A DNA stretch of 64,000 bases from an uncultured Chloroflexia bacterium (GTDB lineage Bacteria > Chloroflexota > Dehalococcoidia > Dehalococcoidales > RBG-16-60-22). This document shows, one piece after another, positions 1-64,000 of the stretch. The position numbers were made by a program, and so were the translations under genes. Below the pieces are notes generated by a model. That model was not told where the DNA came from. It ran no database searches and worked only from the letters and a program-made list of their open reading frames with translations. The DNA is taken from positions 393,891-457,890 of the forward strand of contig CAVUAO010000003.1 of assembly GCA_963739515.1 (NCBI GenBank), written 5' to 3'. The stretch's first letter is position 1, and each line of letters begins with the position of its first letter.

Positions 1-815
1 TTTCCGGGCCGGCATGTTGCCAGGTCGACTCCCTTAAAAGGAACTCGACGGCGGCGACGCTCTGAAGCGAATGCTCGAAAACGTCCCAGACATGCATCGC
101 GGGCTGGACGACGCCGCGGGACGGCTCCAAGCTCCGGAACCAGCGCAGTGAGCAGTCCCAGCGCGTCCAGGTAAGCGAGCCGCGTTCCGGCGCCGGGCAA
201 AGCCAGCAGGCGTAAAAGCTCTTCCCTGACCCGCTCCCCGGGAACGTCCGCGATAAGTCCATGATGGCGGCGGATGAGCGATTCCGTAGCGCCATCGATA
301 GCGAAGTCGAGCTCTGCGGCGAGGCGCACCGCGCGCAGCAAACGGACGGCATCCGCCTCGAAGACCGCAGGACTGACGGCCTTGATGATGTGCCGCTGAA
401 GGTCGTCCCGACCGTGAAACGGGTCGATGAGATTTCCGATATCCAGGTTTTTATTAAGCTCCCAGGCCATGGCGTCGATAGTGAAGTCGCGCCGGGCTAA
501 ATCCTGGTCGATACTACCCTGCAGGGTGGTGAAGTCAATATGCCATTCCATCCCGGGCAGGACGACCCTCCCCACCCCGTTGGCCGCATCGAGCGTGACG
601 TATTTGCCACCGAGAGCGGCAGCCACCCCGGGGGCGGCAGCCAGGGCGTCGGCGTCCAGAGCGATATCGATATCATCGGTGTCACGCCCCAGCAGCGTAT
701 CCCGCACGAAACCGCCGACGAGATACGAAGCTATCCCTTCTTTAGTTAGGTAGCGGCTGATTCGGGTCAGTAGCCGGGAAGCGGCGGGCTTGACGACCGG
801 TCTCAAGTTTTCCAT
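1..815 (-). CDS. cca: CCA-adding enzyme / poly(A) polymerase-family tRNA nucleotidyltransferase; 3' end off-window; apparent 1-nt frame break near 127-131
   Basis: Minus-strand ORF from ATG 815 (not in the ORF track because it has no stop in the window). It reads MENLRPVVKPAASRLL..YLVGGFVRDTLLGRDTDDIDIALD, the GG-x-VRD and DxD nucleotidyltransferase motifs. After ..LLTALVPEL the conserved continuation EPSRGVVQPAMHVWDVFEHSLQSV is only read after skipping 1 nt. Confidence 0.8.
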   Translation of the reverse strand, partial: MENLRPVVKPAASRLLTRISRYLTKEGIASYLVGGFVRDTLLGRDTDDIDIALDADALAAAPGVAAALGGKYVTLDAANGVGRVVLPGMEWHIDFTTLQGSIDQDLARRDFTIDAMAWELNKNLDIGNLIDPFHGRDDLQRHIIKAVSPAVFEADAVRLLRAVRLAAELDFAIDGATESLIRRHHGLIADVPGERVREELLRLLALPGAGTRLAYLDALGLLTALVPELGAVPRRRPARDACLGRFRAFASERRRRRVPFKGVDLATCRPG

Positions 816-966
816 GGTTGCAAAGGGCATCTTTTTAACTATACTATCACGTATCGAATTTATCAAGTGGTTAGATTGGAATTTTTATCCGCACGAAGCT
901 AATTTTCCATACTCACCCCTTTGTCCCACTCTCAAACAGGACTAAATCAAGCTTTCGAGTTATGGT

Positions 967-2365
967 GTGTTTGAGAGGGGGATAAGCTCGTATAAAAGGT
1001 TAAATAAAATAGGTCAAAGTGCTATAATGCGTTCTATGGATAAAAAAGACCCTCGACCGGATATAGAGAAGCTTAAGAATGAGCCGTGGCGTTTCGGCAA
1101 AGACTTCCTCTGGGGCAGCGCGACCGCCGCCTACCAGGTGGAAGGCTATTGCACCAACAACAACTGGTATAGATTCGAGTCGGCCACGGATGAACGCGGC
1201 CGCCCCCGCATCTTAAATGCCCAGCGGGCCGGCGCCTGCTGCGACCACTGGAACCGCTACGGTGAGGACATCCAGCTCATGAAGGCGCTGTCCCTGAACG
1301 CCTACCGCTTTTCGGTAGAATGGAGCAAAATAGAGCCGGAACCGGGACAGTTCGATGAAGCGGCGTTAGACCATTATGAAAAGGTCGTTGACGAGCTGCG
1401 TAAAAACGGCCTCGAGCCGATGATTACCCTGCATCACTTTACCGACCCCATCTGGTTCGAGGCACAAGGGGCGTTTCTTCAGGAGAGTTCGCCGGAGACT
1501 TTCGCCCGTTTTGTGGAAAGAGTGGTGCGCCGTCTCGGGCCTAAAGTAAAGCTGTGGTGCACCATTAATGAGCCTTCGGTTTACGCCACTCAGGGGTACC
1601 TCAAGGGGCATTTCCCCCCGGCCATGAAAGACCCGGGGAAAGTCGGCATGGTCTTCCGCAACCTGTTCCGGGCGCATACCGCCGCCTACCAGGCGATTAA
1701 AAAGATAGTGCCGGCGGCGCAGGTGGGGCTGGTGGCGGCGATCGTCCATTACGAGCCGGCGCGCCGCTGGCACCTCCTGGATATCATGGCGGCCCGCGCT
1801 TTTAACCGGAGCCTGAACGAGTCGCACCTGACGTACCTCGTCGACGGCATTTTGAATTTCTCGATACCCGGCGCCAAAAAGGTCTTTTATGACAGCGGAG
1901 TAAGAGAGGCCTTCGACTTCGTCGGATTGAACTACTATACCCGGTTTTTCCAGAAATTTACTTTATCCGGCGATGAGCGTTACATCGAAGTTGCCAAGGC
2001 GCCACTGGAAAGACTCACGGACATAGCGCTGGGAGATTTACCCGGAAGGGCTTTACCGCGCGCTGAAAATGATATCCCGCCATACGTCAAAGCCCATTTA
2101 TATTACCGAGAACGGCCTGGCCGACGACAGTGATACCAAAAGGGCAGGCTTCATTGAAGACCATCTGCGCGTCCTGAACAGGGCGCTAGCCGACGGCATG
2201 AACGTTAAAGGCTACTTCTACTGGTCCTTGCTTGATAACTTCGAGTGGGCGTTCGGGTTCACCAAACGCTTCGGCCTGTACCAGGTCGATTTTGCTACCC
2301 AGCAGCGCACTCTAAGAGCCGGAAGCCGGAAATACCCGGAAATTATCCAGAAAAGTCGCGGCTAG
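967..2365 (+). pseudogene. GH1 family beta-glucosidase interrupted by a 1-nt insertion near 2024-2031
   Basis: ORF 967-2133 carries the FLWGSATAAYQVEG signature and the TINEP acid/base motif. ORF 2069-2365 carries the nucleophile motif YITENG. Reading ..TDIA and skipping 1 nt gives WEIYPEGLYRALKMISRHTSKPIYITENG. The likely true start is ATG 1027 or 1036. Confidence 0.85.
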
Positions 2366-3090
2366 AAATTCGGCACGGCCGGCGGCTGGTTCTTGTGCCG
2401 GCAGGCGGCTTTCATGAACTCTATCCGGCTTTTAATCGCCTCGGGGGCGGTACCGGTCTGGAGATAGCGGTCGAGCGTATCGTAAGTAAAGCCCATTTCG
2501 CCCTCGTCCGTCTGTCCCTGCCAGAGGCCGGCGGAGGGCGGTTTATCGATTATCTCGCGGGGGATTCCCAGATAAGCGGCCAGTTCCTTGACCTCTTTTT
2601 TCAGGAGGTTGCCCAGCGGCATGATATCTGCGCCGGCGTCCCCGAACTTGGTGCAGTAGCCGACGGCGATTTCACTGCGGTTGCCGGAACCAGCCACGAG
2701 GTAGTTCATTTCGTTGGCGACGTAATACAGGGTGACCATTCTCAGCCTGGGCTTGAGGTTGGCCTTGGCGAGACGGCCTATGTTCGGGTCCGGCTTAAAA
2801 TCGGGCAGGACATTGAGCAGGGCATCGTACACGGCGTTGAGGACCAGGGTTTTGGTCGGGACCTCAAACTGCCTGGCCACGGCCTCGGCATGTTCTTTAT
2901 CTTCATCGGGGCTGTAACAGGGCATGATGAGACCGAGCACATTCAGGGGGAAAGCCCGCTGGCAGAGGAGGGCCAGCAGCGAGGAATCGATACCCCCGCT
3001 CATTCCCAGTACCACCCCGCGGCGTCCGGCCGCCATGACTTTATCCTTTATCCAGTCTACCAGACCGCGGACCCGCTGCTCCTTATCCAT
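2362..3090 (-). CDS. nadE: NH3-dependent NAD+ synthetase
   Basis: 242 aa with the PP-loop motif GMSGGIDSS; length and overall pattern are typical of NadE. Confidence 0.85.
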   Translation of the reverse strand: MDKEQRVRGLVDWIKDKVMAAGRRGVVLGMSGGIDSSLLALLCQRAFPLNVLGLIMPCYSPDEDKEHAEAVARQFEVPTKTLVLNAVYDALLNVLPDFKPDPNIGRLAKANLKPRLRMVTLYYVANEMNYLVAGSGNRSEIAVGYCTKFGDAGADIMPLGNLLKKEVKELAAYLGIPREIIDKPPSAGLWQGQTDEGEMGFTYDTLDRYLQTGTAPEAIKSRIEFMKAACRHKNQPPAVPNF

Positions 3091-3160
3091 TCATTCTCCT
3101 TTGCAGTGTCTCTTTATCTAGTAGTATACTGGCAAAAAACCATCCCGTCAAAGGGGGGCA

Positions 3161-4693
3161 ATGGAAGCCGCCGATATTGTCCTGAAAAATGCCCGCGTGA
3201 TAACCATGGACGCCGTCAGACCGACCGCGGGGCTGGTGGCGGTCGCCGGTGATACCATAGCGTTTATCGGGGAAGATAAAGACCTGGAATCGGTCGCGGG
3301 GGCCGGCACCAGGGTCATCGATGGCGGGGGAAAGACGGTCCTGCCCGGCTTTAACGACGCCCATCTCCACCTTTTCTCCCTGGTACGAAAGTTGCTCAGC
3401 CTCGACCTGAGCCCGCCGGCAATACGCTCCATCGCCGATATTAAGGAAAAAATCCGGGAAAAAGCCAGAAATACCCCGCCCGGCACCTGGCTAAGCGGCA
3501 CGGACTATAATGAATTTTACCTGGCGGAGAAACGCTGCCCCACCCGCCGCGACATCGACGAAGTCGCCCCGGACCATCCGGTCGTCCTGAGCCACCGCTC
3601 GCTGCACGCCTGCGTGCTGAACAGTCTGGCGCTCTCTTTCGCCGGCATTACCCGCGATACAGAAGAACCTGCCGGCGCCCGCATCGAGCGCGACCTGGCG
3701 ACCGGCGAGCCGAACGGCATCCTCACCGGGATGCTGGGATATATAAGAAGTGAAGTTATGCCGCCGCTAACCGATGCAGAGTTGCATGAAGGCGTCGCCC
3801 TGGCCAACCGGCAATTCCTGTCGATGGGGATAACATCGGTGCAGGACGCCACCGTCAGTAACGGCCTCGACCGCTGGGAGACGGTCTGCGGTTTTATCCT
3901 GAACCGCCAGCTGCGGAGTCGGGTGACCCTCATGGCCGGCGCGCCGTACCGGAAGGACTTTCAAAAGGTAAATCTGACGACCGGTTCCGGAGACAACCTG
4001 ATGCGGCTGGGGGCGGTCAAAGTAATGCTGGAAGGGCGGCCAGACCAGGCGGAGGTTAACGACCTGGCGCTGGAGGTCCACCGCGCCGGTTTTCAAGTGG
4101 CTTTTCACGCCATCGCCGAAAACGACGTAAAAGCCGCTATCGAAGCGCTGGAATACGTCGATGGCCGTTCCCCGGTCAAAAGACGGCGCCACCGCATCGA
4201 ACACTGCGGCGAGTGTCCTCCACATCTTCTGGAACGACTAAAAAAGCTGGGCGCGGTGATCGTGACCCAGCCCCCGTTTATCTATGCCAGCGGCGAGCGC
4301 TACCTGGCGACGGTGCCGGAAAGCCAGTTGCCATGGCTCTACCGCATAAGGTCGCCGCTGGAAAGCGGTGTAGTCATCGCCGGCAGCTCAGACGCGCCGG
4401 TAGCGCCCCTTAACCCGCTGGTCGGCATTTACGCCGCCGTGACGCGCCGGGCGGAGTCCGGCCAGTTGCTTTTGCCCGAGGAAAGAATTTCGCCGGCAGA
4501 CGCATTAAAGCTTTATACGGTTAACGCCGCCTATGCGTCTTTTGAAGAGAACATCAAAGGGTCGCTGTCTCCCGGCAAGCTGGCGGACATGGTCGTTTTA
4601 AACGGCGACCCCACCAGAGTCCACCCGGAACAAATCAAAGACATTAAAGTGGCGATGACCATTATCGGCGGGGAGGTGGTGTGGGAGGCCTAG
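3161..4693 (+). CDS. Metal-dependent amidohydrolase (Amidohydro_3 / YtcJ-like)
   Basis: 510 aa. N-terminal ..PGFNDAHLHLF metal-binding HxH motif and C-terminal ..AGSSDAPV.. Asp motif, typical of this superfamily. Substrate unknown. Confidence 0.7.
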   Translation: MEAADIVLKNARVITMDAVRPTAGLVAVAGDTIAFIGEDKDLESVAGAGTRVIDGGGKTVLPGFNDAHLHLFSLVRKLLSLDLSPPAIRSIADIKEKIREKARNTPPGTWLSGTDYNEFYLAEKRCPTRRDIDEVAPDHPVVLSHRSLHACVLNSLALSFAGITRDTEEPAGARIERDLATGEPNGILTGMLGYIRSEVMPPLTDAELHEGVALANRQFLSMGITSVQDATVSNGLDRWETVCGFILNRQLRSRVTLMAGAPYRKDFQKVNLTTGSGDNLMRLGAVKVMLEGRPDQAEVNDLALEVHRAGFQVAFHAIAENDVKAAIEALEYVDGRSPVKRRRHRIEHCGECPPHLLERLKKLGAVIVTQPPFIYASGERYLATVPESQLPWLYRIRSPLESGVVIAGSSDAPVAPLNPLVGIYAAVTRRAESGQLLLPEERISPADALKLYTVNAAYASFEENIKGSLSPGKLADMVVLNGDPTRVHPEQIKDIKVAMTIIGGEVVWEA

Positions 4694-4707
4694 GCAGCAC
4701 CGTCGAT

Positions 4708-5484
4708 TTATCCCTTTTTCAATCCGTTGAGAAGCTCAGCCTGCAATTTTTTCAGGATATGCTGCGGCGGCTTGTCCAGCAGGCTGGTATAAAGTGGGGT
4801 CAGGGAGACATGGCCCTGCATGACGGCCTGGATATCCGTGCCTTCAGAGCCGGCTTCGGGAATTCTTTCCCGCACTAATTGATACAACTTTTGTTCACCC
4901 TCGGTATTTTCTTCGACCGTATTGATATGGCTGGCGCGGGCTAAACGGGTGATTTTAACGCCTTTTAATTTATCGAAGGGAAGGTCGGGGACGTTAACGT
5001 TAAGAAATATCCTCGCCGGGCCGCTGTCGATCATTTTTTTCGCCAGTATAGCCGTAACGCGGGCGGCCGTCGCGATACCGAAACGGCTCCCCGGCGGCGC
5101 GGAAACCGCCAGCGCGGGCAGGCCGCGGAAATAGCCCTGCATGGCGGCGCCCACCGTCCCGGAGATATAAACGTCTTCGCCCAGGTTCAGGTTGGGATTG
5201 ACCCCGGAAACCACCAGGTCCACGCCATCTTTGATGAGATTACCCAGGGCCAGAATAACGCAGTCGGACGGCGAGCCGTCGATGGCGTAAGCGGTCACGC
5301 CCGCCAGCGGCGCGTCGACCTCCGCCACGCGGAGCGGCCGGAACAAGGTGACCGCCGTGCCGATGGCGCTCCGTTCACGGTCGGGGGCGACCACGGTCAC
5401 CTCAGCTATTTTCTTGAGTTTGTCCACCAGCGCCCATAAGCTCTCGGCCTGGACGCCGTCATCGTTGGTGACGAGTATTTTCAC
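4708..5484 (-). CDS. surE: 5'/3'-nucleotidase SurE
   Basis: MKILVTNDDGVQAESLWAL.. is the canonical SurE N-terminus; 258 aa. Confidence 0.9.
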   Translation of the reverse strand: MKILVTNDDGVQAESLWALVDKLKKIAEVTVVAPDRERSAIGTAVTLFRPLRVAEVDAPLAGVTAYAIDGSPSDCVILALGNLIKDGVDLVVSGVNPNLNLGEDVYISGTVGAAMQGYFRGLPALAVSAPPGSRFGIATAARVTAILAKKMIDSGPARIFLNVNVPDLPFDKLKGVKITRLARASHINTVEENTEGEQKLYQLVRERIPEAGSEGTDIQAVMQGHVSLTPLYTSLLDKPPQHILKKLQAELLNGLKKG

Positions 5485-5588
5485 GCTAGTAGTGTATCAC
5501 GGCGCCGCATTTCGCGGCAAAGCCAACCGGGGGTAAGCAGAAATACTTATTTACGGCATACGTAATAATAATGTAATATTATATAGCC

Positions 5589-6401
5589 ATGTTGATTGTC
5601 ACCTGCGTGAAACAGGTCCCGGATACCACCCAGGTCAAGGTCGACCCCGTGACGGGCACGCTTATCCGCGAGGGCGTTCCCTTCATTATGAACCCCTATG
5701 ACACCCACGCCCTGGAGGAGAGCCTGCGACTCAAAGATAAATACGGCTTTCGCGTGGCCGTGATTTCCATGGGACCGCCCAACGCCGAGGTCACTTTGAG
5801 AAAGACGCTGGCCCTGGGCGCCGATGAAGCCATTTTGCTCTCCGACCGCGTGTTTGGCGGGGCGGACACTTTAGCCACGAGCATGGTCCTTACCGAAGCT
5901 GTTAAAAAATTGGCGCAAAACGAAGAGCTCGCCATCGTCATGTGCGGCCGCCAGACCATCGACGGCGATACCGCCCAGGTGGGACCCGGCATTGCCACCC
6001 GCCTCGGGTGCTCGCAGCTAACGCTGGTCGACCGCGTGGAAGAGGTCGACGTTAAAGCAAAAAAGGTCAGGGTGCGGCGCAAGCTGGAAGGCCGCCACGA
6101 AGTGGTGACGGCCCCGCTGCCGGCGATGATTGCCGTGCTGCGGGAAATCAATACCCCCCGCTACCCTAAAGTGCCCATGCGGCTGATGGCGGAAGACGCC
6201 CCCATCACCCTCTGGGATAACAAAGTCATGCAGATGAACGAAGCCACCATCGGCCTCAAGGGTTCCGCCACGCAGGTGCGCAAAATCTTCTCGCCGGAAA
6301 GGGCCAAAGGCGAGATTTTGACCAGGAACGGAGATAAACCCGAAGATACCGCTAAATTGTTAATAACCAAAATGATAGAAAAGGACCTGCTGTCCCTGTA
6401 A
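5589..6401 (+). CDS. etfB: Electron transfer flavoprotein beta subunit
   Basis: MLIVTCVKQVPDTTQVKVDPVTGTL.. is the canonical EtfB N-terminus; 270 aa; etfA follows 4 nt later. Confidence 0.9.
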   Translation: MLIVTCVKQVPDTTQVKVDPVTGTLIREGVPFIMNPYDTHALEESLRLKDKYGFRVAVISMGPPNAEVTLRKTLALGADEAILLSDRVFGGADTLATSMVLTEAVKKLAQNEELAIVMCGRQTIDGDTAQVGPGIATRLGCSQLTLVDRVEEVDVKAKKVRVRRKLEGRHEVVTAPLPAMIAVLREINTPRYPKVPMRLMAEDAPITLWDNKVMQMNEATIGLKGSATQVRKIFSPERAKGEILTRNGDKPEDTAKLLITKMIEKDLLSL

Positions 6402-6405
6402 GACT

Positions 6406-7746
6406 ATGGCAGAAGAAACGAAGAAACTTAAACGACCCCGCGGCACGCCCCGGCTTATCCCGGGCAAGTGCATCGCCTGCGGCGCCCGCTGTGAGACCGA
6501 ATGCCCTAAAGACTCCATCAAGATGAACGAAAAGGGCGAGCCGGTCATCGACCTGGAGAAGTGCACCCGCTGCCAGCGCTGCCTGAAAATCTGCCCCGTC
6601 CAGGCCATCGAGATTTATTACACGCCGGAAGAACAAAAAATCCTCGATGAGCTGGCGGCGCAGAAAGCCGCCGCAACTGCCGCCGCGCCGGAAGCCGAGG
6701 TCACCGACCCCCGGCTCATCAAGCTAAGGCAATACCACGGCGTGTGGGTCTTCACCGAGCACGCCGAGGGCAAACCGGCCGAGGTCTCCTGGGAGCTGCT
6801 GGGGGTGGGGGCGGAACTCGCTAAAGCCCGCAACGTCGAGCTCTGCTCGGTGGTCGTCGGGGAGAAGGTCGAACACCTTGTCCAGGAAGCTTTCGCCTAC
6901 GGGGCAACTAAAGTCTATCTCGTGGACGACCCCGTTTTTCACCACTACCGCACCGAGTCGTATTACAAAGCGCTGGTCTACTTGATTGAAAAATACAAGC
7001 CGGAGATAATGCTCATAGGCGCGACGGGGCTGGGCCGGGATTTAGCCGGAGCGGTCGCCACTAAACTACAGACAGGACTCACCGCCGACTGCACCGGACT
7101 ATCTATCGACGACAAGGGATTTCTTTTACAGACGCGTCCGGCGTTCGGCGGGAACATTATGGCGACCATCCTGACGGAATATACCCGTCCCCAGATGTCC
7201 ACGGTGCGGCCGCACGTGATGCCCATGCCGGCTAAAGATACCTCCCGCACCGGCACGATTATCCGGGAGAAGGTGCCCCTGAAAGAGGAGGAAATCGCCG
7301 CCAAAGTCCTGGAGATAATCGCCGACAAGAGCCTGGACAGCGTCGACGTGGCAGCGGCGGATATCATCGTTTCCGGCGGGCGCGGCATGTGCAATGCCGA
7401 GAACTACAAAATTCTGCAAGAGCTGGCGGATGAGCTCGGCGGAGTGGTTGCCTGCTCCCGCGCCGCCGTGGAAGCCGGCTGGATGCCCCTCGAAAGGCAG
7501 GTCGGCCAGACCGGCAAGACGGTCCGACCCAAGATTTATTTCGCCGTGGGCATCAGCGGCGCCATCCAGCACCTGGTCGGCATGCAGGAGTCGGACACGA
7601 TTATCGCCATCAACCGCGATAAGCAGGCGCCCATCTTCGAGGTCGCCACCTACGGCATCGTCGGCGACCTTTTCCAGGTGATACCGGCGATAACCACTTA
7701 CGTTAAAGAAAGGCGCGCCCAAAAGGCTGGAAAGGCGGCGATATAA
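6406..7746 (+). CDS. etfA: Electron transfer flavoprotein alpha subunit with N-terminal 2x[4Fe-4S] ferredoxin domain
   Basis: Cys motifs CIACGARCETECP and CTRCQRCLKICP are followed by an EtfA/FixB core ending ..[18 protein letters not shown].. Confidence 0.88.
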   Translation: MAEETKKLKRPRGTPRLIPGKCIACGARCETECPKDSIKMNEKGEPVIDLEKCTRCQRCLKICPVQAIEIYYTPEEQKILDELAAQKAAATAAAPEAEVTDPRLIKLRQYHGVWVFTEHAEGKPAEVSWELLGVGAELAKARNVELCSVVVGEKVEHLVQEAFAYGATKVYLVDDPVFHHYRTESYYKALVYLIEKYKPEIMLIGATGLGRDLAGAVATKLQTGLTADCTGLSIDDKGFLLQTRPAFGGNIMATILTEYTRPQMSTVRPHVMPMPAKDTSRTGTIIREKVPLKEEEIAAKVLEIIADKSLDSVDVAAADIIVSGGRGMCNAENYKILQELADELGGVVACSRAAVEAGWMPLERQVGQTGKTVRPKIYFAVGISGAIQHLVGMQESDTIIAINRDKQAPIFEVATYGIVGDLFQVIPAITTYVKERRAQKAGKAAI

Positions 7747-7750
7747 AGGA

Positions 7751-7865
7751 CAAAATCCCCCTGTGTCCCCCTTTACGAAAGGGGGAGCGATAGTACAGGG
7801 CGGTGGAAATAATGGGTAAGCCGACAGCTTCTCCCTTTGTAAAGGGAGATTGAGAGGGATTTTAT
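7751..7865. repeat. GC-rich hairpin repeat, module 3, two copies in inverted orientation
   Basis: The forward copy AAAATCCCCCTGTGTCCCCCTTTACGAAAGGGGGAGCG lies at 7752-7788. The reverse complement of 7828-7865 reads TAAAATCCCTCTCAATCTCCCTTTACAAAGGGAGAAG. The outer ends therefore form an ~11-bp terminal inverted repeat. Confidence 0.8.
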
Positions 7866-7871
7866 AACAAT

Positions 7872-9837
7872 ATGACGGCAACCGTAACGGCGTTTATTAT
7901 CATGCTCGTCCTGGCGATAGCTTTCTTTGCCTTTAGCTGCTACCGGCGCTTCGGGCTGATATTAAAAGGCAAGCCGGAAAACCGCTTTAATGCCTTTTTC
8001 AAACGCTTCTGGAACATGCTCTATTACGCCTTCGGGCAGCGGCGCGTGGTGAAAAAGCCCTTCGGTATCAACCACTTCGTGCTCTTCTGGGCTTTCATGA
8101 TACTATTGATCTCCAACACGGAATTTTTGTTGAGTGGACTGGCGCCCGGCGCCATCAGCTTCGCGCGCCTGCCGGACGGCGCCTACTTTACCCTCGTTTA
8201 TATCTTCGACATCATGTCCGTCCTGGCGCTGCTCGCGGTGATTTTAGCGATGATCCGCCGCCTGACTTTCCCGCCCCCCTACACCGAGGCCAGGAGCCGC
8301 GACGCATTCATTATTCTCGGGCTGGTCGGCGGGTTGATGATTGCCTACTTCGGCCTGCACGCCAGCGAAATCGCCGCGGGGACGGAAAGGGCGGCGGCCT
8401 ATATGCCCATCTCGAATTTCGGCGCTTCGCTGATTCCTGACGGGGCGGGGGGACTGGATACCGCGGCCAGGGTCTTCTGGTGGCTCCACGCCATTATTTT
8501 GGTTTCGTTCTTAAATTACCTGCCCTACAGCAAGCACATGCACATCATGACATCCATTCCCAACTGCTTTTTCAAGAGCCTGGAAAAGGTGCGGACGCAA
8601 CCGCGCGAGGAATTTAAAAAGGGCAACGTTTTCGGGGTGGGGGAAGTCGAGGACTTTACTTGGAAGGGGCTGTTCGATTCTTACGCCTGCACCGAATGCG
8701 GGCGCTGCTCGGATAACTGCCCGGCCAAGCTGACGGATAAGACTTTGCATCCCCGGCTCGTCATTCACGACATCAAAACGAACCTGCTGAAAAACGCCAA
8801 TAAAGACGGGCATCCGGAGCTGCCGCTCATCGGCGACCGGGGGGAGGGGAGCGTTAAAGAAATAGCCATCTGGGAGTGCACCACCTGCGGCGCCTGCATG
8901 GAGGTCTGCCCCGTCTTTATCGAGCACGTGCCCCGCCTCGTCGATATGCGCCGCCACCTCGTCGAAACCCGGTCGAAGTTCCCCGAAGAGCTCCGGGTGT
9001 TTTTCGAGAACATGGAGTCACGCAGTAATCCCTGGGGCATCGCCCCCGCCGAGCGTACCAAGTGGGCGGCGGATATCACCGTCAAGCCCTTCGAAGACCG
9101 GCAAGACGGAGTACCTGTTCTACGTCGGCTGCGCGGGGTCGTTCGATGCGCGCAATCGCAACACCACGCTGTCCCTGGCAAAAATCCTGGACAAGAGCGG
9201 GGTCTCCTGGGGCACGCTGGGACGGGAGGAACTGTGCTGCGGCGAGAGCCTGCGGCGCCTCGGCAACGAGTACATCTTTGACCGCATGGCTAAAGCCAAT
9301 ATCAAGCTGTACGCCGACAAGGGCGTGAAAAAGATCATTACCCAGTGCCCGCACTGCTACAGCGTTTTAAAGAACGATTATAAGCAATATGGCGCCGAAT
9401 TCGAGGTCTTCCACCATACGGAGTTTATCCAGAGCCTCATTCAAGAGGGCAGGTTGAAGCTCAACACCGCGTCCGGTCTCGGCAACGTGGTCTTTCACGA
9501 TTCCTGCTACCTCGGGCGGTATAACTCTATTTATGACGCCCCCCGCCGGGTCGTGGCCGCCGCCACCGGCAAAGCGCCGACGGAAATGGAGCGCCGCCGC
9601 GATAAGGGTTTCTGCTGCGGGGCGGGCGGCGGCCGAATGTGGATGGAGGAAAAGGAGGGGAAGCTCATCAACGTGGCGCGGGTGGAACAGGCCCTGGAGA
9701 AAAAGCCGGACACCATCTGCGTCTGCTGCCCCTACTGCATGACCATGTTCGACGATGGCTTAAAGGATAAAGAGGCCGCCGACAAGGTGCAGGTGCTGGA
9801 CCTGGCGGAAATCGTGGCGAGAGCGCTGGCAGACTAA
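7872..9837 (+). pseudogene. Membrane-bound Fe-S oxidoreductase (HdrD/DsrK/GlpC-like, CCG domains), Etf-associated; 1-nt insertion near 9097-9100
   Basis: The N-terminal ~230 aa are hydrophobic helices. Two CxxCxxCxxxCP clusters follow (CTECGRCSDNCP, CTTCGACMEVCP), then CCG-type motifs (ELCCGE, CPHC, FCCGAGGG, CCPYC). Track ORFs 7872-9281 and 9286-9837 join as ..KPFED|GKTEYLFYVGCAGSFDARNRN.. when one C is removed. Confidence 0.8.
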
Positions 9838-9841
9838 AGAA

Positions 9842-9867
9842 ACCTCACCCCCCTTAATCCCCCCTCC
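9842..9867. repeat. Fragment of GC-rich repeat tail (reverse of GGGGGATTAAGGGGGTGAGGT)
   Basis: ACCTCACCCCCCTTAATCCCCCCTCC matches the tail motif seen at 12437-12447, 39472-39484, 52606-52630 and 56601-56620. Confidence 0.6.
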
Positions 9868-9932
9868 TTTTTTCCCCTTACCTTGAGCTATCCCCTTTCA
9901 TGCTCTATACTTTAGCCAGAGGAACATTATAA

Positions 9933-11129
9933 ATGTCGCTGGATTTGACTAAAGTTGCCGGGCAGGTTATCGCTATGATCGCGGGTCTGAAGGACGGTCG
10001 CGCCGAAAGGGAAAGACGCCTGCGCTTCGCGCTGGATACCCTGGGCGATGAAGTCATCGACCTCGCTGCCCTGAAAAAGAAAATAAAAGAAGGCAAAACG
10101 ACCTGGCTCGTGGCGGATATCGTCGAGGGAATCGATAAACGCTATCCTTTGCCCCCCGCCCCGGCCGATTTTACCGTCCTGGCTACGGACGGCTCGCACA
10201 TCGATGTCGACCGGCATCACAACACCCGCTGCTACCTGATAAACATCGGGTCGGTGGTTATCCGCTACGGTAGCCGTCCCGATGCCGTGCTTTCGAGCGC
10301 CCCCCGCCTCTACTCCGACGATAAGGACCTGGCTGTGATGCCCCCGGGCGGCGGCCGCGAGCAGCCGGTGGAAGGCGCTATCTTGGGTGCCAAGCGCTCC
10401 GTTGAGGAGTGTCAACACCTGGCCGCTCTGGCCGCGGACCTGCCTTCGGGCAGCGAGTCGCTGGCCATCCTGGACGGCACGCTCATCCTCTGGGGACTGG
10501 AAGCCTACCCCGACTTCGTTACTGACTCGCTGCTGCACGATGGTTTGCTGAAATGCCTCGACGCCATGAAAAAGCTCAATCAAGACCGCCGCCTCGCCCT
10601 GGCGAGCTATATCAGCTTCCCCCGCTCCACGGATGTCGTTAACGTGCTGCGGGTGGCTGTCTGCCCCAATGATGTCCCCGACTGCGATAAGCAGTGTCCG
10701 CCGGAGAAAGGGCGGGACTGTGATAGTTTAGCGGGCGTGCGCGACCGCGACCTCTTTATGGAACTACTAAAAAGAGGCGAAAGGTCGGCGCTGTTTATCA
10801 GCCCCTCGAAAATCGTTAGAGAGCACTATGGTGCGCACCGCGTTTATTTCTTTTATCTGCGCGTCGCTGATGAAATCGCCCGCGTCGAAGTGCCGCAGTG
10901 GGTGGCGGAAAATAAAGCGCTGCTGGACTTGGCCCACGCCCTCGTCTATGACCAGTCCCGGCGCGGCGGCGGCTACCCGGTCGTCCTTTCCGAAGCCCAT
11001 GAACAGGCGGTCGTTACCGGCGCGGATAGAGAAAATTTCTGGGAACTGGTAGAATCAACACTGATAGAGGACCATCTGCCCGGCCCGTCCTCCGGCAAAA
11101 GCGCCAGTAAAAGGACAAGGTGGGTATGA
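9933..11129 (+). CDS. nurA: NurA-domain nuclease
   Basis: 398 aa with a NurA-like pattern (..FTVLATDGSHIDVDRHH.., ..LAILDGTLILWGLE..). It also has a Cys-rich insert, CPNDVPDCDKQCPPEKGRDC. herA lies co-directional downstream. Confidence 0.65.
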   Translation: MSLDLTKVAGQVIAMIAGLKDGRAERERRLRFALDTLGDEVIDLAALKKKIKEGKTTWLVADIVEGIDKRYPLPPAPADFTVLATDGSHIDVDRHHNTRCYLINIGSVVIRYGSRPDAVLSSAPRLYSDDKDLAVMPPGGGREQPVEGAILGAKRSVEECQHLAALAADLPSGSESLAILDGTLILWGLEAYPDFVTDSLLHDGLLKCLDAMKKLNQDRRLALASYISFPRSTDVVNVLRVAVCPNDVPDCDKQCPPEKGRDCDSLAGVRDRDLFMELLKRGERSALFISPSKIVREHYGAHRVYFFYLRVADEIARVEVPQWVAENKALLDLAHALVYDQSRRGGGYPVVLSEAHEQAVVTGADRENFWELVESTLIEDHLPGPSSGKSASKRTRWV

Positions 11130-11140
11130 AGGCGAAACTC

Positions 11141-11248
11141 TAAATTCTAATATCTAAACTCTAAACGAATTAAGATTACCGCGTGTTTTATGTTTAAAAT
11201 TTAATATTTTGATATTGTTTAGGATTTAGTGCTTAGTATTTAGTGCTT
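11141..11248 (+). repeat. AT-rich ~110-bp promoter-like cassette, copy A (paired with 33002-33120)
   Basis: Shares TAAATTCTAA.., ..CTAAAC-AATT-A-ATTACC.. and ..AATTTTGATATTGTT(T/C)AGGATTTAG(T/C)GCTTAG(T/A)ATT.. with copy B. It contains TTGATA (11209-11214), a 19-nt spacer, then TAGTAT (11234-11239). Confidence 0.7.
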
Positions 11249-11267
11249 GGCATGCAGGGGGGCTGAT

Positions 11268-12185
11268 ATGAAAAAACTTCTTTTGGCGGCGGTCATTGTC
11301 CTGGCGCTGGGGCTGGCGGCTTCCATCTATTTTTGTTTTACTCTCTCTCAGGATAAAAACGATTTAACTGCCGAATTGAATTCGGTTAAAACCGACCTCG
11401 CGTCGGTTCAGGCGGAACTAGCTGGCAAAAACGACGCGCTGGCGGCATCGCTGACTGAGCTCGATGCCACCAAGGCTACCCTTACTTCCACGACTTCGGA
11501 ACTCAGCACCACTAAAGACACGCTCGTCTCTACGCAGTCGGACCTTACCGCCGCCAATCGGCGACTTGAGACAACTCAAACCGAGCTTAACTCGGCTAAT
11601 AACCAGCTGACTTCCTCGCAGGCATCCCTGACCACCCTGCAAGATTCGGTCTCCGGTTTGCAGCACCAGCTGGACATTTCCCGGGAAACTCTCGACGGCC
11701 TGGGAATTACGGTTTCTTTGAGCCGTGAGTGCCGCGATGTGGCGCTGGTGGATAATGCGACGGCTCAAAATCCGACCTGGAACGAGCTGATGTCCTTCCT
11801 CGCTAACGACTCTACGGAGGACCATGAGTATATCGCCGATGTTTATGACTGCTCGCAGTTCTCCCGGGACCTCCATAATCGTGCCGAAGCGGCGGGCATC
11901 CGCGCGGCTGAGGTGCAGGTGAGGTTCAAAGGCGACAGGGCCGGTCACGCCCTCGACGCTTTCATCACGACCGATTTCGGGCTGGTATACGTCGACTGCA
12001 CTACCCCACCCGATACCTGCGCCCGCGTCGTACTCGATAAAGAATACCGTGCGGTAAATAAGGAGCGTTTAGCGGGCCAATACGCCCGGGACGAATTGTG
12101 GTGGGACTCGTTATGGTCATACTATTATTTGAAGTCGGACTCCGGCGGACATGCCGTCGTATCGAGTATTAGGATATACTGGTAA
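11268..12185 (+). CDS. Membrane-anchored coiled-coil protein with C-terminal Cys-His-Asp (transglutaminase/papain-like) domain
   Basis: The ATG at 11268 gives MKKLLLAAVIVLALGLAASIYFCF (TM anchor). About 130 aa of T/S/L/Q-rich coiled coil follow (..TELNSANNQLTSSQASLTTLQ..). The C-terminal domain carries ..VYDCSQFSRDL.., ..AGHALDAF.. and ..VYVDCT. The track start 11247 is TTG. Confidence 0.5.
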   Translation: MKKLLLAAVIVLALGLAASIYFCFTLSQDKNDLTAELNSVKTDLASVQAELAGKNDALAASLTELDATKATLTSTTSELSTTKDTLVSTQSDLTAANRRLETTQTELNSANNQLTSSQASLTTLQDSVSGLQHQLDISRETLDGLGITVSLSRECRDVALVDNATAQNPTWNELMSFLANDSTEDHEYIADVYDCSQFSRDLHNRAEAAGIRAAEVQVRFKGDRAGHALDAFITTDFGLVYVDCTTPPDTCARVVLDKEYRAVNKERLAGQYARDELWWDSLWSYYYLKSDSGGHAVVSSIRIYW

Positions 12186-12222
12186 TACTATAGCCATATT
12201 TTATTAACAGGAGGTTTTAACC

Positions 12223-12300
12223 ATGGGCAGCAAAGGCAGAAAGAACGTCAAGAAACCCAAGGGCGGCGCTAAAAAAGGCGCTGATACTAAGAAGAAATAA
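12223..12300 (+). CDS. Candidate 25-aa Lys-rich micro-protein
   Basis: ATG 12223 is preceded by AGGAGG (12209-12214, 8-nt spacing). It translates to MGSKGRKNVKKPKGGAKKGADTKKK*. It is below the ORF-track size cut-off. Confidence 0.4.
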   Translation: MGSKGRKNVKKPKGGAKKGADTKKK

Positions 12301-12332
12301 ATAGCGGCATCAGCCAGGCAATCTCCTCTCAT

Positions 12333-12447
12333 TTCCCCCTTCCCCTGCGAGGGGAAGGGGGATTAAGGGGGATGGAGTCTCTAATGCTCTCTTCCCCCTC
12401 TCCTTCACCCTGCCTCCGAAGGAGAGGGGAAAACAGGGGGTGAGGTT
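12333..12447 (+). repeat. GC-rich hairpin repeat cluster (modules 2 and 1, partial)
   Basis: CCCCCTTCCCCTGCGAGGGGAAGGGGGATTAAGGGGGATGG is followed by CCCCCTCTCCTTCACCCTGCCTCCGAAGGAGAGGGG and then ..CAGGGGGTGAGGT. Confidence 0.8.
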
Positions 12448-13042
12448 TATAATTAGCTCAATATCACCAAAAATCGCTGAGGTTATCGAGGCCGGCACCA
12501 CTCAGTTCACCGCCCAGTGCTACGAGCTTTATCCTTCTAAAGAAGGGCCGCCCCTCGGCAGCCTGGTCAGGACCGGCGCTATTTACGGCATCGTCGCCCA
12601 CGCGGAGACCGCCGGCATCGAGCCGGGACGCCGTCCCATCGCCCGCGGCCGGGAAGAAGCCTCGGAGGAGGCCGTCTTCGCGTCCAGCCCTCAGCTTTCC
12701 AAGCTTTTGCGCAGCGATTTTACCGCGGCGGTCGTGGGTTTTCGGGACGACGCTAAAATTCTCCAGTACCTCCCTCCGCAGCCCGCCCGCATCCACGGCT
12801 TCGTGTACTTATGTCAACCAGATGAGGTCAAAGAATTTAGCCAAAACCTCGACTTTTTAAGTATTTTAATTAACGCCGCCCTCCCTATCCCTGCCGAGGA
12901 GCTTATCGGCGCGGTTTTACGCCAGATGGGCCTCGCTCAGGACGACCCGCGTGCTTTCCTGGTGGCGGCGGGCAAAGCGCTGGCCAATATCTTGAGCAAT
13001 GATTTTCTCCGACTTAAAAATATCCTGGGGAGGCTGCAATAA
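12440..13042 (+). CDS. Hypothetical protein, possibly HAS-barrel-like (HerA N-terminal-like) domain
   Basis: 200 aa. The GTG start lies inside the repeat tail. The N-terminal pattern ..IAEVIEAGTTQFTAQCYEL..GSLVRTGAIYGIVAHAET.. resembles the barrel at the HerA N-terminus (..GIVTTASLEKGVDVRL..GRYVTIEG..FFGMITDV). This is pattern recognition only. Confidence 0.4.
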   Translation: MRFIISSISPKIAEVIEAGTTQFTAQCYELYPSKEGPPLGSLVRTGAIYGIVAHAETAGIEPGRRPIARGREEASEEAVFASSPQLSKLLRSDFTAAVVGFRDDAKILQYLPPQPARIHGFVYLCQPDEVKEFSQNLDFLSILINAALPIPAEELIGAVLRQMGLAQDDPRAFLVAAGKALANILSNDFLRLKNILGRLQ

Positions 13043-13134
13043 AGACCTCCTTAAAGTGACAAAACCCTGTTGCGCCATGAGCCGTTTAAGTGCATTATAT
13101 AGTTGATTATTATTAGTAAAAATGATTAGAGTTT

Positions 13135-13312
13135 GGCCGACTTACCATAAATCGAAAAACGAATACTCCGGATTCGAAGCTGGACTTAACATAAATTAAA
13201 AAACGAATAACCGCGATTTTGAAGCTAACTTAACATATAACGAATAACGAATATAGCTACAAAATTTGAATAATTAGCTTCAAAACTAAAAAATTTTAAA
13301 AAACGAATCATT
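13135..13312 (-). repeat. AT-rich element made of ~45-bp units (family 'ATTCGTTTTT..AGCTTCA'), 4 units, reverse orientation
   Basis: The reverse complement reads GATTCGTTTTTTAAAATTTTTTAG.., ATTCGTTATTCGTTATATGTTAAGTTAGCTTCA.., GTTATTCGTTTTTTAATTTATGTTAAGTCCAGCTTCG.. and TATTCGTTTTTCGATTTATGGTAAGTCGGCC. The architecture matches 25549-25767 and 61676-61801. Confidence 0.8.
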
Positions 13313-13332
13313 TTTTGCTTGGGAATTAACCG

Positions 13333-14949
13333 ATGAAACCTGAAAATAGCCAGAAGCTCGGCATCGTCACCACCGCCTCGCTGGAAAAGGGCGTGGACGT
13401 CCGCCTGGACGCCCCCGTCTCGGTGGAGGACATGGTGGTCGGCCGCTACGTCACCATCGAAGGGCAGAAGCGCCGCTTCTTCGGCATGATTACCGATGTC
13501 AGCCTGAAGTTCACCGACGACCGCCTCTCCGTTTCCCCACCCGATGTCGCCGACCCCTTTATCGCCGAGGTCCTGGCCGGCACCAGCACCTTCGGCACGA
13601 TACATGTCAGCCCTCAGCTGACCATCGGCGGGGACGCCGCCTCCCTGCTGGAAGGTCCCCAGCCCGTCAAGACTATCCCCGCCCACTTCTCCACGGTCAA
13701 CCTGGCTTCGGAGCAGGACATCGAAAGCGTTTTCGGGAAAGAGGACGAGGAAAGGTTCCATATCGGCAACCCGCTGGACATGGAGATGAAGCTCTGCCTG
13801 AACCTGGAGGAGTTCGCCAAGCGCTCCAACGGCATCTTCGGCAAGAGCGGCACCGGCAAGACCTTCCTCACCCGCATCCTGCTCATCGGTATGCTGCAAA
13901 AAAGCAAAGCCGTCAACCTGATTTTCGATATGCATAACGAGTACGGCTGGCAGGGCACCAGCGAGAAAGGCCCGCCCGTCAAGGGACTCAAACAGCTGTT
14001 CCCGTCTAAGGTAGCCGTCTTTACCCTCGACGAAGAGAACTCGCGGCGCCGCGGCGTCAGCACCGACTTCGTCGTGAAAATCGGCTATGATGAAATCGAG
14101 CCGGAGGATATCGTGCTGCTGCGGCAGACCCTGAATCTTACCGACCTTGCCGTCGAAGCGAGCTATCAACTGCGCCGCCGCTTCGGCAAGACCTGGATAC
14201 AAAACACCATCGACACGGAAGACCCCGATGACGTTAAGCAGCTTCTGGAGGAAACGAAAATCCACGAGAGTACTTTACAGAGTCTCAAGCGCGGCCTGGC
14301 GACTATCCGCCGCCTGCCCTTTATCGAGCCGCATGCCCCGCTGGATGCCGTGAAAAATATCCTGGCTCACCTCGATGCCGGCACCAATGTCGTGCTGGAG
14401 TTCGGGCGTTACCGCGATATCACCGCCTATATCCTGGTCGCCAACATGCTCGCCCGCCGTATCTATAGCCAGTACCAGTCCCGCACGGAAAAGGCCATGG
14501 CGGAAGGCGTTGCCCCGCCCCATCCGCTGGTCATCACCATCGAGGAAGCCCACAAGTTCCTCAACCCCGAGGTCTCGGGACAGACCATTTTCGGCACCAT
14601 CGCCCGCGAGATGCGCAAGTACAATGTTTCGCTCCTCGTCATCGACCAGCGTCCCAGCGGCATCGATACCGAGGTGATGTCCCAGATGGGTACTAAAATT
14701 ACCTGCCTGCTCGATAACGAGCGGGATATCGATAGCGTGCTGGCGGGCGTCTCCGGCAAAAACGAGCTCAAAGCGGTATTGTCCCGACTCGCCCCCCGGC
14801 AGCAGGCGCTCATCTTCGGCCACGCTGTCCCCATGCCGGTGGCCTTCCAGCCGGTCGCTTATGACACCAAGTTCTACTCCAGCTTGACCCCCGGCGATAA
14901 AAAATCGCAAAAACAGACTGATACAGACATCGAAAAGCTCTGGGAGTAA
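13333..14949 (+). CDS. herA: HerA-family (DUF87/FtsK-like) ATPase
   Basis: 538 aa. N-terminal barrel-like region, Walker A GKSGTGKTF, ..ITIEEAHKFL.. motif, and Walker B-like SLLVIDQRPS. Confidence 0.75.
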   Translation: MKPENSQKLGIVTTASLEKGVDVRLDAPVSVEDMVVGRYVTIEGQKRRFFGMITDVSLKFTDDRLSVSPPDVADPFIAEVLAGTSTFGTIHVSPQLTIGGDAASLLEGPQPVKTIPAHFSTVNLASEQDIESVFGKEDEERFHIGNPLDMEMKLCLNLEEFAKRSNGIFGKSGTGKTFLTRILLIGMLQKSKAVNLIFDMHNEYGWQGTSEKGPPVKGLKQLFPSKVAVFTLDEENSRRRGVSTDFVVKIGYDEIEPEDIVLLRQTLNLTDLAVEASYQLRRRFGKTWIQNTIDTEDPDDVKQLLEETKIHESTLQSLKRGLATIRRLPFIEPHAPLDAVKNILAHLDAGTNVVLEFGRYRDITAYILVANMLARRIYSQYQSRTEKAMAEGVAPPHPLVITIEEAHKFLNPEVSGQTIFGTIAREMRKYNVSLLVIDQRPSGIDTEVMSQMGTKITCLLDNERDIDSVLAGVSGKNELKAVLSRLAPRQQALIFGHAVPMPVAFQPVAYDTKFYSSLTPGDKKSQKQTDTDIEKLWE

Positions 14950-14986
14950 AGGGGAGGCTGGAGATCTAGGAACCTAGGGGAAAAAT

Positions 14987-15604
14987 GTGAAAAAGCAATT
15001 TGGTTTTTTGTTTCTAGCAATTATCGCCGCAATTTTTCTTTATGGCTGTCATTATTCAAAAAACACTATTAATATTAGCGATAACAATAATTCTTCATTA
15101 CCTGCTGACTGGAAAAATGCTCCTTGGATTGAAATTGATAACCGTTTTGATACTTCGGTTTTATCGAGAGCCCAGGAACAGATTCCATTTCCTATCATAT
15201 TACCCAATTACCATCCTGAAAATGGTCAAGTAATATCTTTACCTTATATAGAGGGCCCTCTTAAGCAATTCCAAGAGGAAAACCATGTTGAAATTATTAT
15301 CAGATTTAGTATCATTCTTAGTTCTACTTCAAGTGTTGGTATTATGATTAGTGAAAGCAACTATGCTTCATCGTTGGGTGAACCAGAGCTAAATCCTGAA
15401 TTAGAGAAAATTGAAATCGTAGGTATGCCGGTAATAAAGACCAGAGATGATTGGTCTATTTCTGATGTTTATTATAGCTTTGACTCGAGAAATACTTATT
15501 ATAATCTTGAAGCACATTTTCTACCAAATAAGGAGTCTGTTAAAATAACGGTCTTTAAAATAGTCGAATCTATGATTATACAAATAAACGCACCAGCCCA
15601 GTAA
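14987..15604 (+). CDS. Hypothetical lipoprotein on an AT-rich islet
   Basis: GTG start. Signal peptide MKKQFGFLFLAIIAAIFLYGC with a lipobox-like LYGC. The gene is visibly AT-rich relative to its flanks. Confidence 0.6.
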   Translation: MKKQFGFLFLAIIAAIFLYGCHYSKNTINISDNNNSSLPADWKNAPWIEIDNRFDTSVLSRAQEQIPFPIILPNYHPENGQVISLPYIEGPLKQFQEENHVEIIIRFSIILSSTSSVGIMISESNYASSLGEPELNPELEKIEIVGMPVIKTRDDWSISDVYYSFDSRNTYYNLEAHFLPNKESVKITVFKIVESMIIQINAPAQ

Positions 15605-15618
15605 CTCCATAGGATATC

Positions 15619-15749
15619 CGAGAGGGGCTTCGCCCCTCTTAAACGCCCCCGTTTTCTTAAGGGAGTATCCTGCCAAGAGGGGTGCCAGCCCCTCTTTAAT
15701 TAAACTCCCCTTCCCTTAAACCGAAGGGAAGGGGATACAGGGGATAGGT
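15619..15749 (+). repeat. GC-rich hairpin repeat cluster (hairpin A x2 plus module 2)
   Basis: AGAGGGGCTTCGCCCCTCT, AAGAGGGGTGCCAGCCCCTCTT and CCCCTTCCCTTAAACCGAAGGGAAGGGGATACAGGGGATAGGT. The cluster lies between convergent genes. Confidence 0.8.
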
Positions 15750-15762
15750 CCCAGCTAAAAAA

Positions 15763-16008
15763 CTATCTCAGTTCTGCCAGTTTCTTTTCCAGCTCTTTGT
15801 TTCCCGGCTCTACCAGGATTGACCCGTCCGGGAAAACGATCGTCGGTACGCTCTGATACTCCTTATTAATTTTTCGGACGTATTCCAGCGCTGTTTCATC
15901 GCTCTCAATATCTATCCAGGTGTAAGGCACTTTCATCCGCTCGAAAACCTGCTTCGCCCGTACACAGTCGGGGCACCACTTGGTGCCGTATACTTTGATT
16001 TCTGCCAT
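15763..16008 (-). CDS. Glutaredoxin-like / NrdH-like small redoxin
   Basis: 81 aa, MAEIKVYGTKWCPDCVRAK.. with a CxxC active site in a thioredoxin-fold context. Confidence 0.7.
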   Translation of the reverse strand: MAEIKVYGTKWCPDCVRAKQVFERMKVPYTWIDIESDETALEYVRKINKEYQSVPTIVFPDGSILVEPGNKELEKKLAELR

Positions 16009-16023
16009 AGTATTAATATTATA

Positions 16024-17218
16024 TCAGAGATTTTTAACCGCTTTCTCTATCCGTCCTAAAGCCTCCCGGAGAAGCGAGCGCGGGCAGGCGATGTTCATCC
16101 TCTGGAAACCGCTGCCTCCCAGGCCGAACATGAAACCGTCGTCAAAGCCCACCCGGGCTTTCTCCCGCATGAAATTTTGCAACTCTTTATCATCCAGCCC
16201 GAGACCGCGGCAGTCCAGCCAGAGCAGGTAGGTGCCCTGCGGCTTAATGACCTTGATGCACGGGATGCGTTCTTGAAACCAATCCATGGTGATTTCCAGA
16301 TTGCCCTGGAGATACTCTAAGAGCTGTGCGAGCCACTCGTCACCGTGGCGGTAGGCCGCCTCCATGGCCGTCAGGCCGAAGATGTTCAGACCGGGTACCA
16401 GGCCGACCCGGGCATCGTTAAATATATCGCGGAGCTTCTTGTTGGGTATGATGATGGACGATGCCTCCAGTCCCGGCAAATTAAAAGTCTTGCTGGGCGC
16501 CATGCAGACGATGCTCCTCTCCGCGAACTCTTCGGATATTGAGGCGAACGGCGTATGACGGTAACCCCTATAGAGCAACTCGCAATGGATTTCATCGGAA
16601 ATGACGACCGCCCACTGACCGATAACGATTTCCCCCATTCGCGTTAGCTCCTCCCGACTCCACACCCGCCCGATGGGGTTCTGGGGATTACACAGGATGA
16701 TAGCTTTAACGCGACTATGGTCCATCCGCCTGCCTTCTGGTTTGAATCTCGCCTCGAGGTCGGCGTAGTCCATGTTATAGCGACCGCGTGCCAGCTTGAG
16801 CCGGTTATGGACGATCTGGCAGCCGCTGCCCGTCACCACCTCGAAAAAGGGAAAGTAGACCGGCTCCTGTAAGTATGATTTCATCGCCGGGGTGCGTTAA
16901 TGCCCTTACGGCGATATTTAAAGCGGGGATGATGCCGGGGGTAAAGACCACCCATTCCGGCTCTATCTTCCAGTCGAACCTGCGCTTCATCCGGTCGACC
17001 ACCGCTTCGGTCAGTCCCGGACCCGGCATGGTATAGCCGTAGAAAGGATGGGCGGCGCGTTTTTCCAGCGCCTCGGTAATCGCCGGCGCCGTCGGGAAGT
17101 CCATGTCCGCCACCCACATTGGTATTACGTCTTCCCTCCCGAAGATTGCCTTAACGGCGCCCCACTTGGCGCAATCGGTATTGCGGCGGTCGCAAACCGT
17201 ATCGAAATCGAACTTCAT
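16024..17218 (-). pseudogene. PatB/MalY-type PLP-dependent C-S lyase (class I/II aminotransferase); 1-nt insertion near 16868-16873
   Basis: Track ORFs 16805-17218 and 16024-16884 join as ..LTHPGDEIIL|QEPVYFPFFEVVTGSGCQIV.. when one A is removed. ..MAPSKTFNLPG.. contains the PLP lysine motif. Confidence 0.8.
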
Positions 17219-17273
17219 GCCGCACCTCCGTCCTTAAACTATTTTACACACGAAGCCTGATTTTTTACAAAGT

Positions 17274-17303
17274 TTGTCTTATCTTTCTGCCGCAGGTTAT
17301 AAT
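17274..17303 (+). promoter_or_regulatory. Sigma70-like promoter upstream of plsC
   Basis: TTGTCT (17274-17279), 18-nt spacer, TATAAT (17298-17303). The ATG at 17313 is only ~10 nt downstream, implying a very short leader or leaderless mRNA. Confidence 0.4.
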
Positions 17304-17312
17304 TACTATCAA

Positions 17313-17966
17313 ATGCACTGGGTCTATTACTTCGGCAGGGTAGTTATCAGGATACTCGTTTTTCCCTTCGCGTGGTGGCGAGTAAAAAGTCGGGAAAACA
17401 TTACCTCGCCGGGACCCTTCCTCATCGTTTGCAACCACCTGCATATCGCCGACCCCCCCATCATCGCCGCTAGCCTCCCCCTCAAGTGCGTCTTCATGGC
17501 TAAAGAAGATCTCTGGCATAACCAGTGGTCGCGTTTCTGGGTGGCAAACTTCGGCGCTTTCCCGGTGAGGCGGGGCATCGCGGATATGGAGGCCGTCCGA
17601 CGGGCCCAAAAATGGGTGAAAAAAGGCGTTTCCGTCATTATGTTCCCGGAAGGCGGCCGGAGCCAAAACGCCCGCCTCCAGACGGCTTTCCCCGGCGCTG
17701 CCCTGATAGCGCGCCATGCGGGAGTGCCCATACTCCCGGTGAGCATTACCGGCACGGAAAAGCTTCGCCATCTAACGTGGTGCTTCTTCCATCACCCTGA
17801 TATAACGGTTACCTTCGGCAGACCCTTCAGCCTTCCGCCCCATAATGGCAGGGTGACCAAGGAACAACGTCAGGAGATAATAAGTGCTATTATGCTGAAA
17901 ATCGCTGCCCTGCTTCCCACCGAATATCGAGGAGTTTATGACACGGAAAAAACCGCCGGTAATTGA
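17313..17966 (+). CDS. plsC: 1-acyl-sn-glycerol-3-phosphate acyltransferase
   Basis: NHLHIADPP (NHxxxxD) and FPEGGRS (FPEGTR-like) acyltransferase motifs. The track ORF starts at 17274; I favour ATG 17313 because of the promoter position. Confidence 0.8.
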   Translation: MHWVYYFGRVVIRILVFPFAWWRVKSRENITSPGPFLIVCNHLHIADPPIIAASLPLKCVFMAKEDLWHNQWSRFWVANFGAFPVRRGIADMEAVRRAQKWVKKGVSVIMFPEGGRSQNARLQTAFPGAALIARHAGVPILPVSITGTEKLRHLTWCFFHHPDITVTFGRPFSLPPHNGRVTKEQRQEIISAIMLKIAALLPTEYRGVYDTEKTAGN

Positions 17967-18813
17967 AAAGGCCGCCCGGACGGGCTTTTGTTTCGGGGTA
18001 AGACAGGCGGTCACTCTCTTGGAAAAGGTCGCCCGCGAGCGCGGGGGCGTGGAAACGCTGGGGGCGGTGGTGCATAACCAGCAGGTGCTGCAAAAACTAG
18101 AGGAAATCGGCGTTAAAGTGGTCAATAATATCGACGAAATTCAGGGCGATACGGTGGTAACAAGCTCGCACGGTATTAGCACCGACTTAGAGAACAAAAT
18201 CCGCGCCCGCCATAGCGAGGTCATCAGCACCACCTGCCCGAACGTCCGTCGCGCCCAGGATGCTGCGGCCAAGCTGGCGGAGTCCGACTTTTTCGTTATC
18301 GTCTATGGGGACGTTGACCATCCCGAGGTGAAGGGAATACTGGGAAGGGCGAAGGGTAAGGGCCTGGCCACTATTGACGAAAAAGTCGTGGCGGCGTTGG
18401 ACCCCCTCCCCCGCCGACTCGGCATACTTTCGCAGACCACCCAGGTGCCGGCCCATTTCCGGGAATTCGTGAAGAAAATCATCGACCTTGCCCTGACGAA
18501 AAACTCCGAGATTCATGTCATCGATACCATCTGCCACGACCTGCGGGAGCGCCAGTCGGCCGCCCTCGAGCTGGCGCACCGGGCCGACCTCATGCTGGTG
18601 GTGGGCGGACGCTCCAGCGCCAATACCAGCCGCATCGCCGAATTATGTTCAAAAATCGCCGAGACGCATTTAATAGAGACCGCCGCCGATATCAAGACAG
18701 CCTGGCTCAAGGGCAAAAAACACATCGGCGTTACCTCCGGCGCCTCCACCGCCGAAGACACGGTGGATGAGGTGATGAAGAGGCTGAAGGAGATGACGAA
18801 ATACATCAAATGA
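17938..18813 (+). CDS. ispH: 4-hydroxy-3-methylbut-2-enyl diphosphate reductase
   Basis: 291 aa. ..GFCFGVRQAV.. is the first Cys-motif region; ..TTCPNV.. and ..DTICHD.. are the further cluster Cys motifs typical of IspH/LytB. Confidence 0.88.
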   Translation: MTRKKPPVIEKAARTGFCFGVRQAVTLLEKVARERGGVETLGAVVHNQQVLQKLEEIGVKVVNNIDEIQGDTVVTSSHGISTDLENKIRARHSEVISTTCPNVRRAQDAAAKLAESDFFVIVYGDVDHPEVKGILGRAKGKGLATIDEKVVAALDPLPRRLGILSQTTQVPAHFREFVKKIIDLALTKNSEIHVIDTICHDLRERQSAALELAHRADLMLVVGGRSSANTSRIAELCSKIAETHLIETAADIKTAWLKGKKHIGVTSGASTAEDTVDEVMKRLKEMTKYIK

Positions 18814-18823
18814 GGTTAATATA

Positions 18824-19801
18824 ATGCACTTTGATATGAGTCATAGAACAATAAAAGTATTTATTCTTTTGATTATTTTATTCATATTAAGTATGACGAT
18901 CGGGTGTGCTGGCAAAAGTTCTCAAGAAGTAATGACACCCATATATCCAACTACGATGAACTGGCAGATTACTAGACCGCAATCTAATGCTCTTTATGAT
19001 ATCTGGGGTAGCTCTTCCAAGGATATATTTGTAGTAGGAGATAAAGGAACGATTTTGCACTATGACGGAAATATATGGACAACAATGGATAGCGGAACAA
19101 ACGTATTGTTATTGGGTGTTTGGGGTAGCTCTTCCTCTAATGTCTTTGCTGTAGGTGATGGAGGTACAATTTTACATTACGATGGGGAAAAATGGAATAT
19201 AATGAACAGTTATATTACAGATGATCTCAACGCTGTTTGGGGTAGTTCTTCTTCTAATGTCTTTGCTCCCGTTAATGGACCTGGCATTATTTTGCATTTC
19301 AATGGAGAAATATGGGAATCAATGCAAACTCCGTTTGATTTTCAGCTTTTTAATGTCTGGGGAACATCATCAACTAATATATTTGCCGTTGGAAGATGTA
19401 ATGTAATCATGCATTATGATGGCCGAGATTGGATAATTATAACTAGAGATTCCGACACTACTACTCGTATTTTAAAAGCCATCTGGGGAAGCTCTTCCAA
19501 AGACATCTTTGTTGCAGGGTATACCGGACAAATGAGGCATTATGATGGCGAAAAATGGTATTCTATAGATAGTGGGACAATTAATGCTATTCATGATCTT
19601 TGGGGTATTTCAGCTAATAATGTTTTTGCTGTAGGAGTAGAGGGAATCATTTTATATTATAATGGTAATCAATGGGTTCAAATGAACAGTGGAACACAAG
19701 AATCCTTATTGGGAATATGGGGCGACTCTGCAACAGATATATTTATTGTCGGTGATAATGGCGTTATCCTACATTATGATGGAACTAATAATCCTGAATA
19801 A
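18824..19801 (+). CDS. Seven-bladed beta-propeller-like repeat lipoprotein on an AT-rich islet
   Basis: Signal peptide plus lipobox (..LSMTIGC). Seven ~42-aa repeats of consensus WGSSSxxIFAVGDxGTILHYDGxxW. The gene is very AT-rich. Confidence 0.6.
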   Translation: MHFDMSHRTIKVFILLIILFILSMTIGCAGKSSQEVMTPIYPTTMNWQITRPQSNALYDIWGSSSKDIFVVGDKGTILHYDGNIWTTMDSGTNVLLLGVWGSSSSNVFAVGDGGTILHYDGEKWNIMNSYITDDLNAVWGSSSSNVFAPVNGPGIILHFNGEIWESMQTPFDFQLFNVWGTSSTNIFAVGRCNVIMHYDGRDWIIITRDSDTTTRILKAIWGSSSKDIFVAGYTGQMRHYDGEKWYSIDSGTINAIHDLWGISANNVFAVGVEGIILYYNGNQWVQMNSGTQESLLGIWGDSATDIFIVGDNGVILHYDGTNNPE

Positions 19802-19909
19802 CACCCCCTTTCCCCCTCTCCTTGACTCCCCCTCCCTCACTCTCTATAATTTATCTTAGTTTTAGACTCAACCTTTTCCACACCACCGACTAAAGAGAGG
19901 AATATCAAT

Positions 19910-21067
19910 TTGGACTACTTTTTAACCGAGTCGCAAAAGACCATCAGAGACCTCGCCCGGCGCATTGCCGAGGAAAGAGTCCTCCCCGTCCGCGCCGAGC
20001 TCGATGAAAAAGAGGAGTTCCCCTGGGGCATCGTTAAAGACCTCGCCGCCGCCGATATGTTCCGTGTCTTTGTTCCGGAGCAGTACGACGGCCTGGGCGG
20101 CGGCTGCCTGGAGCTTTGCCTGGTCACGGAAGAGCTGAGCCGGATATGCAGCGGTGTGGCCGTCACCTATGCCGCCAGCGCCCTAGGATGCATGACTTTA
20201 ATGGAGTACGGCACCGAAGAGCAGAAGCGTAAATATTTACCTGACATCGCTGCCGGTAAGAAGCTGGGGGCTTTCGCCATTACCGAACCGACCGCTGGCA
20301 GCGACGCCAGCAATATTAAGACCACGGCAGAAAAGGTGGCGGGGGGCTATCTGCTCAACGGCACCAAACAGTTCATCACGAACGGCGGCGAGGCGGAAAT
20401 TTACACAGTCATTGCCCTGACGGACAAGTCTAAAGGTGCCCGCGGCGCCAGCGCCCTTATCGTGGAAAAAAACACCCCCGGTTTTACCTTCGGCAAGAAG
20501 GAAAAGAAGATGGGCATCCGCACCTCGGCCACGCGCGAGCTCGTCTTTAAAAACTGTCTCGTCCCGGAGGAAAATCTGCTGGGCAAGCCCGGCCTCGGCT
20601 TTATCCAGGCGATGCGCCTCTTCGATAAGTCCCGTCCCGGCATCGGCGCCCAGGCAGTGGGCCTGGCCCAGGGCGCCCTGGAAGCAGCGGTAGATTACGC
20701 CGAGCAGCGCGTCCAGTTCGAGCAGCAAATAATTAACATGCCGGTCATCCAGCACATGCTTGCGGACATGGCTATCCAGGTCGAGGCCGCCCGCGCATTA
20801 GTCTACGCCGCCGCCCGCTACGTCGATAGCGGCGCCAAAAATCTCACCGAGTCGTCGGCCATGGCTAAGGTTTTCGCTTCTGATGCCGCCATGAAAGTCA
20901 CCGTTGATGCCGTGCAGATTTGCGGCGGCTCCGGCTACATGCGTGATTACCCCGTCGAGAAGATGATGCGGGACGCCAAAATCCTCCAGATTTACGAAGG
21001 CACCAACCAGATTTTAAGGAACGCCATCGCCGTGAACCTGCGCAAACGGAAGGGCCGGACGGCATGA
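19910..21067 (+). CDS. Acyl-CoA dehydrogenase (short/medium-chain type)
   Basis: 385 aa. ..GAFAITEPTAGSDA.. and ..IYEGTNQI.. are ACAD motifs. TTG start. The stop overlaps the etfB start (ATGA). Confidence 0.88.
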   Translation: MDYFLTESQKTIRDLARRIAEERVLPVRAELDEKEEFPWGIVKDLAAADMFRVFVPEQYDGLGGGCLELCLVTEELSRICSGVAVTYAASALGCMTLMEYGTEEQKRKYLPDIAAGKKLGAFAITEPTAGSDASNIKTTAEKVAGGYLLNGTKQFITNGGEAEIYTVIALTDKSKGARGASALIVEKNTPGFTFGKKEKKMGIRTSATRELVFKNCLVPEENLLGKPGLGFIQAMRLFDKSRPGIGAQAVGLAQGALEAAVDYAEQRVQFEQQIINMPVIQHMLADMAIQVEAARALVYAAARYVDSGAKNLTESSAMAKVFASDAAMKVTVDAVQICGGSGYMRDYPVEKMMRDAKILQIYEGTNQILRNAIAVNLRKRKGRTA

Positions 21068-21849
21068 ATATCGTCGTCTGCCTGAAACAGGTGCCCGGCA
21101 CCACCGAAGTTAAAATCGACCCTCAGACTAATACCCTCATCCGGCAGGGCATTGAAAATATCATTAATCCTTTCGATGCCTATGCGCTGGAAGAAGGCGT
21201 GCGTCTCAAAGAAAAACACGGCGGTAAGGTCACCGTTATTACTATGGGGCCATCGCAGGCGGACGCCGCCCTCCGCGAAGCCATATCCCTTGGCGCCGAC
21301 GACGCCGTTCTTCTCTCCGACCGCGCTTTTGCTGGCGCCGATACCTGGGCGACCGCTTACACCTTGTCCCGCGCTATTCTAAAGATAGAAAAATTCGACC
21401 TTATTATCTGTGGACGTCAGACTCTCGATGGCGATACCGGGCAGGTGGGCCCTGAGCTTGCCGAGATGCTCGATATACCCTTTATCGCCTATGTCAGCAG
21501 CATCGAAGAAATTAAAGAAAAATACCTGCGGGTCCGGCGCATGGTGGAGGAAGGCCATGAGGTCATCGAGACCAGTCTCCCCGCCGTGATCACCGTCGCC
21601 AAGGAAATTAACGTGCCCCGCCTCCCCTCCCTACGCGGCGTGATGAAATCTAAAAGCGCCGCTATTACCACTTGGGGCATTAAAGAGCTGGGCGTCGATG
21701 CGTCAATGGTCGGCCTAGCCGGTTCGTCGACCCAGGTCATTAAGGTATTTTTCCCGCAGCGGGCCCACCAAGCCGAGGTGCTCTCCGGCAATCTGGAACA
21801 GCAGGTGGCGACGCTGGTCGACCGGCTTAAGAAAGCCGGTTTGTGCTAG
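21064..21849 (+). CDS. etfB: Electron transfer flavoprotein beta subunit (second copy)
   Basis: MNIVVCLKQVPGTTEVKIDPQTNTL..; 261 aa. Confidence 0.9.
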   Translation: MNIVVCLKQVPGTTEVKIDPQTNTLIRQGIENIINPFDAYALEEGVRLKEKHGGKVTVITMGPSQADAALREAISLGADDAVLLSDRAFAGADTWATAYTLSRAILKIEKFDLIICGRQTLDGDTGQVGPELAEMLDIPFIAYVSSIEEIKEKYLRVRRMVEEGHEVIETSLPAVITVAKEINVPRLPSLRGVMKSKSAAITTWGIKELGVDASMVGLAGSSTQVIKVFFPQRAHQAEVLSGNLEQQVATLVDRLKKAGLC

Positions 21850-21861
21850 GAACGGTGGCCC

Positions 21862-22068
21862 ATGGGAGTTAAAATCGATACATTAAAGTGCACCGGCTGT
21901 GGCGCCTGTATTTATGTATGTCCGGTTGGCGTGCTCCTCGTCGACGATATGAAATGCCGCGTTGCGGAAGGCTGCATTTCCTGCGGGCTCTGCGTGGACC
22001 AGTGCAACTGGCAAGCGATAACGCTGGAAAATAAACCCGCCCGAAAAAAGAAAAAGAGGGGCGTCTAG
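21862..22068 (+). CDS. 2x[4Fe-4S] ferredoxin
   Basis: 68 aa with CTGCGACIYVCP and CISCGLCVDQC. Confidence 0.8.
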   Translation: MGVKIDTLKCTGCGACIYVCPVGVLLVDDMKCRVAEGCISCGLCVDQCNWQAITLENKPARKKKKRGV

Positions 22069-22074
22069 AAACCT

Positions 22075-23259
22075 ATGGCGGATACTGGTATCAAAGTCAA
22101 CGATGAATGCGTCGGCTGCGGCAACTGCATAGCGGTCTGCCCCTTCGGCCTGATCGAAATCGTCCGGGGCAAGGCGGTAATCAAGGAAGGCTGTAACCTC
22201 TGCGGCGCCTGCGTGGCGGCCTGCGGTTATAACGCCATCACCATCGAGGCGCCTCAAAAAACGTCCGGCGTCAGCGCCAGTTCGCGCGGCGTCTGGGTCT
22301 TCGCCGAGCAACGGCGCGGCAGCCTGAAAAACGTCGTTTTCGAGCTCCTTTCCAAAGGCCGGGAACTGGCGGATACTCTTAAGACGGAATTATCAGCGGT
22401 ATGCCTCGGTCATGACGTCAAAGACATTAACCGGCTTTTCGCTTACGGCGCCGATAAAGTCTACCTGGCGGATAGCCCCGACCTGGCCGAAAACCAGGAG
22501 GACTATCTCACCCATGAGATGGTGAGGCTTATCAGAGAACATCAGCCGGAGATCGTGCTGGCCGGCGCGACTGCTCTGGGCCGCTCTTTCTTTCCCCGCG
22601 TGGCGGCTATTCTGAACACCGGACTTACCGCCGACTGCACCGGACTGGAGATCGATACGGAGAAACGGCTGCTCCGGCAGACCCGTCCTACCTTCGGCGG
22701 GAACATCATGGCCATCATCATCTGCCCGGACAAGCGGCCCCAGATGTCCACCGTGCGCCCGCGCGTCTTTAAAAAGGGCGCCCCCGACCCCACCCGTAAA
22801 GGGCAAATCATCAGGGTCGACTTTAAAAAAGAAGGTATCACCGCGAAAACCCGGCTTTTGAATTTCATCGATGACCTTACTGAGGCAGTCAAGCTGGAAG
22901 ACGCGGATATCATCGTCTCGGGCGGGAGAGGGCTGGGTAAAGCCGAGAATTTCAAATTGCTCGCCGAGCTGGCGGACGCACTCGGGGCGGCGCTGGGTTC
23001 GTCACGGGCGGCGGTGGACGAGGGGTGGATTCCCTACAGCCATCAGGTAGGCCAGACAGGCAAGACCGTCTGCCCCAAACTATATATAGCCTGCGGCATC
23101 TCCGGGGCGATCCAGCACCTGGTGGGTATGCAGACGTCCGACTGCATCGTCGCCATCAATGATAACCCGGACGCCCCCATCTTCCAGGTGGCCCACTACG
23201 GCATCGTCGGCGACCTTTTCCAGGTGGTGCCGATGTTGATTAAAAAACTCAAGGGTTAG
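22075..23259 (+). CDS. etfA: Electron transfer flavoprotein alpha subunit with N-terminal ferredoxin domain (second copy)
   Basis: [12 protein letters not shown] and [11 protein letters not shown], then an EtfA core ending ..[17 protein letters not shown].. Confidence 0.88.
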
Positions 23260-23707
23260 TGTGATAAGAACCCGTCACATAAAAGTCCAAACCGCGCTGT
23301 TCCGCGAAGGTCTTTATTTCATCGACTATTTCTTTTGGCGGTAATACCAGCTTCACAACCGCCTGATCCATCGGTAGCACAAACTGCCCGCCGTTCCAGG
23401 ATACAAACTCCTTTTCAGGAATCCTGCTTAAGACGGCTTTGATCCCCTCCACCCCTAACGTATGTATGTCCACCCAGCCGTCTTCAGATTCAATATTGTC
23501 ACCGGAGATAATTTCCTCCAAGGTCTTGTTCCGATTGGTGCCGGTAATTAAAGTAAAATGCCAGCCGCGGTCCAACTCCCACGAATACAATTCATAGCCT
23601 TTCATGGAACGCGGCAGCGGGCTATCTTGCGTTGCGTGACAGCCAAACAAGACAGGTATTAGCAGTACCAGCACGAGTAAATTGATTCCTCTGTGTTTCA
23701 TCATCAA
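23249..23707 (-). CDS. Hypothetical lipoprotein
   Basis: MMKHRGINLLVLVLLIPVLFGC signal peptide with lipobox; 152 aa; no recognisable domain. Confidence 0.55.
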   Translation of the reverse strand: MMMKHRGINLLVLVLLIPVLFGCHATQDSPLPRSMKGYELYSWELDRGWHFTLITGTNRNKTLEEIISGDNIESEDGWVDIHTLGVEGIKAVLSRIPEKEFVSWNGGQFVLPMDQAVVKLVLPPKEIVDEIKTFAEQRGLDFYVTGSYHTNP

Positions 23708-23833
23708 CTATTATAACGATGATTGAGCAAAAGAGTAAGTCTTAGACCTGCGGCAATCCCTGCCTTGCCTTAGATAGCTTTATCGAATATAATAATAAGG
23801 TTGTAGATACTCACGGAGGGGAGGCGAGGTGGC

Positions 23834-24343
23834 ATGCAGATAAACGTGTCGCAACTACTTCAAGAACCCATCGGGTCGACGAGAGAATACGAGATAAACG
23901 ACCCGGCTGAAATAATCGGTGATGGGAAAGAAGATAACGTCCGGGGCAAGTGCCGTTTGCTGCGCACCCAGCGCAGTATCCTGGTAAAGTGCACACTGGA
24001 TAGCGAAGTGGAACTTACGTGCAGTCGCTGCTTGAGTCGGTTCCGCCACCCGATCAAGATAAAATTTGAAGAGGAGTTTTTACCTACCGTCGATATTCAC
24101 AACGGGTCGCCGCTGCCGGCGCCGGAGGAGTCCACCGCTTTCACCATCGACGAGCGCCATACGATAGATTTAACAGAAGCGATACGCCAGTATGCGTTGA
24201 TGGCAATACCGATGAAGGCGCTCTGCGATGCACACTGTGCCGGGTTGTGCCAGAAATGCGGTAAGAACCTTAACCAGGGGAAATGTGATTGCCCGGCAGA
24301 GGAAATCGACGCCCGCTGGGAAAAGCTGAGCAAGCTGCTTTAG
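23834..24343 (+). CDS. yceD: DUF177 / YceD-family protein (upstream partner of rpmF)
   Basis: 169 aa with a C-terminal Cys cluster (CDAHCAGLCQKCGKNLNQGKCDC) and the conserved position directly upstream of L32. Confidence 0.75.
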   Translation: MQINVSQLLQEPIGSTREYEINDPAEIIGDGKEDNVRGKCRLLRTQRSILVKCTLDSEVELTCSRCLSRFRHPIKIKFEEEFLPTVDIHNGSPLPAPEESTAFTIDERHTIDLTEAIRQYALMAIPMKALCDAHCAGLCQKCGKNLNQGKCDCPAEEIDARWEKLSKLL

Positions 24344-24376
24344 ACGTGGAAAATAACGATAAAGAACGGAGTAAAT

Positions 24377-24577
24377 ATGGGACCTTTACCGAAGAGAAAG
24401 AAAAGCCAATCACGTGCGGCGCAGCGTTTAAGTCATACCGCCAGGAAGCCCGTAACAACGGTCTCCTGCCCTCAGTGCCACAGTCCCAAGCTGCCCCATC
24501 ATGCCTGCCCTACCTGCGGGTACTATAACGGCCGGGAAGTGGTCAAGAAGGAAGAGAAGAAAAAGCCGGCCGCCTAG
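24377..24577 (+). CDS. rpmF: 50S ribosomal protein L32
   Basis: MGPLPKRKKSQSRAAQR.. with a CPQC..CPTCG zinc ribbon; 66 aa. Confidence 0.9.
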   Translation: MGPLPKRKKSQSRAAQRLSHTARKPVTTVSCPQCHSPKLPHHACPTCGYYNGREVVKKEEKKKPAA

Positions 24578-24588
24578 AGAATCCTCAG

Positions 24589-25512
24589 ATGACGAAAACA
24601 GCCTGGGTGTTCCCCGGTCAGGGCTCGCAAGCGGTGGGGATGGGACGGGACCTGTACGATAACGTCCCATCGGCAAGGGCTATCTTCGAACAGGCCGACC
24701 GGGCATTGGGATTGCCGCTCTCGAGGCTTTGCTTCGAAGGGCCGGAAGAGGAACTCCGCCAGACTATTAACGCCCAACCCGCCCTGGTGACGGCGGCTTG
24801 CGCCTGCCTGGAAGCCGCCCGAGAAATCAACGGAGACAAGCTCACCACCGCCAGATACGTCGCCGGCCACAGCCTCGGGGAGTACACGGCGCTGGCGGTC
24901 GCCGGGGTCTTTGACTTCACCACGGCCGTCCGCCTTGCCCGCGAGAGGGGACGGCTGATGCACGAAGCCGGGCAGCGACAACCGGGAGGCATGGCGGCCA
25001 TCATCGGGCTGGAGGAAACGAAACTGGCCGAGGTCTGCCGTAAATCCGGTACCGTCATGGCCAACATCAACTGCCCGGGACAAATAGTCATCAGCGGGGC
25101 TTTGGAGAACCTCAACAGGGCCATGGAGCTGGCTAAAGCCGCCGGGGCAAGCCGGGCCATTCCGCTACAGGTAAGCGGGGCGTTCCACTCGCCGCTGATG
25201 AAGTCGGTCGTGGAAGGCATGTCGAAAATCATAAAGTCGATGCCTTTTAAAGACCCCACCATTCCCGTCGTCGCCAACATGACGGCCGAGCCGCTGACTA
25301 AAGCCGAGGCCGTGAAGACGGAGCTGATCAACCAGTTGACGAACCCCGTGCAGTGGCAGCGCAGTATAGAGTACATGGTGGAGCAGGGCGTGGATACCTT
25401 TATCGAGATTGGGCCGGGCAAGGTGCTGACCGGGCTTATCAGGCGCATCAACAAGGACGTGACGACCCGAAACATCAGCGACCTGGCGACGGCCAAGAGC
25501 CTGGGGCAATAA
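24589..25512 (+). CDS. fabD: Malonyl-CoA:ACP transacylase
   Basis: ..FPGQGSQ.. and the active-site GHSLGEY motif; 307 aa. Confidence 0.9.
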   Translation: MTKTAWVFPGQGSQAVGMGRDLYDNVPSARAIFEQADRALGLPLSRLCFEGPEEELRQTINAQPALVTAACACLEAAREINGDKLTTARYVAGHSLGEYTALAVAGVFDFTTAVRLARERGRLMHEAGQRQPGGMAAIIGLEETKLAEVCRKSGTVMANINCPGQIVISGALENLNRAMELAKAAGASRAIPLQVSGAFHSPLMKSVVEGMSKIIKSMPFKDPTIPVVANMTAEPLTKAEAVKTELINQLTNPVQWQRSIEYMVEQGVDTFIEIGPGKVLTGLIRRINKDVTTRNISDLATAKSLGQ

Positions 25513-25548
25513 ACCGGTTATCCGGGGCGCCGTCCCGACCCCAAAAAC

Positions 25549-25767
25549 CATTCGTTATTCGTTTTTTTAATTTTTTTTGATGTTTTCCAAAGCTAATCAG
25601 CTACGTTATTCGTTTTTAGATTATGTAAATTCTAGCTTCATTTTCCAAATGATTCGTTTTTCGTTTTATGGAAAGTTAGCTTCATTTCTTCGGTTATTCG
25701 TTTTTCGATTTATGGAAAGCCCAGCTTCAATTACAAAGTATTCGTTTTTAGAGTTATGTTAAGCAGG
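25549..25767 (+). repeat. AT-rich element made of ~45-bp units (family 'ATTCGTTTTT..AGCTTCA'), 5 units
   Basis: Unit consensus is GTTATTCGTTTTT(A/C)GATTTATG(G/T)AAA-N3-4-(C/T)AGCTTCA-N8-10. The first unit has a T-run variant and the last ends ..TTATGTTAAGCAGG. The only ORF here (25577-25762) is an artefact of the repeat. Confidence 0.85.
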
Positions 25768-25778
25768 TGTAAGGGATA

Positions 25779-25838
25779 GTGTTTGGTTACTAGTTACTAG
25801 TTGCTAGTGACTAGTTATTAGTATAAAGTGTTTGGTTG
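25779..25838. repeat. Heptamer-spaced TAG array (ACTAGTT)x5 flanked by an 11-bp direct repeat
   Basis: AGTGTTTGGTT - ACTAGTT ACTAGTT GCTAGTG ACTAGTT ATTAGTA TAA - AGTGTTTGGTT. Confidence 0.8.
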
Positions 25839-25864
25839 AGAAAGAGAATGGGATTTTGTCCCGT

Positions 25865-25949
25865 TGACCCGCCTACGCTGAAGCTTCGGTGGGCAAGCCT
25901 TACCCCCTGACCCCTGCCTACGCAAAGGCTACAGCAGGCAAGCCTCCCC
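25865..25949 (+). repeat. Tandem pair of ~42-bp GC-rich units
   Basis: TGACCCGCCTACGCTGAAGCTTCGGTGGGCAAGCCTTACCCCC followed by TGACCCCTGCCTACGCAAAGGCTACAGCAGGCAAGCCTCCCC. Confidence 0.75.
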
Positions 25950-26004
25950 AAACCTTAGATTTGCGAAATAGTTTTATCTTTTGTTTGGAGAGGTGGGAGA
26001 AAGG

Positions 26005-26088
26005 AAGAGGGGTCGTGACCCTTCAGGGTGAACCTTCAGGATGAACCCCTCTTAGACGCCCTGGATTTGAGGGGGCTACGCCCCTCTC
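26005..26088 (+). repeat. GC-rich hairpin A-type repeats
   Basis: AAGAGGGGT..(loop with CCCTTCAGGG / CCTTCAGG)..ACCCCTCTTAGACGCC, then GAGGGGGCTACGCCCCTCTC. The ACCCCTCTTAGACGCC string recurs at 60263-60279. Confidence 0.75.
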
Positions 26089-26137
26089 TTGCAGGAACTA
26101 TTACCTACCGGTAATTTAACTGATGAATCGCTCATAG

Positions 26138-27057
26138 TTAACGTTTTTGTATGGGAATATAGATATCCATTTGCTTGATACCGTTATTGTGCGAATAATG
26201 GTCTCTTTCATCATAGTACTCGAAATCATTCCGCTTTTCATCGAATTTGTACCCTGACGCCGGCAGCCAGCTATCAAAGATGTTTTTCCAGGTATCTCTT
26301 ACCGTTTGAATGTGTTTCGAGGCTTCAGTGAGAGGAGTGGTGAATTTGGCGTATAATCCGCCCGCCGTTTTCATCTTGTACATATCGGGTTCTATCTTAG
26401 CAAGGTCTTCAGGATTATCCACGCCTACGCCGAGCATATACGTAAATTCGCTGGTTAACGGATTGATATCGAAGCATACAGTAATCTCGCAATGCCTGGA
26501 TTTGTTGAAAACGTTATGAAGTCGGGTGAGGGGTTCCCATAATCCATGTTGATTGTTTCCCAATATAACGGGATATCGTGGGTAAATCTTACATTGGGCA
26601 TTTTATGCCGGCTGGTAAAGCCGACGACGGTAAGAGGTTTCATTTCTACAATTTCCGGATACATAATTTTTCCTCCTGATATAATACTTATAAGTTCCGT
26701 AAGTTCCATTCTCGTCGGCCGACTGCAAATGGCATGAATCCGGTAGATAGACGGGGGATACCCGAAGCATTTTTTAAACGCCTTGGTAAAACCGGCATGC
26801 GTTTCAAAACCATATTTCACCGCAACATCGATGATTTTTTCTCCGCAGCTAACATCATATAACGCGTATTGCAGTTTACGACGGGTAACATAAGCCATGA
26901 GAGTTATTCTCGTTACCCTGGAAAATATGCGATTAAAATGAAATGTTGAATAACCGCATTCTTTTGCCAGTTCTTGAGGGCGTTATTCCTTCTGTGATAC
27001 GGTTATCAATAATGTCCAGGACATTTTGTATGATATGATTATCTATCCAAGTCTTCA
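26138..27057 (-). pseudogene. AraC-family regulator with GyrI-like effector domain, on an AT-rich islet, two frame breaks (~26540 and ~26977)
   Basis: GTG 27057 gives VKTWIDNHIIQNVLDIIDNRITEGITP. Skipping 1 nt continues QELAKECGYSTFHFNRIFSRVTRITLMAYVTRRKLQYA.. (two AraC HTH units). The second break joins ..DIPLYWETINMDYG to ..WEPLTRLHNVF.. of the GyrI-like domain (track ORFs 26455-26898 and 26138-26563). Confidence 0.75.
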
Positions 27058-27156
27058 CCTTGTAAGCTAACAGTAACTAGATTATACCAAGTCTTAAAAT
27101 CAATTTGCTTATCCTGGAGTGCTGTTTTAATGGGAAAAAATATCACTTCACATGGC

Positions 27157-27185
27157 TTGCACACCTGCTAATTCTCACATATACT
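27157..27185 (+). promoter_or_regulatory. Sigma70-like promoter upstream of mtnP
   Basis: TTGCAC (27157-27162), 17-nt spacer, TATACT (27180-27185). An RBS-like GAGGAG lies before ATG 27214. Confidence 0.45.
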
Positions 27186-27213
27186 TTAAATACGTTATTA
27201 GAGGAGTCATTAC

Positions 27214-28080
27214 ATGTCTGCACCCACAGCTAGAATAGGCGTCATCGGGGGGACGGGGCTTTATGACATCGAGGGGCTGACGGAGATAAAAGAGGCGCGG
27301 CCGGAGACGCCTTTCGGCCTGCCTTCCGATGCAATAATCGTGGGGAAACTGGGCGGGGTCGGCATTGCCTTTTTGCCCAGGCACGGCCGGAACCATACCA
27401 TCTCGCCTACCAACGTCCCTTCCCGCGCCAACATCTACGCCCTCAAAGCGTTCGGGGTGGAGTTCATCATATCGTCCAACTCCTGCGGGAGCTTTAAAGA
27501 AGAGCTAAAGCCGGGGCACCTGCTCGTGCCCGACCAGATCATCGACCGCACGCGGCAAAGACAGAGCACATTCTTCGACGGGGGAATCGTGGCGCACATA
27601 CCGTTCGCCGACCCGTTCTGCCCGGTACTCAGCGACATTGTCTATAAAGCCGCTAAAGAAGTCGGGGCGACCGTCCATCAAGGCGGCACGTTCGTCGCCA
27701 TGGAAGGGCCCGCCTTCTCCACCCGGGCGGAGAGTCGATTATACAAAGCCTGGGGGGCGGACGTCCTCGGCATGACGGTACTGCCCGAAGCCAAGCTCGC
27801 GCGCGAAGCGGAAATCTGCTACGCGAGCATCGCCTGCATCACCGACTACGACAGCTGGCGCGAAAGTAAAGAAGGGGTCAGTGTCGCCACGATTCTGACC
27901 ACCATGCGCAATAACATCGACCTCGCCAAAAAGACGATAAAGCTCGCGGCGGGCAGGGTGCCACAGCAGCGCCGCTGCCAGTGCGTCGATGCGCTCGGTC
28001 CGGCCATCGTTACCGACCTCTCCCTGGCATCCGCCGACGAAAAGAAAAAGCTCGGAATACTCATAGTGAAATATATATAA
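27214..28080 (+). CDS. mtnP: S-methyl-5'-thioadenosine phosphorylase
   Basis: 288 aa. ..IGVIGGTGLYD.. N-terminus and ..GMTVLPEAKLAREAE.. are typical of MTAP/PNP-family trimeric phosphorylases. Confidence 0.85.
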   Translation: MSAPTARIGVIGGTGLYDIEGLTEIKEARPETPFGLPSDAIIVGKLGGVGIAFLPRHGRNHTISPTNVPSRANIYALKAFGVEFIISSNSCGSFKEELKPGHLLVPDQIIDRTRQRQSTFFDGGIVAHIPFADPFCPVLSDIVYKAAKEVGATVHQGGTFVAMEGPAFSTRAESRLYKAWGADVLGMTVLPEAKLAREAEICYASIACITDYDSWRESKEGVSVATILTTMRNNIDLAKKTIKLAAGRVPQQRRCQCVDALGPAIVTDLSLASADEKKKLGILIVKYI

Positions 28081-28095
28081 AGAGAGACAGGGACG

Positions 28096-28196
28096 GATTC
28101 TTCCCCGATTTACATCGGGGTCAGAATGACAAAAGAGATCAAGCAAGATGAAATAGAGATTGCCACGCCCCGATTGCATCGGGGCTCGCAATGACA
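28096..28196 (+). repeat. Two '..T(C/G)(A/C)GAATGACA' hairpin repeats (family E)
   Basis: GGATTCTTCCCCGATTTACATCGGGGTCAGAATGACA lies at 28096-28131. GAGATTGCCACGCCCCGATTGCATCGGGGCTCGCAATGACA lies at 28156-28196. Confidence 0.8.
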
Positions 28197-28212
28197 ATGA
28201 GGAGCGTGTATT

Positions 28213-29247
28213 ATGTCAAATACGGAGTTCTATTGCCTGCCCACGATCATCGGCAGTGTGCCCCATACCGACCCCAAAAAGGCGTGCGCGCTGCTCGTCC
28301 GCTACCTCAAAGACATCCCCACCTGGCCGCAGCTCCCGAGGATGTCGTTCCTGGAGAACATGTACGTCCAGTACAGCGAGGGCTTCCCGGGGGCGGTCGT
28401 GGAGAACAACCGCATCTATATCGATACCGCCAGCGACTATACGAAGTCGCTCGAAACGCTTTACCAGGCCTACCTGGACAACGATTTCTCCAAATATGGC
28501 ATGGGACGCGACCATGTGGCCGGGTTTTACGCCCTGCTCGAGCAGAAGGGCCTGTCCCCGAAAGCGGTCAAAGGGTGCGTCACCGGGCCATTATCATGGG
28601 GGATGACCATTACCGACGAAAACAAACGGTCGATACTCTACCACGAAATCCTCGGCGACGCCGTGCCAAAGTTTTTAAAGCTCAAGGCTAAATGGGAGGA
28701 AAACCAGCTCAGGAAAATCTCGAAGAATACCATCATCTTCGTCGATGAGCCTTACATGGCGTCGTACGGCTCCTCCATCGCCGCCGGGGCTTTCGCCAAG
28801 CCGGAAAAAATCGTCGAGATGATTGATGAGGTCTTCGACGGCATCAGTGGGCTCAAGGGCATTCACTGCTGCGGCAACACGGACTGGTCGATACTCCTGA
28901 AAACAAAAATGGATATCCTTAACTTCGACGCCTACGCCTACGCGCAGTCGCTGGCTTTATACCCCGATGAAGTTAAGAAGTTTATCGCCAGGGGCGGCTG
29001 CGTAGCGTGGGGTATCGTCCCCAACCAGAACGAACCGGTCGGGAAGGAGTCGATTGCCAGCCTGAAGGACCGGCTGCTCGAGGCGATGGCGCCGTTCACC
29101 CGCAACGGGCTATCCATTAAAGAAATCGTCAAGCACAGCCTGCTGCTACCCTGCTGCGGACTCAACGCGCTGACCGAAGAGAACACGGAAAGGGCGTTAC
29201 AGCTCCTCACGGAGCTATCCGCCGAGATGAGGAAGAAATATTTGTAA
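28213..29247 (+). CDS. MetE-catalytic-domain-like (URO-D/CIMS-like) methyltransferase family protein
   Basis: 344 aa, roughly the size of core-MetE-type enzymes. It has ..GSVPHTDP.. and ..IHCCGNTDW.. (candidate His/Cys metal ligands). The assignment is from memory of the family and is tentative. Confidence 0.45.
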   Translation: MSNTEFYCLPTIIGSVPHTDPKKACALLVRYLKDIPTWPQLPRMSFLENMYVQYSEGFPGAVVENNRIYIDTASDYTKSLETLYQAYLDNDFSKYGMGRDHVAGFYALLEQKGLSPKAVKGCVTGPLSWGMTITDENKRSILYHEILGDAVPKFLKLKAKWEENQLRKISKNTIIFVDEPYMASYGSSIAAGAFAKPEKIVEMIDEVFDGISGLKGIHCCGNTDWSILLKTKMDILNFDAYAYAQSLALYPDEVKKFIARGGCVAWGIVPNQNEPVGKESIASLKDRLLEAMAPFTRNGLSIKEIVKHSLLLPCCGLNALTEENTERALQLLTELSAEMRKKYL

Positions 29248-29288
29248 GTCGTGCTATAATTGAGTGAATTAATACAAAAGGATTAAAA

Positions 29289-29771
29289 ATGAAACGACAA
29301 AGTATTAATGAAGATTTAGATAAAAGTAGAATATTGAGTCAACTTAAAAAATACGCAAGAGAAAACAATCTTTCAAATAAACAACTTGCAGAGAGTCTGG
29401 GGGAACCCTACAACAGTCTTAAAAAATGGGAATTCTTTACAACTGCGAAACATGCTCGAAAACCTTCAAAAAAGCATTTAAACAAAATAGACGAATTCCT
29501 AAATAATAAGAATATACCTGAAAATTACGAACGAATTAACACTGCTAGGCATAGAGCAGAAAAGATAAAGTACATTCTACTACTCCTCGAAGATGAATTA
29601 AGATGGTTTCGAGACAACGAACCAAGAATGAGAGATGAATTTCGTAAAGAACTCGACGCTTCTGATATAGGTTACATTTCCAGTTTAATGACTATGTTGA
29701 CTGAAGAGGAGAAATTCAAAAGATGGTTAGCTCTTACCACCTCTCGCTTCCAAGCGTTTAAAAAGGGGTAG
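29289..29771 (+). CDS. Small HTH (XRE-like) protein, AT-rich islet gene 1
   Basis: 160 aa. ..NNLSNKQLAESLGEPYNSLKKWE.. is a helix-turn-helix pattern. The C-terminal half is predicted helical. The first 52 nt contain 13 G+C. Confidence 0.55.
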   Translation: MKRQSINEDLDKSRILSQLKKYARENNLSNKQLAESLGEPYNSLKKWEFFTTAKHARKPSKKHLNKIDEFLNNKNIPENYERINTARHRAEKIKYILLLLEDELRWFRDNEPRMRDEFRKELDASDIGYISSLMTMLTEEEKFKRWLALTTSRFQAFKKG

Positions 29772-29776
29772 TTGAA

Positions 29777-31303
29777 ATGACAAAAAAGAAAATCCGCGGT
29801 AATCTCGGGGTTTTACTTACTTACCTTGGCAGATTATACGGTACTCCGGCAAATGCTATTAAAGAATACACAAGCAATGCTTTAGATGAATGGATTAAAG
29901 CTAAAGAAAAAGGAACGATAGTTGGCCCATGTGAAGTTGTGTATAGCCTAGAAAAAAGTAAAATCAGCATTGAATATAATTCGCCGGGTATGGATGAAAA
30001 AGAATTTCAAGATGCTCTTAACAGAGTGGCGGATTCAATTAAACGTGAATTAACTATACCACAAATTGGAGAATTGGGGATAGGGATTTTCGCATTTAAT
30101 CAGGTTGGAGGTACTTGCACATTTCTCAGTAAAAAATATAAGGGAGCGCCTACAATAAAGGTAACTCTAACAAGTAATTCCGACGAGTACGAAATAGAGA
30201 TTGCAAAAAAAATGGAGTCTCTAATTAATCCAGGCATGAAAATTATTATAACTCGTTTACATCACGACCCGACAAAACTTAGAGGATCTTTATCTCCACA
30301 AGTACTACAACGCTTTTTTGCAGAAAAATTTGATTCGTACCTTAGAAAAAATAGCCTGATACTTAAACTCAATTCTCTTGATAAAATACTTAACGTACAA
30401 CCAATAGAGATTAGTTTACCCATTATTGGACAGGCTTTTAATGAAGTGCACCTTTCTGATGAATGGCTCAAAATTTTCCGATGTCAATTCTGGTTCGACT
30501 CATCGCAAAAAAGCCACGTCTCAATCCGCCATACGGGCGTTTCAATAATAGAAGACTTAAGTACTTATCCAGCTTATGGGCTAGAAAAAAGTATATATGC
30601 AAGTGGTTTCTTAAGAGGTTATATTGATGCCGATTTTCTTAAACCTCTTCCGTCTCGAACAAGCTTTGAAGAAAACCAAGATTGGGTTCAATTTCTAGTA
30701 GAGCTTGATAAAATACGACCGTCTCTTGAAGCAGAAATCGACGAATTACGCAGGATAGAACAAGAAAAAAGACTTACAGAAGTACAAAAAAAGGCTATCG
30801 AAATCGCCCGTGAGATTCTTGAGCAAGAGCAATTCCGAGACCTGGAATTGTTAAAAGGATTAAGAAAGAAACGAGGTCCGACTGTTCATGTAGGAGTCTC
30901 ACACAAACAGGGTAGGCAAACTGGCGAGCGCTCAAAAAAATCTGGCGAGGCTGGTCACTTGGGTGGCTTTCGAATTGGGTATCTTGAGGAAGCATTTGAA
31001 GATGGGCCATCCCGACATAGTGAATTTGTTGCTGGAACAGTGCGGGTAAATAAACTCAATCCCGATTTCGTTCGAGAGAGTTCTGAGCAATCAAAACTTG
31101 TATACGGCGCGCTTATGGTTGGAAAAGAGGCAATAGTATATGGTGATAAGTCACATGCAGCAGACTATTTCCTAGAAAAATTACTATCATATTTGTTTCA
31201 AGTAAAGGTTAAAACAGGTGAGAACCTTAGTATAAATCTTAAAAAAGGAAAAATTACACCTCTTAAGATAGGTATACATAAACAAACTACTCTTAATCTT
31301 TAA
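29777..31303 (+). CDS. GHKL-type (HATPase_c_3 / MORC-like) ATPase with uncharacterised C-terminal two-thirds, AT-rich islet gene 2
   Basis: 508 aa with an N-box EYTSNALDEW (ExxxNAxD), a G1-like YNSPGMD and a G2 IGELGIGIFAF. The later segment RKKRGPTVHVGVSHKQGRQTGERSKKSGE is basic. It starts 5 nt after gene 1. Confidence 0.55.
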   Translation: MTKKKIRGNLGVLLTYLGRLYGTPANAIKEYTSNALDEWIKAKEKGTIVGPCEVVYSLEKSKISIEYNSPGMDEKEFQDALNRVADSIKRELTIPQIGELGIGIFAFNQVGGTCTFLSKKYKGAPTIKVTLTSNSDEYEIEIAKKMESLINPGMKIIITRLHHDPTKLRGSLSPQVLQRFFAEKFDSYLRKNSLILKLNSLDKILNVQPIEISLPIIGQAFNEVHLSDEWLKIFRCQFWFDSSQKSHVSIRHTGVSIIEDLSTYPAYGLEKSIYASGFLRGYIDADFLKPLPSRTSFEENQDWVQFLVELDKIRPSLEAEIDELRRIEQEKRLTEVQKKAIEIAREILEQEQFRDLELLKGLRKKRGPTVHVGVSHKQGRQTGERSKKSGEAGHLGGFRIGYLEEAFEDGPSRHSEFVAGTVRVNKLNPDFVRESSEQSKLVYGALMVGKEAIVYGDKSHAADYFLEKLLSYLFQVKVKTGENLSINLKKGKITPLKIGIHKQTTLNL

Positions 31304-31373
31304 ATCACCTGCTGACAAAATAAATACAAATTGATACCAATTAAATGTTTATTGTTTTGGATTTTTTAAACCT

Positions 31374-31481
31374 ATGAAGGATTTCAAGGGCAAGGTGGCG
31401 GTGGTGACGGGCGGGGAAGAAGTGACAGGTAAGACAAGGATGGTACGAGGGCGGCGGGTGGGAAAAGATAAAAAGGAATAA
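31374..31481 (+). pseudogene. Orphan 5' fragment of an SDR paralogue
   Basis: ATGAAGGATTTCAAGGGCAAGGTGGCGGTGGTGACGGGCGGGG matches the start of the SDR gene at 31515-31557 at 36/43 positions (last 22 nt identical). After the MKDFKGKVAVVTGG codons it diverges and stops. Confidence 0.7.
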
Positions 31482-31514
31482 AAAAAGAAGTTACGGGGGG
31501 AAAAGAGGGGATAC

Positions 31515-32371
31515 ATGAAAGACTTTACCGGAAAAGTGGCGGTGGTGACGGGCGGGGCGAGCGGGATAGGGTGGGGAATAGCGGAGAGGTGCGCCGCCGA
31601 AGGGATGAAGGTGGTCATCGCGGACATCGAAGAGGGAGCCCTGAAGCAGGCGGAAAAGACGCTGAAAGTCGGAGGGGCGGACGTACTAGCGGTAAAGACC
31701 GACGTTTCAAAGATAGTCGAAATAGAAAAGCTGGCGCAAAAGACCCTCGAGGCTTACGGCGGGGTACACCTGCTCTTTAATAACGCCGGGGTGAACACGG
31801 ATATTTCCTTACGCAAGCCGGTCTGGGAAAACACGTCCGGCGACTGGGAATGGATGATAGGGGTCAACCTGTGGGGGGTCATTAATGGGGTCAAGGTCTT
31901 TCTGCCGATAATGATGCGGCAAAACACGGCATGCCACATCGTCAATACGGCGTCCATGGCGGCCTGCTGCTGGAGCCGCAGCTCGTGATTTACGCCGTCA
32001 CTAAAGCCGGCATCATCGCCCTTTCCGAAGGACTTTATATCCAGCTCAAGGAAAGAAATTCTCCCATCGGCGTGAGCGTCCTTTGCCCGGCGTTCGTCAG
32101 CTCACGGATTTTCGAGGCGGAAAGAAACCGGCCGGGCAACCTCAAAAACCCGCCCGAACCTCCTAAAGCTCGCCCGCAAGCCGCGCTGGTCAGCCAATTC
32201 AACAAGGTCGTCCCGACGCTGACGCCGGAACAGAGCGCCGATATCGTGTTCAAGGCGATAGGGGAGGGGACCTTCTATATCTTTACCGACCCGCTGGTGC
32301 AGGAGCTCTTCAGACAGAGGGCGGAAAACATATTGAAGGGTAAAAATCCAGAGAGGCCGCACGTAACATAG
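31515..32371 (+). pseudogene. Short-chain dehydrogenase/reductase (SDR); 1-nt deletion near 31957-31962
   Basis: TGGASGIG cofactor motif. Track ORFs 31515-31988 and 31931-32371 join as ..HIVNTASMA|GLLLEPQLVIYAVTKAGI.. (YxxxK catalytic motif in the second part). Confidence 0.85.
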
Positions 32372-32403
32372 AAAATACACCTGGAGATATAGTAGTACGG
32401 CGA

Positions 32404-32856
32404 TTGCGTAAAAAAGACCTGAATGCCGTCTACGAGCTCATCCAGAAGACAATCGACGTCTCGTACAACAGAGTCTATCCCCCAGAAGCCATCAAATTTT
32501 TTAAAGCGTTTCATAGCCAGGCAACCATTCTGAAAGACGCCGCCGCAGGGTACACGGTCGTGGCGGAACGGAACGGCGAGATACTGGGGACGAGCACGCT
32601 GATAGATTGCCATATTCAAAGGACTTTCGTCAGTCCGGCCTGCCAGCGGCAGGGCGTCGGCGGGATGCTGGCACAGGAACTCGAGAAGAAAGCGTCCCGG
32701 CGGAAACCCGATTATCTTACCCTGGAAGCTTCACTCGTGTCACGGCAATTCTGGGAAGCGCGCGGGTTCACCGTCCAGGAAGAGACTTTCATACCGGTAA
32801 AGAACGGGCAAAAACTGGTCTATTATAAAATGAGCAAGAAGATAAATCGAGCCTGA
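32404..32856 (+). CDS. GNAT family N-acetyltransferase
   Basis: 150 aa with the ..QRQGVGGMLAQELE.. acetyl-CoA binding motif (Q/RxxGxG/A). Confidence 0.75.
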   Translation: MRKKDLNAVYELIQKTIDVSYNRVYPPEAIKFFKAFHSQATILKDAAAGYTVVAERNGEILGTSTLIDCHIQRTFVSPACQRQGVGGMLAQELEKKASRRKPDYLTLEASLVSRQFWEARGFTVQEETFIPVKNGQKLVYYKMSKKINRA

Positions 32857-32905
32857 GTATCGGCGGGGGTAGCGGGAAACGCCGAATTAAGCTATAGTAT
32901 TACTG

Positions 32906-33004
32906 ATGAACAAAACAAGACGAAATGCCTGGCACAAACACCTCAAAATGGCCAAAAAAGCCAAAGAGAAGAGTCAAGCCCAGGCCAAGACGGCAAAAAA
33001 GTAA
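32906..33004 (+). CDS. Candidate 32-aa Lys-rich micro-protein
   Basis: MNKTRRNAWHKHLKMAKKAKEKSQAQAKTAKK*. No clear SD. Its composition resembles the micro-ORF at 12223. The stop overlaps the start of the AT-rich cassette. Confidence 0.3.
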   Translation: MNKTRRNAWHKHLKMAKKAKEKSQAQAKTAKK

Positions 33005-33120
33005 ATTCTAAATCCGAATATCGAAATCCTAAACAAATTCAAATTACCAAGTAATTAAAAACCCGGTGATTTAAATTTTGATATTGTTCAGGATTTAGCG
33101 CTTAGAATTCAGGATTTAAA
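33002..33120 (+). repeat. AT-rich ~110-bp promoter-like cassette, copy B (paired with 11141-11248)
   Basis: TAAATTCTAAATCC..CTAAACAAATTCAAATTACC..AAATTTTGATATTGTTCAGGATTTAGCGCTTAGAATTCAGGATTTAAA. It contains TTGATA (33078-33083), a 19-nt spacer, then TAGAAT (33103-33108). The ATG at 33121 is 12 nt downstream. Confidence 0.7.
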
Positions 33121-34125
33121 ATGTCCCAACTGCCGGAGCTAATCAAAGCCCTGCTCGACCCCCAAGCCTATCCCGACCTGCCACCCAGAGTTGAGCTCAT
33201 CCAGACGCAGATATCCTATGTCTTTCTCGCGGGGGAGTACGTCTATAAAATCAAGAAGCCGGTGGACATGGGCTTCCTGGACTACACGACGCTGGAGAAA
33301 CGCCGCTATTACTGCCAAAGGGAGGTCGAGCTTAACCGGAGGCTCTGCGCGGACACCTACCTGGGGGTGGCACCGATAACTAAAGAAGGCAACCGGTTCA
33401 TCATCGGGGGAAAAGGTCGGGCAGAGGAATACGCCGTCAAGATGCGGCGCCTGCCGCCGGAAAACATGATGGACGCGCTCCTCGCCGGAAACAAGGTCAC
33501 CCTGAAAATGGTCGGCGAGGTAGCGAAAACGGTCGCCGATTTCCACAAAAGGGCGGCCACCAGCGAGGAAATCAGCCGCACCGGCGGCATCGAGGGCGTC
33601 ATCCAGAACACGCAGGAGAACTTCGCCCAGACGGACAAATACTTTAAGATAATCATTGAGCCGGAGACCTACCGAAACATCAAAGCTTATACCGAGGACT
33701 TCATTAAGAACAATACGGCACTTTTCCATAAACGCATGGTCGAGGGGCGCGTGCGGGACTGTCACGGCGACCTCCACGCCGCGCACATCTGCTTTTACAA
33801 GGGCATCTGCATCTACGACTGCATCGAGTTCATCGACAGATTACGCTATACCGACGTAGCCGCGGAGGTGGCCTTCCTGGCGATGGACCTCGACCACTAT
33901 CAACGGAGCGACCTGGCGGACAAATTCATCCGAGAATACGTCAAAGAAAGCGGCGACCGGGAGCTCATGAAGCTGCTCAATTTTTATAAATGCTACCGGG
34001 CATACGTGCGGGGCAAGGTCAACTGTTTCCAGTACGACGACCCGCAAATACCGGCGGCGGAAAAAGAAAAAGCGAAAGCCAGCGCCCGGAGCTATTTCAA
34101 GCTGGCGGAATCGTATATCGAGTAG
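33121..34125 (+). CDS. Aminoglycoside-phosphotransferase-like (APH/ChoK family) kinase
   Basis: 334 aa with the ..DCHGDLHAAHICF.. catalytic loop (HGDLHxxN-like) and ..IYDCIEF.. (DxxE/D metal site). Confidence 0.7.
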   Translation: MSQLPELIKALLDPQAYPDLPPRVELIQTQISYVFLAGEYVYKIKKPVDMGFLDYTTLEKRRYYCQREVELNRRLCADTYLGVAPITKEGNRFIIGGKGRAEEYAVKMRRLPPENMMDALLAGNKVTLKMVGEVAKTVADFHKRAATSEEISRTGGIEGVIQNTQENFAQTDKYFKIIIEPETYRNIKAYTEDFIKNNTALFHKRMVEGRVRDCHGDLHAAHICFYKGICIYDCIEFIDRLRYTDVAAEVAFLAMDLDHYQRSDLADKFIREYVKESGDRELMKLLNFYKCYRAYVRGKVNCFQYDDPQIPAAEKEKAKASARSYFKLAESYIE

Positions 34126-34129
34126 GCTG

Positions 34130-34612
34130 ATGAAAAAATTTCAAATAAGACGAATAAATAAGAATGATAGAGACTGGATAATCCAGGTATTACGGGAGTG
34201 GTGGGCGGGACCGACAATCGTGACGCGCGGCAAGGTGCACGAGGCAGACAAGCTGCCGGGGTTCGTTGCGGCAGACGAGGGGATAAAGGCCGGACTGATA
34301 ACTTATGAGATAGTGGGAAAAGAATGTGAAATCGTTTCGATGAACAGCCTGGCGGAGGGAAAAGGGGTGGGGTCGGCGCTGATAGACGCCGTCAGGAAAG
34401 TCGCTGCCAAAGCCGGGTGCAAAAGATTATGGCTGATAACCAGCAATGACAACACGAAAGCTCTGCGATTTTACCAGAAGAGAGGCTTTCATCTGGTGGC
34501 CGTCCACCGCGGGGCGATTGACCGGTTGCGGAGACTTAAGCCGGAGATACCGCTGACCGGCAACGACGGGATACCCATCAGAGATGAGATTGAGATGGAG
34601 ATGGTACTGTAA
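34130..34612 (+). CDS. GNAT family N-acetyltransferase
   Basis: 160 aa with ..EGKGVGSALIDAV.. and the ..ALRFYQKRGF.. C-terminal GNAT pattern. Confidence 0.75.
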   Translation: MKKFQIRRINKNDRDWIIQVLREWWAGPTIVTRGKVHEADKLPGFVAADEGIKAGLITYEIVGKECEIVSMNSLAEGKGVGSALIDAVRKVAAKAGCKRLWLITSNDNTKALRFYQKRGFHLVAVHRGAIDRLRRLKPEIPLTGNDGIPIRDEIEMEMVL

Positions 34613-34618
34613 CCGGAG

Positions 34619-34653
34619 GAGATTGCCGCGTCGCTACGCTCCTCGCAATGACA
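34619..34653 (+). repeat. Family E hairpin repeat
   Basis: GAGATTGCCGCGTCGCTACGCTCCTCGCAATGACA. Confidence 0.75.
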
Positions 34654-34672
34654 AATTAAACGGAGGCTTAAG

Positions 34673-35272
34673 ATGAGAGAACCGTTTGCCAAATATATCA
34701 AAAGCAAACTGCCGTCCGGCTTCCTGCTCATCGCGTGCGGGCTGCCGGGGACGTGGAAAACGGAGACCACCGAGGAAGTCCAGAAAATCAAGGGGGGCAA
34801 GCTGCTGCGGAGCGACATCATCCGCCTTGAAGTGTTAAAAAACGAGGACATCTTCGACACCAAAGTGGCGGGCGACATGAAAAAGCGGACGCAGGTCTAC
34901 GACGTCATGTTCGAGCAGGCGGACGAGGCGCTCAAAAGCAACAACATCGTCATCCTCGACGCCACCTTCGTGACGCAGTCGTTAAGGCAGCGGGCGGCCG
35001 CCATCGCCGCCAAACACAAAAAGACATTCGTTATTTTACAGACGGACTGTCCGCGGGAGGTATCGATAAAACGGATTCTGGCGCGCGACAAAGAGAACTA
35101 CGTCTCCAACGCCCTCACCGAGGAAGCCTACCTCAACAACAAGAAAAAGTTCGAGGCGGTGGACACCGACAACCTGAAAAAGCAGCACCCGGGACTGAAA
35201 GTCATCCACCTAGTGGTGGATACCACCAAAGACCCGCCGGAGGAGTGGTACATCATCGGGGAGAGGAAGTAA
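34673..35272 (+). CDS. P-loop kinase-like ATPase (AAA_33-like) with atypical Walker A
   Basis: 199 aa. The Walker A reads GLPGTWKT, with Trp where GxxGxGKT has Gly. The Walker B-like motif is ..IVILDATF. Confidence 0.6.
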   Translation: MREPFAKYIKSKLPSGFLLIACGLPGTWKTETTEEVQKIKGGKLLRSDIIRLEVLKNEDIFDTKVAGDMKKRTQVYDVMFEQADEALKSNNIVILDATFVTQSLRQRAAAIAAKHKKTFVILQTDCPREVSIKRILARDKENYVSNALTEEAYLNNKKKFEAVDTDNLKKQHPGLKVIHLVVDTTKDPPEEWYIIGERK

Positions 35273-35290
35273 TCAGCAATTAACAGTCAC

Positions 35291-36154
35291 ATGAAGATAG
35301 ACTTGCATATCCACACCAAAACGGGGTCGGACGGGGCACTCGCCATGGAGGAGGTCTTTCTAGAGGCTAAGAAAAGGAAGATAGAATTTCTATCGATTAC
35401 CGACCACGACTCCATAGAGCACCAGAATAGAGCCATCAAGCTGGCGAAAAAACATAACATCAAGTACGTTACCGGAGTAGAGCTCAACGTCACGTTCCCC
35501 TACCAAGGCAAAGACGTGTCGCTGGACTTCCTGGGGTACGGATACGACTATAAAAACACGCCGTTAAACGAGAAACTCCGCCTGATAAGGGAGCACCGGG
35601 GAAAAAGGGCGCGGCAGATAATCGCGAACTTAAATGCCGAATTCAAAAAGGAGGGCCGACCCCTTTTCACCGAAAACGACCTCGTGAAAATGCAGGAAGG
35701 CGTCGATGGGATACTGAGTCGGCCCCACATCGCCGATTACCTGATAAACCGGGGAATAGTAAGAGACCGGCAGGAAGCCTTCGACCGATACCTGGTAAAG
35801 TGCGACGTCCCCAAGTACCCGCTGTCTTTAGAGGAAGCCGCGGCGCTGATAAGAGGGGCGGGCGGCAAAATCGTCCTCGCCCACCCCAACGACCCCAACG
35901 GGACATCGCTCATCAGCGTGACGAAAGACCTGACCGGGCAGACGGATATCATCGAGAAAAAGATGCTGAATGACATCGACGGGATAGAGTGCTGGCACTC
36001 GCGCCACGACGCGGCGACGACGCAGCACTATATCGCGTTCTGCCAGAGGCACCAACTCTTAATGACCGGCGGCAGCGATTGCCACCAGAAGCCGATATTG
36101 ATGGGCACGATAGGGGTGGGGGAAATGGCGGCGGGGGAGTTTAAATATTCATGA
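35291..36154 (+). CDS. PHP-domain phosphoesterase
   Basis: MKIDLHIHTKTGSDG.. is the HxH motif of the PHP family. ..ITDHDS.. and ..GGSDCH.. are further metal motifs. Confidence 0.8.
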   Translation: MKIDLHIHTKTGSDGALAMEEVFLEAKKRKIEFLSITDHDSIEHQNRAIKLAKKHNIKYVTGVELNVTFPYQGKDVSLDFLGYGYDYKNTPLNEKLRLIREHRGKRARQIIANLNAEFKKEGRPLFTENDLVKMQEGVDGILSRPHIADYLINRGIVRDRQEAFDRYLVKCDVPKYPLSLEEAAALIRGAGGKIVLAHPNDPNGTSLISVTKDLTGQTDIIEKKMLNDIDGIECWHSRHDAATTQHYIAFCQRHQLLMTGGSDCHQKPILMGTIGVGEMAAGEFKYS

Positions 36155-37062
36155 AAGCCGGCCGGAAACACCGCGGGATAAAAATCGCGGGGATAGTCGC
36201 GGGCGCGTTACTGGTCATCTACACCGGACTATCGATCTACGGCGCGACGGTCGCCATGCCCCTGCCGCGCCTGCCGCTCAACCCGGACATTTCCCCGGCC
36301 TCCCTGGGACTTGAATACCAGAACATATCGTTCAGGAGTCGCGAGGACAACGTCCTGCTCAAAGGATGGTTCCTGCCCGCGCCGGGCGACACGGCCATCA
36401 TTATCGTCCACGGCGGCTACCAGAACCGGGTGGATGATAACGTCGATACCCTGCCGCTGGCACACGACCTGGTGCAAAAAGGATACAATATGTTCCTCTT
36501 CGACCTGCGGGGGAGGGGGGAATCGGAAGGCCAGGGGCTGGCCCTGTCCAATATCGAGAAGGACGTCGGGGGGGCGGTAGACTACCTCGAATCCAGGGGA
36601 TATCCGGCCAAGCGGATAGCCATACTGGGGTTCTGCTCCGGGGCGGCTTCCTCGGCCATCTTCGCCAGCCAGAACAGCGTCGGCACCCTGATGCTGGTCG
36701 GCTGCTTCGCCACGGTGCATAACATCGTGATTACGGAAGCGAAACACGAGGGAATACCCGCCTGGTTGACGAACATCTTCGCGCCGGGCGTTCTTTTAAT
36801 GTCCGAAGCCATCTATCACTACAAGTCGATAGACCCGAAGGACATTATCGGGGATATCGCTTGCCCGATACTCTTCATCCACGAGGAGAATGACGAATAT
36901 ATCTCGCGGGGGGAAATGGAGGGGCTTTACCGTGCCGCCCGGGAACCGGACAGCGAGTTCTGGGAGGTGAACGACTGCCTGCACAGTCAAGCGTATAAAA
37001 CATATCCGTTAGAGTTCATCGCAAAAGTGGACGGATTTCTGACGAAGGCGATAAAAAATTGA
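36151..37062 (+). CDS. Alpha/beta hydrolase, dienelactone-hydrolase-like Cys nucleophile elbow
   Basis: N-terminal TM anchor. Nucleophile elbow GFCSGA (GxCxG, as in dienelactone hydrolases). The start overlaps the PHP gene stop (ATGA). Confidence 0.6.
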   Translation: MKAGRKHRGIKIAGIVAGALLVIYTGLSIYGATVAMPLPRLPLNPDISPASLGLEYQNISFRSREDNVLLKGWFLPAPGDTAIIIVHGGYQNRVDDNVDTLPLAHDLVQKGYNMFLFDLRGRGESEGQGLALSNIEKDVGGAVDYLESRGYPAKRIAILGFCSGAASSAIFASQNSVGTLMLVGCFATVHNIVITEAKHEGIPAWLTNIFAPGVLLMSEAIYHYKSIDPKDIIGDIACPILFIHEENDEYISRGEMEGLYRAAREPDSEFWEVNDCLHSQAYKTYPLEFIAKVDGFLTKAIKN

Positions 37063-37066
37063 TTCC

Positions 37067-37582
37067 TCAAATATTCTCGCCCTGGTAGACGCCGCGATAG
37101 CCCTCAGATTCTCCGGTCAATTCAAAGAAAACCAGCTGGGTAAGGCGGGCGTTTTTCTGGACGCGAAAACCGTAGGGATTATGCACCATCAGCAGAGACT
37201 GCGAACGCCCCTCGTAGCCGGCGTCCCAGACGGCCGTGCCCACGTTAACGCCGCAACGCAGCAGGGAGGAGCGGGGGCGGCCCAAAGCCATGATATGCTT
37301 CGGCAGGTGCACGATTTCATTATAAGTAATCATATAAATGCCGGCGGGGAGGTCGAGATAGCCCGCGGGGTCGAACACCAGTGGGGAAAGCTCAGAAACA
37401 ATCCTATCGCGATTATCGGCGGTTACTTGCCCGGCCGACTGCATCAGGGCGCAGTCGCGCAGGGTAAGGTCGAAGCCGTTAGTCTGCACCTGCTCGTCCA
37501 GATTCAGCCAGCCCTCAACGAGGGGAGGTTTCGCATTGATGAGCCGACGAATATCTTTTCCCGATAAGACCGACATTGCCAC
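37067..37582 (-). CDS. dCTP deaminase / dUTPase-superfamily protein
   Basis: 171 aa. ..LSGKDIRRLI.. and ..VQTNGFDLTLRD.. resemble Dcd/archaeal-type Dut N-terminal motifs. Confidence 0.6.
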   Translation of the reverse strand: MAMSVLSGKDIRRLINAKPPLVEGWLNLDEQVQTNGFDLTLRDCALMQSAGQVTADNRDRIVSELSPLVFDPAGYLDLPAGIYMITYNEIVHLPKHIMALGRPRSSLLRCGVNVGTAVWDAGYEGRSQSLLMVHNPYGFRVQKNARLTQLVFFELTGESEGYRGVYQGENI

Positions 37583-37588
37583 CTGCTT

Positions 37589-38353
37589 CTATTTAGTCAG
37601 ACGCCGCCGCATGGTCACCAGAGTTATCGAAAAGAATACTACAATATAAGCCGCCATAATACCAATCGCCAGCCAGAGATGGTCGGGCATTTGACCCTTA
37701 AAAAGCCCCCGGATTATTTCCACCGGCGGACGCAGCGGGGTGAACCAGCTGATGTCCCGGAGCACTTTAGGGAAAGTATCCAGCGGGAAAAAGACGCCGC
37801 TCAAAAGAAACAGCGGGTTGATAATCAGCGTAAAGAAAAAGTTGAAGGCATAAATCGAGGGAACGATGGAGGTATAGAAGAGCGAGATAGCCGAGAAGAG
37901 GACGCCTTCCACAAAAGCCACCGGCAGGATGAGGACCGCCCAGGGCGAGGCGATAAGCTGAAAAACGCCGGCGACACCCAGCACGATAGCACCGGTCAGG
38001 AGGGCGCGGGTGGCCCCCCAGAAAATTTCCCCGGCGGTGATATCCTCCACATTCACCGGGGTAGCCATGATGGCATCGTAGGTGTGCTGGTGCTCCATGC
38101 GGAGAAACGCCGAATAACTGCATTCATTGCTGGAGCTGAACATCGCGTAGGAGGCAATCATGCCGGGAGCAATGAAATTGATGTACTGCTGGCCGTTAAT
38201 CAGTCCCATAAAAGCGCCCATCCCCAGTCCGAAGGCGAGAAGGAGCAGGACCGGCTCGACAAAGGAAATGGGCATCTCGAAATGCCAGAGACGGAAGAAC
38301 ACGTCCCGGTTACGCTGCCAGACGCGGAAAAAACGCCAGGAAAACATCTTCAT
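37589..38353 (-). CDS. ABC-2 type transporter permease
   Basis: 254 aa with ~6 hydrophobic helices. It overlaps the upstream ATPase gene by 4 nt. Confidence 0.75.
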   Translation of the reverse strand: MKMFSWRFFRVWQRNRDVFFRLWHFEMPISFVEPVLLLLAFGLGMGAFMGLINGQQYINFIAPGMIASYAMFSSSNECSYSAFLRMEHQHTYDAIMATPVNVEDITAGEIFWGATRALLTGAIVLGVAGVFQLIASPWAVLILPVAFVEGVLFSAISLFYTSIVPSIYAFNFFFTLIINPLFLLSGVFFPLDTFPKVLRDISWFTPLRPPVEIIRGLFKGQMPDHLWLAIGIMAAYIVVFFSITLVTMRRRLTK

Positions 38354-39243
38354 TCGAGCAGCGACCTCCCCGTAAGCTTAAAAAAGACGTCCTCCAGCGT
38401 GGCAGGTCGGGTCCTCCCCGGCAACCCATCCAGCTGGTCGTCCGCGAAATGGAAAATATACACCACATCCGCGGCCTCTTCGAACTCAAGTTTACGTCGA
38501 TTCAGCTCGGCGACCAATTTATCGCGCGCTTCCGATTCAAACTCAATCTCCCAGATACGCTCGCCGATATAGCGAGAAACGAGCTCCGGCGGGCTGCCGA
38601 TAACGATAATCCGGCCCTGGTGCATCACCGCCACTCTCTTACACAGGAAGGCGGCCTCTTCCATGTTCTGGGTGCAAAGCAGCTGCGTCACGCCCTGCGC
38701 CTTGAGCTCTTTGAGCTTGCGCCAGACCATGTGCTTGGCCTGGGGGTCGAGCCCGATGGAAGGCTCGTCCAGTATCAGGATTTTGGGATTATTAATCAGG
38801 CCGCGGCCGATGAGCAGGCGGCGCTTCATACCACCCGAAAGCTCATCGATTTTGCTCTTCATCCTGTCCTCGAGCTGAATGGACTTGAGAATTTCCAGGC
38901 TGCGGCGGTTCGCTTCCCCGGCGGGGATAGCGAAATAGCGGGCGAAGGTGCGCAGATTCTGAATGACATTCAGGTCCTCATCGAGATTATCGACCTGCGG
39001 CACCACGCCCAGTCTGGCTTTAATCTCGCGGGGATGCCTCTTTATATCCAGTCCGTCCACCCAGATATCCCCGGCGGTGGGCGGGGAAACGGCGGTAATC
39101 ATCCTGATGAGCGTGGTCTTGCCGGCGCCGTTGGGTCCGAGCAAGCCGAAGCACTCGCCCGGCTCTATCTCCAGGTCGACATTCTCCACGGCGACCAGCT
39201 TCTTAAATTTTTTCGTCAAATGGGACGTTTTAATGATGGACAT
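38350..39243 (-). CDS. ABC transporter ATP-binding protein (DrrA/NodI-like)
   Basis: Walker A GPNGAGKTT, signature LSGGMKRRL, Walker B ILILDEP. Confidence 0.9.
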   Translation of the reverse strand: MSIIKTSHLTKKFKKLVAVENVDLEIEPGECFGLLGPNGAGKTTLIRMITAVSPPTAGDIWVDGLDIKRHPREIKARLGVVPQVDNLDEDLNVIQNLRTFARYFAIPAGEANRRSLEILKSIQLEDRMKSKIDELSGGMKRRLLIGRGLINNPKILILDEPSIGLDPQAKHMVWRKLKELKAQGVTQLLCTQNMEEAAFLCKRVAVMHQGRIIVIGSPPELVSRYIGERIWEIEFESEARDKLVAELNRRKLEFEEAADVVYIFHFADDQLDGLPGRTRPATLEDVFFKLTGRSLLE

Positions 39244-39311
39244 GGTACTCCGTTTTTAGACAATTTTTTTATTGTATCGTATTTTATAGCTAAAAAGCAA
39301 TAGGGGAGTGT

Positions 39312-39528
39312 TTAAGAGGGGCGATTTAGAAAAACCCCCTTGGTCCCCCTTTACAAAGGGGGAAAGATTGATGAGGGTGTTAAAGAGGGGTTTCGCCCCT
39401 CTTCTAATTTCTTCCCCCTCTCCTTGAAAGGAGAGGGGTTCACCCTGAGGGGTTCTCCCTGAAGGGAATATAAGGGGGTGAGGTAGACTTAAATCCCTCT
39501 TGGTCTCCCTTTACGAAAGGGAGAAAGA
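39312..39528 (+). repeat. GC-rich hairpin repeat cluster: module 3, module 1, module 3
   Basis: Module 3 at 39329-39366 (..CCCCCTTTACAAAGGGGG..). Module 1 at 39382-39484 (AAGAGGGGTTTCGCCCCTCTT..CCCCCTCTCCTTGAAAGGAGAGGGG..AAGGGGGTGAGGT). Module 3 at 39489-39527 (TTAAATCCCTCTTGGTCTCCCTTTACGAAAGGGAGAAAG). Confidence 0.85.
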
Positions 39529-39551
39529 ACTTTCTGTGCGCAATATTTAGT

Positions 39552-39615
39552 TGATTCCCGGTCAGGCCGGGAATGGCGTGCAATGAACGGATTCTTCGCC
39601 GTGCTCAGAATGACA
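39552..39615 (+). repeat. Family E hairpin repeats (two adjacent variants)
   Basis: GATTCCCGGTCAGGCCGGGAATGGCGTGCAATGAAC followed by GGATTCTTCGCCGTGCTCAGAATGACA. Confidence 0.7.
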
Positions 39616-39681
39616 CAACGGAAAATCTCTTGACCGTGCTATTATACGTTCTTTATAATTAATGCTCAGGACGTTAAAACA

Positions 39682-40092
39682 ATGGCAGGCAGAAGGCATA
39701 AGGCGCGGACGATAGCGCTGCAGGCATTATACGAGGTGGATGCCGTGGCGCGTCAACCAGAGGCGGTGACCGAACGGTTACTGGCCGAAGCGGGGTTAAC
39801 CGCAGAAAACAGCGAGTTCGTACGGGAGCTAGTGAACGGCACCGTCAAAAACAGGGAAGAAATCGACCGGAAAATTCATAAGTACGCCCCGGCCTGGCCG
39901 GTAGACCAAATAGCGATCATCGACCGGAACATCCTGAGACTTGCAATCTTCGAAATTTTATTCGATAATAAAGTACCGGTAAATGTAGCGGTAAGCGAAG
40001 CGGTGGAACTGGCGAAGACCTTTGGCAGCGACAAATCATCCAAATTCGTGAACGGGGTGCTGGGGACGGTAAGCACGCTGGCCACCCGCTAG
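39682..40092 (+). CDS. nusB: Transcription antitermination factor NusB
   Basis: 136 aa. ..[16 protein letters not shown].. N-terminus and ..[22 protein letters not shown].. are typical NusB motifs. Confidence 0.88.
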
Positions 40093-40115
40093 AAGCTCTG
40101 AGAAGGGGGAAAAAA

Positions 40116-40370
40116 GTGGCAAGTGTTTTCGATAAAATAAAAGCGATAGTCGTGGAGCAGCTTGGCGTCGAAGCGAAAGACGTCGTGCCCACGGCCAGCT
40201 TTGTGGAGGACCTGGGCGCCGATTCACTCGACCTGGTAGAACTGATAATGTCGTTAGAAGAGACGTTCAGCACATCGGACCGGAAAGTCGAGATACCTGA
40301 CGAAGCCGCCGAGAAAATCGTGACCATACAGGACGCCATCGATTTCCTGAAAGAACAGGGGATAGAATAG
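40116..40370 (+). CDS. acpP: Acyl carrier protein
   Basis: 84 aa with the ..[11 protein letters not shown].. phosphopantetheine attachment motif; GTG start. Confidence 0.9.
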
Positions 40371-40398
40371 GCGAATAACCCCAGCCAAGCCCGGATTT

Positions 40399-41181
40399 TT
40401 AGATACCCTTTGCCCAGTCCACGGCGTTTTTAAATATCTGCAAACCGTAAAGGTCCTGCCGTTCCTTTTCCCTCGTCCAGCGGGGATGCTGCGTCCAGCG
40501 AATGAAGTCCTCGGGGTGGGGCATCAAGCCAAAGATACGGCCGGACGCGTCACAGATGCCGGCGATATCATTGACCGAACCGTTGGGATTAGCAGGATAG
40601 CCAGGTTTAGCCTTTCCCTTAGCGTCAACGTACCGCACAACGACATTAAGTTTTTCCAGCATGCCCGGCTCGGCGACGAGCTTGCCCTCGCCGTGGGCGA
40701 CGGGGACGTACATGCCCTTCATCCCCTTCGTAAAGACGCAGGGGCTTTGCTCATTCACCTTGAGATAGACCCAGCGGCACTCGAACTTACCAGAATCGTT
40801 ATTGGTGAGCGTGACCGGCTGGGCGCTCCGGCCGGGAATGCCGGGCAGGATGCCCGTTTTCACCAGCACCTGGAAGCCGTTACAGATACCCAGCACCAGG
40901 CGGCCGTCAGCGACGAATTTCTTAATATCCCGTCCCAGGCGGAGTCGGATTTCATTAGCCATGATACGACCGGCGGAGATATCATCGCCGTAAGTAAAGC
41001 CGCCGGGAATGACGGCGATATGATAATCGGAGATGCTTTTTTCCTGGCGGAAAAGCTCACCGACGGTGGTGGAAGCGACCGCGGCGCCGACCATTTCAAA
41101 GGCGATTTGAGTATCAACATCGCGGTTGGTACCGGGGGCGCGGAGCATCAGGACTTTTACCTTAGACATGTTTTTTACCAT
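40399..41181 (-). CDS. purQ: Phosphoribosylformylglycinamidine synthase glutaminase subunit
   Basis: 260 aa. ..LGICNGFQ.. nucleophile elbow and ..MPHPE.. His motif. An alternative start is ATG 41169 (MSKVKVLMLR..). Confidence 0.88.
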   Translation of the reverse strand: MVKNMSKVKVLMLRAPGTNRDVDTQIAFEMVGAAVASTTVGELFRQEKSISDYHIAVIPGGFTYGDDISAGRIMANEIRLRLGRDIKKFVADGRLVLGICNGFQVLVKTGILPGIPGRSAQPVTLTNNDSGKFECRWVYLKVNEQSPCVFTKGMKGMYVPVAHGEGKLVAEPGMLEKLNVVVRYVDAKGKAKPGYPANPNGSVNDIAGICDASGRIFGLMPHPEDFIRWTQHPRWTREKERQDLYGLQIFKNAVDWAKGI

Positions 41182-44024
41182 CTCAAAGGCTTCTGCCAGG
41201 CCTCTTTAAGGTCGGCGATAAGTGAGGAAAGGACAACGCCGCCCTTAAGGCCGCGGACCTCAAGCTTGTTATCACCAGTGACCCGCCCGACTTCAGCGAA
41301 ATCAACGCCGGAAAGGGCTTTTTCGAAGGCTTTTTTATTTACCGGGGCGACCTCGACGAGAAAACGGGAATTGGACTCAGAGAAGAGGATAAAATCATCG
41401 CGGTCGATTTGCTCCGCCAGCGGGACATTTTTAAGATTTATGGCCATGCCCAAACCGCCGGCGAAAGCCATCTCCGCCGCCGCCACACCGATACCGCCCT
41501 CAGAAAGGTCGTGGCAGGCTTTGACTAATCCGTGTTGCGTCGCCGAGGAAAGGGCATTCATGATTTGCTTCCCCTTTTCCGGATAGACTTTAGGGACGGA
41601 GTTGCCGATATAACCGCGATTAGCCAGATAATGCGAGCCGCCCAGCTCGTTATAGGTCGCGCCGACGATATACATCAAATCGTCCGCCTGTTTTAAATCC
41701 ATCGAGACCGCCCTGCCGATATCGTCCATCACAGCCATGGCGGAGATAAGGAGGGTGGGCGGGATACAGATGCTGCCTTGCTCGGTCTCGTACTCGTTAT
41801 AGAGACTGTCCTTGCCGGAGATAAACGGCGCGCCGTAGACTTTAGCAATATCGTAGCAGGCCTGCAGCGCTCTCACCAGCGTACCCAAGCGGTCGGGCTT
41901 TTCCGGGTTGCCCCAGCAGGAGTTATCCAGCAAAGCCACCTCGTCGAGGGTGCCGCCGACGGCGATAACCTGTCTTAATGCTTCATCAATGGCGGAGGCG
42001 GCCATCCAGTAGGTATCGATATCGCCGTACTTGGGATTAATACCGTTAGAGACGATAAGTCCCTTCGGGGAATCCGAGAGCGGGCGGATAACGGCGGCAT
42101 CGCCGGGGCCGTCGTTAGCAGCGCCCACCAAGGGCTTGAGCACGCTGGTGCCCTGGACCTCGTGGTCGTACTGGCGGATGACCCACTCCTTGCTGCAAAC
42201 GTTCCAGGCGCCCAGTATTTTTGTCAGGTCGGGGGCGAGGTCGGGGGGACAAGAGAAATCGGGTTCGGGGTGGCGGGGCGGCTGCCAGAGCGCTGCCCGC
42301 TCCAGTTGGGGCAGGCCGTTATGCAGGAACGCCATATCGAGGTCGGCGACGAGATTGTTATTATAATAAAGGCGGAGTCGGCGGTCATCGGTAAACTCGC
42401 CGATAACGGTCGCTTCCACGTCTTCGTTCTGACAGATAGCCAGAAGGCGGTCGAGGTTCTCCGGCGGGACGGCCAGCAACATGCGCTCCTGCGACTCGGA
42501 GACCCAGATTTCGGTATAAGACAGGCCGGAGTATTTCAGCGGGACTTTCTCTAAATCGACGCGGACGCCGGTCTCCTCCGCCATCTCCCCTACCGCCGAG
42601 GATAAACCGCCGCCACCGCAATCGGTGATGCGGCGGTATAAACCGAGGTCGCGCGCCTGGATAATGGCGTCGAGGGCTTTCTTCTCCACGATAGCGTTGC
42701 CGATCTGGACGGAACTGGAAGAAAGCGTCTCGGACTCCTTATCGAGCTCGCCGGAGGCAAAGGTCACGCCGTGGATGCCGTCGCGGCCGGTCTTGCCCCC
42801 CACCACCACGACGAGGTCGCCGGGCTTTTGCATACCCTTCCGGCCCATATTGACAGGCATGATGCCCACCGTGCCGCAATACACCAGCGGGTTGCCTACG
42901 TAACGCTCGTCAAAAAAGATGGAGCCGTTGGAAGTGGGGATACCCATGCGGTTACCGTAGTCGGCCACGCCGGCGCGGACGCCCTTAAAGATACGGCGCG
43001 GGTGCAGGACGCCCTTGGGTAATTTCTCATAAGGGAAATCGGGGGGGCCGAAGCAAAAGACATCGGTGTTCATGATGGGTTTGGCGCCCAGTCCAGTGCC
43101 GAGGGGGTCGCGGATAACGCCGCCGATGCCGGTAGCCGCGCCGCCATAGGGCTCAACCGCCGAGGGATGGTTATGTGTCTCCACCTTAAAGCAGACGGCG
43201 TAACGGCCATCGAAATCGATAACGCCGGCGTTGTCCTTAAAGACCGAAAGGCACCAGGGCTTATTAAGCTCGCGGGTGACCTTCATCACGGTGCTCTTCA
43301 TTAAATTATCGATGGTCTTTTTGCCCAGCGTGATTTTAGCTTTAAAAGTCTTATGGATACAGTGCTCCGACCAGGTCTGCGCTAAAGTTTCCAGCTCGAC
43401 ATCGGTGGGCCGGCGGCCTAATTTCTTAAAATAGTCCTGGATGATGCGCATTTCCTGAATATTCAGCCAGAACCGGCCCTTGCTGAGAGCCATTAAAGCG
43501 TCGTCGTCCATGGAGGCGATATCGATTTTTTCCAGCTTGAAGCTATAGGTCGCCGGGCGCAAAGCCACGGCTTCCCGATGGGCGACAAGGTGCTGGACGA
43601 CGCTGTTGACCAGCAGCTTGTCCGATACGGACTTAATTATATCGCCGGAAAGGTCGCCCCAGAAAAGGTATTTTTTAGCCGTGCGGACGGCGGTAATGGT
43701 CGCGATACCGAGGTCGCGGATGCCCTTTTTAACGCTATCCTCGACGGGGTCCATGACGCCGGGATTGTAGGCGACCTCCACGAGGCGGGCGCCGGGCGGG
43801 GCGGGACTATCCTCCGTGGCATACTCCTCAACAATGGGGTCGGTGAGAAGCTCGCGGCAGACGGTCGAAAACTGTTTCTCGTCCAGTCTGCCTTCCAGCA
43901 GATAGATACTGCTGACCTTAACGCGCGCGACCGACTTAATACCGAGGTCGAGAATGTCCTTGAGCAGCCCCCCGGAACGGGGGTCGGCGAAGCCTTCTTT
44001 GACCGAGACCTCGATGCGGTACAC
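41175..44024 (-). CDS. purL: Phosphoribosylformylglycinamidine synthase subunit PurL with N-terminal PurS-like domain
   Basis: 949 aa, GTG start. The N-terminal ~80 aa (MYRIEVSVKEGFADPRSGGL..) are PurS-like. A small-PurL core follows (..ETHNHPSAVEPYGGAATG..). Confidence 0.9.
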   Translation of the reverse strand: MYRIEVSVKEGFADPRSGGLLKDILDLGIKSVARVKVSSIYLLEGRLDEKQFSTVCRELLTDPIVEEYATEDSPAPPGARLVEVAYNPGVMDPVEDSVKKGIRDLGIATITAVRTAKKYLFWGDLSGDIIKSVSDKLLVNSVVQHLVAHREAVALRPATYSFKLEKIDIASMDDDALMALSKGRFWLNIQEMRIIQDYFKKLGRRPTDVELETLAQTWSEHCIHKTFKAKITLGKKTIDNLMKSTVMKVTRELNKPWCLSVFKDNAGVIDFDGRYAVCFKVETHNHPSAVEPYGGAATGIGGVIRDPLGTGLGAKPIMNTDVFCFGPPDFPYEKLPKGVLHPRRIFKGVRAGVADYGNRMGIPTSNGSIFFDERYVGNPLVYCGTVGIMPVNMGRKGMQKPGDLVVVVGGKTGRDGIHGVTFASGELDKESETLSSSSVQIGNAIVEKKALDAIIQARDLGLYRRITDCGGGGLSSAVGEMAEETGVRVDLEKVPLKYSGLSYTEIWVSESQERMLLAVPPENLDRLLAICQNEDVEATVIGEFTDDRRLRLYYNNNLVADLDMAFLHNGLPQLERAALWQPPRHPEPDFSCPPDLAPDLTKILGAWNVCSKEWVIRQYDHEVQGTSVLKPLVGAANDGPGDAAVIRPLSDSPKGLIVSNGINPKYGDIDTYWMAASAIDEALRQVIAVGGTLDEVALLDNSCWGNPEKPDRLGTLVRALQACYDIAKVYGAPFISGKDSLYNEYETEQGSICIPPTLLISAMAVMDDIGRAVSMDLKQADDLMYIVGATYNELGGSHYLANRGYIGNSVPKVYPEKGKQIMNALSSATQHGLVKACHDLSEGGIGVAAAEMAFAGGLGMAINLKNVPLAEQIDRDDFILFSESNSRFLVEVAPVNKKAFEKALSGVDFAEVGRVTGDNKLEVRGLKGGVVLSSLIADLKEAWQKPLRW

Positions 44025-44033
44025 AGCAGCTCC

Positions 44034-44061
44034 TTAGTAATTAGTTATTAGTATTTAGTTG
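44034..44061. repeat. Heptamer-spaced TAG array (TTAGTNN)x4
   Basis: TTAGTAA TTAGTTA TTAGTAT TTAGTTG lies between the purL start and the stop of the upstream gene. It carries stops in all frames on both strands. Confidence 0.7.
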
Positions 44062-44972
44062 CCCCACCCCACCCGTTTATCGATCCGGTTGACCAGGAAA
44101 GTAAGCCAGCGGCTCGGCGCGGCGTCCTGGGCAAAGTCAAAATCCGCGTAAGCGGAGTCGAAAGCTTCGGCAAAATAGCGGCCGTCCACGGCTTTATTAT
44201 GCACATAATCCAGCATAGTTTGAAAGTCCGGGCGGCTGACGGCATAAGGAAAAAGCGAAAGGCAATCCAGGACACGCAGGATGCCATATTTCACGGCGGG
44301 ATATTGCAGGCTCATGAAACGACGGCCGACGCCGAACCCATGCAAATTAGCCCGCGACCGCCAGTGCTCCAGCAACAAATCGATAGCGCCCTTAAGCGCC
44401 GGCGATTGCCGGTACGGCGCGTACTGGCCGAGCAACATCAGGATATTCAAGTTGTCCATGGGGCAGGCATCGATAGCCGAAGCGCCCGGCTCATCGCCGT
44501 AACAATGCCAGCCGCCATCGCCACAACGGGAATTCATCACCAGACGGATATATTTTAAGATACGGGGGTCGTCACGATAGCCCATCTTCACCAGAGAAGA
44601 GAGCAGAATAGCAGACATGCAGAAATAGTTTTCCTGGACGTTGGGGGGGATAGTAAAAGAGCCATCCGGCGACTGAAAACGGAAGATTTCCTCCGCCTCG
44701 TTTTTTAAATTTAATTCAGCCACCGATAAGCCAATATCAGATAGAAAGAAGAGGTCCCAGTAGGCCTTGCCGGTCTCCGTATAATGCACCCGGCCGGACT
44801 TTAACGCGGGCAGGCCCACTTCTTTGCTTTTAAGTCGGGCGACAAGCTTTTGAATCGAGTTGTCTTGCAGTACGGGGGCGACACCGGGTTTAGCATCCAG
44901 AAGCTGCAGTGCCACGGCGTACCTGAGCCAGGCGGGTCCCGCCAATAACCATTCGAGGACTGTTTTATCCAA
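44055..44972 (-). CDS. Alpha/alpha-toroid (prenyltransferase / squalene-oxidase-repeat-like) protein
   Basis: ..QSPDGSFT.. and ..RCGDGGWHCYG.. are repeat motifs. The track ORF extends to 45143, but that extension covers the catalase terminator and a promoter-like TTTACC-17-TATAAT. I favour TTG 44972 (MDKTVLEWLLAG..). Confidence 0.4.
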   Translation of the reverse strand: MDKTVLEWLLAGPAWLRYAVALQLLDAKPGVAPVLQDNSIQKLVARLKSKEVGLPALKSGRVHYTETGKAYWDLFFLSDIGLSVAELNLKNEAEEIFRFQSPDGSFTIPPNVQENYFCMSAILLSSLVKMGYRDDPRILKYIRLVMNSRCGDGGWHCYGDEPGASAIDACPMDNLNILMLLGQYAPYRQSPALKGAIDLLLEHWRSRANLHGFGVGRRFMSLQYPAVKYGILRVLDCLSLFPYAVSRPDFQTMLDYVHNKAVDGRYFAEAFDSAYADFDFAQDAAPSRWLTFLVNRIDKRVGWGN

Positions 44973-45071
44973 AATTATCGAAGGCAAACCAGCGTTTCCA
45001 CGGCAATAGAGTGAGGATGTGCTGACACTTATATTATACCGTTTTCCAGGGGGAGGGTAAAGGGGAAGAGA

Positions 45072-45121
45072 ATAACAAAAAAGGGAGTGAAGCTTGTCAA
45101 GACGGCCAACCTCACTCCCTT
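45072..45121 (-). terminator. Rho-independent terminator downstream of the catalase gene
   Basis: On the minus strand: AAGGGAGTGA (20-nt loop) TCACTCCCTT followed by TTTTTGTT. It is a perfect 10-bp stem starting ~25 nt after the catalase stop. Confidence 0.6.
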
Positions 45122-45146
45122 TATGATCAAACGGATAAATCAATCA

Positions 45147-46613
45147 CTATTTGGGAATTTCGCTCAGTTTTATACCCAGAGCATCGGCGACACCCTTGCC
45201 ATAGGCTTTATCAGCCTTCAGGCAGTTTCCGATATGCCTGATTTTGACTTCCTTCGGCGCATCTTTGATGGCGCGGGCGGTATTTTCAAAAAGCGCCTTC
45301 TGCTGGGCGGGTTTCATCAGGCGGAAAAGCTTGCCCGGCTGGGTATAGTAATCATCATCGTCTTCCCGGAAATTCCAATGGTCGGCGGCGCCTTCCAGTT
45401 TGAGCGGCGGTTCCTTAAAATCCGGCTGCTCCTGCCACTCCTGATAGCTGTTCGGCTCATAACCGAGCGTACTGCCATAGTTGCCGTCAACCCGCATGGC
45501 GCCATCGCGATGATAACTATTAGCGGGGAAGCGGGGCGCGTTAACCGGTATCAGTTGATGATTGACTCCCAGGCGGTAACGCTGCGCATCGCCATAGGAA
45601 AAAAGCCGGCCCTGCAGCATTTTATCCGGCGAGAAACCGATACCCGGCACGATATTGGCCGGATTGAAAGCCGCCTGTTCCACATCCGCGAAGTAGTTTT
45701 CGGGATTGCGGTTAAGCTCCAGCACGCCCACTTCGATCAAGGGATAATCCTTGTGGTACCAGACCTTGGTGAGGTCGAAGGGATTATAGGGCATTTTAAC
45801 CGCGTCTTTTTCCGGCATGATCTGGAAATACATGGTCCAGCGGGGATAATCACCCTTTTCAATGCTTTCATACAGGTCACGCTGGTTACTCTCCCGGTCT
45901 TTAGCAACAATGGCTTCGGCCTGGGCGTCGGTCAGATTTTCGATGCCCTGCTGTGTTTTCAAATGGAACTTCACCCAGAACCTTTCGTTTTTGGCGTTGA
46001 TGAGACTGAAGGTATGGCTGCCGAATCCGTGCATATGGCGGTAGGAATAAGGAATACCACGGTCGCTCATGACGATAGTAACCTGATGCAGCGCCTCCGG
46101 CAGAGAAGTCCAGAAGTCCCAGTTGTTTTTGGCACTGCGCATATTGGTACGCGGGTCCCGCTTTACGGCGTGATTAAGGTCGGGGAATTTAAGAGGGTCG
46201 CGCAGGAAGAACACGGGCGTATTGTTGCCGACCAGGTCCCAGTTACCTTCTTCGGTATAGAACTTCATGGCAAAGCCGCGGATATCGCGCTCGGCATCGG
46301 CGGCGCCGCGCTCACCGGCAACCGTCGAGAAGCGCAGGAAACACTCGGTTTTTTTACCCACCGCGGCAAAGATTTTAGCTTTGGTATAGCGGGTAACGTT
46401 CCTGGTGACGGTGAATGTCCCAAAGGCGCCGGAACCCTTGGCGTGCATGCGCCGCTCGGGGATGACCTCGCGGTCAAAATGGCCCAGTTTTTCGAGGAAC
46501 CAGACATCCTGCAACAACGCGGGGCCTCTCGGACCGGCGGTCATCGTATTCTGGTTATCGACGACGGGAGCGCCGGCAGCAGTCGTCAGTTTTGACTTCT
46601 TTTTATTTGCCAT
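45147..46613 (-). CDS. Monofunctional heme catalase (small-subunit type)
   Basis: 488 aa. ..[20 protein letters not shown].. (distal His region) and ..[14 protein letters not shown].. (proximal Tyr region). Confidence 0.92.
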
Positions 46614-46761
46614 TTTTTCTCTCCTTTAGACAGCGATACTCACTGCTTTTTCATTATCATCATAAATCGACCATTTAAGCAACACTGTGACATTTATCCT
46701 ATATTTTACGGAAAAATTATGGCACGATTATTCCTGTAACGGTCCAATGAGGAGGAAAGAT

Positions 46762-47967
46762 ATGGTAAAGCACACGGGCGACTTAAAACCGAGAGAGATT
46801 AAAAAAGATATTTATTGCGTCGGCGCGGTGGACTGGGATAGAAGATTATTCGATTCTCTGATACCGCTGCCCGACGGAACGAGCTATAACGCCTATTTAA
46901 TCAAGGGCAGCGACAAGACCGTACTTATCGATACCGTAGACCCGCCGATGAAAGAAATATTATTCAGCAATCTCGACCAGCTGGATATTAAAAAAATAGA
47001 CTACGTTATTTTTAATCACGCCGAACCAGACCATTCCGGCAGCATCGCCGAAGTACTAGCAAAATTCCCAGAAGCCAAAGCCGTCTGCACGCCCAAGTGC
47101 AAAGGGATGCTCATCGACCGGTTCGGGGTCGCCGATGTCAGATTCAAAACGGTCGAAGACAAAGAAACGATATCGCTGGGCAACCGGACGCTGGAATTCA
47201 TTTACGCCCCCTGGGTGCACTGGCCGGAGACCATGCTCACCTATCTCCGCGAGGAAAGGATACTGTTCCCGTGCGATTTCTTCGGCTCGCATATCGCGAC
47301 CACGGACCTGTACGTGCGGGATGTCGGGCAGGAATACGAAGCCGCCAAGAGGTACTGGGCGGAAATCATGATGCCCTTCCGGCTCGTGATACAGAAGAAC
47401 CTGGAGAAAATCAAGGACTATAAAATAGACATCATCGCGCCCAGCCACGGGCCGATGCACGATAAACCGGAGTTCATCATCAAAGCCTACCGCAGCTGGG
47501 CCTACGACGAGCCGGGGAACATCGTGGTGATTCCATACATATCGATGCACGGCATCACCCGCCGGATGGTGACCTACCTCGTCGAAGCGCTGAGTCGAAG
47601 GGGCGTCACCGTAAAGGAATTCGACCTGGCCGGGGGCGATATCGGCAAGCTGGCCGGCGCGCTCGTGGACGCCGCCACCATCGTCATCGGCACGCCGACC
47701 GTCCTGACCGGGCCCCATCCCGGGGCGGCCTACGCCGCCCTCCTGGCCAACGCCCTCAAACCCAAGGCGAAGTTCGCCTCGGTCATCGGCTCCTACGGGT
47801 GGGGAGGCAGGGCCGTGGAGCAAATCGCCGCCATGATTCCCAATCTAAAAGTCGAAATTTTGCCGCCGGTATATTGCCAGGGCGCGCCCAAAGACGCCGA
47901 CTACCAGGCGCTGGACAACCTGGCCGCCACCATCGCGCAAAAGCATCAAGAAAATAAACTGGCCTGA
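46762..47967 (+). CDS. Flavodiiron protein (type A flavoprotein; MBL-like plus flavodoxin domains)
   Basis: ATG 46762 is preceded by GAGGAGG. It has the diiron motif NHAEPDHSG (HxExDH) and a C-terminal flavodoxin-like domain. The track start 46687 is an upstream GTG. Confidence 0.85.
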   Translation: MVKHTGDLKPREIKKDIYCVGAVDWDRRLFDSLIPLPDGTSYNAYLIKGSDKTVLIDTVDPPMKEILFSNLDQLDIKKIDYVIFNHAEPDHSGSIAEVLAKFPEAKAVCTPKCKGMLIDRFGVADVRFKTVEDKETISLGNRTLEFIYAPWVHWPETMLTYLREERILFPCDFFGSHIATTDLYVRDVGQEYEAAKRYWAEIMMPFRLVIQKNLEKIKDYKIDIIAPSHGPMHDKPEFIIKAYRSWAYDEPGNIVVIPYISMHGITRRMVTYLVEALSRRGVTVKEFDLAGGDIGKLAGALVDAATIVIGTPTVLTGPHPGAAYAALLANALKPKAKFASVIGSYGWGGRAVEQIAAMIPNLKVEILPPVYCQGAPKDADYQALDNLAATIAQKHQENKLA

Positions 47968-47993
47968 TATATTAAATACAAGGAGGGGACGAT

Positions 47994-48239
47994 ATGTTGA
48001 AACTTTCGGCAAAATCCAAACACAGTCCGGAAGAGGTCATCAAACGCGCCGTGAAATACTTCGGGCCGGAGGGCTTCGGCCTGAAGGTCAATGACGAGGG
48101 CAACTGCTGCGTCACCTTCGAAGGGGGCGGCGGCGGGGTGTACGTGACCGCTTCAGAAGAAAAGAAGGGGAGTACGGTCGACCTGGAATCCCGGGAGTGG
48201 GATTACCAGGCGCAGGAATTTATCCGGAAAGTCAAATAA
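47994..48239 (+). CDS. Hypothetical small protein
   Basis: 81 aa with RBS AGGAGGGG upstream; no recognisable motif. It lies between the FDP and SOD genes. Confidence 0.45.
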   Translation: MLKLSAKSKHSPEEVIKRAVKYFGPEGFGLKVNDEGNCCVTFEGGGGGVYVTASEEKKGSTVDLESREWDYQAQEFIRKVK

Positions 48240-48290
48240 GCCGTACTGGCGGGCGACAATATTAAAAATCGAAAAAAAGGAGAATTTACT

Positions 48291-48869
48291 ATGGCGTTCA
48301 CAGCAAAGGACTACAACAAACTAATCGGCATGGAGGGCTTCAGCAATACCCTTTTGAACAATCACATCACGCTCTACCAGGGGTACGTGACCAACACCAA
48401 TAAATTAATAGACGCCCTGGCGGCGATGGCCAAAGACGGCAAGACCGCCACGCCGGAATACGCCGAGCTGAAACGGCGGTTCGGGTGGGAGTTCGACGGG
48501 ATGAGGCTCCACGAGTACTATTTCGAGAACCTGGGGGGCAAGAGCGCCCTGGTCAAGAACGGAGTGCTGGGGAAGCTGATCGCGGCAAACTTCGGAAGCT
48601 ACGAAGAGTGGGAGCAGAACTTCCGGGCGATGGGGGCGATGCGGGGGATAGGGTGGGTAATACTTTACTACGACGTCCCCTCCTGCCAACTCTGCAACGT
48701 GTGGATTAACGAGCATGACGCCGGCCACCTGGCGGGCTGCCAGCCCATCCTCATCATGGACGTCTTCGAGCACGCCTACATGATCGATTACGGACTTAAG
48801 CGGGCGGACTACATCGCGGCATTCTTCAAGAACATCAACTGGAGAGCGGCGGAGGGGCGGATAAAATAG
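48291..48869 (+). CDS. Fe/Mn-family superoxide dismutase
   Basis: 192 aa with the C-terminal DVFEHAYMIDY (DxxEHAYY-like) metal-ligand motif. The N-terminal His region is divergent (..LNNHITLYQGYV..). Confidence 0.75.
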   Translation: MAFTAKDYNKLIGMEGFSNTLLNNHITLYQGYVTNTNKLIDALAAMAKDGKTATPEYAELKRRFGWEFDGMRLHEYYFENLGGKSALVKNGVLGKLIAANFGSYEEWEQNFRAMGAMRGIGWVILYYDVPSCQLCNVWINEHDAGHLAGCQPILIMDVFEHAYMIDYGLKRADYIAAFFKNINWRAAEGRIK

Positions 48870-48906
48870 TTAGAATCTCGCGACAGGATTTCAGGGAGGC
48901 AAGACA

Positions 48907-49290
48907 ATGAAGAGGACCATACTCTTGACGATGTCGTGCATTCTGATCATCGTGGGGCTGCTGGCGGCCATTTCCTGCGGGACGTCATACCAAAGCACAA
49001 CGCCACCGCCAACCACGCCAACCCAGGGGCCCGGGACACCCCAGACCAACGCGGTGACTATCCAGAACCTTGCTTTTTCCCCGGCCGCGCTAACGGTAGC
49101 CGTCGGTACCACGGTGACCTGGACCAACAATGATGCGACCACCCACACGGTAACCTCGAAAACGGGACTGTTCGATAGCGGGCCGTTGAACAAGGGAGGC
49201 ACCTTCAGCTATACCTTTAATAGTAAAGGGGTTTTCGAATACCACTGCACGATTCATCCGTCGATGAACGGCACCGTGACCGTACAATAG
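48907..49290 (+). CDS. Cupredoxin (plastocyanin/amicyanin-like blue copper) lipoprotein
   Basis: Signal peptide with ..LAAISCG lipobox. ..TTHTVTS.. and ..YHCTIHPSMNG.. supply the His/Cys/His/Met copper ligands. Confidence 0.8.
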   Translation: MKRTILLTMSCILIIVGLLAAISCGTSYQSTTPPPTTPTQGPGTPQTNAVTIQNLAFSPAALTVAVGTTVTWTNNDATTHTVTSKTGLFDSGPLNKGGTFSYTFNSKGVFEYHCTIHPSMNGTVTVQ

Positions 49291-49319
49291 CACGCCGTTA
49301 AATAAGGAGACACCTTTTC

Positions 49320-49562
49320 ATGATAAGCGCACTGACGGCCAGCCGGGTTATCGTGGTGCTGGGCATCATCAACCTGACGAGCGGGCTGGTGATATTATTT
49401 ACCTGCCGGTGCGTGCCGCTCATGAGGTTAGGCAAGGGCCTGATGAAACGCGGCTGGTACCTGAAATTTTACAAGCTGCACGGCTATATCTGGTGGATTT
49501 TCTGGGGCTCGGTAGTAGTGCACGCCATCTTCGCCTTAATTTATTACGGGTGGCCGTTTTAA
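49320..49562 (+). CDS. Small membrane protein
   Basis: 80 aa with two hydrophobic helices; no known motif. Confidence 0.4.
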   Translation: MISALTASRVIVVLGIINLTSGLVILFTCRCVPLMRLGKGLMKRGWYLKFYKLHGYIWWIFWGSVVVHAIFALIYYGWPF

Positions 49563-49591
49563 GAGGGAAAACAGGGTATCTAAGAGGGGCG

Positions 49592-50893
49592 CTAATCCAG
49601 CAGCTCCATGATGTGCCTGACCTGAACGGTCTTCTGATGCTGAGCCAGGCTATCGATAAGATGTATCTCACAGCCGGGGCAAGCGGTGACGACGACATCA
49701 GCGCCCGTCGCGGCAATAGAGTCGACCTTCCGGGCGGCGATTTTTTGGGATAAATCGTAAAAATAGATACTGAAAGTCCCCGCCATACCACAGCAGGCCG
49801 CGGCGTCCGCCATTTCCACGTACTTGATATCGGGGAGGGACTTTAGGATTTTACGCGGCGGCTCCTTGACGCCCAGGTAGCGTCCCAGGTGGCATGGCTC
49901 GTGCCAGGTCACGGTCTTGCCGCGGAACTCCGCCGCTACATGGTAGGCGGAGGGGGGCAACTGCAAAACGTCCACCAGGAACTCGGTAATGTCTTTAATC
50001 TTTGCCGCGAACTCCTGATAATCTTTTTTTCTTGCTTCGTTATCCGCTAAAAATTTAACGTAGTTCTTCATCGCCGAGGCACAGGTAGCGCAGTCGGTAA
50101 CGATATATTCCAGATTATTAAAAGCCTTCACATTGGTATCGGCAAAGCGGCGGCCGGCGACGAAATCCCCGGCGCCTAAAAAGACCGGGGCGCCGCAGCA
50201 CCCCTGAGCCCGCGGCACGACTACCTCCACGCCGTTCTTATTTAAAAAACTGATAATTTTCTTGCCCAGCTCGGGAAAAACAAAATCCGTCATACAGCCG
50301 GTAAAATAGCCGACGGTGTACTTCACTTTAACGCCGGCCGGGGGCTTGTTTACCTCCGGGACGGACTGGCGCAGGAACTTGGGGGCTATCTGGGGGATAT
50401 GGCGGCCCTTACCGAGGGCGGAAAGGAAAAAGGAAAGATGGCGCACCGTCCCCTGTGTCTTCGGGAGAAAAATGCCCTGGAACCAGGAAGCGAAGCGTAC
50501 CACCCAGCCAAAGAGGCGGCGGCGCGGCAGCAGCCAGCGGAAAATAAAGTTATAGGGGAAAGGCACGCCCTTTTTCGCCACTTTATCCGCGCGGGCGGCG
50601 GCAATTACCGCGGGCACCTGCGTACCGGCCGGGCAGTTCTGGGAGCAGGTCAGGCACAAAGTGCATTTATTGAGCTGCTGCGCCATCTCATCGGTAAGAG
50701 TCAGCGAGCCGTCAAGCAGGGCGCGGACGAGCATGATTTTACCGCGCGCCACCGACGACTCGACGCGCTCTTCGCGGTAAACGGGGCAGGCGGACATACA
50801 GAAGCCGCACTTGGTACAGCGGTCGAGGTCGGCTTTGAATTTTTCCACCTGGGCAAAGTCAGGACTGGTCTTCATGATTCGGGTTCTTCCCAA
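49592..50893 (-). CDS. (Fe-S)-binding CCG-domain protein, GlcF-like
   Basis: CTKCGFCMSACP and CTLCLTCSQNCP clusters. Two CCG-type domains (..GCCGAP.., ..ACCGMAG.., ..TACPGC). Confidence 0.8.
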   Translation of the reverse strand: MGRTRIMKTSPDFAQVEKFKADLDRCTKCGFCMSACPVYREERVESSVARGKIMLVRALLDGSLTLTDEMAQQLNKCTLCLTCSQNCPAGTQVPAVIAAARADKVAKKGVPFPYNFIFRWLLPRRRLFGWVVRFASWFQGIFLPKTQGTVRHLSFFLSALGKGRHIPQIAPKFLRQSVPEVNKPPAGVKVKYTVGYFTGCMTDFVFPELGKKIISFLNKNGVEVVVPRAQGCCGAPVFLGAGDFVAGRRFADTNVKAFNNLEYIVTDCATCASAMKNYVKFLADNEARKKDYQEFAAKIKDITEFLVDVLQLPPSAYHVAAEFRGKTVTWHEPCHLGRYLGVKEPPRKILKSLPDIKYVEMADAAACCGMAGTFSIYFYDLSQKIAARKVDSIAATGADVVVTACPGCEIHLIDSLAQHQKTVQVRHIMELLD

Positions 50894-52260
50894 ATTTTAC
50901 CGGGGTTGAGGATATGATGGGGGTCGAGGACATCTTTGATTTTCTTCATAATTTCTATCGCCGCGGGGTCCATGGCTTTTTTCAGGAAGCGCTGTTTTTC
51001 CAGACCGATACCGTGCTCGCCGGAAAGCACGCCTCCCAGCGACATGGCTATCTCGATAATATCGTCAATGCATTGCAGGGCGCGCCCGTAATGCTCCTTA
51101 TCGCGGCTATCCGTGAGCACGACCGGATGAAAATTACCGTCGCCGACATGGCCAGCAAAGCTGATGGGAACATCATGGCGGCGGGCGCTCGCCTGGCTCA
51201 ACTTAATGAAATCGGCGATTTTATCCCGCGGCACGGACACGTCCTCATTAATGATGGTATGGGCGCGACTGGAGATATCCGAGAAGTGGGCCTGGCGCGC
51301 CTGCCAGTAGCGGGCGGCTTCGGCTTTATCCGCCGCCACTCTGACTTCAGCGGCGCGGCGCTGACATATCGCCAGGACCTGCTCGGTCTCGGCGGCCACC
51401 GTCTCCGGCAGACCATCGACCTGAATAAGCAGGATTACCTGGGAGCTATCGAGAACGGCGTCCGGCAAAAGACCGCGGAACTTGGTAAACGTCCAGTTAT
51501 CGACGAACTCGACCTTGGAAGGCAGGACGCTAGAGGCAATAATTTCCGTAACGGTCTCGCCGGCCACGGCCACATCGCGGAAAACAGCCACGATGGTCTG
51601 CTCAGACTTAGGCGCCGGGAGCAGTCGTAAAGTAATCTTAGTGATAACGCCCAGCGTGCCCTCGGAGCCGGTAAAAAGCATCATCAGCTCGTAGCCCGTC
51701 CGGTTCTTGGGCGTGAGACCGCCCAGCTTCACCGTCCGGCCGTCCGCCAGCACCACCTCCAGGCCCAGAACATACTGCTTGGTGACGCCGTATTTGAGGC
51801 AGGAAGGACCGCCGGAGTTTTCCGCCACGACGCCGCCCATAGTGCAGCCGGCAAAGCTCTGCGGGTCCGGCGGGAAGAACAGCCCTTCTTGAGCTAAAGC
51901 TGCCTGGAAGTCCTGCAAGACCACGCCGGGCTCGACGGCGGCGTTCAGATTGGTCTTGTTAATATCGATAATGCGATTCATCCGGGTGGTGCACAGGACA
52001 ATGCCGCCGCGAATGGGGATAGAGCCGCCGCTGACATTGGTACCGCCGCCCCGCGGCGTGACTGGAATAGCGTTGGCGTTAGCCAGCTTAAGTATCTCCG
52101 ATATCTGGTCGGCCCGGGAAGGTAAAACGACTACGTCCGGCCGGTGCGACCACATATTGGTGCCGTCATAAGAATAGGCCACCATCTCTTCCGGAGAGGT
52201 CAGCACGTTGTTCCTGCCGACGATGCGGCGCAGTTTTTCAATAAAGCCGGAATCAATCAT
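50872..52260 (-). CDS. FAD-linked oxidase, GlcD / D-lactate dehydrogenase-like
   Basis: ..PVTPRGGGTNVSGG.. FAD-binding PCMH motif. I place the start at ATG 52260 (MIDSGFIEKLRRIVG..). The track extension to 52335 is translated repeat DNA. Confidence 0.82.
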   Translation of the reverse strand: MIDSGFIEKLRRIVGRNNVLTSPEEMVAYSYDGTNMWSHRPDVVVLPSRADQISEILKLANANAIPVTPRGGGTNVSGGSIPIRGGIVLCTTRMNRIIDINKTNLNAAVEPGVVLQDFQAALAQEGLFFPPDPQSFAGCTMGGVVAENSGGPSCLKYGVTKQYVLGLEVVLADGRTVKLGGLTPKNRTGYELMMLFTGSEGTLGVITKITLRLLPAPKSEQTIVAVFRDVAVAGETVTEIIASSVLPSKVEFVDNWTFTKFRGLLPDAVLDSSQVILLIQVDGLPETVAAETEQVLAICQRRAAEVRVAADKAEAARYWQARQAHFSDISSRAHTIINEDVSVPRDKIADFIKLSQASARRHDVPISFAGHVGDGNFHPVVLTDSRDKEHYGRALQCIDDIIEIAMSLGGVLSGEHGIGLEKQRFLKKAMDPAAIEIMKKIKDVLDPHHILNPGKIWEEPES

Positions 52261-52275
52261 AATAGTTTCGACCTT

Positions 52276-52630
52276 ACCCCCTTTATCCCCCTTTCCTTCA
52301 AAGGAGAGGGGGAAGATTTTTAAGAGGGGGTGCAACCCCCTCTTTTTCTTACTCCCCCTTCCCTTTCTAAGGGAAGGGGGCTAAGGGGGATAGGTTCCAA
52401 AAAATTCACTCCCACTATTACTTTACCGTTTTACAGGCGCACGTTCAAGCTTGAATTTACAGCAGGGTGTCTAAGAGGGGCGAAGGGCGGGACGTAAATC
52501 CCTCTCTTATCTCCCTTTACGAAAGGGAGACGTCAATACCCCAAGAGAGTAGCCTGCTAAGAGGGGCGACGCCCCTCTTTTATTTTCTTCCCCCTCTCCT
52601 GGCAGGAGAGGGGGATTAAGGGGGTGAGGT
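52276..52630 (+). repeat. GC-rich hairpin repeat cluster: module-1-like, module 2, module 3, module 1
   Basis: Module 2 at 52321-52395 (TAAGAGGGGGTGCAACCCCCTCTT..CCCCCTTCCCTTTCTAAGGGAAGGGGGCTAAGGGGGATAGGT). Module 3 at 52495-52532. Module 1 at 52559-52630 (AAGAGGGGCGACGCCCCTCTT..CCCCCTCTCCTGGCAGGAGAGGGGGATTAAGGGGGTGAGGT). Confidence 0.85.
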
Positions 52631-52698
52631 AACTACCCTATTGCTTTACAGACTCTCGCTCTTTCTCTACAATAATACTGTAAGAAGGAGTTATCAAC

Positions 52699-53394
52699 AT
52701 GATTAAAGCCGTCTTTTTCGACCTGTACCAGACGCTGGTACGCTACGAGCCGCCGCGGGAAGAAATCGAGACCAGAGTACTTAAAGATTTCGGCATTAAG
52801 ACCAGCCCGGAGAAGCTGGTTCGGCCCATCATCGCCGCTGACGAATTCATCTATAACGAAATCGCCCGGCGGCCTTTAAGCGCCCGGTCGAAAGAAGAAA
52901 AGTTCACCCTTTACGCCCAATACCAGGCCATACTCCTGCGCGAAGCCGGGCTCAAATACGACCAGAAAGTCATCCCCAGCCTGCTCGCCGCCATGCAGCA
53001 ATCGCAGATGGACCTGGTCCTCTTCGACGACGTGGCGCCCACCCTGACCGACCTGAAAGGCAGGGGGCTGATACTGGGCCTGATTTCCAACGTCGAACAG
53101 GACATGGTGCAGACACTGACGAAACTCGGCCTTGCCGCCCGGCTGAAAATAGTCGTCACCTCGCAGGACGCCGGCGCCGGCAAACCGCGGCCGGAGATAT
53201 TCCGAGAGGCTTTAAAACGCGGCGGCTGCCAGGCAGCCGAGGCTATCTATATCGGCGACCAGTATAACGTGGACATCGTCGGGGCGAGGGGGGTGGGGAT
53301 GCAAGGGCTGCTCATCGACCGCAGCGATTACTACCGGGACATCACCGATTGCCCGCGCCTCAAGAGCCTTAAGGAAGTGGTCGGTTATTTATAG
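52699..53394 (+). CDS. HAD-superfamily hydrolase (subfamily IA-like)
   Basis: 231 aa. ..AVFFDLYQTLV.. (motif I variant), ..GLISNVE.. (motif II) and ..YIGDQYNVDIVGA.. (motif IV). Confidence 0.7.
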   Translation: MIKAVFFDLYQTLVRYEPPREEIETRVLKDFGIKTSPEKLVRPIIAADEFIYNEIARRPLSARSKEEKFTLYAQYQAILLREAGLKYDQKVIPSLLAAMQQSQMDLVLFDDVAPTLTDLKGRGLILGLISNVEQDMVQTLTKLGLAARLKIVVTSQDAGAGKPRPEIFREALKRGGCQAAEAIYIGDQYNVDIVGARGVGMQGLLIDRSDYYRDITDCPRLKSLKEVVGYL

Positions 53395-54753
53395 CTCTCC
53401 GCCGCCAAGGGGACATGCACGACACTTGCCCTGCGAGCACAGCGTTTTATAGATGTGGAGAAGTCCCTGCTGGCCCCGGGCGGAATTGACCGGGCACCGG
53501 CTGATGCCCAGCTGACGCCTCATGTGTTTTTCCACAGTGTTTTCCGCTGACGCGGGGTATCGGCGATATATCTCGAGGGCTTTTTCCGCCAGCGCCGGGC
53601 GCGCGGCGGTCCGCCCCCAGGCAACGGCAAAGGGCAACAGCACGTTAATGACGATGGCCTCCGCCCGGCTCTCCCCCAGCAGGGCCGGGACCGAGCGGCC
53701 AGCCGGCATGCCGAAGTCCATATGGCGACGCCAGTATCCTGCGGCATCTACCAGCAGTGCCTCCTCCAGGTCGTTCCTGCCCGTTTCTGACGAGGTTTGT
53801 TCCAGCAGATTAATCAGGCCCGCCGGCAAACCTTCTTTCCCGTAGCGGAGCAGGAGATAGCTCATGGCGGCGATGCGGCGGCAGGCCGAGTTACCCGGCC
53901 TGACTTTAAAAGAGTGCCAGTCACCGGCCGACATGGTCACCTTTTCTCCATAAGCTGACCAGGTCTTTTCGAGCCGGTCAACCCAGGCGTCACCAGTGTC
54001 ATTCAACCGGCGCCACCCCGTCCGCGACGACGGCAACAGCCCGGCCATACCCAGCAACAGAGACTGATAACTGACCAGGCATTCTTCATCCGAAATTTCT
54101 ACCGGCGACGCTGCCAGCAGCCGCGACAGCGGGATACGGCGGGACAGCTCGATCATGGGGACTTTATTTTTCGCATAACCCAGCGCGCCCATGATTCCCT
54201 GATACAAGGCCTGACCGGCCCCTACCAGGGACAGCGTCGCCCTGAATTCGGTTGTTGCGTCAGCAAACCGGCGTTCTCCGGCCGAGTCCAGGATTTCACC
54301 GACAAAAATATCGCCCCGACGGATAATAACATCGCGGCAGGGCATCCCCCGGCGGGACAAGAGACTGACAGGTGCGGCCTCCCGCGCGGTCTTGCTATTA
54401 ATGTATTTCGACAGCGCGAGGGTCGGCACCTTCCGGCCATTTTGCAGCACCACCGCCCGGGCTACGTCATGCCAGTAGACAACGTGCAGAATCACCCGGT
54501 TATAAAGGGGGTCCTGATGATGGCGGTGTCCCCACCAGCTGCTCGACCTGACGTGCACCTCGACGTCTCCTATCTGGAGAACGCCGCCGGTGGCGACAAT
54601 CGCATCGCGTAAATCCGCGCCCCGGTCATCGTTGGGACGGCCCGGATAGACCACATTAACCGGCCCGTCTTCCTCGGTGCACAGGTCAGTGCGTCCCGGC
54701 AGACAGTCCTGCCAGAATTTGACAACGCGGCTCTCCGGAAGGGCGCCGGCCAT
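53389..54753 (-). CDS. DUF2851-like protein
   Basis: 454 aa. ..VVYPGRPNDDRGADLRDAIV..IGDVEVHVRSSSWWGHRHHQDPLYNRVILHVVYWHD.. matches my memory of the DUF2851 N-terminal pattern. Function unknown. Confidence 0.45.
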   Translation of the reverse strand: MAGALPESRVVKFWQDCLPGRTDLCTEEDGPVNVVYPGRPNDDRGADLRDAIVATGGVLQIGDVEVHVRSSSWWGHRHHQDPLYNRVILHVVYWHDVARAVVLQNGRKVPTLALSKYINSKTAREAAPVSLLSRRGMPCRDVIIRRGDIFVGEILDSAGERRFADATTEFRATLSLVGAGQALYQGIMGALGYAKNKVPMIELSRRIPLSRLLAASPVEISDEECLVSYQSLLLGMAGLLPSSRTGWRRLNDTGDAWVDRLEKTWSAYGEKVTMSAGDWHSFKVRPGNSACRRIAAMSYLLLRYGKEGLPAGLINLLEQTSSETGRNDLEEALLVDAAGYWRRHMDFGMPAGRSVPALLGESRAEAIVINVLLPFAVAWGRTAARPALAEKALEIYRRYPASAENTVEKHMRRQLGISRCPVNSARGQQGLLHIYKTLCSQGKCRACPLGGGEL

Positions 54754-54812
54754 TCACCTCACCCCCTTAGAGCGAGTAGTTGGTAGTCAATAATAAGTAA
54801 TCAGGTTTGAAG

Positions 54813-56254
54813 TCAATCGGCACCCGAGAGGTACTGACGGTAGCGGTACAGCGCCGCCAGCGTGGCGATGGCGTCAGCGTCGCCAGCATAGCAGGGGATG
54901 CCGATATCCTGAAAGCCCTGGCGCAGCTCCAGGTAGATTTTCCTATCGCCCAGCGGGCAGACGGCCATAATGGGCTTATCAGGAAAACTCTCCCGGATAT
55001 CTTTAAACAGGGCGGGCACGCTTTTCCCGACCAGCCAGTCGATAGCGCCCAGGATCACTACCGCGGCATCAACGCCGTCATCTTCCAGGACGGCCCGCGT
55101 GGCGGTCCGGTAGGCGGCCTCAAAGCCGCTGGCCTCGATAGCCACCCAGACGTCCACCGGGCTGCGGACGTGCCACCAGTCCGGGTAGACCGCCTTGATT
55201 TTTGCACGGGTGGCGGGGCCAGTTCGGCGATCCTCAGCCCCTGCCGGACGCAGGCATCGACGGCGGTCACGCAGCCGGAGCCGGCCAGGTTGACGATCGC
55301 GACCCGGTTGCCCGCCGGCAGCGGCGCCTGAACGAAGCCCTTCACGACATCCCAGAGCCGCTCGAAACCGGGCACCCGGGTGATGCCCGCCTGCCGGAAA
55401 GCGGCATCATAAATCCGTTCCTCCCCGGCGACCGAGCCGGTATGGGTGGCCGAAGCCGCCGCACCGCCGGCGGTCACCGCCGATTTCAGGATGACGATCG
55501 GCTTGTCTTTGATGATACGCCGGGCCAGCTCCATAAAACGCCCCCCGTTCTTGATGCTCTCCAGATACATCGCGATCACGCGCGTCCCAGAGTCGGCACC
55601 GAAGTACTCGAGCATGTCACTCTCATCGACATCGCATTTATTGCCCAGGCAGGCGATTTTACTGATGCCTATTTCACTATTTATTAAGGGCAGGTAAACC
55701 CCGGTAAAGAGGCCCGTCTGCCCGATGAACCCGACGGTACCCCGCTTGATTTCCCCCTGAGGCAGGAACAGCTTATTGAGGCGGCCCAGACTGGAATCAA
55801 AGCGGGCGTAAGGGTTGATGGTGCCCACACTGTTCGGCCCCATGACCCTTATCCCGGTGGCTTCGGCCGCCCGGGCCAGGCGGCTTTCCATGACCGCCCC
55901 GGACTCGTCCATCTCCCCGAAACCGGCCGATTCGACGATGACGGCCTTGACCCCGGCATTGATGCATTCCTGAAAAGCGGCCAGCACCAGCGCCGGAGGC
56001 AGCACGATAATCCCCAGCTCCACCGCCGCCGGGATTTTTGCCAGGGAGGGGTAGCAGGGCAGGCCCAGGATATGCCCGGCCTGGGGATTGACCGGGTAAA
56101 TTTTGCCCGGGTAGCCCAGCCTTATTAAATTTTCGATGATATTATAACCGCCCTTGCCCGGTTTCCGGGAGGCGCCGACCACGGCGACGCTCTCCGGGGC
56201 GAAGAACGAATTCAGACTTTCCGCGCGGCGATGATTTTCCATCAAACACCTCAA
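54813..56254 (-). pseudogene. ADP-forming acyl-CoA synthetase alpha-type (CoA-binding / succinyl-CoA-synthetase-like) protein; 1-nt deletion near 55211-55218
   Basis: ..FFAPESVAVVGASRKPGKGGYNI.. CoA-binding N-terminus. Track ORFs 55058-56254 and 54813-55157 join as ..RIAELAP|ATRAKIKAVYPDWWHVRSPVDVWVAIEASG.. when one G is restored. Confidence 0.78.
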
Positions 56255-56304
56255 ACAGGGATACTAATAACTTGCGACGATTATACACGGTATCGTGTAA
56301 TTTG

Positions 56305-56547
56305 TCAAGGCTTTTTTTGAGGAGGCGCGGCCTGATATGAGAATTTCGCTCGCTCGGCGATAAAAGTCAGCAGGGTAGCCGAGGCACCGCGCGGCCGGTA
56401 CATCCCGGTCTCCCACTCGCTGATGGTCTGCTGCCGCGTGCCCAGCTGCTCCGAAAGCTCGCGCTGGGTCAGGCCCAGGTGGCGGCGCAAAGCCTGGATA
56501 CTTTGCCCGTCCCATTGTTTTTTCCCGGGGGAGGTCTTCTTGTTCAC
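56305..56547 (-). CDS. XRE-family helix-turn-helix protein
   Basis: 80 aa, ..IQALRRHLGLTQRELSEQLGTRQQTISEWETG.. Confidence 0.75.
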   Translation of the reverse strand: MNKKTSPGKKQWDGQSIQALRRHLGLTQRELSEQLGTRQQTISEWETGMYRPRGASATLLTFIAERAKFSYQAAPPQKKP

Positions 56548-56600
56548 GACCTGATTCTACACGAGGCGGTGAAAAGCGTCAATAGAGAAGCTGTTTTGAT

Positions 56601-56875
56601 ACCTCACCCTCTTAATCCCCCTCTCCTTCTGAGGCAGGGTGAAGGAGAGGGGGAGAGAAAAGAAAGAGGGGCTGGCGCCCCTCTTCGCAGGCTACTCCCT
56701 GCTGGTGGGGGAAACTAAGGGATAAGCCTTTAATGCCGCGAGGGCGGCGAGGGTGGGAATCCTTCGACAGGCTCAGGATGAACGGTAAAAGGGGGAGTTT
56801 GAGGGGGCGAAGCCCCCTCTCAAAACAATTCCCCCTTCCCTTGGCAAGGGAAGGGGGACCAAGGGGGATAGGTTT
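56601..56875. repeat. GC-rich hairpin repeat cluster: module 1 (reverse), 'TTCGACAGGCTCAGGATGAAC' motif, module 2 (forward)
   Basis: 56601-56685 is the reverse complement of module 1. 56801-56873 is GAGGGGGCGAAGCCCCCTC..CCCCCTTCCCTTGGCAAGGGAAGGGGGACCAAGGGGGATAGGT. Track ORFs 56612-57259 and 56733-57770 are translated repeat or antisense. Confidence 0.85.
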
Positions 56876-56885
56876 TATAAACTCC

Positions 56886-59459
56886 TTAGCACTTGGTATA
56901 GCCGCAGGCCGGGCAGTGATAGCAGCCTTCCTGATAGACGAGCATATTAGAGCATTCCGGGCACTGGCCGGCCATGTTCTTGGCCAGGCCGTAATCCTCC
57001 AGACCGGCCTTTTCCCCGGTGTTGACGTGCTTTTCCAGCACGCTGGCAATGGCGTCCGCGCAAGAGAGGATAGACTTGCCGCCCTCCCAGGCGATGGACG
57101 GACAGCGGATGCCGCGCAGTTGCTTGACAATCTGGGCGACATCCACGCCGGAACGCAACGCAGTGGAGATAAGGCGGCAGATGGCTTCCAGCTGGGCGGA
57201 AGCGCAGGCGCCGGCCTTGCCGAGCGTGGAAAAAACCTCAAATATACCTTTATCGTCATAGTTCACGGTGATATAGAGAGAGCCACAGCCAGTGCTGACC
57301 TTGGTGGACGTTCCTTTCGTCTCGGTGGGTCTTTTACGCGGGGTACGGCTGATGGCTTCTTCCGCCGCCTTTTCCTTTTTACCGGTGGTCAACACCTGGC
57401 TATCGCGGCTCCTATCGCGGTAGATGGTAATGCCTTTAAGCCCTTCCTCATAGGCGAGCATATAAGCGCGGGCGACGTCCTCGCGGGTGGCTTCGTGGGG
57501 GAAGTTGACGGTCTTGGAGACGGCGTTATCCGTGGACCTCTGGAAAGCCGCCTGCATTTTCACGTGCCATTCCGGGGTGATTTCGTGGGCGGTGACGAAA
57601 ACCCTCTTGATTTTTTCGGGCACGCCTTTAATATCGCCCAGGTGAGTGCCTTCGGCCAGCTTTTTCATCAGCTCTTCGGAATAGAACCCGCCCTTTTTGG
57701 CGGCCTCTTCGAAATAAGGGTTGACCTCGATGAAAGGCGTGCCGTCGAGGACGGTCTTGGTATAGCTTAAAGCGAAAAGGGGCTCGATGCCGCTGGAGCA
57801 GCCGGCGATCATGCTTAAAGTGCCGGTGGGGGCGATGGTAGTGCGGGTGGCATTGCGGACGCGGGGCCCGTCCGGGACGTCATAGATGCTGTCCTTAAAA
57901 GCGGGGAAAACGCCGCGCTCTTCCGCCAGCTCCACCGATGCAATGGTGGCCTTTTTGTTGATAAAGTCCATGATGTCTTCCGCGACTTCCAGCGCCTCGT
58001 GGGAGTTATAGGGCACGCCGAGCATCACCAGCATATCGGCAAAGCCCATAATGCCCAGACCGATTTTCCGCGTCTTTTTCGTCATTTCCTCGATCTGCGG
58101 CAGCGGGAACTTATTGACATCGATAACGTTATCCAGAAAGCGGACGGCCGTCTTGACCGTCTGCGCCAGCCTGGGGTAATCGATTTCATAGCCGGAGCCT
58201 TTCTTCTTCATCATCCGGGAAAGGTTTATCGAGGCCAGATTACATGATTCGTAGGGGAGGAGGGGCTGCTCGCCGCAGGGATTGGTGCTTTCGATTTTAC
58301 CGAGTTTCGGGGTGGGATTAGCCTCGTTGATGCGGTCGATGAAGACGATACCGGGGTCGCCGGTGCGCCACGCCATATCGACGATTTTATCGAAGACATC
58401 TTTGGCATTGAGCTTACCGACGCTCTCTTTGGTACGCGGATTAATCAGCTCATAGTCGGCGCCGGCTTTAACCGCTTCCATAAATTCGGCGGTCAAAGCC
58501 ACCGAAATATTAAAGTTGGTCAGGGCTTTCATATCCTCTTTAGCGGTGATGAACTTCATGATATCCGGGTGGTCGATGTTCATGATGCCCATATTGGCGC
58601 CGCGCCGGGTACCCCCCTGCTTGGTGACATCAGTGACGGTATCGAAGGCGCGCATGAAAGAAACGGGACCGCTGGCCACGCCGCCGGTAGAGCCGACGAC
58701 GTCGTTTTCCGGGCGGAGACGGGAGAAAGAGAAGCCGGTGCCACCGCCGCTCTTGTGGATGAGGGCGGTATATTTCACGGCGTCGAAAATCGACTCCATG
58801 GAATCGTCGACGGGGAGGACGAAGCAGGCGGAAAGCTGTCCCAGCTTTTTACCCGCATTCATCAGGGTGGGAGAATTGGGGAGGAACTCCAACCCAGACA
58901 TCAGCTTGAAAAACTCATCTTCAACGGCCTTGACATCGGCCTTGGGACGATAAATAATCTCCGCGGCGGCAATCGCTTTCGCTACCCGGCGGAACATCTG
59001 CTCCGGCGTTTCCGTCACCTTGCCATGGTCATCTCTGAGCAGATAACGCTTTTCCAGCACCTGCAAAGCCGTATCAGTCAGGCCGTTGGCGGATATTGAT
59101 TCCTGCGGGGTTTTGGCCTCGGTTCCGGTATCCATTTTGGTTATTTCCTCCTCTGGCGGCGCTGGTTTTTCGGCATTTAAAACTTCCATGACCATGGCTT
59201 CTATTTCCGCCTCGGTGGGCAGGCGGCCGCGGAAGGTCTGGCGGGTATGCTTGTCCACCATTTCCTCCATGCCCGGCAGGGTCGGGACGAAAGACGCCTG
59301 GGCCTTTTCAAGTCGCTCGATGACCTGGCCCGTCAGCTTCTCGACAAGCTGGCGGTCGCGGATGCCCATGGCGGCAGCATTATCGAAGACAATGCGGGCG
59401 ATCTGGCTGCGATTGATGGGGGAAGACTTATTTTTCCCCGCGTGATTGCCGGTGCTCAT
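56886..59459 (-). CDS. nrdJ: Adenosylcobalamin-dependent (class II) ribonucleotide reductase
   Basis: 857 aa. ..NPCGEQPLLPYESCNL.. active-site region. C-terminal zinc ribbon CPECSNMLVYQEGCYHCPACG. The start overlaps the nrdR stop (ATGA). Confidence 0.9.
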   Translation of the reverse strand: MSTGNHAGKNKSSPINRSQIARIVFDNAAAMGIRDRQLVEKLTGQVIERLEKAQASFVPTLPGMEEMVDKHTRQTFRGRLPTEAEIEAMVMEVLNAEKPAPPEEEITKMDTGTEAKTPQESISANGLTDTALQVLEKRYLLRDDHGKVTETPEQMFRRVAKAIAAAEIIYRPKADVKAVEDEFFKLMSGLEFLPNSPTLMNAGKKLGQLSACFVLPVDDSMESIFDAVKYTALIHKSGGGTGFSFSRLRPENDVVGSTGGVASGPVSFMRAFDTVTDVTKQGGTRRGANMGIMNIDHPDIMKFITAKEDMKALTNFNISVALTAEFMEAVKAGADYELINPRTKESVGKLNAKDVFDKIVDMAWRTGDPGIVFIDRINEANPTPKLGKIESTNPCGEQPLLPYESCNLASINLSRMMKKKGSGYEIDYPRLAQTVKTAVRFLDNVIDVNKFPLPQIEEMTKKTRKIGLGIMGFADMLVMLGVPYNSHEALEVAEDIMDFINKKATIASVELAEERGVFPAFKDSIYDVPDGPRVRNATRTTIAPTGTLSMIAGCSSGIEPLFALSYTKTVLDGTPFIEVNPYFEEAAKKGGFYSEELMKKLAEGTHLGDIKGVPEKIKRVFVTAHEITPEWHVKMQAAFQRSTDNAVSKTVNFPHEATREDVARAYMLAYEEGLKGITIYRDRSRDSQVLTTGKKEKAAEEAISRTPRKRPTETKGTSTKVSTGCGSLYITVNYDDKGIFEVFSTLGKAGACASAQLEAICRLISTALRSGVDVAQIVKQLRGIRCPSIAWEGGKSILSCADAIASVLEKHVNTGEKAGLEDYGLAKNMAGQCPECSNMLVYQEGCYHCPACGYTKC

Positions 59460-59989
59460 CGCCGCGACCTCCGCTGAGTTTTAGTCTGCACCGGCAACTC
59501 TTCCACCGGGAGCAAAGGAAGCTGGTCGGCGGGGGGCTTGGGGGCATGGCCGGCCAAGCTATCGACTTCCTGCTTTAGAGTGGTGATATCAGCGAACTCA
59601 CGGTAGACGCTGGCGAAGCGGATATAGGCAATCTGGTCCAGGCTCTTCAAACGCTCCATAACTATATCGCCGATATGCGCGCTGGGTATTTCCGGTCGGC
59701 CGGTCTGGTAAAGTTGAGCCTCGATTTCATCGACAAGCTCAACCACAGCGCCACTGGCCAGGGGCCTTTTATCACAGGCTTTGCGGATGCCCGCGAGCAG
59801 CTTTTCGCGGTCGAACTCCTCGCGCCTCCCATCCTTTTTAATGACAAAGAGACTGGCGCGCTCGAAGCGCTCGTAGGTGGTGAAACGAGAATCGCAACGC
59901 AGACACTGGCGCCGGCGGCGGATGCCGTCGTTAACGTCACGCGAGTCAATCACCTTCGAATCGATATAGCCGCAATAGGGGCAGTTCAT
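59456..59989 (-). CDS. nrdR: Transcriptional repressor NrdR
   Basis: MNCPYCGYIDSKVIDSR..RRRRQCLRCDSRFTTYE zinc ribbon plus an ATP-cone. I use ATG 59989 rather than the track start 60004. Confidence 0.9.
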   Translation of the reverse strand: MNCPYCGYIDSKVIDSRDVNDGIRRRRQCLRCDSRFTTYERFERASLFVIKKDGRREEFDREKLLAGIRKACDKRPLASGAVVELVDEIEAQLYQTGRPEIPSAHIGDIVMERLKSLDQIAYIRFASVYREFADITTLKQEVDSLAGHAPKPPADQLPLLPVEELPVQTKTQRRSRR

Positions 59990-60024
59990 GGGCCTTCTCC
60001 ACATCCTGTGGTGTCAAGGCTTAT

Positions 60025-60053
60025 AAGTTACCACAATATATTGTGCTTGTCAA
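60025..60053 (-). promoter_or_regulatory. Sigma70-like promoter of the nrdR-nrdJ operon
   Basis: On the minus strand: TTGACA (60053-60048), 17-nt spacer, TAACTT (60030-60025). The spacer contains the NrdR box. Confidence 0.5.
60032..60045 (-). promoter_or_regulatory. NrdR box
   Basis: CACAATATATTGTG is a perfect 14-bp palindrome matching the NrdR-box core (acaCwAtATaTwGtgt). A weaker second palindrome, CCACATCCTGTGG, lies at 59999-60011, ~33 bp away centre to centre. Confidence 0.7.
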
Positions 60054-60120
60054 TAGGTTTTCACGTGTGGATGTTAATGATTTTTTAATTATTTACATTT
60101 TTGTTACTTTTACCTAATTT

Positions 60121-60280
60121 CCTCACCCCTGCCCCTCTCCAGCCTGCAGCATTCGACAGACCGTTGTTCACCTAGCTGGAGAGGGGTGTAATATTGAGAG
60201 GGGCTAGCGCCCCTCTCGGCAGGCTACTCCCTTTTAATGTAGGGGCGAATACGAGGGGTTACGACCCCTCTTAGACGCCT
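60121..60280 (+). repeat. GC-rich hairpin repeat cluster
   Basis: CCCCTCTCCAGC..(30-nt loop with TTCGACAGACCGTTGTTCAC)..GCTGGAGAGGGG. Then GAGAGGGGCTAGCGCCCCTCTCGGCAGGCTACTCCCT and GAGGGGTTACGACCCCTCTTAGACGCC. Confidence 0.8.
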
Positions 60281-60329
60281 CGATTTTTGGTCTTTACCTT
60301 ATATTATCCATGGGATATGATGATACTGT

Positions 60330-61646
60330 ATGAATTACCAGCAGTCCCTGGAATATCTCCTAAAGTTCGCCGACTACGAGCGGGTTTCACGGGCGGGAAT
60401 CGTCTGGGACCTGAAGCGCATCGAGAGGCTGCTGGCCAGGCTGGGTGACCCGCAAAACCAGGCGAGGTCGGTGCACGTGGCGGGGACAAAGGGAAAAGGG
60501 AGCACGTCGGCGATGATAGCCTCGGTGCTGAAAAGCGCGGGATATAAGGTCGGGCTTTATACGTCACCACACCTGTTGTCGTATACCGAACGGATACGGG
60601 TGAACGGCCAGCCCATCGCCGAGGCGGACTGGGCCAAGCTGACCGAAATCATCCAGCCGCACGTCGAGGCGGAGAACCGCACAGGCGACCTGGGGCAACT
60701 GACGACCTTCGAGATATTCACGGCGATGGCCTTTCTCCACTTCCGGCAGGTGAAAGCGGACTGGCAAGTGCTCGAGGTGGGGCTGGGGGGGAGGCTCGAC
60801 GCGACGAACGTCGTAAAACCGCAGGTGTGCGTCATCACGTCCATCAGCTACGATCACATGGACGTGCTCGGGGATACGTTAGCCAAGATAGCCGGGGAGA
60901 AGGCGGGGATTATAAAGAGCGGGGCGGACGTCGTGAGCGCGCCGCAGTTCCCGGAGGCTTTAGAAGTCATCGAGAGAGTCTGCCGGGAGAAAGGCGTCCG
61001 CCTGATAAAGGTCGGGGAGGACGTCACGTGGGAAGCGGGCGAGTTCGACGTTGAGGGACAGTATTTCCGCGTGAAGGGTCGGAAAGGAGAATACGACCTG
61101 TGGATACCCCTGCTCGGGGAGCACCAGCTCGAGAACGCCTCGAACGCGGTCGCGGCTGTCGAGCTCATAACCGAAAGGGGCGCCGTCATCAAACCGGAGG
61201 CCATCGTCGAAGGGCTGGGGTCGGTCGACTGGCCGGGACGTCTGCAGGTGCTCGGGAAGGAGCCGTGGGTGGTCGTCGACGGGGCGCATAACGCCTACTC
61301 GATACAAAAGCTCGGGGAGGCGCTGGAGCGGTATTTCCGGTTCGAGAAGCTGACGCTGATACTCGGGTTCGGGAACGACAAGGACGTGGCCGGGATGGCG
61401 CGGGAAGCGGCAGAGATAACGGGGTACATCATCCTCGTGGCGTCCAAGCACCCCAAGGCGATAAAGCCGGAGGCGCTAAAGGCGGAGTTCCAGAAGCACG
61501 GGGTGACGCCGCGGGTGGTGGACTCGGTGAAGGAGGCGGTGAAGCTGGCGCTGGAGGGGGCGGGGGACAACGACCTGGTGTGCGCGGCGGGGAGCATCTT
61601 TGTGATTGCCGAGGTGCTGGAGTACTTCGGGCAAACGAGTAGTTAG
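60330..61646 (+). CDS. folC: Folylpolyglutamate synthase / dihydrofolate synthase
   Basis: 438 aa with the Mur-ligase P-loop VAGTKGKGST and ..ITSISYDHMDVLG.. Confidence 0.88.
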   Translation: MNYQQSLEYLLKFADYERVSRAGIVWDLKRIERLLARLGDPQNQARSVHVAGTKGKGSTSAMIASVLKSAGYKVGLYTSPHLLSYTERIRVNGQPIAEADWAKLTEIIQPHVEAENRTGDLGQLTTFEIFTAMAFLHFRQVKADWQVLEVGLGGRLDATNVVKPQVCVITSISYDHMDVLGDTLAKIAGEKAGIIKSGADVVSAPQFPEALEVIERVCREKGVRLIKVGEDVTWEAGEFDVEGQYFRVKGRKGEYDLWIPLLGEHQLENASNAVAAVELITERGAVIKPEAIVEGLGSVDWPGRLQVLGKEPWVVVDGAHNAYSIQKLGEALERYFRFEKLTLILGFGNDKDVAGMAREAAEITGYIILVASKHPKAIKPEALKAEFQKHGVTPRVVDSVKEAVKLALEGAGDNDLVCAAGSIFVIAEVLEYFGQTSS

Positions 61647-61667
61647 TAATTAGTAGTTAGTAATTAG
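61640..61667. repeat. Heptamer-spaced TAG array (14-bp unit TAGTTAGTAATTAG x2)
   Basis: TAGTTAG TAATTAG TAGTTAG TAATTAG. It begins within the last codons of folC and includes its TAG stop. Confidence 0.7.
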
Positions 61668-61675
61668 GAATTTTA

Positions 61676-61801
61676 ATATTCGTTTTTGAAGATTTTTTTT
61701 GGTGTTTCTCACGATGAAATAGCTTCAGTATTCGTTTTTAGATTATGTAAAACCCAGCTTCACAACCGGGGTATTCGTTATTCGTTTTATGTTAAGCCGG
61801 G
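61676..61801 (+). repeat. AT-rich element made of ~45-bp units (family 'ATTCGTTTTT..AGCTTCA'), 3 units
   Basis: ATATTCGTTTTTGAAGATTTTTTTTGG..ATAGCTTCA, then GTATTCGTTTTTAGATTATGTAAAACCCAGCTTCA, then TATTCGTTATTCGTTTTATGTTAAGCCGGG. Confidence 0.8.
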
Positions 61802-61836
61802 AAGAAAGAAGGGGAAAAGGGGCGGGGGGTATTCCA

Positions 61837-61864
61837 TTGACAATCAACTATTAAAATATATAAT
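61837..61864 (+). promoter_or_regulatory. Near-consensus sigma70 promoter at the left edge of the terminal AT-rich islet
   Basis: TTGACA (61837-61842), 16-nt spacer, TATAAT (61859-61864), ~35 nt upstream of ATG 61900. Confidence 0.55.
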
Positions 61865-61899
61865 TAATATAGTTATGTAAATAATTAAAGAGAAGATCA

Positions 61900-63201
61900 A
61901 TGGCCCTTGAATTCATCGGTGATGCAATAAGTTTAAGTGGCTTGACAGGTTCAAAAGTCAAGTGTGACATAATAAGGCAATATTACCCACTTTGGTGGAA
62001 TATAACATCTGGCGGAGATGTAAAAAACCACGAGTGGCCAACAGCAATCGTTGAACTTGATGCTGCAACGGGCGAAGTATTTATTGAAGACACCCAGACA
62101 ACTATTTTAGGTTCATCAGGTCATACACTAGAGCTAAAATGTAACAATCCGTATACTAAGAATTTAAAAATAATTCTAGTTGAAAAAGACCCTCAGTGTT
62201 TTATTCATTTAAAAAATGTGATAAATAGACGTTGGAAAAATGTTGATATTAAGATGGCGGAAGGACCAATAAATAAAAATAACTCCAATATTTACTTGCT
62301 TAATAAAAATCTTGAAGATGCTCTCAATCAAATAGAAAATATTCAACTTGGTAATTCTCTTTTCTTTTTTGATCCTTTAAGAAGTGTTGAATATAGCGTA
62401 ATTGAGAAAGTAGCTAAAAAGAGGATAACGACATATTATAGGCCTGGTACGGAATTTATAATTTTCGTTTTTACTTCTGATTGGTTTTTAGGCAGAAACG
62501 ATTTTTCAGGTTTACCTTCTGAAGTAAATTCAAATATTTGGTCAGCAGATGAAAATAAATCAGTACTAGAAGCTGATGCACTTTTTGGAGACACTAATTG
62601 GCGAGATCAGATATTAACGAAAGACTCAATACATGAGAAAGAAATCAAACTAGTAGAAAATTATAGAGAAAGATTACATAAATGGTTTAGATACGTACTT
62701 CCGATGCCCTTTAGTCCAAAAGAAAGGCAAATATTCCATCTCATATTATGTTCTAACTATGAAATCGGTGTAAGAGCTACAAGAAGTTTTTATTCAAATA
62801 TAATGAATAATCCAAAATATTTACCCGATAACACCTCTGCCTTCAGGTATTTTAAAAATCAACATCCAGAATTATTCATTGGATTATCCGGGGCTCAAAG
62901 GCCAGCACACTGGAAAATTCTTTGGGATATTATTTCCGAACATGAAGAAGGTGTCTGCGACCGTTTATGTCGTTCTTTTGAAAAAATTGTAACAGATGAA
63001 GGAAAAAGACAAAGAATTCTTGATTGGCTTGAAGAAAAAGGCTATTTGATTAACAAAGGAAATGCCAATGTTTGGAGAGTTCAAATTCCGCAATACAGAC
63101 TAGATTGGGGATCGTTAAAAAACAAGATGAATATCAGCCCTCCCAAGCCTTTTGAACCATTATCTTTACGTCCATTACCTCTAAAGGACATTAACGAATG
63201 A
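61900..63201 (+). CDS. TcmP-like ('three-Cys-motif partner protein'-like) protein, AT-rich islet
   Basis: 433 aa. The ordered motifs GSKVKCDIIRQYYPLWWNI, AIVELDAATGE, LKIILVEKDPQCFIHLKN, LFFFDPLRS and EFIIFVFTSDW match my memory of the TcmP layout (K..i..Y...w / DlFAG-G / E.d...f..L / FiDPfG). A C-terminal wHTH-like region (ILDWLEEKGYLINKG) follows. Not verified by search. Confidence 0.4.
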   Translation: MALEFIGDAISLSGLTGSKVKCDIIRQYYPLWWNITSGGDVKNHEWPTAIVELDAATGEVFIEDTQTTILGSSGHTLELKCNNPYTKNLKIILVEKDPQCFIHLKNVINRRWKNVDIKMAEGPINKNNSNIYLLNKNLEDALNQIENIQLGNSLFFFDPLRSVEYSVIEKVAKKRITTYYRPGTEFIIFVFTSDWFLGRNDFSGLPSEVNSNIWSADENKSVLEADALFGDTNWRDQILTKDSIHEKEIKLVENYRERLHKWFRYVLPMPFSPKERQIFHLILCSNYEIGVRATRSFYSNIMNNPKYLPDNTSAFRYFKNQHPELFIGLSGAQRPAHWKILWDIISEHEEGVCDRLCRSFEKIVTDEGKRQRILDWLEEKGYLINKGNANVWRVQIPQYRLDWGSLKNKMNISPPKPFEPLSLRPLPLKDINE

Positions 63202-63983
63202 TAAATTCATCTTTAATAAAAGGCAATAAAAAGAAGACAACATCGGGCACGAAAGAATGGGCTGATTATAATGTTAATTGTATTAAAGGTTGCTCAAACG
63301 ATTGTCGCTATTGCTACGCAAAAATAATGGCAAAACGTTTTGGCAGAACTACGGATAAAAGTTGGAAAATATTAGAAATTAATAAAAAGATAGTGGAGGG
63401 TTCTTTTAGAAAATATAACGGCAGAGTAATGTTCCCAAGTACTCACGATATATTAGATACCCCAGAATCCAGAGAAGCATGCTTTACCGTAATTCAAAAA
63501 TTATTGGAAACTGGTAATGATATATTAATAACAACAAAACCAAAGTTGAATATTATTAAAGATATAACTCGTCTTTTCTCTAAATATAGCCCTCAAATTC
63601 AATTTAGATTTACAATAACATCTATCAATGATAGCCTTTTGCTTTTTTGGGAACCAAACGCTCCTCTCTTTCAAGAACGTTTTTATTCCTTAAAATACGC
63701 ATTTAAAAAGGGGTATAAAACAAGCGTGTCCATTGAGCCCTTTTTAGACAATCATCCAGGAAAACTCGTAAATACCATTTATCCTTTCACGACTGAATCA
63801 ATTTGGCTTGGTATTATGAATTACATTCCTCAAAATGGAATAAATGAAGTAGATAAACAAAAATACCTAGATATTAGAGAGAATTACGAATTAAACCATT
63901 TAAAAAGTGTATATTCTGAATTTAACAACTACCCTAAAATTAGATTTAAAGATAGTATTAAACTTAAGTTAGGTTTGTTATAA
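63198..63983 (+). CDS. Radical-SAM-like protein, SplB/COG1533-like (Cys triad CxxxCxxC)
   Basis: 261 aa. ..NCIKGCSNDCRYCYAKIMAKRF.. carries CX3CX2C followed by YA, as in SPL-like 'DNA repair photolyase' radical SAM proteins. ..ILITTKPKLNIIKDI.. resembles their TKS..v.RD motif. The start overlaps the upstream stop (ATGA). Confidence 0.55.
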   Translation: MINSSLIKGNKKKTTSGTKEWADYNVNCIKGCSNDCRYCYAKIMAKRFGRTTDKSWKILEINKKIVEGSFRKYNGRVMFPSTHDILDTPESREACFTVIQKLLETGNDILITTKPKLNIIKDITRLFSKYSPQIQFRFTITSINDSLLLFWEPNAPLFQERFYSLKYAFKKGYKTSVSIEPFLDNHPGKLVNTIYPFTTESIWLGIMNYIPQNGINEVDKQKYLDIRENYELNHLKSVYSEFNNYPKIRFKDSIKLKLGLL

Positions 63984-64000
63984 TCCCTCCACCACTATAT

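What the first reader, a model, noticed from the sequence alone, without database searches (positions are those of the whole stretch)
29250..31373. AT-rich two-gene islet: HTH protein plus GHKL-type ATPase, a candidate uncharacterised conflict/defence module
G+C drops abruptly across this interval (13 G+C in the first 52 nt of gene 1, against ~60 % in the flanks). Two genes lie 5 nt apart. The first is a 160-aa protein with an XRE-like HTH. The second is a 508-aa protein with Bergerat-fold motifs at its N-terminus (EYTSNALDEW, YNSPGMD, GELGIGIFAF). About 330 aa that I cannot assign follow, including a basic stretch (RKKRGPTVHVGVSHKQGRQTGERSKKSGE). There is no integrase, methylase or nuclease partner. 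MORC/HATPase_c_3-type ATPases recur in prokaryotic conflict systems, but I know of no named system made of HTH plus GHKL alone. The right border abuts an orphan SDR gene fragment, which is consistent with insertion or recombination.
Basis: partly seen in the sequence, partly recalled or inferred. Interest (0 to 1): 0.7.

Follow-up and report, generated by a model that had tools for sequence, protein, structure and literature searches.

The report
HTH protein plus Hsp90-like GHKL module
This is a real, strongly conserved and uncharacterised two-gene cassette found from Chloroflexota to archaea: a DNA-binding helix-turn-helix protein plus an Hsp90/MORC-like "ATPase" whose adenine-contacting residues have been replaced; a defence role is plausible but only weakly supported.

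Summary
Two co-oriented genes, 29289-29771 (160 aa) and 29777-31303 (508 aa), lie 5 nt apart in a G+C trough (0.37 against 0.54 for the window).

- **Gene 2** is a GHKL protein. It passes Pfam HATPase_c_3, and its model matches Hsp90/TRAP1 N and middle domains.
- **Gene 1** has an XRE-type HTH plus a novel, highly conserved C-terminal helical domain.
- **Pairing** is deep. The gene-1 family sits directly upstream of the ATPase in 32 of 68 loci, including relatives at about 24% identity and an archaeon. The two proteins co-diverge (r = 0.94). Thirty loci carry a solo ATPase.
- **Nucleotide pocket.** The window's clade has lost both canonical adenine contacts (motif II Asp to Tyr67, motif IV Thr to Met154). 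It keeps the N-box and G2 box.
- **History.** The pair is not a recent insertion. A syntenic relative carries it under strong purifying selection, yet GC3 stays at about 0.3 against 0.75 in the flanks.
- **Context.** Neither protein hits PADLOC. No plasmid or phage record carries the ATPase. Neighbours are mostly housekeeping genes, with occasional integrase, toxin-antitoxin or restriction-modification (RM) genes.

The best reading is a mobile, DNA-directed conflict-type module of an undescribed GHKL family. The function is untested.

The parts
29255..29260 (+). TATAAT, a candidate -10 element about 30 nt upstream of gene 1. The cassette appears to carry its own promoter.
   Evidence: Read directly from the sequence. 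A similar gcTATAAT/TACAAT element lies upstream of gene-1 homologues at different insertion sites (L002, L005, L060, L010). The consensus scan did not call it, so it is tentative.
29278..29282 (+). Shine-Dalgarno-like AAGGA, 6 nt before the ATG of gene 1.
   Evidence: Read directly from the sequence.
29289..29771 (+). Gene 1: a 160-aa partner protein (XRE-type HTH plus a family-specific C-terminal domain).
   Evidence: ORF. 127 homologous clusters. Directly upstream of the GHKL gene in 32 of 68 loci and in the distant relatives sampled. dN/dS about 0.09 against the syntenic relative.
29331..29507 (+). Gene 1 residues about 15-73: Cro/XRE-type helix-turn-helix domain.
   Evidence: HTH_3 E = 5.6e-4, 20.3 bits against a cut-off of 23. 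Some homologues carry a precomputed PF01381 hit. phrog_4779 transcriptional regulator, E = 1.2e-4. Foldseek matches SinR, C.BclI, HipB and CapH HTH domains (rmsd about 3 A over about 60 residues, target-normalised TM 0.5-0.63, E 0.2-1).
29541..29759 (+). Gene 1 residues about 85-157: the most conserved part of the protein. It is an all-helical domain with no known relative and is proposed to dock onto the GHKL protein.
   Evidence: Invariant L97, L100, E101, L104, W106, F107, R108, R115, R119, D126, G128, Y129, S131, S132, L133, M136, F143, R145, W146. Helices 78-159 in the model. No Pfam or PDB match. Conserved down to the archaeal and canonical-motif relatives.
29777..31303 (+). Gene 2: a 508-aa Hsp90-like GHKL protein.
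   Evidence: ORF. HATPase_c_3 29.1 bits, above the cut-off of 25. More than 300 homologous clusters. 763 rep50 clusters with E <= 1e-3. AlphaFold pLDDT 75. 84% amino-acid identity and the lowest dN (0.10) of six genes compared with the syntenic relative.
29777..30271 (+). Residues 1-165: Bergerat-fold (GHKL) domain. The N-box (E30, N34, D37) and G2 box (G98, G101, G103) are intact. Motif II is Y67-N-S-P-G-M and motif IV is G153-M154.
   Evidence: Profile against PDB: HtpG N domain E = 6.5e-8, TRAP1 E = 1.6e-6. Column counts over 168 family members. Profile-profile alignment to canonical relatives puts Y67 on the motif II Asp.
30284..30676 (+). Residues about 170-300: alpha/beta middle domain, equivalent to the Hsp90 M (transducer) domain.
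   Evidence: Foldseek alignments of 370-550 columns to Hsp90/TRAP1 N+M structures, E about 3e-14, probability 1.0. pLDDT 85-93. Invariant R251, H252, R294 and near-invariant R169.
30677..30820 (+). Residues 301-348: two long helices (301-332 and 335-348), a possible dimerisation or arm element.
   Evidence: DSSP on the model, helices 301-332 and 335-348. Conserved in the family.
30860..30973 (+). Residues 362-399: disordered, basic linker (RKKRGPTVHVGVSHKQGRQTGERSKKSGE). In a sister architecture of about 590 aa, an insert of about 95 residues sits here.
   Evidence: pLDDT below 50 for 362-399. Alignment A1.
30974..31216 (+). Residues 400-480: family-specific C-terminal domain (beta-beta-alpha followed by helices). 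Motif F..G...HS.F..G.V..N.L[NH]PDY ... Y...IGKE.
   Evidence: Model strands 401-405, 415-418, 421-425 and helices 429-433, 437-456, 462-480, pLDDT 70-84. Conserved in distant relatives as IN..HPDY. No PDB or Pfam match.
31374..31416 (+). A border feature, not part of the module: a 43-nt duplicate of the 5' end of the SDR gene that starts at 31515.
   Evidence: Direct repeat D2, 84% identity. It lies inside the segment that differs from the syntenic relative.

Best explanation
The interval holds a self-contained, horizontally spread two-gene operon of an undescribed family.

Gene 1 is a small DNA-binding protein. It has an XRE-type HTH at the N-terminus. I infer that its very conserved C-terminal helical domain is the surface that binds the product of gene 2.

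Gene 2 is a dimer-type GHKL 'clamp' built like the N and middle domains of Hsp90. It continues into long helices, a basic disordered linker (replaced or joined by an AT-hook-like RGRPRK tail in many relatives) and a family-specific C-terminal domain.

I think the two proteins act together on DNA. The HTH protein provides sequence or operator recognition and probably represses its own operon. The GHKL protein closes on or compacts DNA, or gates an activity of its C-terminal domain. The module would then serve in genetic conflict: defence against, or silencing or exclusion of, foreign DNA, in the manner proposed for MORC/paraMORC ATPases of restriction-modification loci.

In the window's clade both adenine-contacting residues are replaced (motif II Asp to Tyr, motif IV Thr to Met/Ile), while the Mg/phosphate-binding residues stay invariant. 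The protein probably does not use ATP in the canonical way. It may bind another ligand or act as a nucleotide-independent clamp.

Shown: the fold, the gene pairing, co-evolution, purifying selection, foreign base composition and the altered pocket residues. Inferred: physical interaction, DNA as the substrate, and the conflict role.
For: - **Fold.** HATPase_c_3 above the cut-off. HtpG/TRAP1 by profile. Foldseek E about 3e-14 to Hsp90/TRAP1 N+M.
- **Pairing.** A gene-1 homologue lies immediately upstream, often with overlapping stop and start codons, in 32 of 68 loci. The same holds for an archaeal relative at 24% identity (L068, E = 4e-33) and for three of three distant relatives with canonical motifs (E = 3e-23, 5e-12, 2e-7).
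- **Co-evolution.** The pairwise-identity matrices of the two proteins correlate at r = 0.94 over 24 loci.
- **Selection.** The ATPase is 84% identical to the syntenic relative's and has the lowest dN of six neighbouring genes. Gene 1 has dN/dS of about 0.09.
- **Foreign, mobile character.**
  - GC3 is 0.27-0.30 in the pair against 0.75-0.81 in the flanks.
  - Paired loci are mostly lower in G+C than their flanks, by up to 0.25.
  - The phyletic spread is patchy: Chloroflexota, Clostridia, Actinomycetes, Armatimonadota, Ignavibacteria, candidate phyla radiation (CPR) bacteria, Synergistota and Methanosarcinales.
  - Insertion sites differ between genomes and lie between housekeeping genes.
- **Conflict context in some loci.**
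  - PLD-SNF2 helicase, MmeI/Eco57I methylase and GmrSD in Acetomicrobium.
  - An integrase fragment.
  - A methylase plus a nuclease-like gene after a distant relative.
  - Phage_integrase, PemK, PIN and Eco57I, plus type IIG RM and MADS-model hits, among neighbours.
  - GHKL domains of distant relatives hit the PADLOC models REase_II, TmtA and MzaB.
- **DNA link.** HTH partner, basic linker and RGRPRK tails.
- **Pocket change.** Y67 in 161 of 168 members and M/I/L154 in 162 of 168. The outgroup has D in 50 of 51 and T/S in 50 of 51.
Against: - No recognisable effector (nuclease, NADase, pore or similar) was found. The C-terminal domain has no match, and its first His is not conserved in the outgroup consensus (RS).
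- Neither protein hits PADLOC.
- Most neighbours are housekeeping genes, and I could not compute a formal defence-island enrichment.
- No copy of the ATPase occurs in phage, plasmid or IMG/VR collections.
- Thirty loci have a solo ATPase with host-like G+C, and 11 Dehalococcoidia genomes carry it at a syntenic position. This looks like a stable cellular gene rather than a fast-turnover defence gene.
- In the window's lineage the pair has been kept at one locus across deep divergence.
- Which residue replaces the adenine-binding Asp depends on the alignment. One profile alignment puts [D/E]66, not Y67, on it.
- I could not model an interaction between the two proteins.
Confidence: 0.4

Rival explanations
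1. Toxin-antitoxin-like addiction module. The XRE-HTH protein is the antitoxin and autorepressor. The GHKL protein is a growth-arresting toxin, for example by clamping or compacting the chromosome. The cassette persists because losing it is costly.
For: The layout is classic: a small HTH gene first, then the larger gene 5 nt downstream or overlapping. It is a stand-alone two-gene cassette at varied sites between housekeeping genes. G+C is foreign. Phyletic distribution is patchy. The HTH fold resembles HipB and RM controller proteins. AT-rich, rare-codon composition would keep expression of a toxic product low.
Against: A 508-aa multidomain 'toxin' under very strong purifying selection is unusual. 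Solo ATPase genes exist stably in 30 loci without any antitoxin, which is hard to reconcile with a toxin. No known toxin domain was detected.
Confidence: 0.18
2. Regulatory pair. The GHKL protein is a signal-responsive modulator (kinase, partner-switch or chaperone-like) of the HTH transcription factor, which controls host or neighbouring genes. This would be analogous to the CapK-CapS or anti-sigma kinase logic.
For: GHKL-type regulators paired with a DNA-binding repressor are documented upstream of immune operons (CapK/CapS, PMC13373217). The window's clade keeps the Mg/phosphate residues but has changed the base-contacting ones, as expected for a sensor of another ligand. In some distant relatives, further genes follow in the same orientation.
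Against: [quoted passage not shown] Here the GHKL has an Hsp90-type middle domain plus about 200 further residues, and the partner shows no STAS signal. In the window and in L076 the pair has no adjacent operon to regulate. No operator-like sequence is conserved upstream.
Confidence: 0.15
3. Domesticated nucleoid-associated or chromatin-organising protein. The GHKL protein would be a bacterial MORC/Hsp90-like DNA compactor with a housekeeping role, and the HTH protein would simply be its local repressor.
For: Solo homologues have host-like G+C, and 11 Dehalococcoidia genomes carry them at a syntenic position. Conservation is very strong. There are basic and AT-hook-like segments. The pair is retained at one locus between two diverged genomes.
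Against: The family is rare (77 rep50 clusters at E <= 1e-30 among 1.84 billion) and patchy. The paired form has markedly foreign composition. Insertion sites vary.
Confidence: 0.15
4. A divergent HtpG/Hsp90 paralogue working as a protein chaperone, with a cognate transcription factor.
For: The nearest solved structures and NCBIfam models are Hsp90/HtpG.
Against: It scores 23.7 bits on the HSP90-family model, whose cut-off is 455. Profile matches to solved Hsp90 structures are confined to the N domain, and the C-terminal domain has no PDB or Pfam match. The adenine contacts that Hsp90 needs for ATP binding are replaced. It carries DNA-type appendages and an HTH partner.
Confidence: 0.04

Closest known systems
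Hsp90 / HtpG / TRAP1 (GHKL N domain plus middle domain)
   Same: These are the best structural and sequence matches among solved structures. Foldseek gives E about 3e-14 with 370-550 aligned columns. The profile gives E = 6.5e-8 to the HtpG N domain. The N-box and G2 box are conserved.
   Different: Sequence identity is only about 12-18%, and the protein is far below the HSP90-family model cut-off. The C-terminal domain is different and has no PDB or Pfam match. The motif II Asp and motif IV Thr are replaced. It is encoded with an HTH partner and carries basic, DNA-type segments.
Prokaryotic MORC / paraMORC GHKL+S5 ATPases of restriction-modification loci (Iyer, Abhiman and Aravind 2008, PMC2292703)
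   Same: Same Pfam family (HATPase_c_3). It has a GHKL domain, then an alpha/beta second domain, then family-specific C-terminal extensions. Distribution is patchy, suggesting lateral transfer. It is occasionally linked to methylases, helicases and nucleases.
   Different: That paper describes paraMORCs with intact ATP-binding motifs, mainly inside RM operons with SF2 helicases. Here the typical unit is just HTH plus GHKL, RM linkage is the exception, and the window's clade has altered adenine contacts. I could not compare directly with named paraMORC1-5 sequences.
GHKL components of named defence systems: Tiamat TmtA, Mza MzaB, GHKL-type type II REases, Shedu VcSduA
   Same: GHKL domains of the distant canonical relatives hit the PADLOC models REase_II (19 of 51), TmtA (15 of 51) and MzaB (10 of 51) over about 100 N-terminal residues. 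VcSduA shows that a GHKL domain can gate a C-terminal effector in defence (PMC12137116).
   Different: The hits are weak (E 1e-5 to 1e-9) and cover the GHKL domain only. The window's own proteins hit no PADLOC model. No nuclease or other known effector domain is present.
CapK-CapS regulators of immune operons (Chambers et al. 2026, PMC13373217)
   Same: A GHKL-superfamily protein is encoded next to a small DNA-binding repressor as a two-gene unit that can stand next to defence genes.
   Different: [quoted passage not shown] Here the GHKL is Hsp90-like with middle and C-terminal domains, and the partner is an XRE HTH with a novel helical domain.
Phage RIIA proteins
   Same: They are among the best fold matches in the viral structure library (E about 1e-10 to 1e-11), as GHKL plus second-domain proteins that act in phage-host conflict.
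   Different: This is fold-level resemblance only (13-17% identity). RIIA proteins are longer (about 620-1,050 aa in these hits) and are phage-encoded. No homologue of the window's protein was found in phage collections.

Membership tests
GHKL (Bergerat-fold) superfamily | Overall fold or profile match of the nucleotide-binding domain | tested here: met
   PF13589 29.1 bits, above the cut-off of 25. HtpG/TRAP1 N domains at E = 6.5e-8 and 1.6e-6. Foldseek probability 1.0.
GHKL (Bergerat-fold) superfamily | Motif I (N-box) E-x-x-x-N-x-x-D: general base and Mg2+ ligand | tested here: met
   E30, N34 and D37 are present in all 167 sequences that are not gapped at those columns, of 168 aligned.
GHKL (Bergerat-fold) superfamily | Motif II (G1 box) D-x-G-x-G, whose Asp contacts adenine N6 | tested here: not met
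   The window has E66-Y67-N-S-P-G71-M. Y67 occurs in 161 of 168 members. hhalign to canonical relatives (D in 50 of 51) and the HtpG alignment put Y67 on the Asp. One alternative alignment puts [D/E]66 there, and that residue is only 89% acidic.
GHKL (Bergerat-fold) superfamily | Motif III (G2 box) G-x-x-G-x-G of the ATP lid | tested here: met
   G98 168 of 168, G101 166 of 168, G103 168 of 168.
GHKL (Bergerat-fold) superfamily | Motif IV G-T, whose Thr contacts adenine | tested here: not met
   G153 is invariant, but position 154 is M/I/L in 162 of 168 and T in 2. The outgroup has T/S in 50 of 51.
GHKL (Bergerat-fold) superfamily | ATP binding and hydrolysis | not testable with these tools
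   This needs biochemistry. The residue changes argue against canonical ATP binding.
Hsp90 / HtpG family | Full-length match to family models (N, M and C dimerisation domains) | tested here: not met
   NF010683 gives 23.7 bits against a cut-off of 455, and PRK05218 gives 12.6 against 371. Profile hits to solved Hsp90 structures cover the N domain only. Foldseek alignments extend through the N and M domains at TM about 0.45.
MORC / paraMORC GHKL+S5 ATPases | GHKL domain followed by a second alpha/beta (S5/transducer-type) domain | tested here: inconclusive
   A well-modelled alpha/beta domain (residues about 170-300, pLDDT 85-93) aligns with the Hsp90 M domain. I did not test it specifically against S5-fold domains of MORC or MutL, and none appeared in the top 50 PDB hits.
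MORC / paraMORC GHKL+S5 ATPases | Conserved operon linkage to RM components (SF2 helicase, methylase, endonuclease) | tested here: not met
   Linkage is seen in a minority of loci. Most paired loci, including the window, have none.
Known anti-phage defence systems (PADLOC-DB v2.0.0) | HMM match of either protein to a catalogued system component | tested here: not met
   No family matched at E <= 1 for either protein.
CapK-CapS | Anti-sigma-factor-kinase-like GHKL plus a STAS-domain repressor | tested here: not met
   Gene 1 shows an HTH_3/XRE signal and no STAS hit. Gene 2 is Hsp90-like with a middle domain. Family definition taken from PMC13373217.
XRE / Cro-C1 HTH family (gene 1, N-terminus) | Profile and fold match to the HTH_3 domain | tested here: inconclusive
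   20.3 bits against a cut-off of 23. Several homologues carry a precomputed PF01381 hit. Foldseek matches SinR, C.BclI and HipB with rmsd about 3 A and target-normalised TM 0.5-0.63, but E is 0.2-1.
Type II toxin-antitoxin modules | Toxicity of the downstream product, neutralised by the upstream HTH protein | not testable with these tools
   Only the gene layout fits. The 30 solo ATPase loci argue against it.

The most novel reading that the evidence does not exclude
This would be a previously undescribed two-component system that spreads laterally through bacteria and archaea. An XRE-type DNA binder, through a novel C-terminal domain, would recruit an Hsp90/MORC-like molecular clamp. In the window's clade the nucleotide pocket has been re-tooled (Asp to Tyr, Thr to Met, with the Mg/phosphate residues kept), so that the clamp responds to a ligand other than ATP. 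The system would silence or exclude foreign DNA by a mechanism unlike any catalogued defence system.
Probability: 0.2. Interest if true: 0.8.

Novelty: new variant of a known kind. Interest (0 to 1): 0.6.

Why it matters
GHKL/MORC-type ATPases are known from comparative genomics to sit in prokaryotic conflict systems, and they gave rise to eukaryotic MORC gene silencers. Very few bacterial examples have been studied.

This module is minimal, with two genes and no obvious effector. Its pairing is conserved down to about 24% identity and into archaea. A large clade has swapped both adenine-contacting residues while keeping the catalytic and phosphate-binding residues.

If it is a defence or silencing system, it would show how a GHKL clamp can work with only a DNA-binding adaptor and possibly without ATP. 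If it is not, it still defines a new Hsp90-like family and a new partner domain.

It also offers a natural experiment in how an ATPase pocket is re-purposed. Homologues in Acetomicrobium sp. assemblies could supply genes for heterologous tests.

Tried and rejected
1. **Known defence system.** PADLOC found nothing for either protein. PHROGs gave only generic HTH hits and one borderline hit of unknown function.
2. **CapK/CapS.** I read the paper's outline and abstract and rejected this assignment because the domains differ. Ambrosia and Shedu-GHKL were rejected for the same reason.
3. **Phage or plasmid origin.** No relative of the ATPase was found in IMG/VR, GenBank phages or PLSDB plasmids.
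4. **Recent insertion bounded by repeats.** No convincing terminal repeats were found. The only long inverted pair is 75% complementary and partly inside gene 1. No tRNA gene is present in the window. Synteny with L003 shows that the pair is ancestral at this locus.
5. **C-terminal domain as an HNH or beta-beta-alpha-Me nuclease.** The topology and an H...N...[NH]PD pattern suggested this. The first His is not conserved in the outgroup consensus, and there is no profile hit. The question is left open and nothing is claimed.
6. **Conserved operator upstream of gene 1.** Upstream regions from 19 loci share only a -10-like TATAAT and no common palindrome.
7. **A hidden partner in the 'solo' loci.** All-against-all comparison of upstream ORFs and a six-frame maximum-sensitivity HMM search found none.
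8. **Structure of the complex.** Not possible. The tool folds single chains only, and model coordinates are not exposed. I therefore could not inspect the pocket geometry directly.


Full report
**1. The observation**

The interval contains two co-oriented ORFs, 29289-29771 (160 aa) and 29777-31303 (508 aa). Five nucleotides separate the stop codon from the next ATG. G+C of the pair is 0.367. For 2-kb windows the 64-kb window has a mean of 0.542 (sd 0.049), so the dip is about 3.6 sd. Only the stretch at 61.5-64 kb is lower. The short SDR-like fragment at the right border is a 43-nt, 84%-identical copy of the start of the SDR gene 141 nt further on.

**2. Gene 2 is a GHKL protein of Hsp90-like build**

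- It passes Pfam's threshold for HATPase_c_3 (29.1 bits against 25).
- A profile of 33 homologues hits the N domains of HtpG (E = 6.5e-8) and TRAP1.
- An AlphaFold model built on the same alignment has mean pLDDT 75, with 85-95 over most of residues 30-250.
- The best PDB matches of this model are all Hsp90, TRAP1 or HtpG structures. E is about 3e-14, probability is 1.0, and 370-550 columns align, covering the N and middle domains.
- After the middle domain come two long helices (301-348), a disordered basic linker (362-399) and a compact C-terminal domain (400-480). That domain has a beta-beta-alpha start and the motif HS.F..G.V..N.L[NH]PDY...Y...IGKE. It has no match in the PDB or Pfam.
- Many relatives end in an AT-hook-like RGRPRK tail. 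A sister architecture of about 590 aa carries an extra insert of about 95 residues in the linker.
- The protein is not an HtpG orthologue. It scores 23.7 bits on the HSP90-family model, whose cut-off is 455.

**3. Gene 1 is an HTH protein with a novel conserved domain**

- HTH_3 scores just below threshold (20.3 against 23 bits).
- Several homologues carry a precomputed PF01381 hit, and some sources call them XRE-family regulators.
- The model's N-terminal 60 residues superpose on SinR, RM controller proteins, HipB and CapH (rmsd about 3 A).
- The most conserved part is the C-terminal all-helical domain of about 75 residues (LLLLEDELRWFRD..R..FR..LD.SDIGYISSLL.M...E.KF.RW). It has no known relative.
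- Longer family members (about 220 aa) insert an extra segment between the two parts.

**4. The two genes form a deeply conserved unit**

- A scan of one genome per species returned 64 loci. They come from Chloroflexota/Dehalococcoidia, Clostridia, Actinomycetes, Acidobacteriota, Gemmatimonadales, Armatimonadota, Ignavibacteria, Zixibacteria, Aminicenantes, CPR bacteria and one Methanosarcinales archaeon.
- Counting the four loci of the window's own protein and its closest relative, a gene-1 homologue lies immediately upstream of the ATPase gene in 32 of 68 loci. Stop and start codons often overlap.
- These include the archaeal locus, where the ATPase is only 24% identical (gene-1 HMM E = 4e-33).
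- I sampled three more distant relatives from an exhaustive search of 1.84 billion representative proteins. All three have the partner directly upstream (E = 3e-23, 5e-12 and 2e-7).
- Over 24 paired loci, the pairwise-identity matrices of the two proteins correlate at r = 0.94. The genes therefore travel and diverge together.
- The other 36 loci have no gene-1 relative anywhere, even in a six-frame maximum-sensitivity search. Thirty of them have enough upstream sequence to count as true solo ATPases. These solos are mainly in Acidobacteriota and in one Dehalococcoidia clade, where 11 genomes carry the gene at a syntenic position.

**5. A remodelled nucleotide pocket**

Across 168 members of the window's clade, the following are essentially invariant: N-box E30, N34 and D37, and G2-box G98, G101 and G103. 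Two other motifs have changed.

| Motif | Window's clade (168 sequences) | Distant relatives (51 sequences) |
|---|---|---|
| II (D-x-G-x-G) | Y67 at the Asp position in 161; local motif [D/E]66-Y67-(N)-x-[P/Y]-G-M | D in 50 |
| IV (G-T) | G153 invariant; position 154 is M/I/L in 162, T in 2 | T/S in 50 |

The distant full-length relatives align over 461 columns (hhalign probability 100, E = 1.6e-65). That alignment, like the HtpG alignment, puts Y67 on the Asp. The archaeal paired homologue also has the canonical DNGVGM.

From established GHKL biochemistry, which I did not test here, the Asp and Thr are the residues that contact adenine. Both have been replaced in a derived clade that includes the window's protein, while the Mg/phosphate machinery is kept. 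One alternative profile alignment places [D/E]66 on the Asp. That position is acidic in only 89% of members. I could not inspect model coordinates, so the exact geometry is unresolved. Calling the protein an 'ATPase' is therefore not justified without biochemistry.

**6. History at this locus**

A metagenomic relative (L002/L003) carries the pair at the same place, after the same MTA-phosphorylase-like gene and the same 344-aa gene.

| Gene | Amino-acid identity | dN | pS | GC3 in window | GC3 in relative |
|---|---|---|---|---|---|
| ATPase | 84% | 0.10 (lowest of six genes) | 0.76 | 0.27 | 0.36 |
| Gene 1 | 71% | 0.18 (dN/dS about 0.09) | 0.69 | 0.30 | 0.36 |
| Four flanking genes | 74-82% | 0.12-0.17 | 0.49-0.63 | 0.75-0.81 | 0.69-0.75 |

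Nucleotide identity is 74% across the 344-aa gene plus the pair, and 72-79% across the flanking genes.

- Both genes are under strong purifying selection.
- Synonymous differences in the pair are saturated and exceed those of the flanks.
- The pair is therefore old at this locus, or has been replaced there by allelic exchange. It has not drifted towards host composition.
- The DNA that differs between the two genomes lies to the right of the pair (31288-32886). The window has a frameshifted SDR plus a GNAT gene there. The relative has DUF6485, a methyltransferase and an NTPase.
- The SDR fragment therefore marks turnover of the neighbouring segment, not insertion of the pair.
- Across other genomes, paired loci are usually lower in G+C than their flanks, by up to 0.25. 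Solo loci match their flanks.

**7. Context**

- In the window the neighbours are FabD, a split AraC/GyrI-like gene, the phosphorylase, the 344-aa gene, the split SDR, GNATs and kinase-like genes. None is a mobility or defence gene.
- In Acetomicrobium the pair lies beside a PLD-SNF2 helicase, a 1,301-aa MmeI/Eco57I-type methylase and GmrSD.
- One locus abuts an integrase fragment. One lies about 2.4 kb from a prophage-like element. One is wedged between argininosuccinate lyase and ribulose-phosphate epimerase.
- One distant relative is followed by a DNA methylase and a PD-(D/E)xK-like protein.
- Among 136 neighbouring ORFs from 19 paired loci, most Pfam hits are housekeeping families. The exceptions are Phage_integrase (4), PemK (2), PIN (2), Eco57I (2) and AAA_21 (2), plus PADLOC hits to MADS components, a type IIG RM enzyme and a type I methylase.
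- Neither window protein hits PADLOC. No homologue of the ATPase occurs in IMG/VR, GenBank phages or PLSDB.
- GHKL domains of the distant relatives weakly hit the PADLOC models REase_II, TmtA and MzaB.
- Viral fold matches are giant-virus Hsp90s and phage RIIA proteins.
- Overall, the mobile character of the paired form is well supported. Defence-island residence is not.

**8. Interpretation**

The best-supported reading is a two-gene, laterally spread module in which an XRE-type DNA binder works with an Hsp90/MORC-like clamp on DNA. The likely setting is genetic conflict, as Iyer et al. (PMC2292703) proposed for MORC and paraMORC ATPases. I put this at about 0.4.

The rivals are a toxin-antitoxin-like addiction module (0.18), a regulator-plus-modulator pair in the manner of CapK/CapS (0.15), a domesticated nucleoid protein (0.15) and a chaperone (0.04).

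Against the conflict reading stand three things: no recognisable effector, the stable solo forms, and the mostly housekeeping neighbourhoods.

Three things remain unexplained. Why has the pair stayed AT-rich across deep divergence? What does the remodelled pocket bind? Why does half of the family dispense with the partner?

**9. Novelty and score**

The literature and database checks I could run found no description of this pair. It is best filed as a new variant within the known theme of GHKL (MORC, paraMORC, Hsp90-like) proteins of prokaryotic conflict systems. It brings a new partner domain, a new C-terminal domain and an unusual loss of the adenine contacts.

Interest is 0.6. The feature is real, conserved and testable, but its function is unproven and the general theme is known.

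Noticed in passing
window 31515-32371: The SDR gene right of the pair is split into two overlapping ORFs (31515-31988 and 31931-32371). They match adh_short profile positions 1-139 and 143-191. This is a frameshifted pseudogene or an assembly error. A 43-nt copy of its 5' end sits 141 nt upstream (31374-31416), followed by a GA-rich spacer.
   Followed up: partly
window 25500-27150: This is a second AT-rich islet (G+C 0.35-0.46). On the minus strand it holds two overlapping ORFs: an AraC-type HTH_18 fragment (26455-26898) and a GyrI-like/Cass2 effector-binding domain (26138-26563). Together they look like one frameshifted AraC/GyrI regulator. The syntenic relative L003 has a ParE toxin pair at about this position instead.
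   Followed up: partly
window 61551-63983: This is the most AT-rich stretch of the window (G+C about 0.33). It holds a 433-aa ORF with no Pfam hit (61900-63201), overlapped at its end by a 261-aa radical SAM / DUF5131-like ORF (63198-63983). It may be another acquired two-gene islet.
   Followed up: partly
window 12440-15604: A HerA-like ATPase (HAS-barrel plus DUF87, 13333-14949) is flanked by two ORFs of about 200 aa with no Pfam hit. The downstream one lies in an AT-rich patch (14801-15800). This could be a HerA-based defence or repair module.
   Followed up: no
window 29289-31303 versus L003 3047-5063: The pair keeps GC3 of 0.27-0.36 in two genomes whose flanking genes have GC3 of 0.69-0.81. 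This holds even though synonymous sites between the two copies are saturated (pS 0.69-0.76, higher than the flanks at 0.49-0.63). Either AT-richness is selected or the alleles were exchanged at the locus.
   Followed up: partly
L081 1288-8024 (distant relative P0325): Here the HTH + GHKL pair is the tail of a run of same-strand genes with no Pfam hits: 291 aa (with a SAM-methyltransferase-like LADLGSGDG motif), 131, 429 and 476 aa, then the pair, then 163 aa. This may be a larger operon built around the canonical-motif version of the module.
   Followed up: no
Alignment A1, columns about 375-470 (for example P0111, P0029, P0053): A sister architecture of about 590 aa carries an insert of about 95 residues (PPNGFDFVPSSIR...VTVHVSF.GK...) in place of the basic linker. 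It looks like a small beta-sandwich domain. The Acetomicrobium homologue is of this type.
   Followed up: no

Follow-up and report, generated by a model that had tools for sequence, protein, structure and literature searches.

Two adjacent genes of very low G+C content lie at the right-hand end of the DNA studied here, a stretch of 64,000 nt from a Dehalococcoidia contig which is called the window in the following, and they encode a TcmP protein and a radical-SAM enzyme, respectively. The locus raises the questions whether these genes form a complete unit, how they reached their present position and what they might do together. TcmP and DUF5131 proteins represent large and routinely annotated families of uncharacterised function, and related pairs are listed by PADLOC only as defence candidates. 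In the literature searched no functional study or experiment on any TcmP or DUF5131 protein was found.

Organisation and boundaries of the cassette

The features of the locus are as follows (positions refer to the window).

61638-61665, + strand: 14-nt perfect tandem duplication (AGTAGTTAGTAATT, two copies), overlapping the folC stop codon (61644-61646); host side, outside the cassette
61672-61800, + strand: host intergenic array of ~44-nt units (TATTCGTTTTT..TTATGT.AA..CAGCTTCA), adjoining the cassette and outside it
61837-61864, + strand: sigma-70-type promoter TTGACA-16-TATAAT, consensus match 12/12, 36 nt 5' of the gene 1 ATG
61887-61895, + strand: purine-rich AAAGAGAAG, read from the sequence, 4 nt 5' of the gene 1 ATG
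61900-63201, + strand: gene 1, long-form TcmP, 433 aa (ORF listing, profile match, structure model)
63183-63188, + strand: Shine-Dalgarno-like AAAGGA for gene 2, within the final codons of gene 1
63198-63983, + strand: gene 2, radical-SAM enzyme and sister of DUF5131, 261 aa (ORF, profiles)
63978-64000, - strand: 3' end of the convergent host ribD (translation ending in EDIVVEGL and stop), right edge of the cassette

An earlier note on this DNA, made from the sequence alone, had described a TTGACA-16-TATAAT promoter in front of two ATGA-overlapping genes of very low G+C, and both statements are confirmed. When the islet is shuffled with its composition preserved, a perfect match to the promoter consensus is expected only 0.006 times per shuffle; looser promoter-like sites are not enriched (9 observed vs 9.1 expected). 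The nearest relative (L135) has a TTGACA at an equivalent distance, about 65 nt 5' of its gene 1 ATG. The two genes overlap by 4 nt and have a G+C content of 0.323 compared to 0.582 for positions 50000-61600, and the whole region 61750-64000 remains at 0.29-0.36 while values upstream are 0.55-0.63. The element AAAGAGAAG is possibly a weak ribosome-binding site of gene 1. At the position equivalent to the AAAGGA of gene 2 the junctions of relatives carry (A/G)AGGAGAT, which fits a conserved translational coupling.

The same note had taken the islet to be cut by the window end and suggested that further components might be found by extending it. This is not the case: the ribD stop codon (63978-63980) overlaps the last codon and the stop codon of gene 2 (63981-63983) within the palindrome TTATAA (63978-63983). 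A convergent ribD of high G+C follows gene 2 both in a 1867-nt Logan contig with an identical gene 2 (L001) and in L135. Because the convergent ribD shares this TTATAA with gene 2, the cassette comprises exactly two genes and is complete and self-contained. An exact protein look-up returned this one Logan contig for gene 2 and no record for gene 1 and FolC.

On the left side, the AT-rich sequence from 61647 to about 61800 was considered as part of the islet. This was rejected because the sequence belongs to a repeat dispersed in the host: the ~44-nt array recurs at 13141-13252 (- strand) and 25652-25763 (+ strand) and also follows folC in relatives which lack the pair and carry other cargo. 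Therefore the cassette proper spans about 61830-63983. The ORF listing, taken from 56.9 kb up to the end of the window, contains only NrdJ-, NrdR- and FolC-like genes besides the pair. No tRNA or tmRNA genes were found in 55-64 kb and no Rfam matches in 59-64 kb, and the search for flanking direct repeats gave just short repeats at chance level.

Genomic context

Distant relatives have an empty gap between folC and ribD, and the cargo found there in closer ones comprises DUF559, RelA_SpoT together with BrnT, a 3'-5' exonuclease and an SDH-type protease. This gap is a variable hotspot and, given the empty site in relatives, the pair was acquired there horizontally, in agreement with the acquired islet of the earlier note. 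A natural hotspot with both empty site and alternative cargo is one addition of the present analysis; such hotspots are a setting used to find new defence systems.

The TcmP family is described as located next to prophage or restriction-enzyme genes. Such a neighbourhood is absent in the window and present in some relatives. In L008 and L006 the pair is flanked by restriction-modification genes of type I and type IIG, a recombinase occurs in L007, and in Dehalogenimonas (L136) the co-oriented pair stands behind a SNF2/PLD nuclease and a MmeI/Eco57I-type methyltransferase. The cultured carrier is Dehalogenimonas sp. 4OHTPN, so that a pair following a restriction-like module is found in a cultured organism. 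N6_Mtase is the commonest family among the neighbours. Most loci with close pairs, including the window with its folC and ribD flanks, have housekeeping neighbours and no nuclease.

The TcmP protein

Gene 1 was assigned to TcmP by the earlier note from its motif layout, and the profile search supports this with 68.4 bits for NCBIfam TIGR04474 (cut-off 53, E = 8.9e-19), residues 18-292 being aligned to profile positions 3-253 of 263. In the structure model (pLDDT 84) residues 1 to about 302 adopt a class I SAM-methyltransferase fold, and residues 336 to about 410 a winged helix, which is followed by a conserved tail (PLSL+PL..+I). Motif I reads ELDAATGE (52-59), followed by LVE (93-95) and by FFFDPLR (155-161) as a D-P motif IV. 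With Foldseek the model matches class I SAM methyltransferases including Trm1, RlmJ, METTL16 and CmoA (probability 1.0, E-values between 3e-5 and 2e-3).

In divergent TcmPs motif I is canonical (D-x-[FYH]-[AS]-G-x-G) and F-x-D-P does not vary. The subfamily of gene 1 has A-A-T-G in place of A-G-x-G, and its motif IV, DPLR, is devoid of the aromatic residue of amino-methyltransferases. TcmP may bind SAM or DNA without methylating. Profile comparison of TcmP to solved structures gave nothing significant, the values being E = 0.69 for the SelB winged helix and E = 0.59 for an RsmD-like protein. A relationship to RlmJ, suspected from the motifs, was rejected by hhalign: the diverse TcmP profile reached a probability of 6.8% over 26 columns around motif I only, the long-form profile 0.07%.

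The radical-SAM protein

Gene 2 scores 32.7 bits with the Radical_SAM profile PF04055 (gathering cut-off 29.5) and contains GCSNDCRYCYA, with the cluster motif C32-x3-C36-x2-C39-Y-A, as well as ITTKP. Among 129 members of the gene 2 family (30-100% identity) C32, C36, C39, Y40, K114 and P115 are conserved at 93-99%, and the three cysteines at 98-99%. W21, N27, H83, D84, K114, R137, E152, R161, S176, S178, E180, W203 and K251 are invariant family-wide. The product is predicted to bind a 4Fe-4S cluster and to cleave SAM reductively. A RlmN/Cfr-like methyl-synthase mechanism with two extra cysteines was considered for C28 and C95, which do not vary within the close clade. In the whole family they are conserved at only 27% and 65%, and the mechanism was rejected as a family property. 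The model (pLDDT 76.8) shows alternating beta-alpha units of a partial TIM-barrel fold, and fold searches returned generic radical-SAM or TIM-barrel matches only (SuiB, ChlB, SkfB, viperin and NifB, probability 0.85-1.0, with weak E-values of 5.6e-3 to 2.8e-2).

The earlier description as an SPL-like radical-SAM protein stands with respect to radical SAM and the conserved Cys triad; SPL is too specific. We rejected spore photoproduct lyase as identity of gene 2, because it scores 18.4 vs 400 bits for TIGR04070 and 15.9 vs 27 for PF20903, and because the position aligned with the catalytic Cys of SPL, after strand beta-2, is an invariant serine (S81). Radical SAM mobile pair protein B (TIGR04470) was rejected as well (48.8 vs 410 bits; the partner is TcmP and not a second radical-SAM protein).

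With DUF5131 (Gp37/Gp68, PF07505), the named family nearest to it, gene 2 reaches 26.9 bits, below the gathering cut-off of 28.9 and over profile positions 5-114 of 243 only, and precomputed DUF5131 matches on its relatives are flagged weak or faint. Because it bears the N-terminal signature of DUF5131, gene 2 represents a sister of that family and belongs to the expected three-Cys partner class of TcmP, rather than being a substitute for this partner.

Pairing, distribution and fusions

Linkage of the two genes in other genomes is borne out, a long TcmP being encoded directly upstream on the same strand in 18/20 close homologues of gene 2, often with the ATGA overlap. The hosts belong to Bacteria and Archaea (Dehalococcoidia, Bathyarchaeia, Methanoregula and a deltaproteobacterium), and the G+C content of the pair is below that of its flanks at 18/18 loci. 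The long form of TcmP is narrow: at 50% identity, 1.84 billion representatives contain only about 15 clusters of full length, and searches of viral contigs, GenBank phages and plasmids did not find it. Searches of cultured phages and plasmids gave no match for gene 1, and for gene 2 only an ATV radical-SAM protein and mobile pair protein B at 22-30% identity.

The family of gene 2 is wider than its pairing with TcmP, which the earlier reading had missed. More distant members occur alone in phages and integrative elements, and TcmP is absent from 53/80 genome loci and from all 53 viral loci of the family; thus the radical-SAM enzyme can act without TcmP, which may have no more than a regulatory role. 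In at least 18 distinct protein clusters a full-length domain of the gene 2 family is fused to a PF01555 DNA N6/N4-methyltransferase. The radical-SAM domains of these fusions score 225-287 bits and retain the signature motifs of the family. L032 is the one fusion that was inspected at residue level, and DPPY and motif I of its methyltransferase half are intact. Three of the fusions also bear a DUF1848 radical-SAM domain. These solo phage copies and methyltransferase fusions are new in this analysis. As Rosetta-stone evidence, the domain architecture of the fusions points to DNA as the probable substrate. An exhaustive profile search for fusions of TcmP with a radical-SAM domain found none. A protein of 570-680 aa recurs beside radical-SAM genes (L030, L032, L054); it has no Pfam match (L030 copy) and no significant PDB match (L030 and L032 copies).

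Possible function of the pair

The pair can be assigned to the class of genes for conflicts with mobile elements (restriction-modification, defence, anti-restriction), and its target is most likely DNA; the nucleic-acid or defence function proposed before is rated plausible. The explanation which we tentatively prefer is that of a DNA-modifying module in the conflict of host and mobile elements, a variant of the TcmP/DUF5131 pairing. The single promoter would drive both genes, and translation of gene 2 would be coupled to that of gene 1, favouring matched protein amounts. TcmP, by its fold, would bind DNA and SAM and would select and present a target base, which it may also methylate via its D-P motif IV. 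The radical-SAM enzyme would cleave SAM reductively on its 4Fe-4S cluster, and the 5'-deoxyadenosyl radical would take a hydrogen from the presented, possibly methylated, base, whereby a covalent DNA mark would be installed or remodelled. Such a mark could serve self/non-self discrimination or protection against restriction.

In favour of a DNA-modifying module we count the family assignments, the TcmP model, the linkage, the PF01555 fusions, the hotspot, the restriction-modification neighbours in relatives, the PADLOC matches and the low G+C, and also the DNA-linked nature of the nearest families (SPL, PA0069, Rv2578c, M6 gp53). Against it we count that the chemistry is entirely inferred, that motifs I and IV of TcmP are atypical, that the majority of the family lacks TcmP, that most close-pair loci have housekeeping neighbours and that the fold matches of gene 2 are generic. 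A broader proposal would unite the TcmP/radical-SAM pair and the PF01555 fusions in a new class of radical-chemistry DNA modification, in which a base presented or methylated by the methyltransferase-fold subunit would be converted to an undescribed mark by the DUF5131/SPL-class enzyme, or radical chemistry would serve as the restriction arm instead of a nuclease, and which would have spread horizontally among anaerobic Bacteria and Archaea, including Asgard archaea, and their viruses; we regard this as rather doubtful.

Alternatively, the pair might be a restriction-like or abortive defence effector, where the radical-SAM enzyme would abstract hydrogen from DNA by its radical, damage it through strand breaks, cross-links or base lesions, and replace the nuclease of a restriction-modification system, and TcmP would sense or bind foreign unmodified DNA or be a protective or regulatory subunit. 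The toxin- and defence-type cargo of the hotspot in relatives and the restriction-modification neighbours in L006, L008 and Dehalogenimonas are consistent with this, as are the matches of both proteins to PDC-M41 and PDC-M30, two PADLOC candidates, in their A and B components. Selfish restriction-modification or toxin-antitoxin modules are typically compact pairs of this kind, which lack an integrase and keep a foreign G+C, and the architecture of the methyltransferase fusions resembles that of fused type IIG enzymes. However, solo radical-SAM copies are common in phages and integrative elements, which ill suits an unguarded DNA-damaging toxin, and in L008 and L019 an intact radical-SAM gene stands beside a split TcmP gene, which may reflect frameshift errors of long reads. 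No radical-SAM enzyme is known to break DNA strands, and no defence phenotype of PDC-M30 or PDC-M41 was found in the literature searched. Altogether we consider such an effector unlikely.

Direct-reversal DNA repair, with the radical-SAM enzyme reversing a lesion or cross-link in the way of SPL and the methyltransferase-fold protein recognising and flipping the lesion, is improbable in our view. SPL is indeed the best PDB sequence match of gene 2 (E = 0.01), the alignment including the cluster motif as well as the S-x-D and EP strands. There are further weak matches to the SOS-regulon members PA0069 and Rv2578c; in Methanoregula (L009) the pair lies 76 nt 5' of Mre11-Rad50-NurA-HerA, and phage copies are surrounded by RecT, SSB and DnaB genes. 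Nevertheless, the catalytic Cys of SPL is replaced by the invariant serine and the scores are far below the cut-offs. Moreover, the patchy, horizontally transferred distribution in a hotspot for conflict cargo is unlike that of a housekeeping repair gene, fusion to active DPPY DNA methyltransferases would be unexpected for a repair enzyme, and the consensus promoter in the window looks constitutive. Least probable is that RNA (tRNA/rRNA), protein or a small molecule is modified, as by many pairs of methyltransferase-fold and radical-SAM proteins: CmoA, Trm1, RlmJ, METTL16 and HNMT among the TcmP fold matches are RNA or small-molecule methyltransferases and one phage DUF5131-type gene is annotated 'RNA methyltransferase', but the recurrent fusions involve PF01555-class DNA methyltransferases, the context is one of restriction-modification and mobile elements, TcmP has a winged-helix domain, and RlmJ homology is not supported by profile comparison.

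Should DNA modification by the pair prove right, a function would be gained for thousands of genes of uncultured anaerobes, phages and integrative elements. Its own consensus promoter and the minimal two-gene organisation make the cassette well suited to heterologous expression.

Comparison with known systems

A classical restriction-modification system was rejected, since the cassette encodes no nuclease domain and motif IV of TcmP reads DPLR and not (D/N/S)PP(Y/F/W). In PDC-M41 and PDC-M30 the components have the same order as here, gene 1 corresponding to A and gene 2 to B. The matches are weak, with E = 1e-5 (A) and 2.5e-6 (B) for PDC-M41 and 1e-3 (A) and 1e-5 (B) for PDC-M30, profiles without curated cut-offs, and the B matches span only the N-terminal 40-70 residues of gene 2.

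SPL (TIGR04070, PF20903; PDB 4fhc and related) shares with gene 2 the radical-SAM motif CX3CX2C-Y and the aligned S-x-D and EP strands, whereas gene 2 is about 80 residues shorter and found in a mobile context instead of sporulation. RadicalSAM.org places DUF5131 (Megacluster 5-2) and SPL (Megacluster 5-3) within one megacluster (PMC9477430), a placement of these families rather than of gene 2 itself. The COG1533 SplB-like proteins PA0069 and Rv2578c, which are SOS/LexA-regulated, and TIGR04470, which is linked to mobile elements, show weak homology to the radical-SAM core of gene 2 (25-49 bits, much less than the 360-430 bits of the equivalog cut-offs), and differ in size and partners.

In phage M6 the SPL-like radical-SAM isomerase gp53 takes part in thymidine hypermodification, an anti-restriction pathway in which it remodels a thymidine of DNA that is modified beforehand (PMC8989533), and is a precedent for an SPL-class enzyme acting on such a base. 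Gene 2 would encode only the second radical-SAM enzyme to install a DNA modification, provided that the pair does modify DNA. In contrast to the pair, gp53 is partnered by a kinase, a transferase and a PLP enzyme and by no methyltransferase-fold protein; no record of Pseudomonas phage M6 was among the matches of gene 2 in a tblastn search of GenBank phages (E up to 1e-3). The PF01555 fusions (for example L032/P0241, P0245 and P0255), located on integrative elements, likewise join a SAM-methyltransferase-fold module to a C-terminal domain of the gene 2 family (37-46% identity to gene 2). They differ from the pair in being single polypeptides with a beta-class DPPY DNA amino-methyltransferase in place of TcmP, and no papers describing them were found.

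The closest parallel is formed by the likewise uncharacterised pairs of TcmP and DUF5131 (TIGR04474), in which TcmP also precedes an adjacent partner on the same strand. In an alignment with three phage proteins of presumed DUF5131 type, picked by a sequence motif, gene 2 differs in its cysteine spacing, which is the canonical radical-SAM C-x3-C-x2-C compared to C-x6-C-x2-C, and in its C-terminal half, which has QFRFT, FWEP and SxSxEP where DUF5131 has GGESGP...FKQWG. It is also 2 bits under the Pfam cut-off of DUF5131 but over that of Radical_SAM. Gene 2 nevertheless bears the N-terminal EW[AT]D..N...GC...C..CYA..[MA]..R as well as the F..H, TK and WLG motifs of DUF5131.

The cassette and its boundaries

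The ORF listing and direct reading of the sequence give two genes which overlap by 4 nt (ATGA) and are preceded by a promoter with a perfect consensus match. When the islet is shuffled, 0.006 perfect matches are expected per shuffle; weaker promoter-like sites are not enriched there.

Cassette features (window coordinates)
61837-61864: promoter TTGACA-16-TATAAT, 12/12 positions
61900-63201, plus strand: gene 1, 433 aa, long-form TcmP (three-Cys-motif partner protein)
63198-63983, plus strand: gene 2, 261 aa, radical-SAM (rSAM) enzyme

The G+C content lies between 0.29 and 0.36 over the pair, compared to 0.55-0.63 in the folC/nrdR/nrdJ region; taken as a whole, the pair has 0.323 and the stretch 50000-61600 has 0.582. 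Between 56.9 kb and the end of the window, the ORFs listed beside the pair are NrdJ-, NrdR- and FolC-like genes only. A tRNA gene was sought in 55-64 kb and Rfam matches in 59-64 kb, both without result, and there is no sign of an integration mechanism around the pair.

The earlier note had described a low-G+C, ATGA-overlapping gene pair behind a TTGACA-16-TATAAT promoter at this place, and this observation is real. Its interpretation was partly right. It took the islet to continue past the window, where more components might follow. This is refuted, because a convergent gene abuts gene 2: in the Logan contig L001, which carries an identical gene 2, a high-G+C gene ending in ..EDIVVEGL* lies beyond the window, and its stop overlaps the gene 2 stop in the palindrome TTATAA. 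In L135, the nearest relative of the pair, its counterpart codes for a full RibD (deaminase plus RibD_C domain). On the left side, the sequence from 61647 to about 61800 is AT-rich, yet host-owned, and the nucleotide homology of the pair to L135 (73% over 2120 nt) starts exactly at the gene 1 ATG. Therefore the cassette extends from about 61830 to 63983, and it is a complete two-gene unit with its own promoter.

The folC-ribD insertion site

To survey the folC-ribD site, metagenome contigs were searched with FolC. In relatives whose FolC is 57-61% identical, the gene order nrdR-folC-ribD is kept and the site is empty: the stops of the convergent folC and ribD lie only about 23 nt apart (e.g. 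L150). Relatives with 63-87% FolC identity carry other cargo in the gap, mostly below the G+C content of folC; TcmP and rSAM are absent from it.

Cargo in the folC-ribD gap of related contigs
L139: EVE-like protein (weak match)
L143: DUF559 endonuclease-like protein and a 178-aa protein
L145: RelA_SpoT synthetase and BrnT toxin
L166: SDH-type ClpP-like protease
L168: 3'-5' exonuclease and a homologue of the L143 178-aa protein

The gap is thus an insertion hotspot in the host lineage, and the cassette was horizontally acquired and sits in this hotspot. The 177-178-aa protein recurs in the gap of L143 and L168; the loci set against the empty site of L150 also include L169/L172. L135 has the pair at the same folC-ribD junction (G+C 0.31 for the pair vs 0.53 for ribD), and the C-terminus of its RibD is only 67% identical to that of the host. 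This means either long retention of the pair with a composition that stayed foreign, or repeated insertion into the junction.

The host-owned stretch behind folC contains a repeat of about 44 nt, which occurs in tandem arrays of three or four units. The unit reads TATTCGTTTTT..TTATGT.AA..CAGCTTCA or, in another form, TATTCGTTTTT-4-TTATGT.AAG..AGCTTCA.

Repeats in the window
13141-13252, minus strand: ~44-nt array
25652-25763, plus strand: ~44-nt array, further unit visible from about 25608
25786-25825: short tandem TAGTTA-type run ACTAGTTACTAGTTGCTAGTGACTAGTTATTAGT
61638-61665: 14-nt tandem duplication AGTAGTTAGTAATT x2, TAGTTA-type, overlapping the folC stop
61672-61800, plus strand: ~44-nt array downstream of folC

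Seven matches were found in the window against 0.02 expected. Units also lie downstream of folC in relatives without the pair, and in the four closest relatives (L139-L142) an array follows folC, with low-G+C sequence directly beyond it in L139 and L141. The repeat is a dispersed host repeat. It could be a small mobile repeat or mark a hotspot of recombination; a regulatory array is another possibility. Both TAGTTA-type runs adjoin one of the arrays and may form one repeat element with them.

Further low-G+C sequences occur in the window. An islet at 29289-31303 (plus strand, 0.38-0.40) codes for two proteins, which could be a separate defence-type pair: one of 160 aa matches HTH_3 weakly, and the other, of 508 aa, contains an ATPase domain of the type HATPase_c_3 (GHKL/MORC). 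Pockets of 0.40-0.43 lie at about 15000-16000, 19000-20000 and 26100-26900. The last of these holds two overlapping minus-strand ORFs and lies about 0.4 kb beyond the array near 25.7 kb, which itself follows a 307-aa ORF at 24589-25512. The host genome seems to be dotted with small foreign islets.

Gene 1, a long-form TcmP

The assignment of gene 1 to TcmP, as proposed in the earlier note, is borne out by the curated model TIGR04474 (68.4 bits, cut-off 53). Homologues with 57-78% identity are all about 433 aa long. The long form is a narrow clade: an exhaustive profile search among 1.84 billion representatives gave only 125 matches, about 15 of them full-length clusters.

The AlphaFold model (pLDDT 84.2) has a class I SAM-methyltransferase fold followed by a helical insertion and a C-terminal winged helix, and matches CmoA, HNMT, Trm1, RlmJ and METTL16 with probability 1.0 (E 3e-5 to 2e-3). 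A specific homology to RlmJ was tested and found no support. Divergent TcmPs from other loci retain K21, Y28, F-x-D-P and a motif I of the canonical form D-x-[FYH]-[AS]-G-x-G. The long form has ELDAATGE as motif I and FFFDPLR as motif IV. SAM binding by the long form is plausible and methyl transfer uncertain.

Residues 414-433 (window 63139-63198) form a conserved tail, PP.P..PLSL(K/R)PLSL.EI, which is modelled with low confidence and whose last codons contain the Shine-Dalgarno sequence for gene 2. This tail could serve the partner as a docking peptide and bears a loose likeness to clamp-binding peptides.

Gene 2, a radical-SAM enzyme related to DUF5131

Gene 2 had been regarded as an SPL-like (spore photoproduct lyase) radical-SAM protein. 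The radical-SAM part of this assignment holds (Pfam Radical_SAM, 32.7 bits, cut-off 29.5). The SPL part is too specific: gene 2 is far under the cut-offs of the SPL, mobile pair B, PA0069 and Rv2578c models, and although SPL is its best PDB sequence match (E = 0.01), the catalytic Cys of SPL aligns with the invariant S81. Fold searches returned generic radical-SAM matches and nothing more specific. The score for DUF5131 (phage Gp37/Gp68, PF07505), 26.9 bits from the N-terminal half only, is just short of the cut-off of 28.9, and phrog_13321 is matched at 5e-20.

The family comprises 3736 clusters at 90% identity with E <= 1e-3; the best 120 relatives are 58-100% identical and about 261 aa long. 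Among 129 members (30-100% identity) C32/C36/C39, W21, N27, H83, D84, K114, R137, E152, R161, S176, S178, E180, W203 and K251 are invariant, while C28 and C95 are confined to the close clade. In an alignment, gene 2 and three DUF5131-type phage proteins have in common EW[AT]D..N...GC...C..CYA and the F..H, TK and WLG motifs; the phage proteins differ by C-x6-C-x2-C and another C-terminal half. Gene 2 therefore represents a sister family of DUF5131 with canonical spacing, and the expected TcmP-partner class. Both genes also match, weakly, the A and B components of the PADLOC candidate defence systems PDC-M41 and PDC-M30.

Linkage, distribution and fusions

A scan of one genome per species yielded 79 gene 2-family loci, with hosts including Dehalococcoidales, Bathyarchaeia, Methanoregula, Promethearchaeota, Desulfobacterota, Bacteroidales and Planctomycetota. 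The pairing is conserved in the close clade (>=56% identity to gene 2), where the long TcmP lies directly upstream on the same strand in 18 of 20 loci. The ATGA overlap is frequent here, and the Shine-Dalgarno sequence (A/G)AGGAGAT sits within the last TcmP codons. In L008 (6619-7954) and L019 (6655-7972) TcmP is split into two ORFs with the downstream rSAM intact. The split may reflect true decay, or a frameshift error in what are suspected to be long-read assemblies.

In the distant clade (37-55% identity) another TcmP subtype occurs at few loci, seven adjacent and one 6 kb away; the remaining loci adjoin tyrosine integrases (14 loci), serine recombinases and D5-type primases. The G+C content of the pair is below that of its flanks in all 18 loci compared (mean difference 0.089). 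The distribution of the family is tied to mobile elements.

Across 17 close-pair loci with 134 neighbouring genes, N6_Mtase is the commonest family; restriction-modification genes of type I (L008) and type IIG (L006) are present, and the rest are housekeeping genes. In Dehalogenimonas sp. 4OHTPN (GCA_024281335.1; L136, 2646-12117), which is in culture and would allow study of the pair, TcmP and rSAM follow a SNF2-helicase/PLD-nuclease (1135 aa) and an MmeI/Eco57I-type methyltransferase (1307 aa) with a SLFN_AlbA_2 domain. These four genes share one strand, are spaced by 2, 21 and -4 nt, and have a G+C content of 0.45-0.49 against 0.60 in the host. A separate SPASM-like radical-SAM gene comes after this island, and a serine recombinase is nearby. 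In a Methanoregula MAG (L009, 8884-15080) the pair lies 76 nt upstream of a Mre11-Rad50-NurA-HerA operon (double-strand-break repair) on the same strand, and in L012 a PA0069-like rSAM is downstream of the gene 2 homologue.

The rSAM family is also fused to DNA methyltransferases. An 830-aa protein of L032 has the gene 2 homologue as its C-terminal domain and starts with a PF01555 DNA methyltransferase, in which DPPY and motif I are intact. When this protein was used as query and the matches were scored by the gene 2-family HMM, there were at least 18 distinct clusters of this architecture (rSAM domains 225-287 bits, family motifs kept), three of them with DUF1848 too and two with an AAA+ domain. 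L054 is a DUF1848-rSAM fusion. A 570-680-aa protein adjoins gene 2-family genes including both fusion types (L030, 8968-10725; L032, 4577-6289; L054, 4328-6364) and is a candidate for a further partner. Pfam gave no match for the L030 copy, and PDB gave nothing significant for the copies in L030 and L032.

Proposed function and comparison with known systems

In the searched literature we found no functional study of TcmP or DUF5131. We propose that DNA would be the substrate of the pair: TcmP may present or methylate a base, on which the rSAM enzyme would then perform a radical step, and the resulting modification would be used in host-versus-mobile-element conflict. For DNA as the substrate we draw on the methyltransferase fusions, the neighbours of the pair (among them the Dehalogenimonas array), the weak PADLOC matches and the published work on related radical-SAM enzymes.

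The main rival, which overlaps this proposal, regards the pair as a restriction-like or abortive effector. We consider it less probable, though well worth weighing. Solo rSAM copies in phages speak against an unguarded toxin. The family occurs as solo copies (30-49% identity) in 53 viral contigs, and no TcmP was found within 8 kb in the 47 of these where the gene was called; neighbours include DnaB, SSB, HU and Dam, Dcm and D12 methyltransferases. A role of the pair in repair seems quite improbable to us, and a substrate other than DNA would be more surprising still.

As to known systems, DUF5131 and SPL fall into one common RadicalSAM.org megacluster (PMC9477430), and the SPL-like rSAM gp53 of phage M6 remodels a modified thymidine within DNA (PMC8989533). 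COG1533 proteins are SOS-regulated. In the Mycobacterium phage prophiT36-2a (L220, 787-3388) the RecT/RepA replication module contains a DNA methyltransferase gene and, two genes downstream of it, a DUF5131-type gene that bears the annotation 'RNA methyltransferase'. The pair is a variant of the known TcmP/DUF5131 pairing and offers a small, ready-to-clone system for testing its function.
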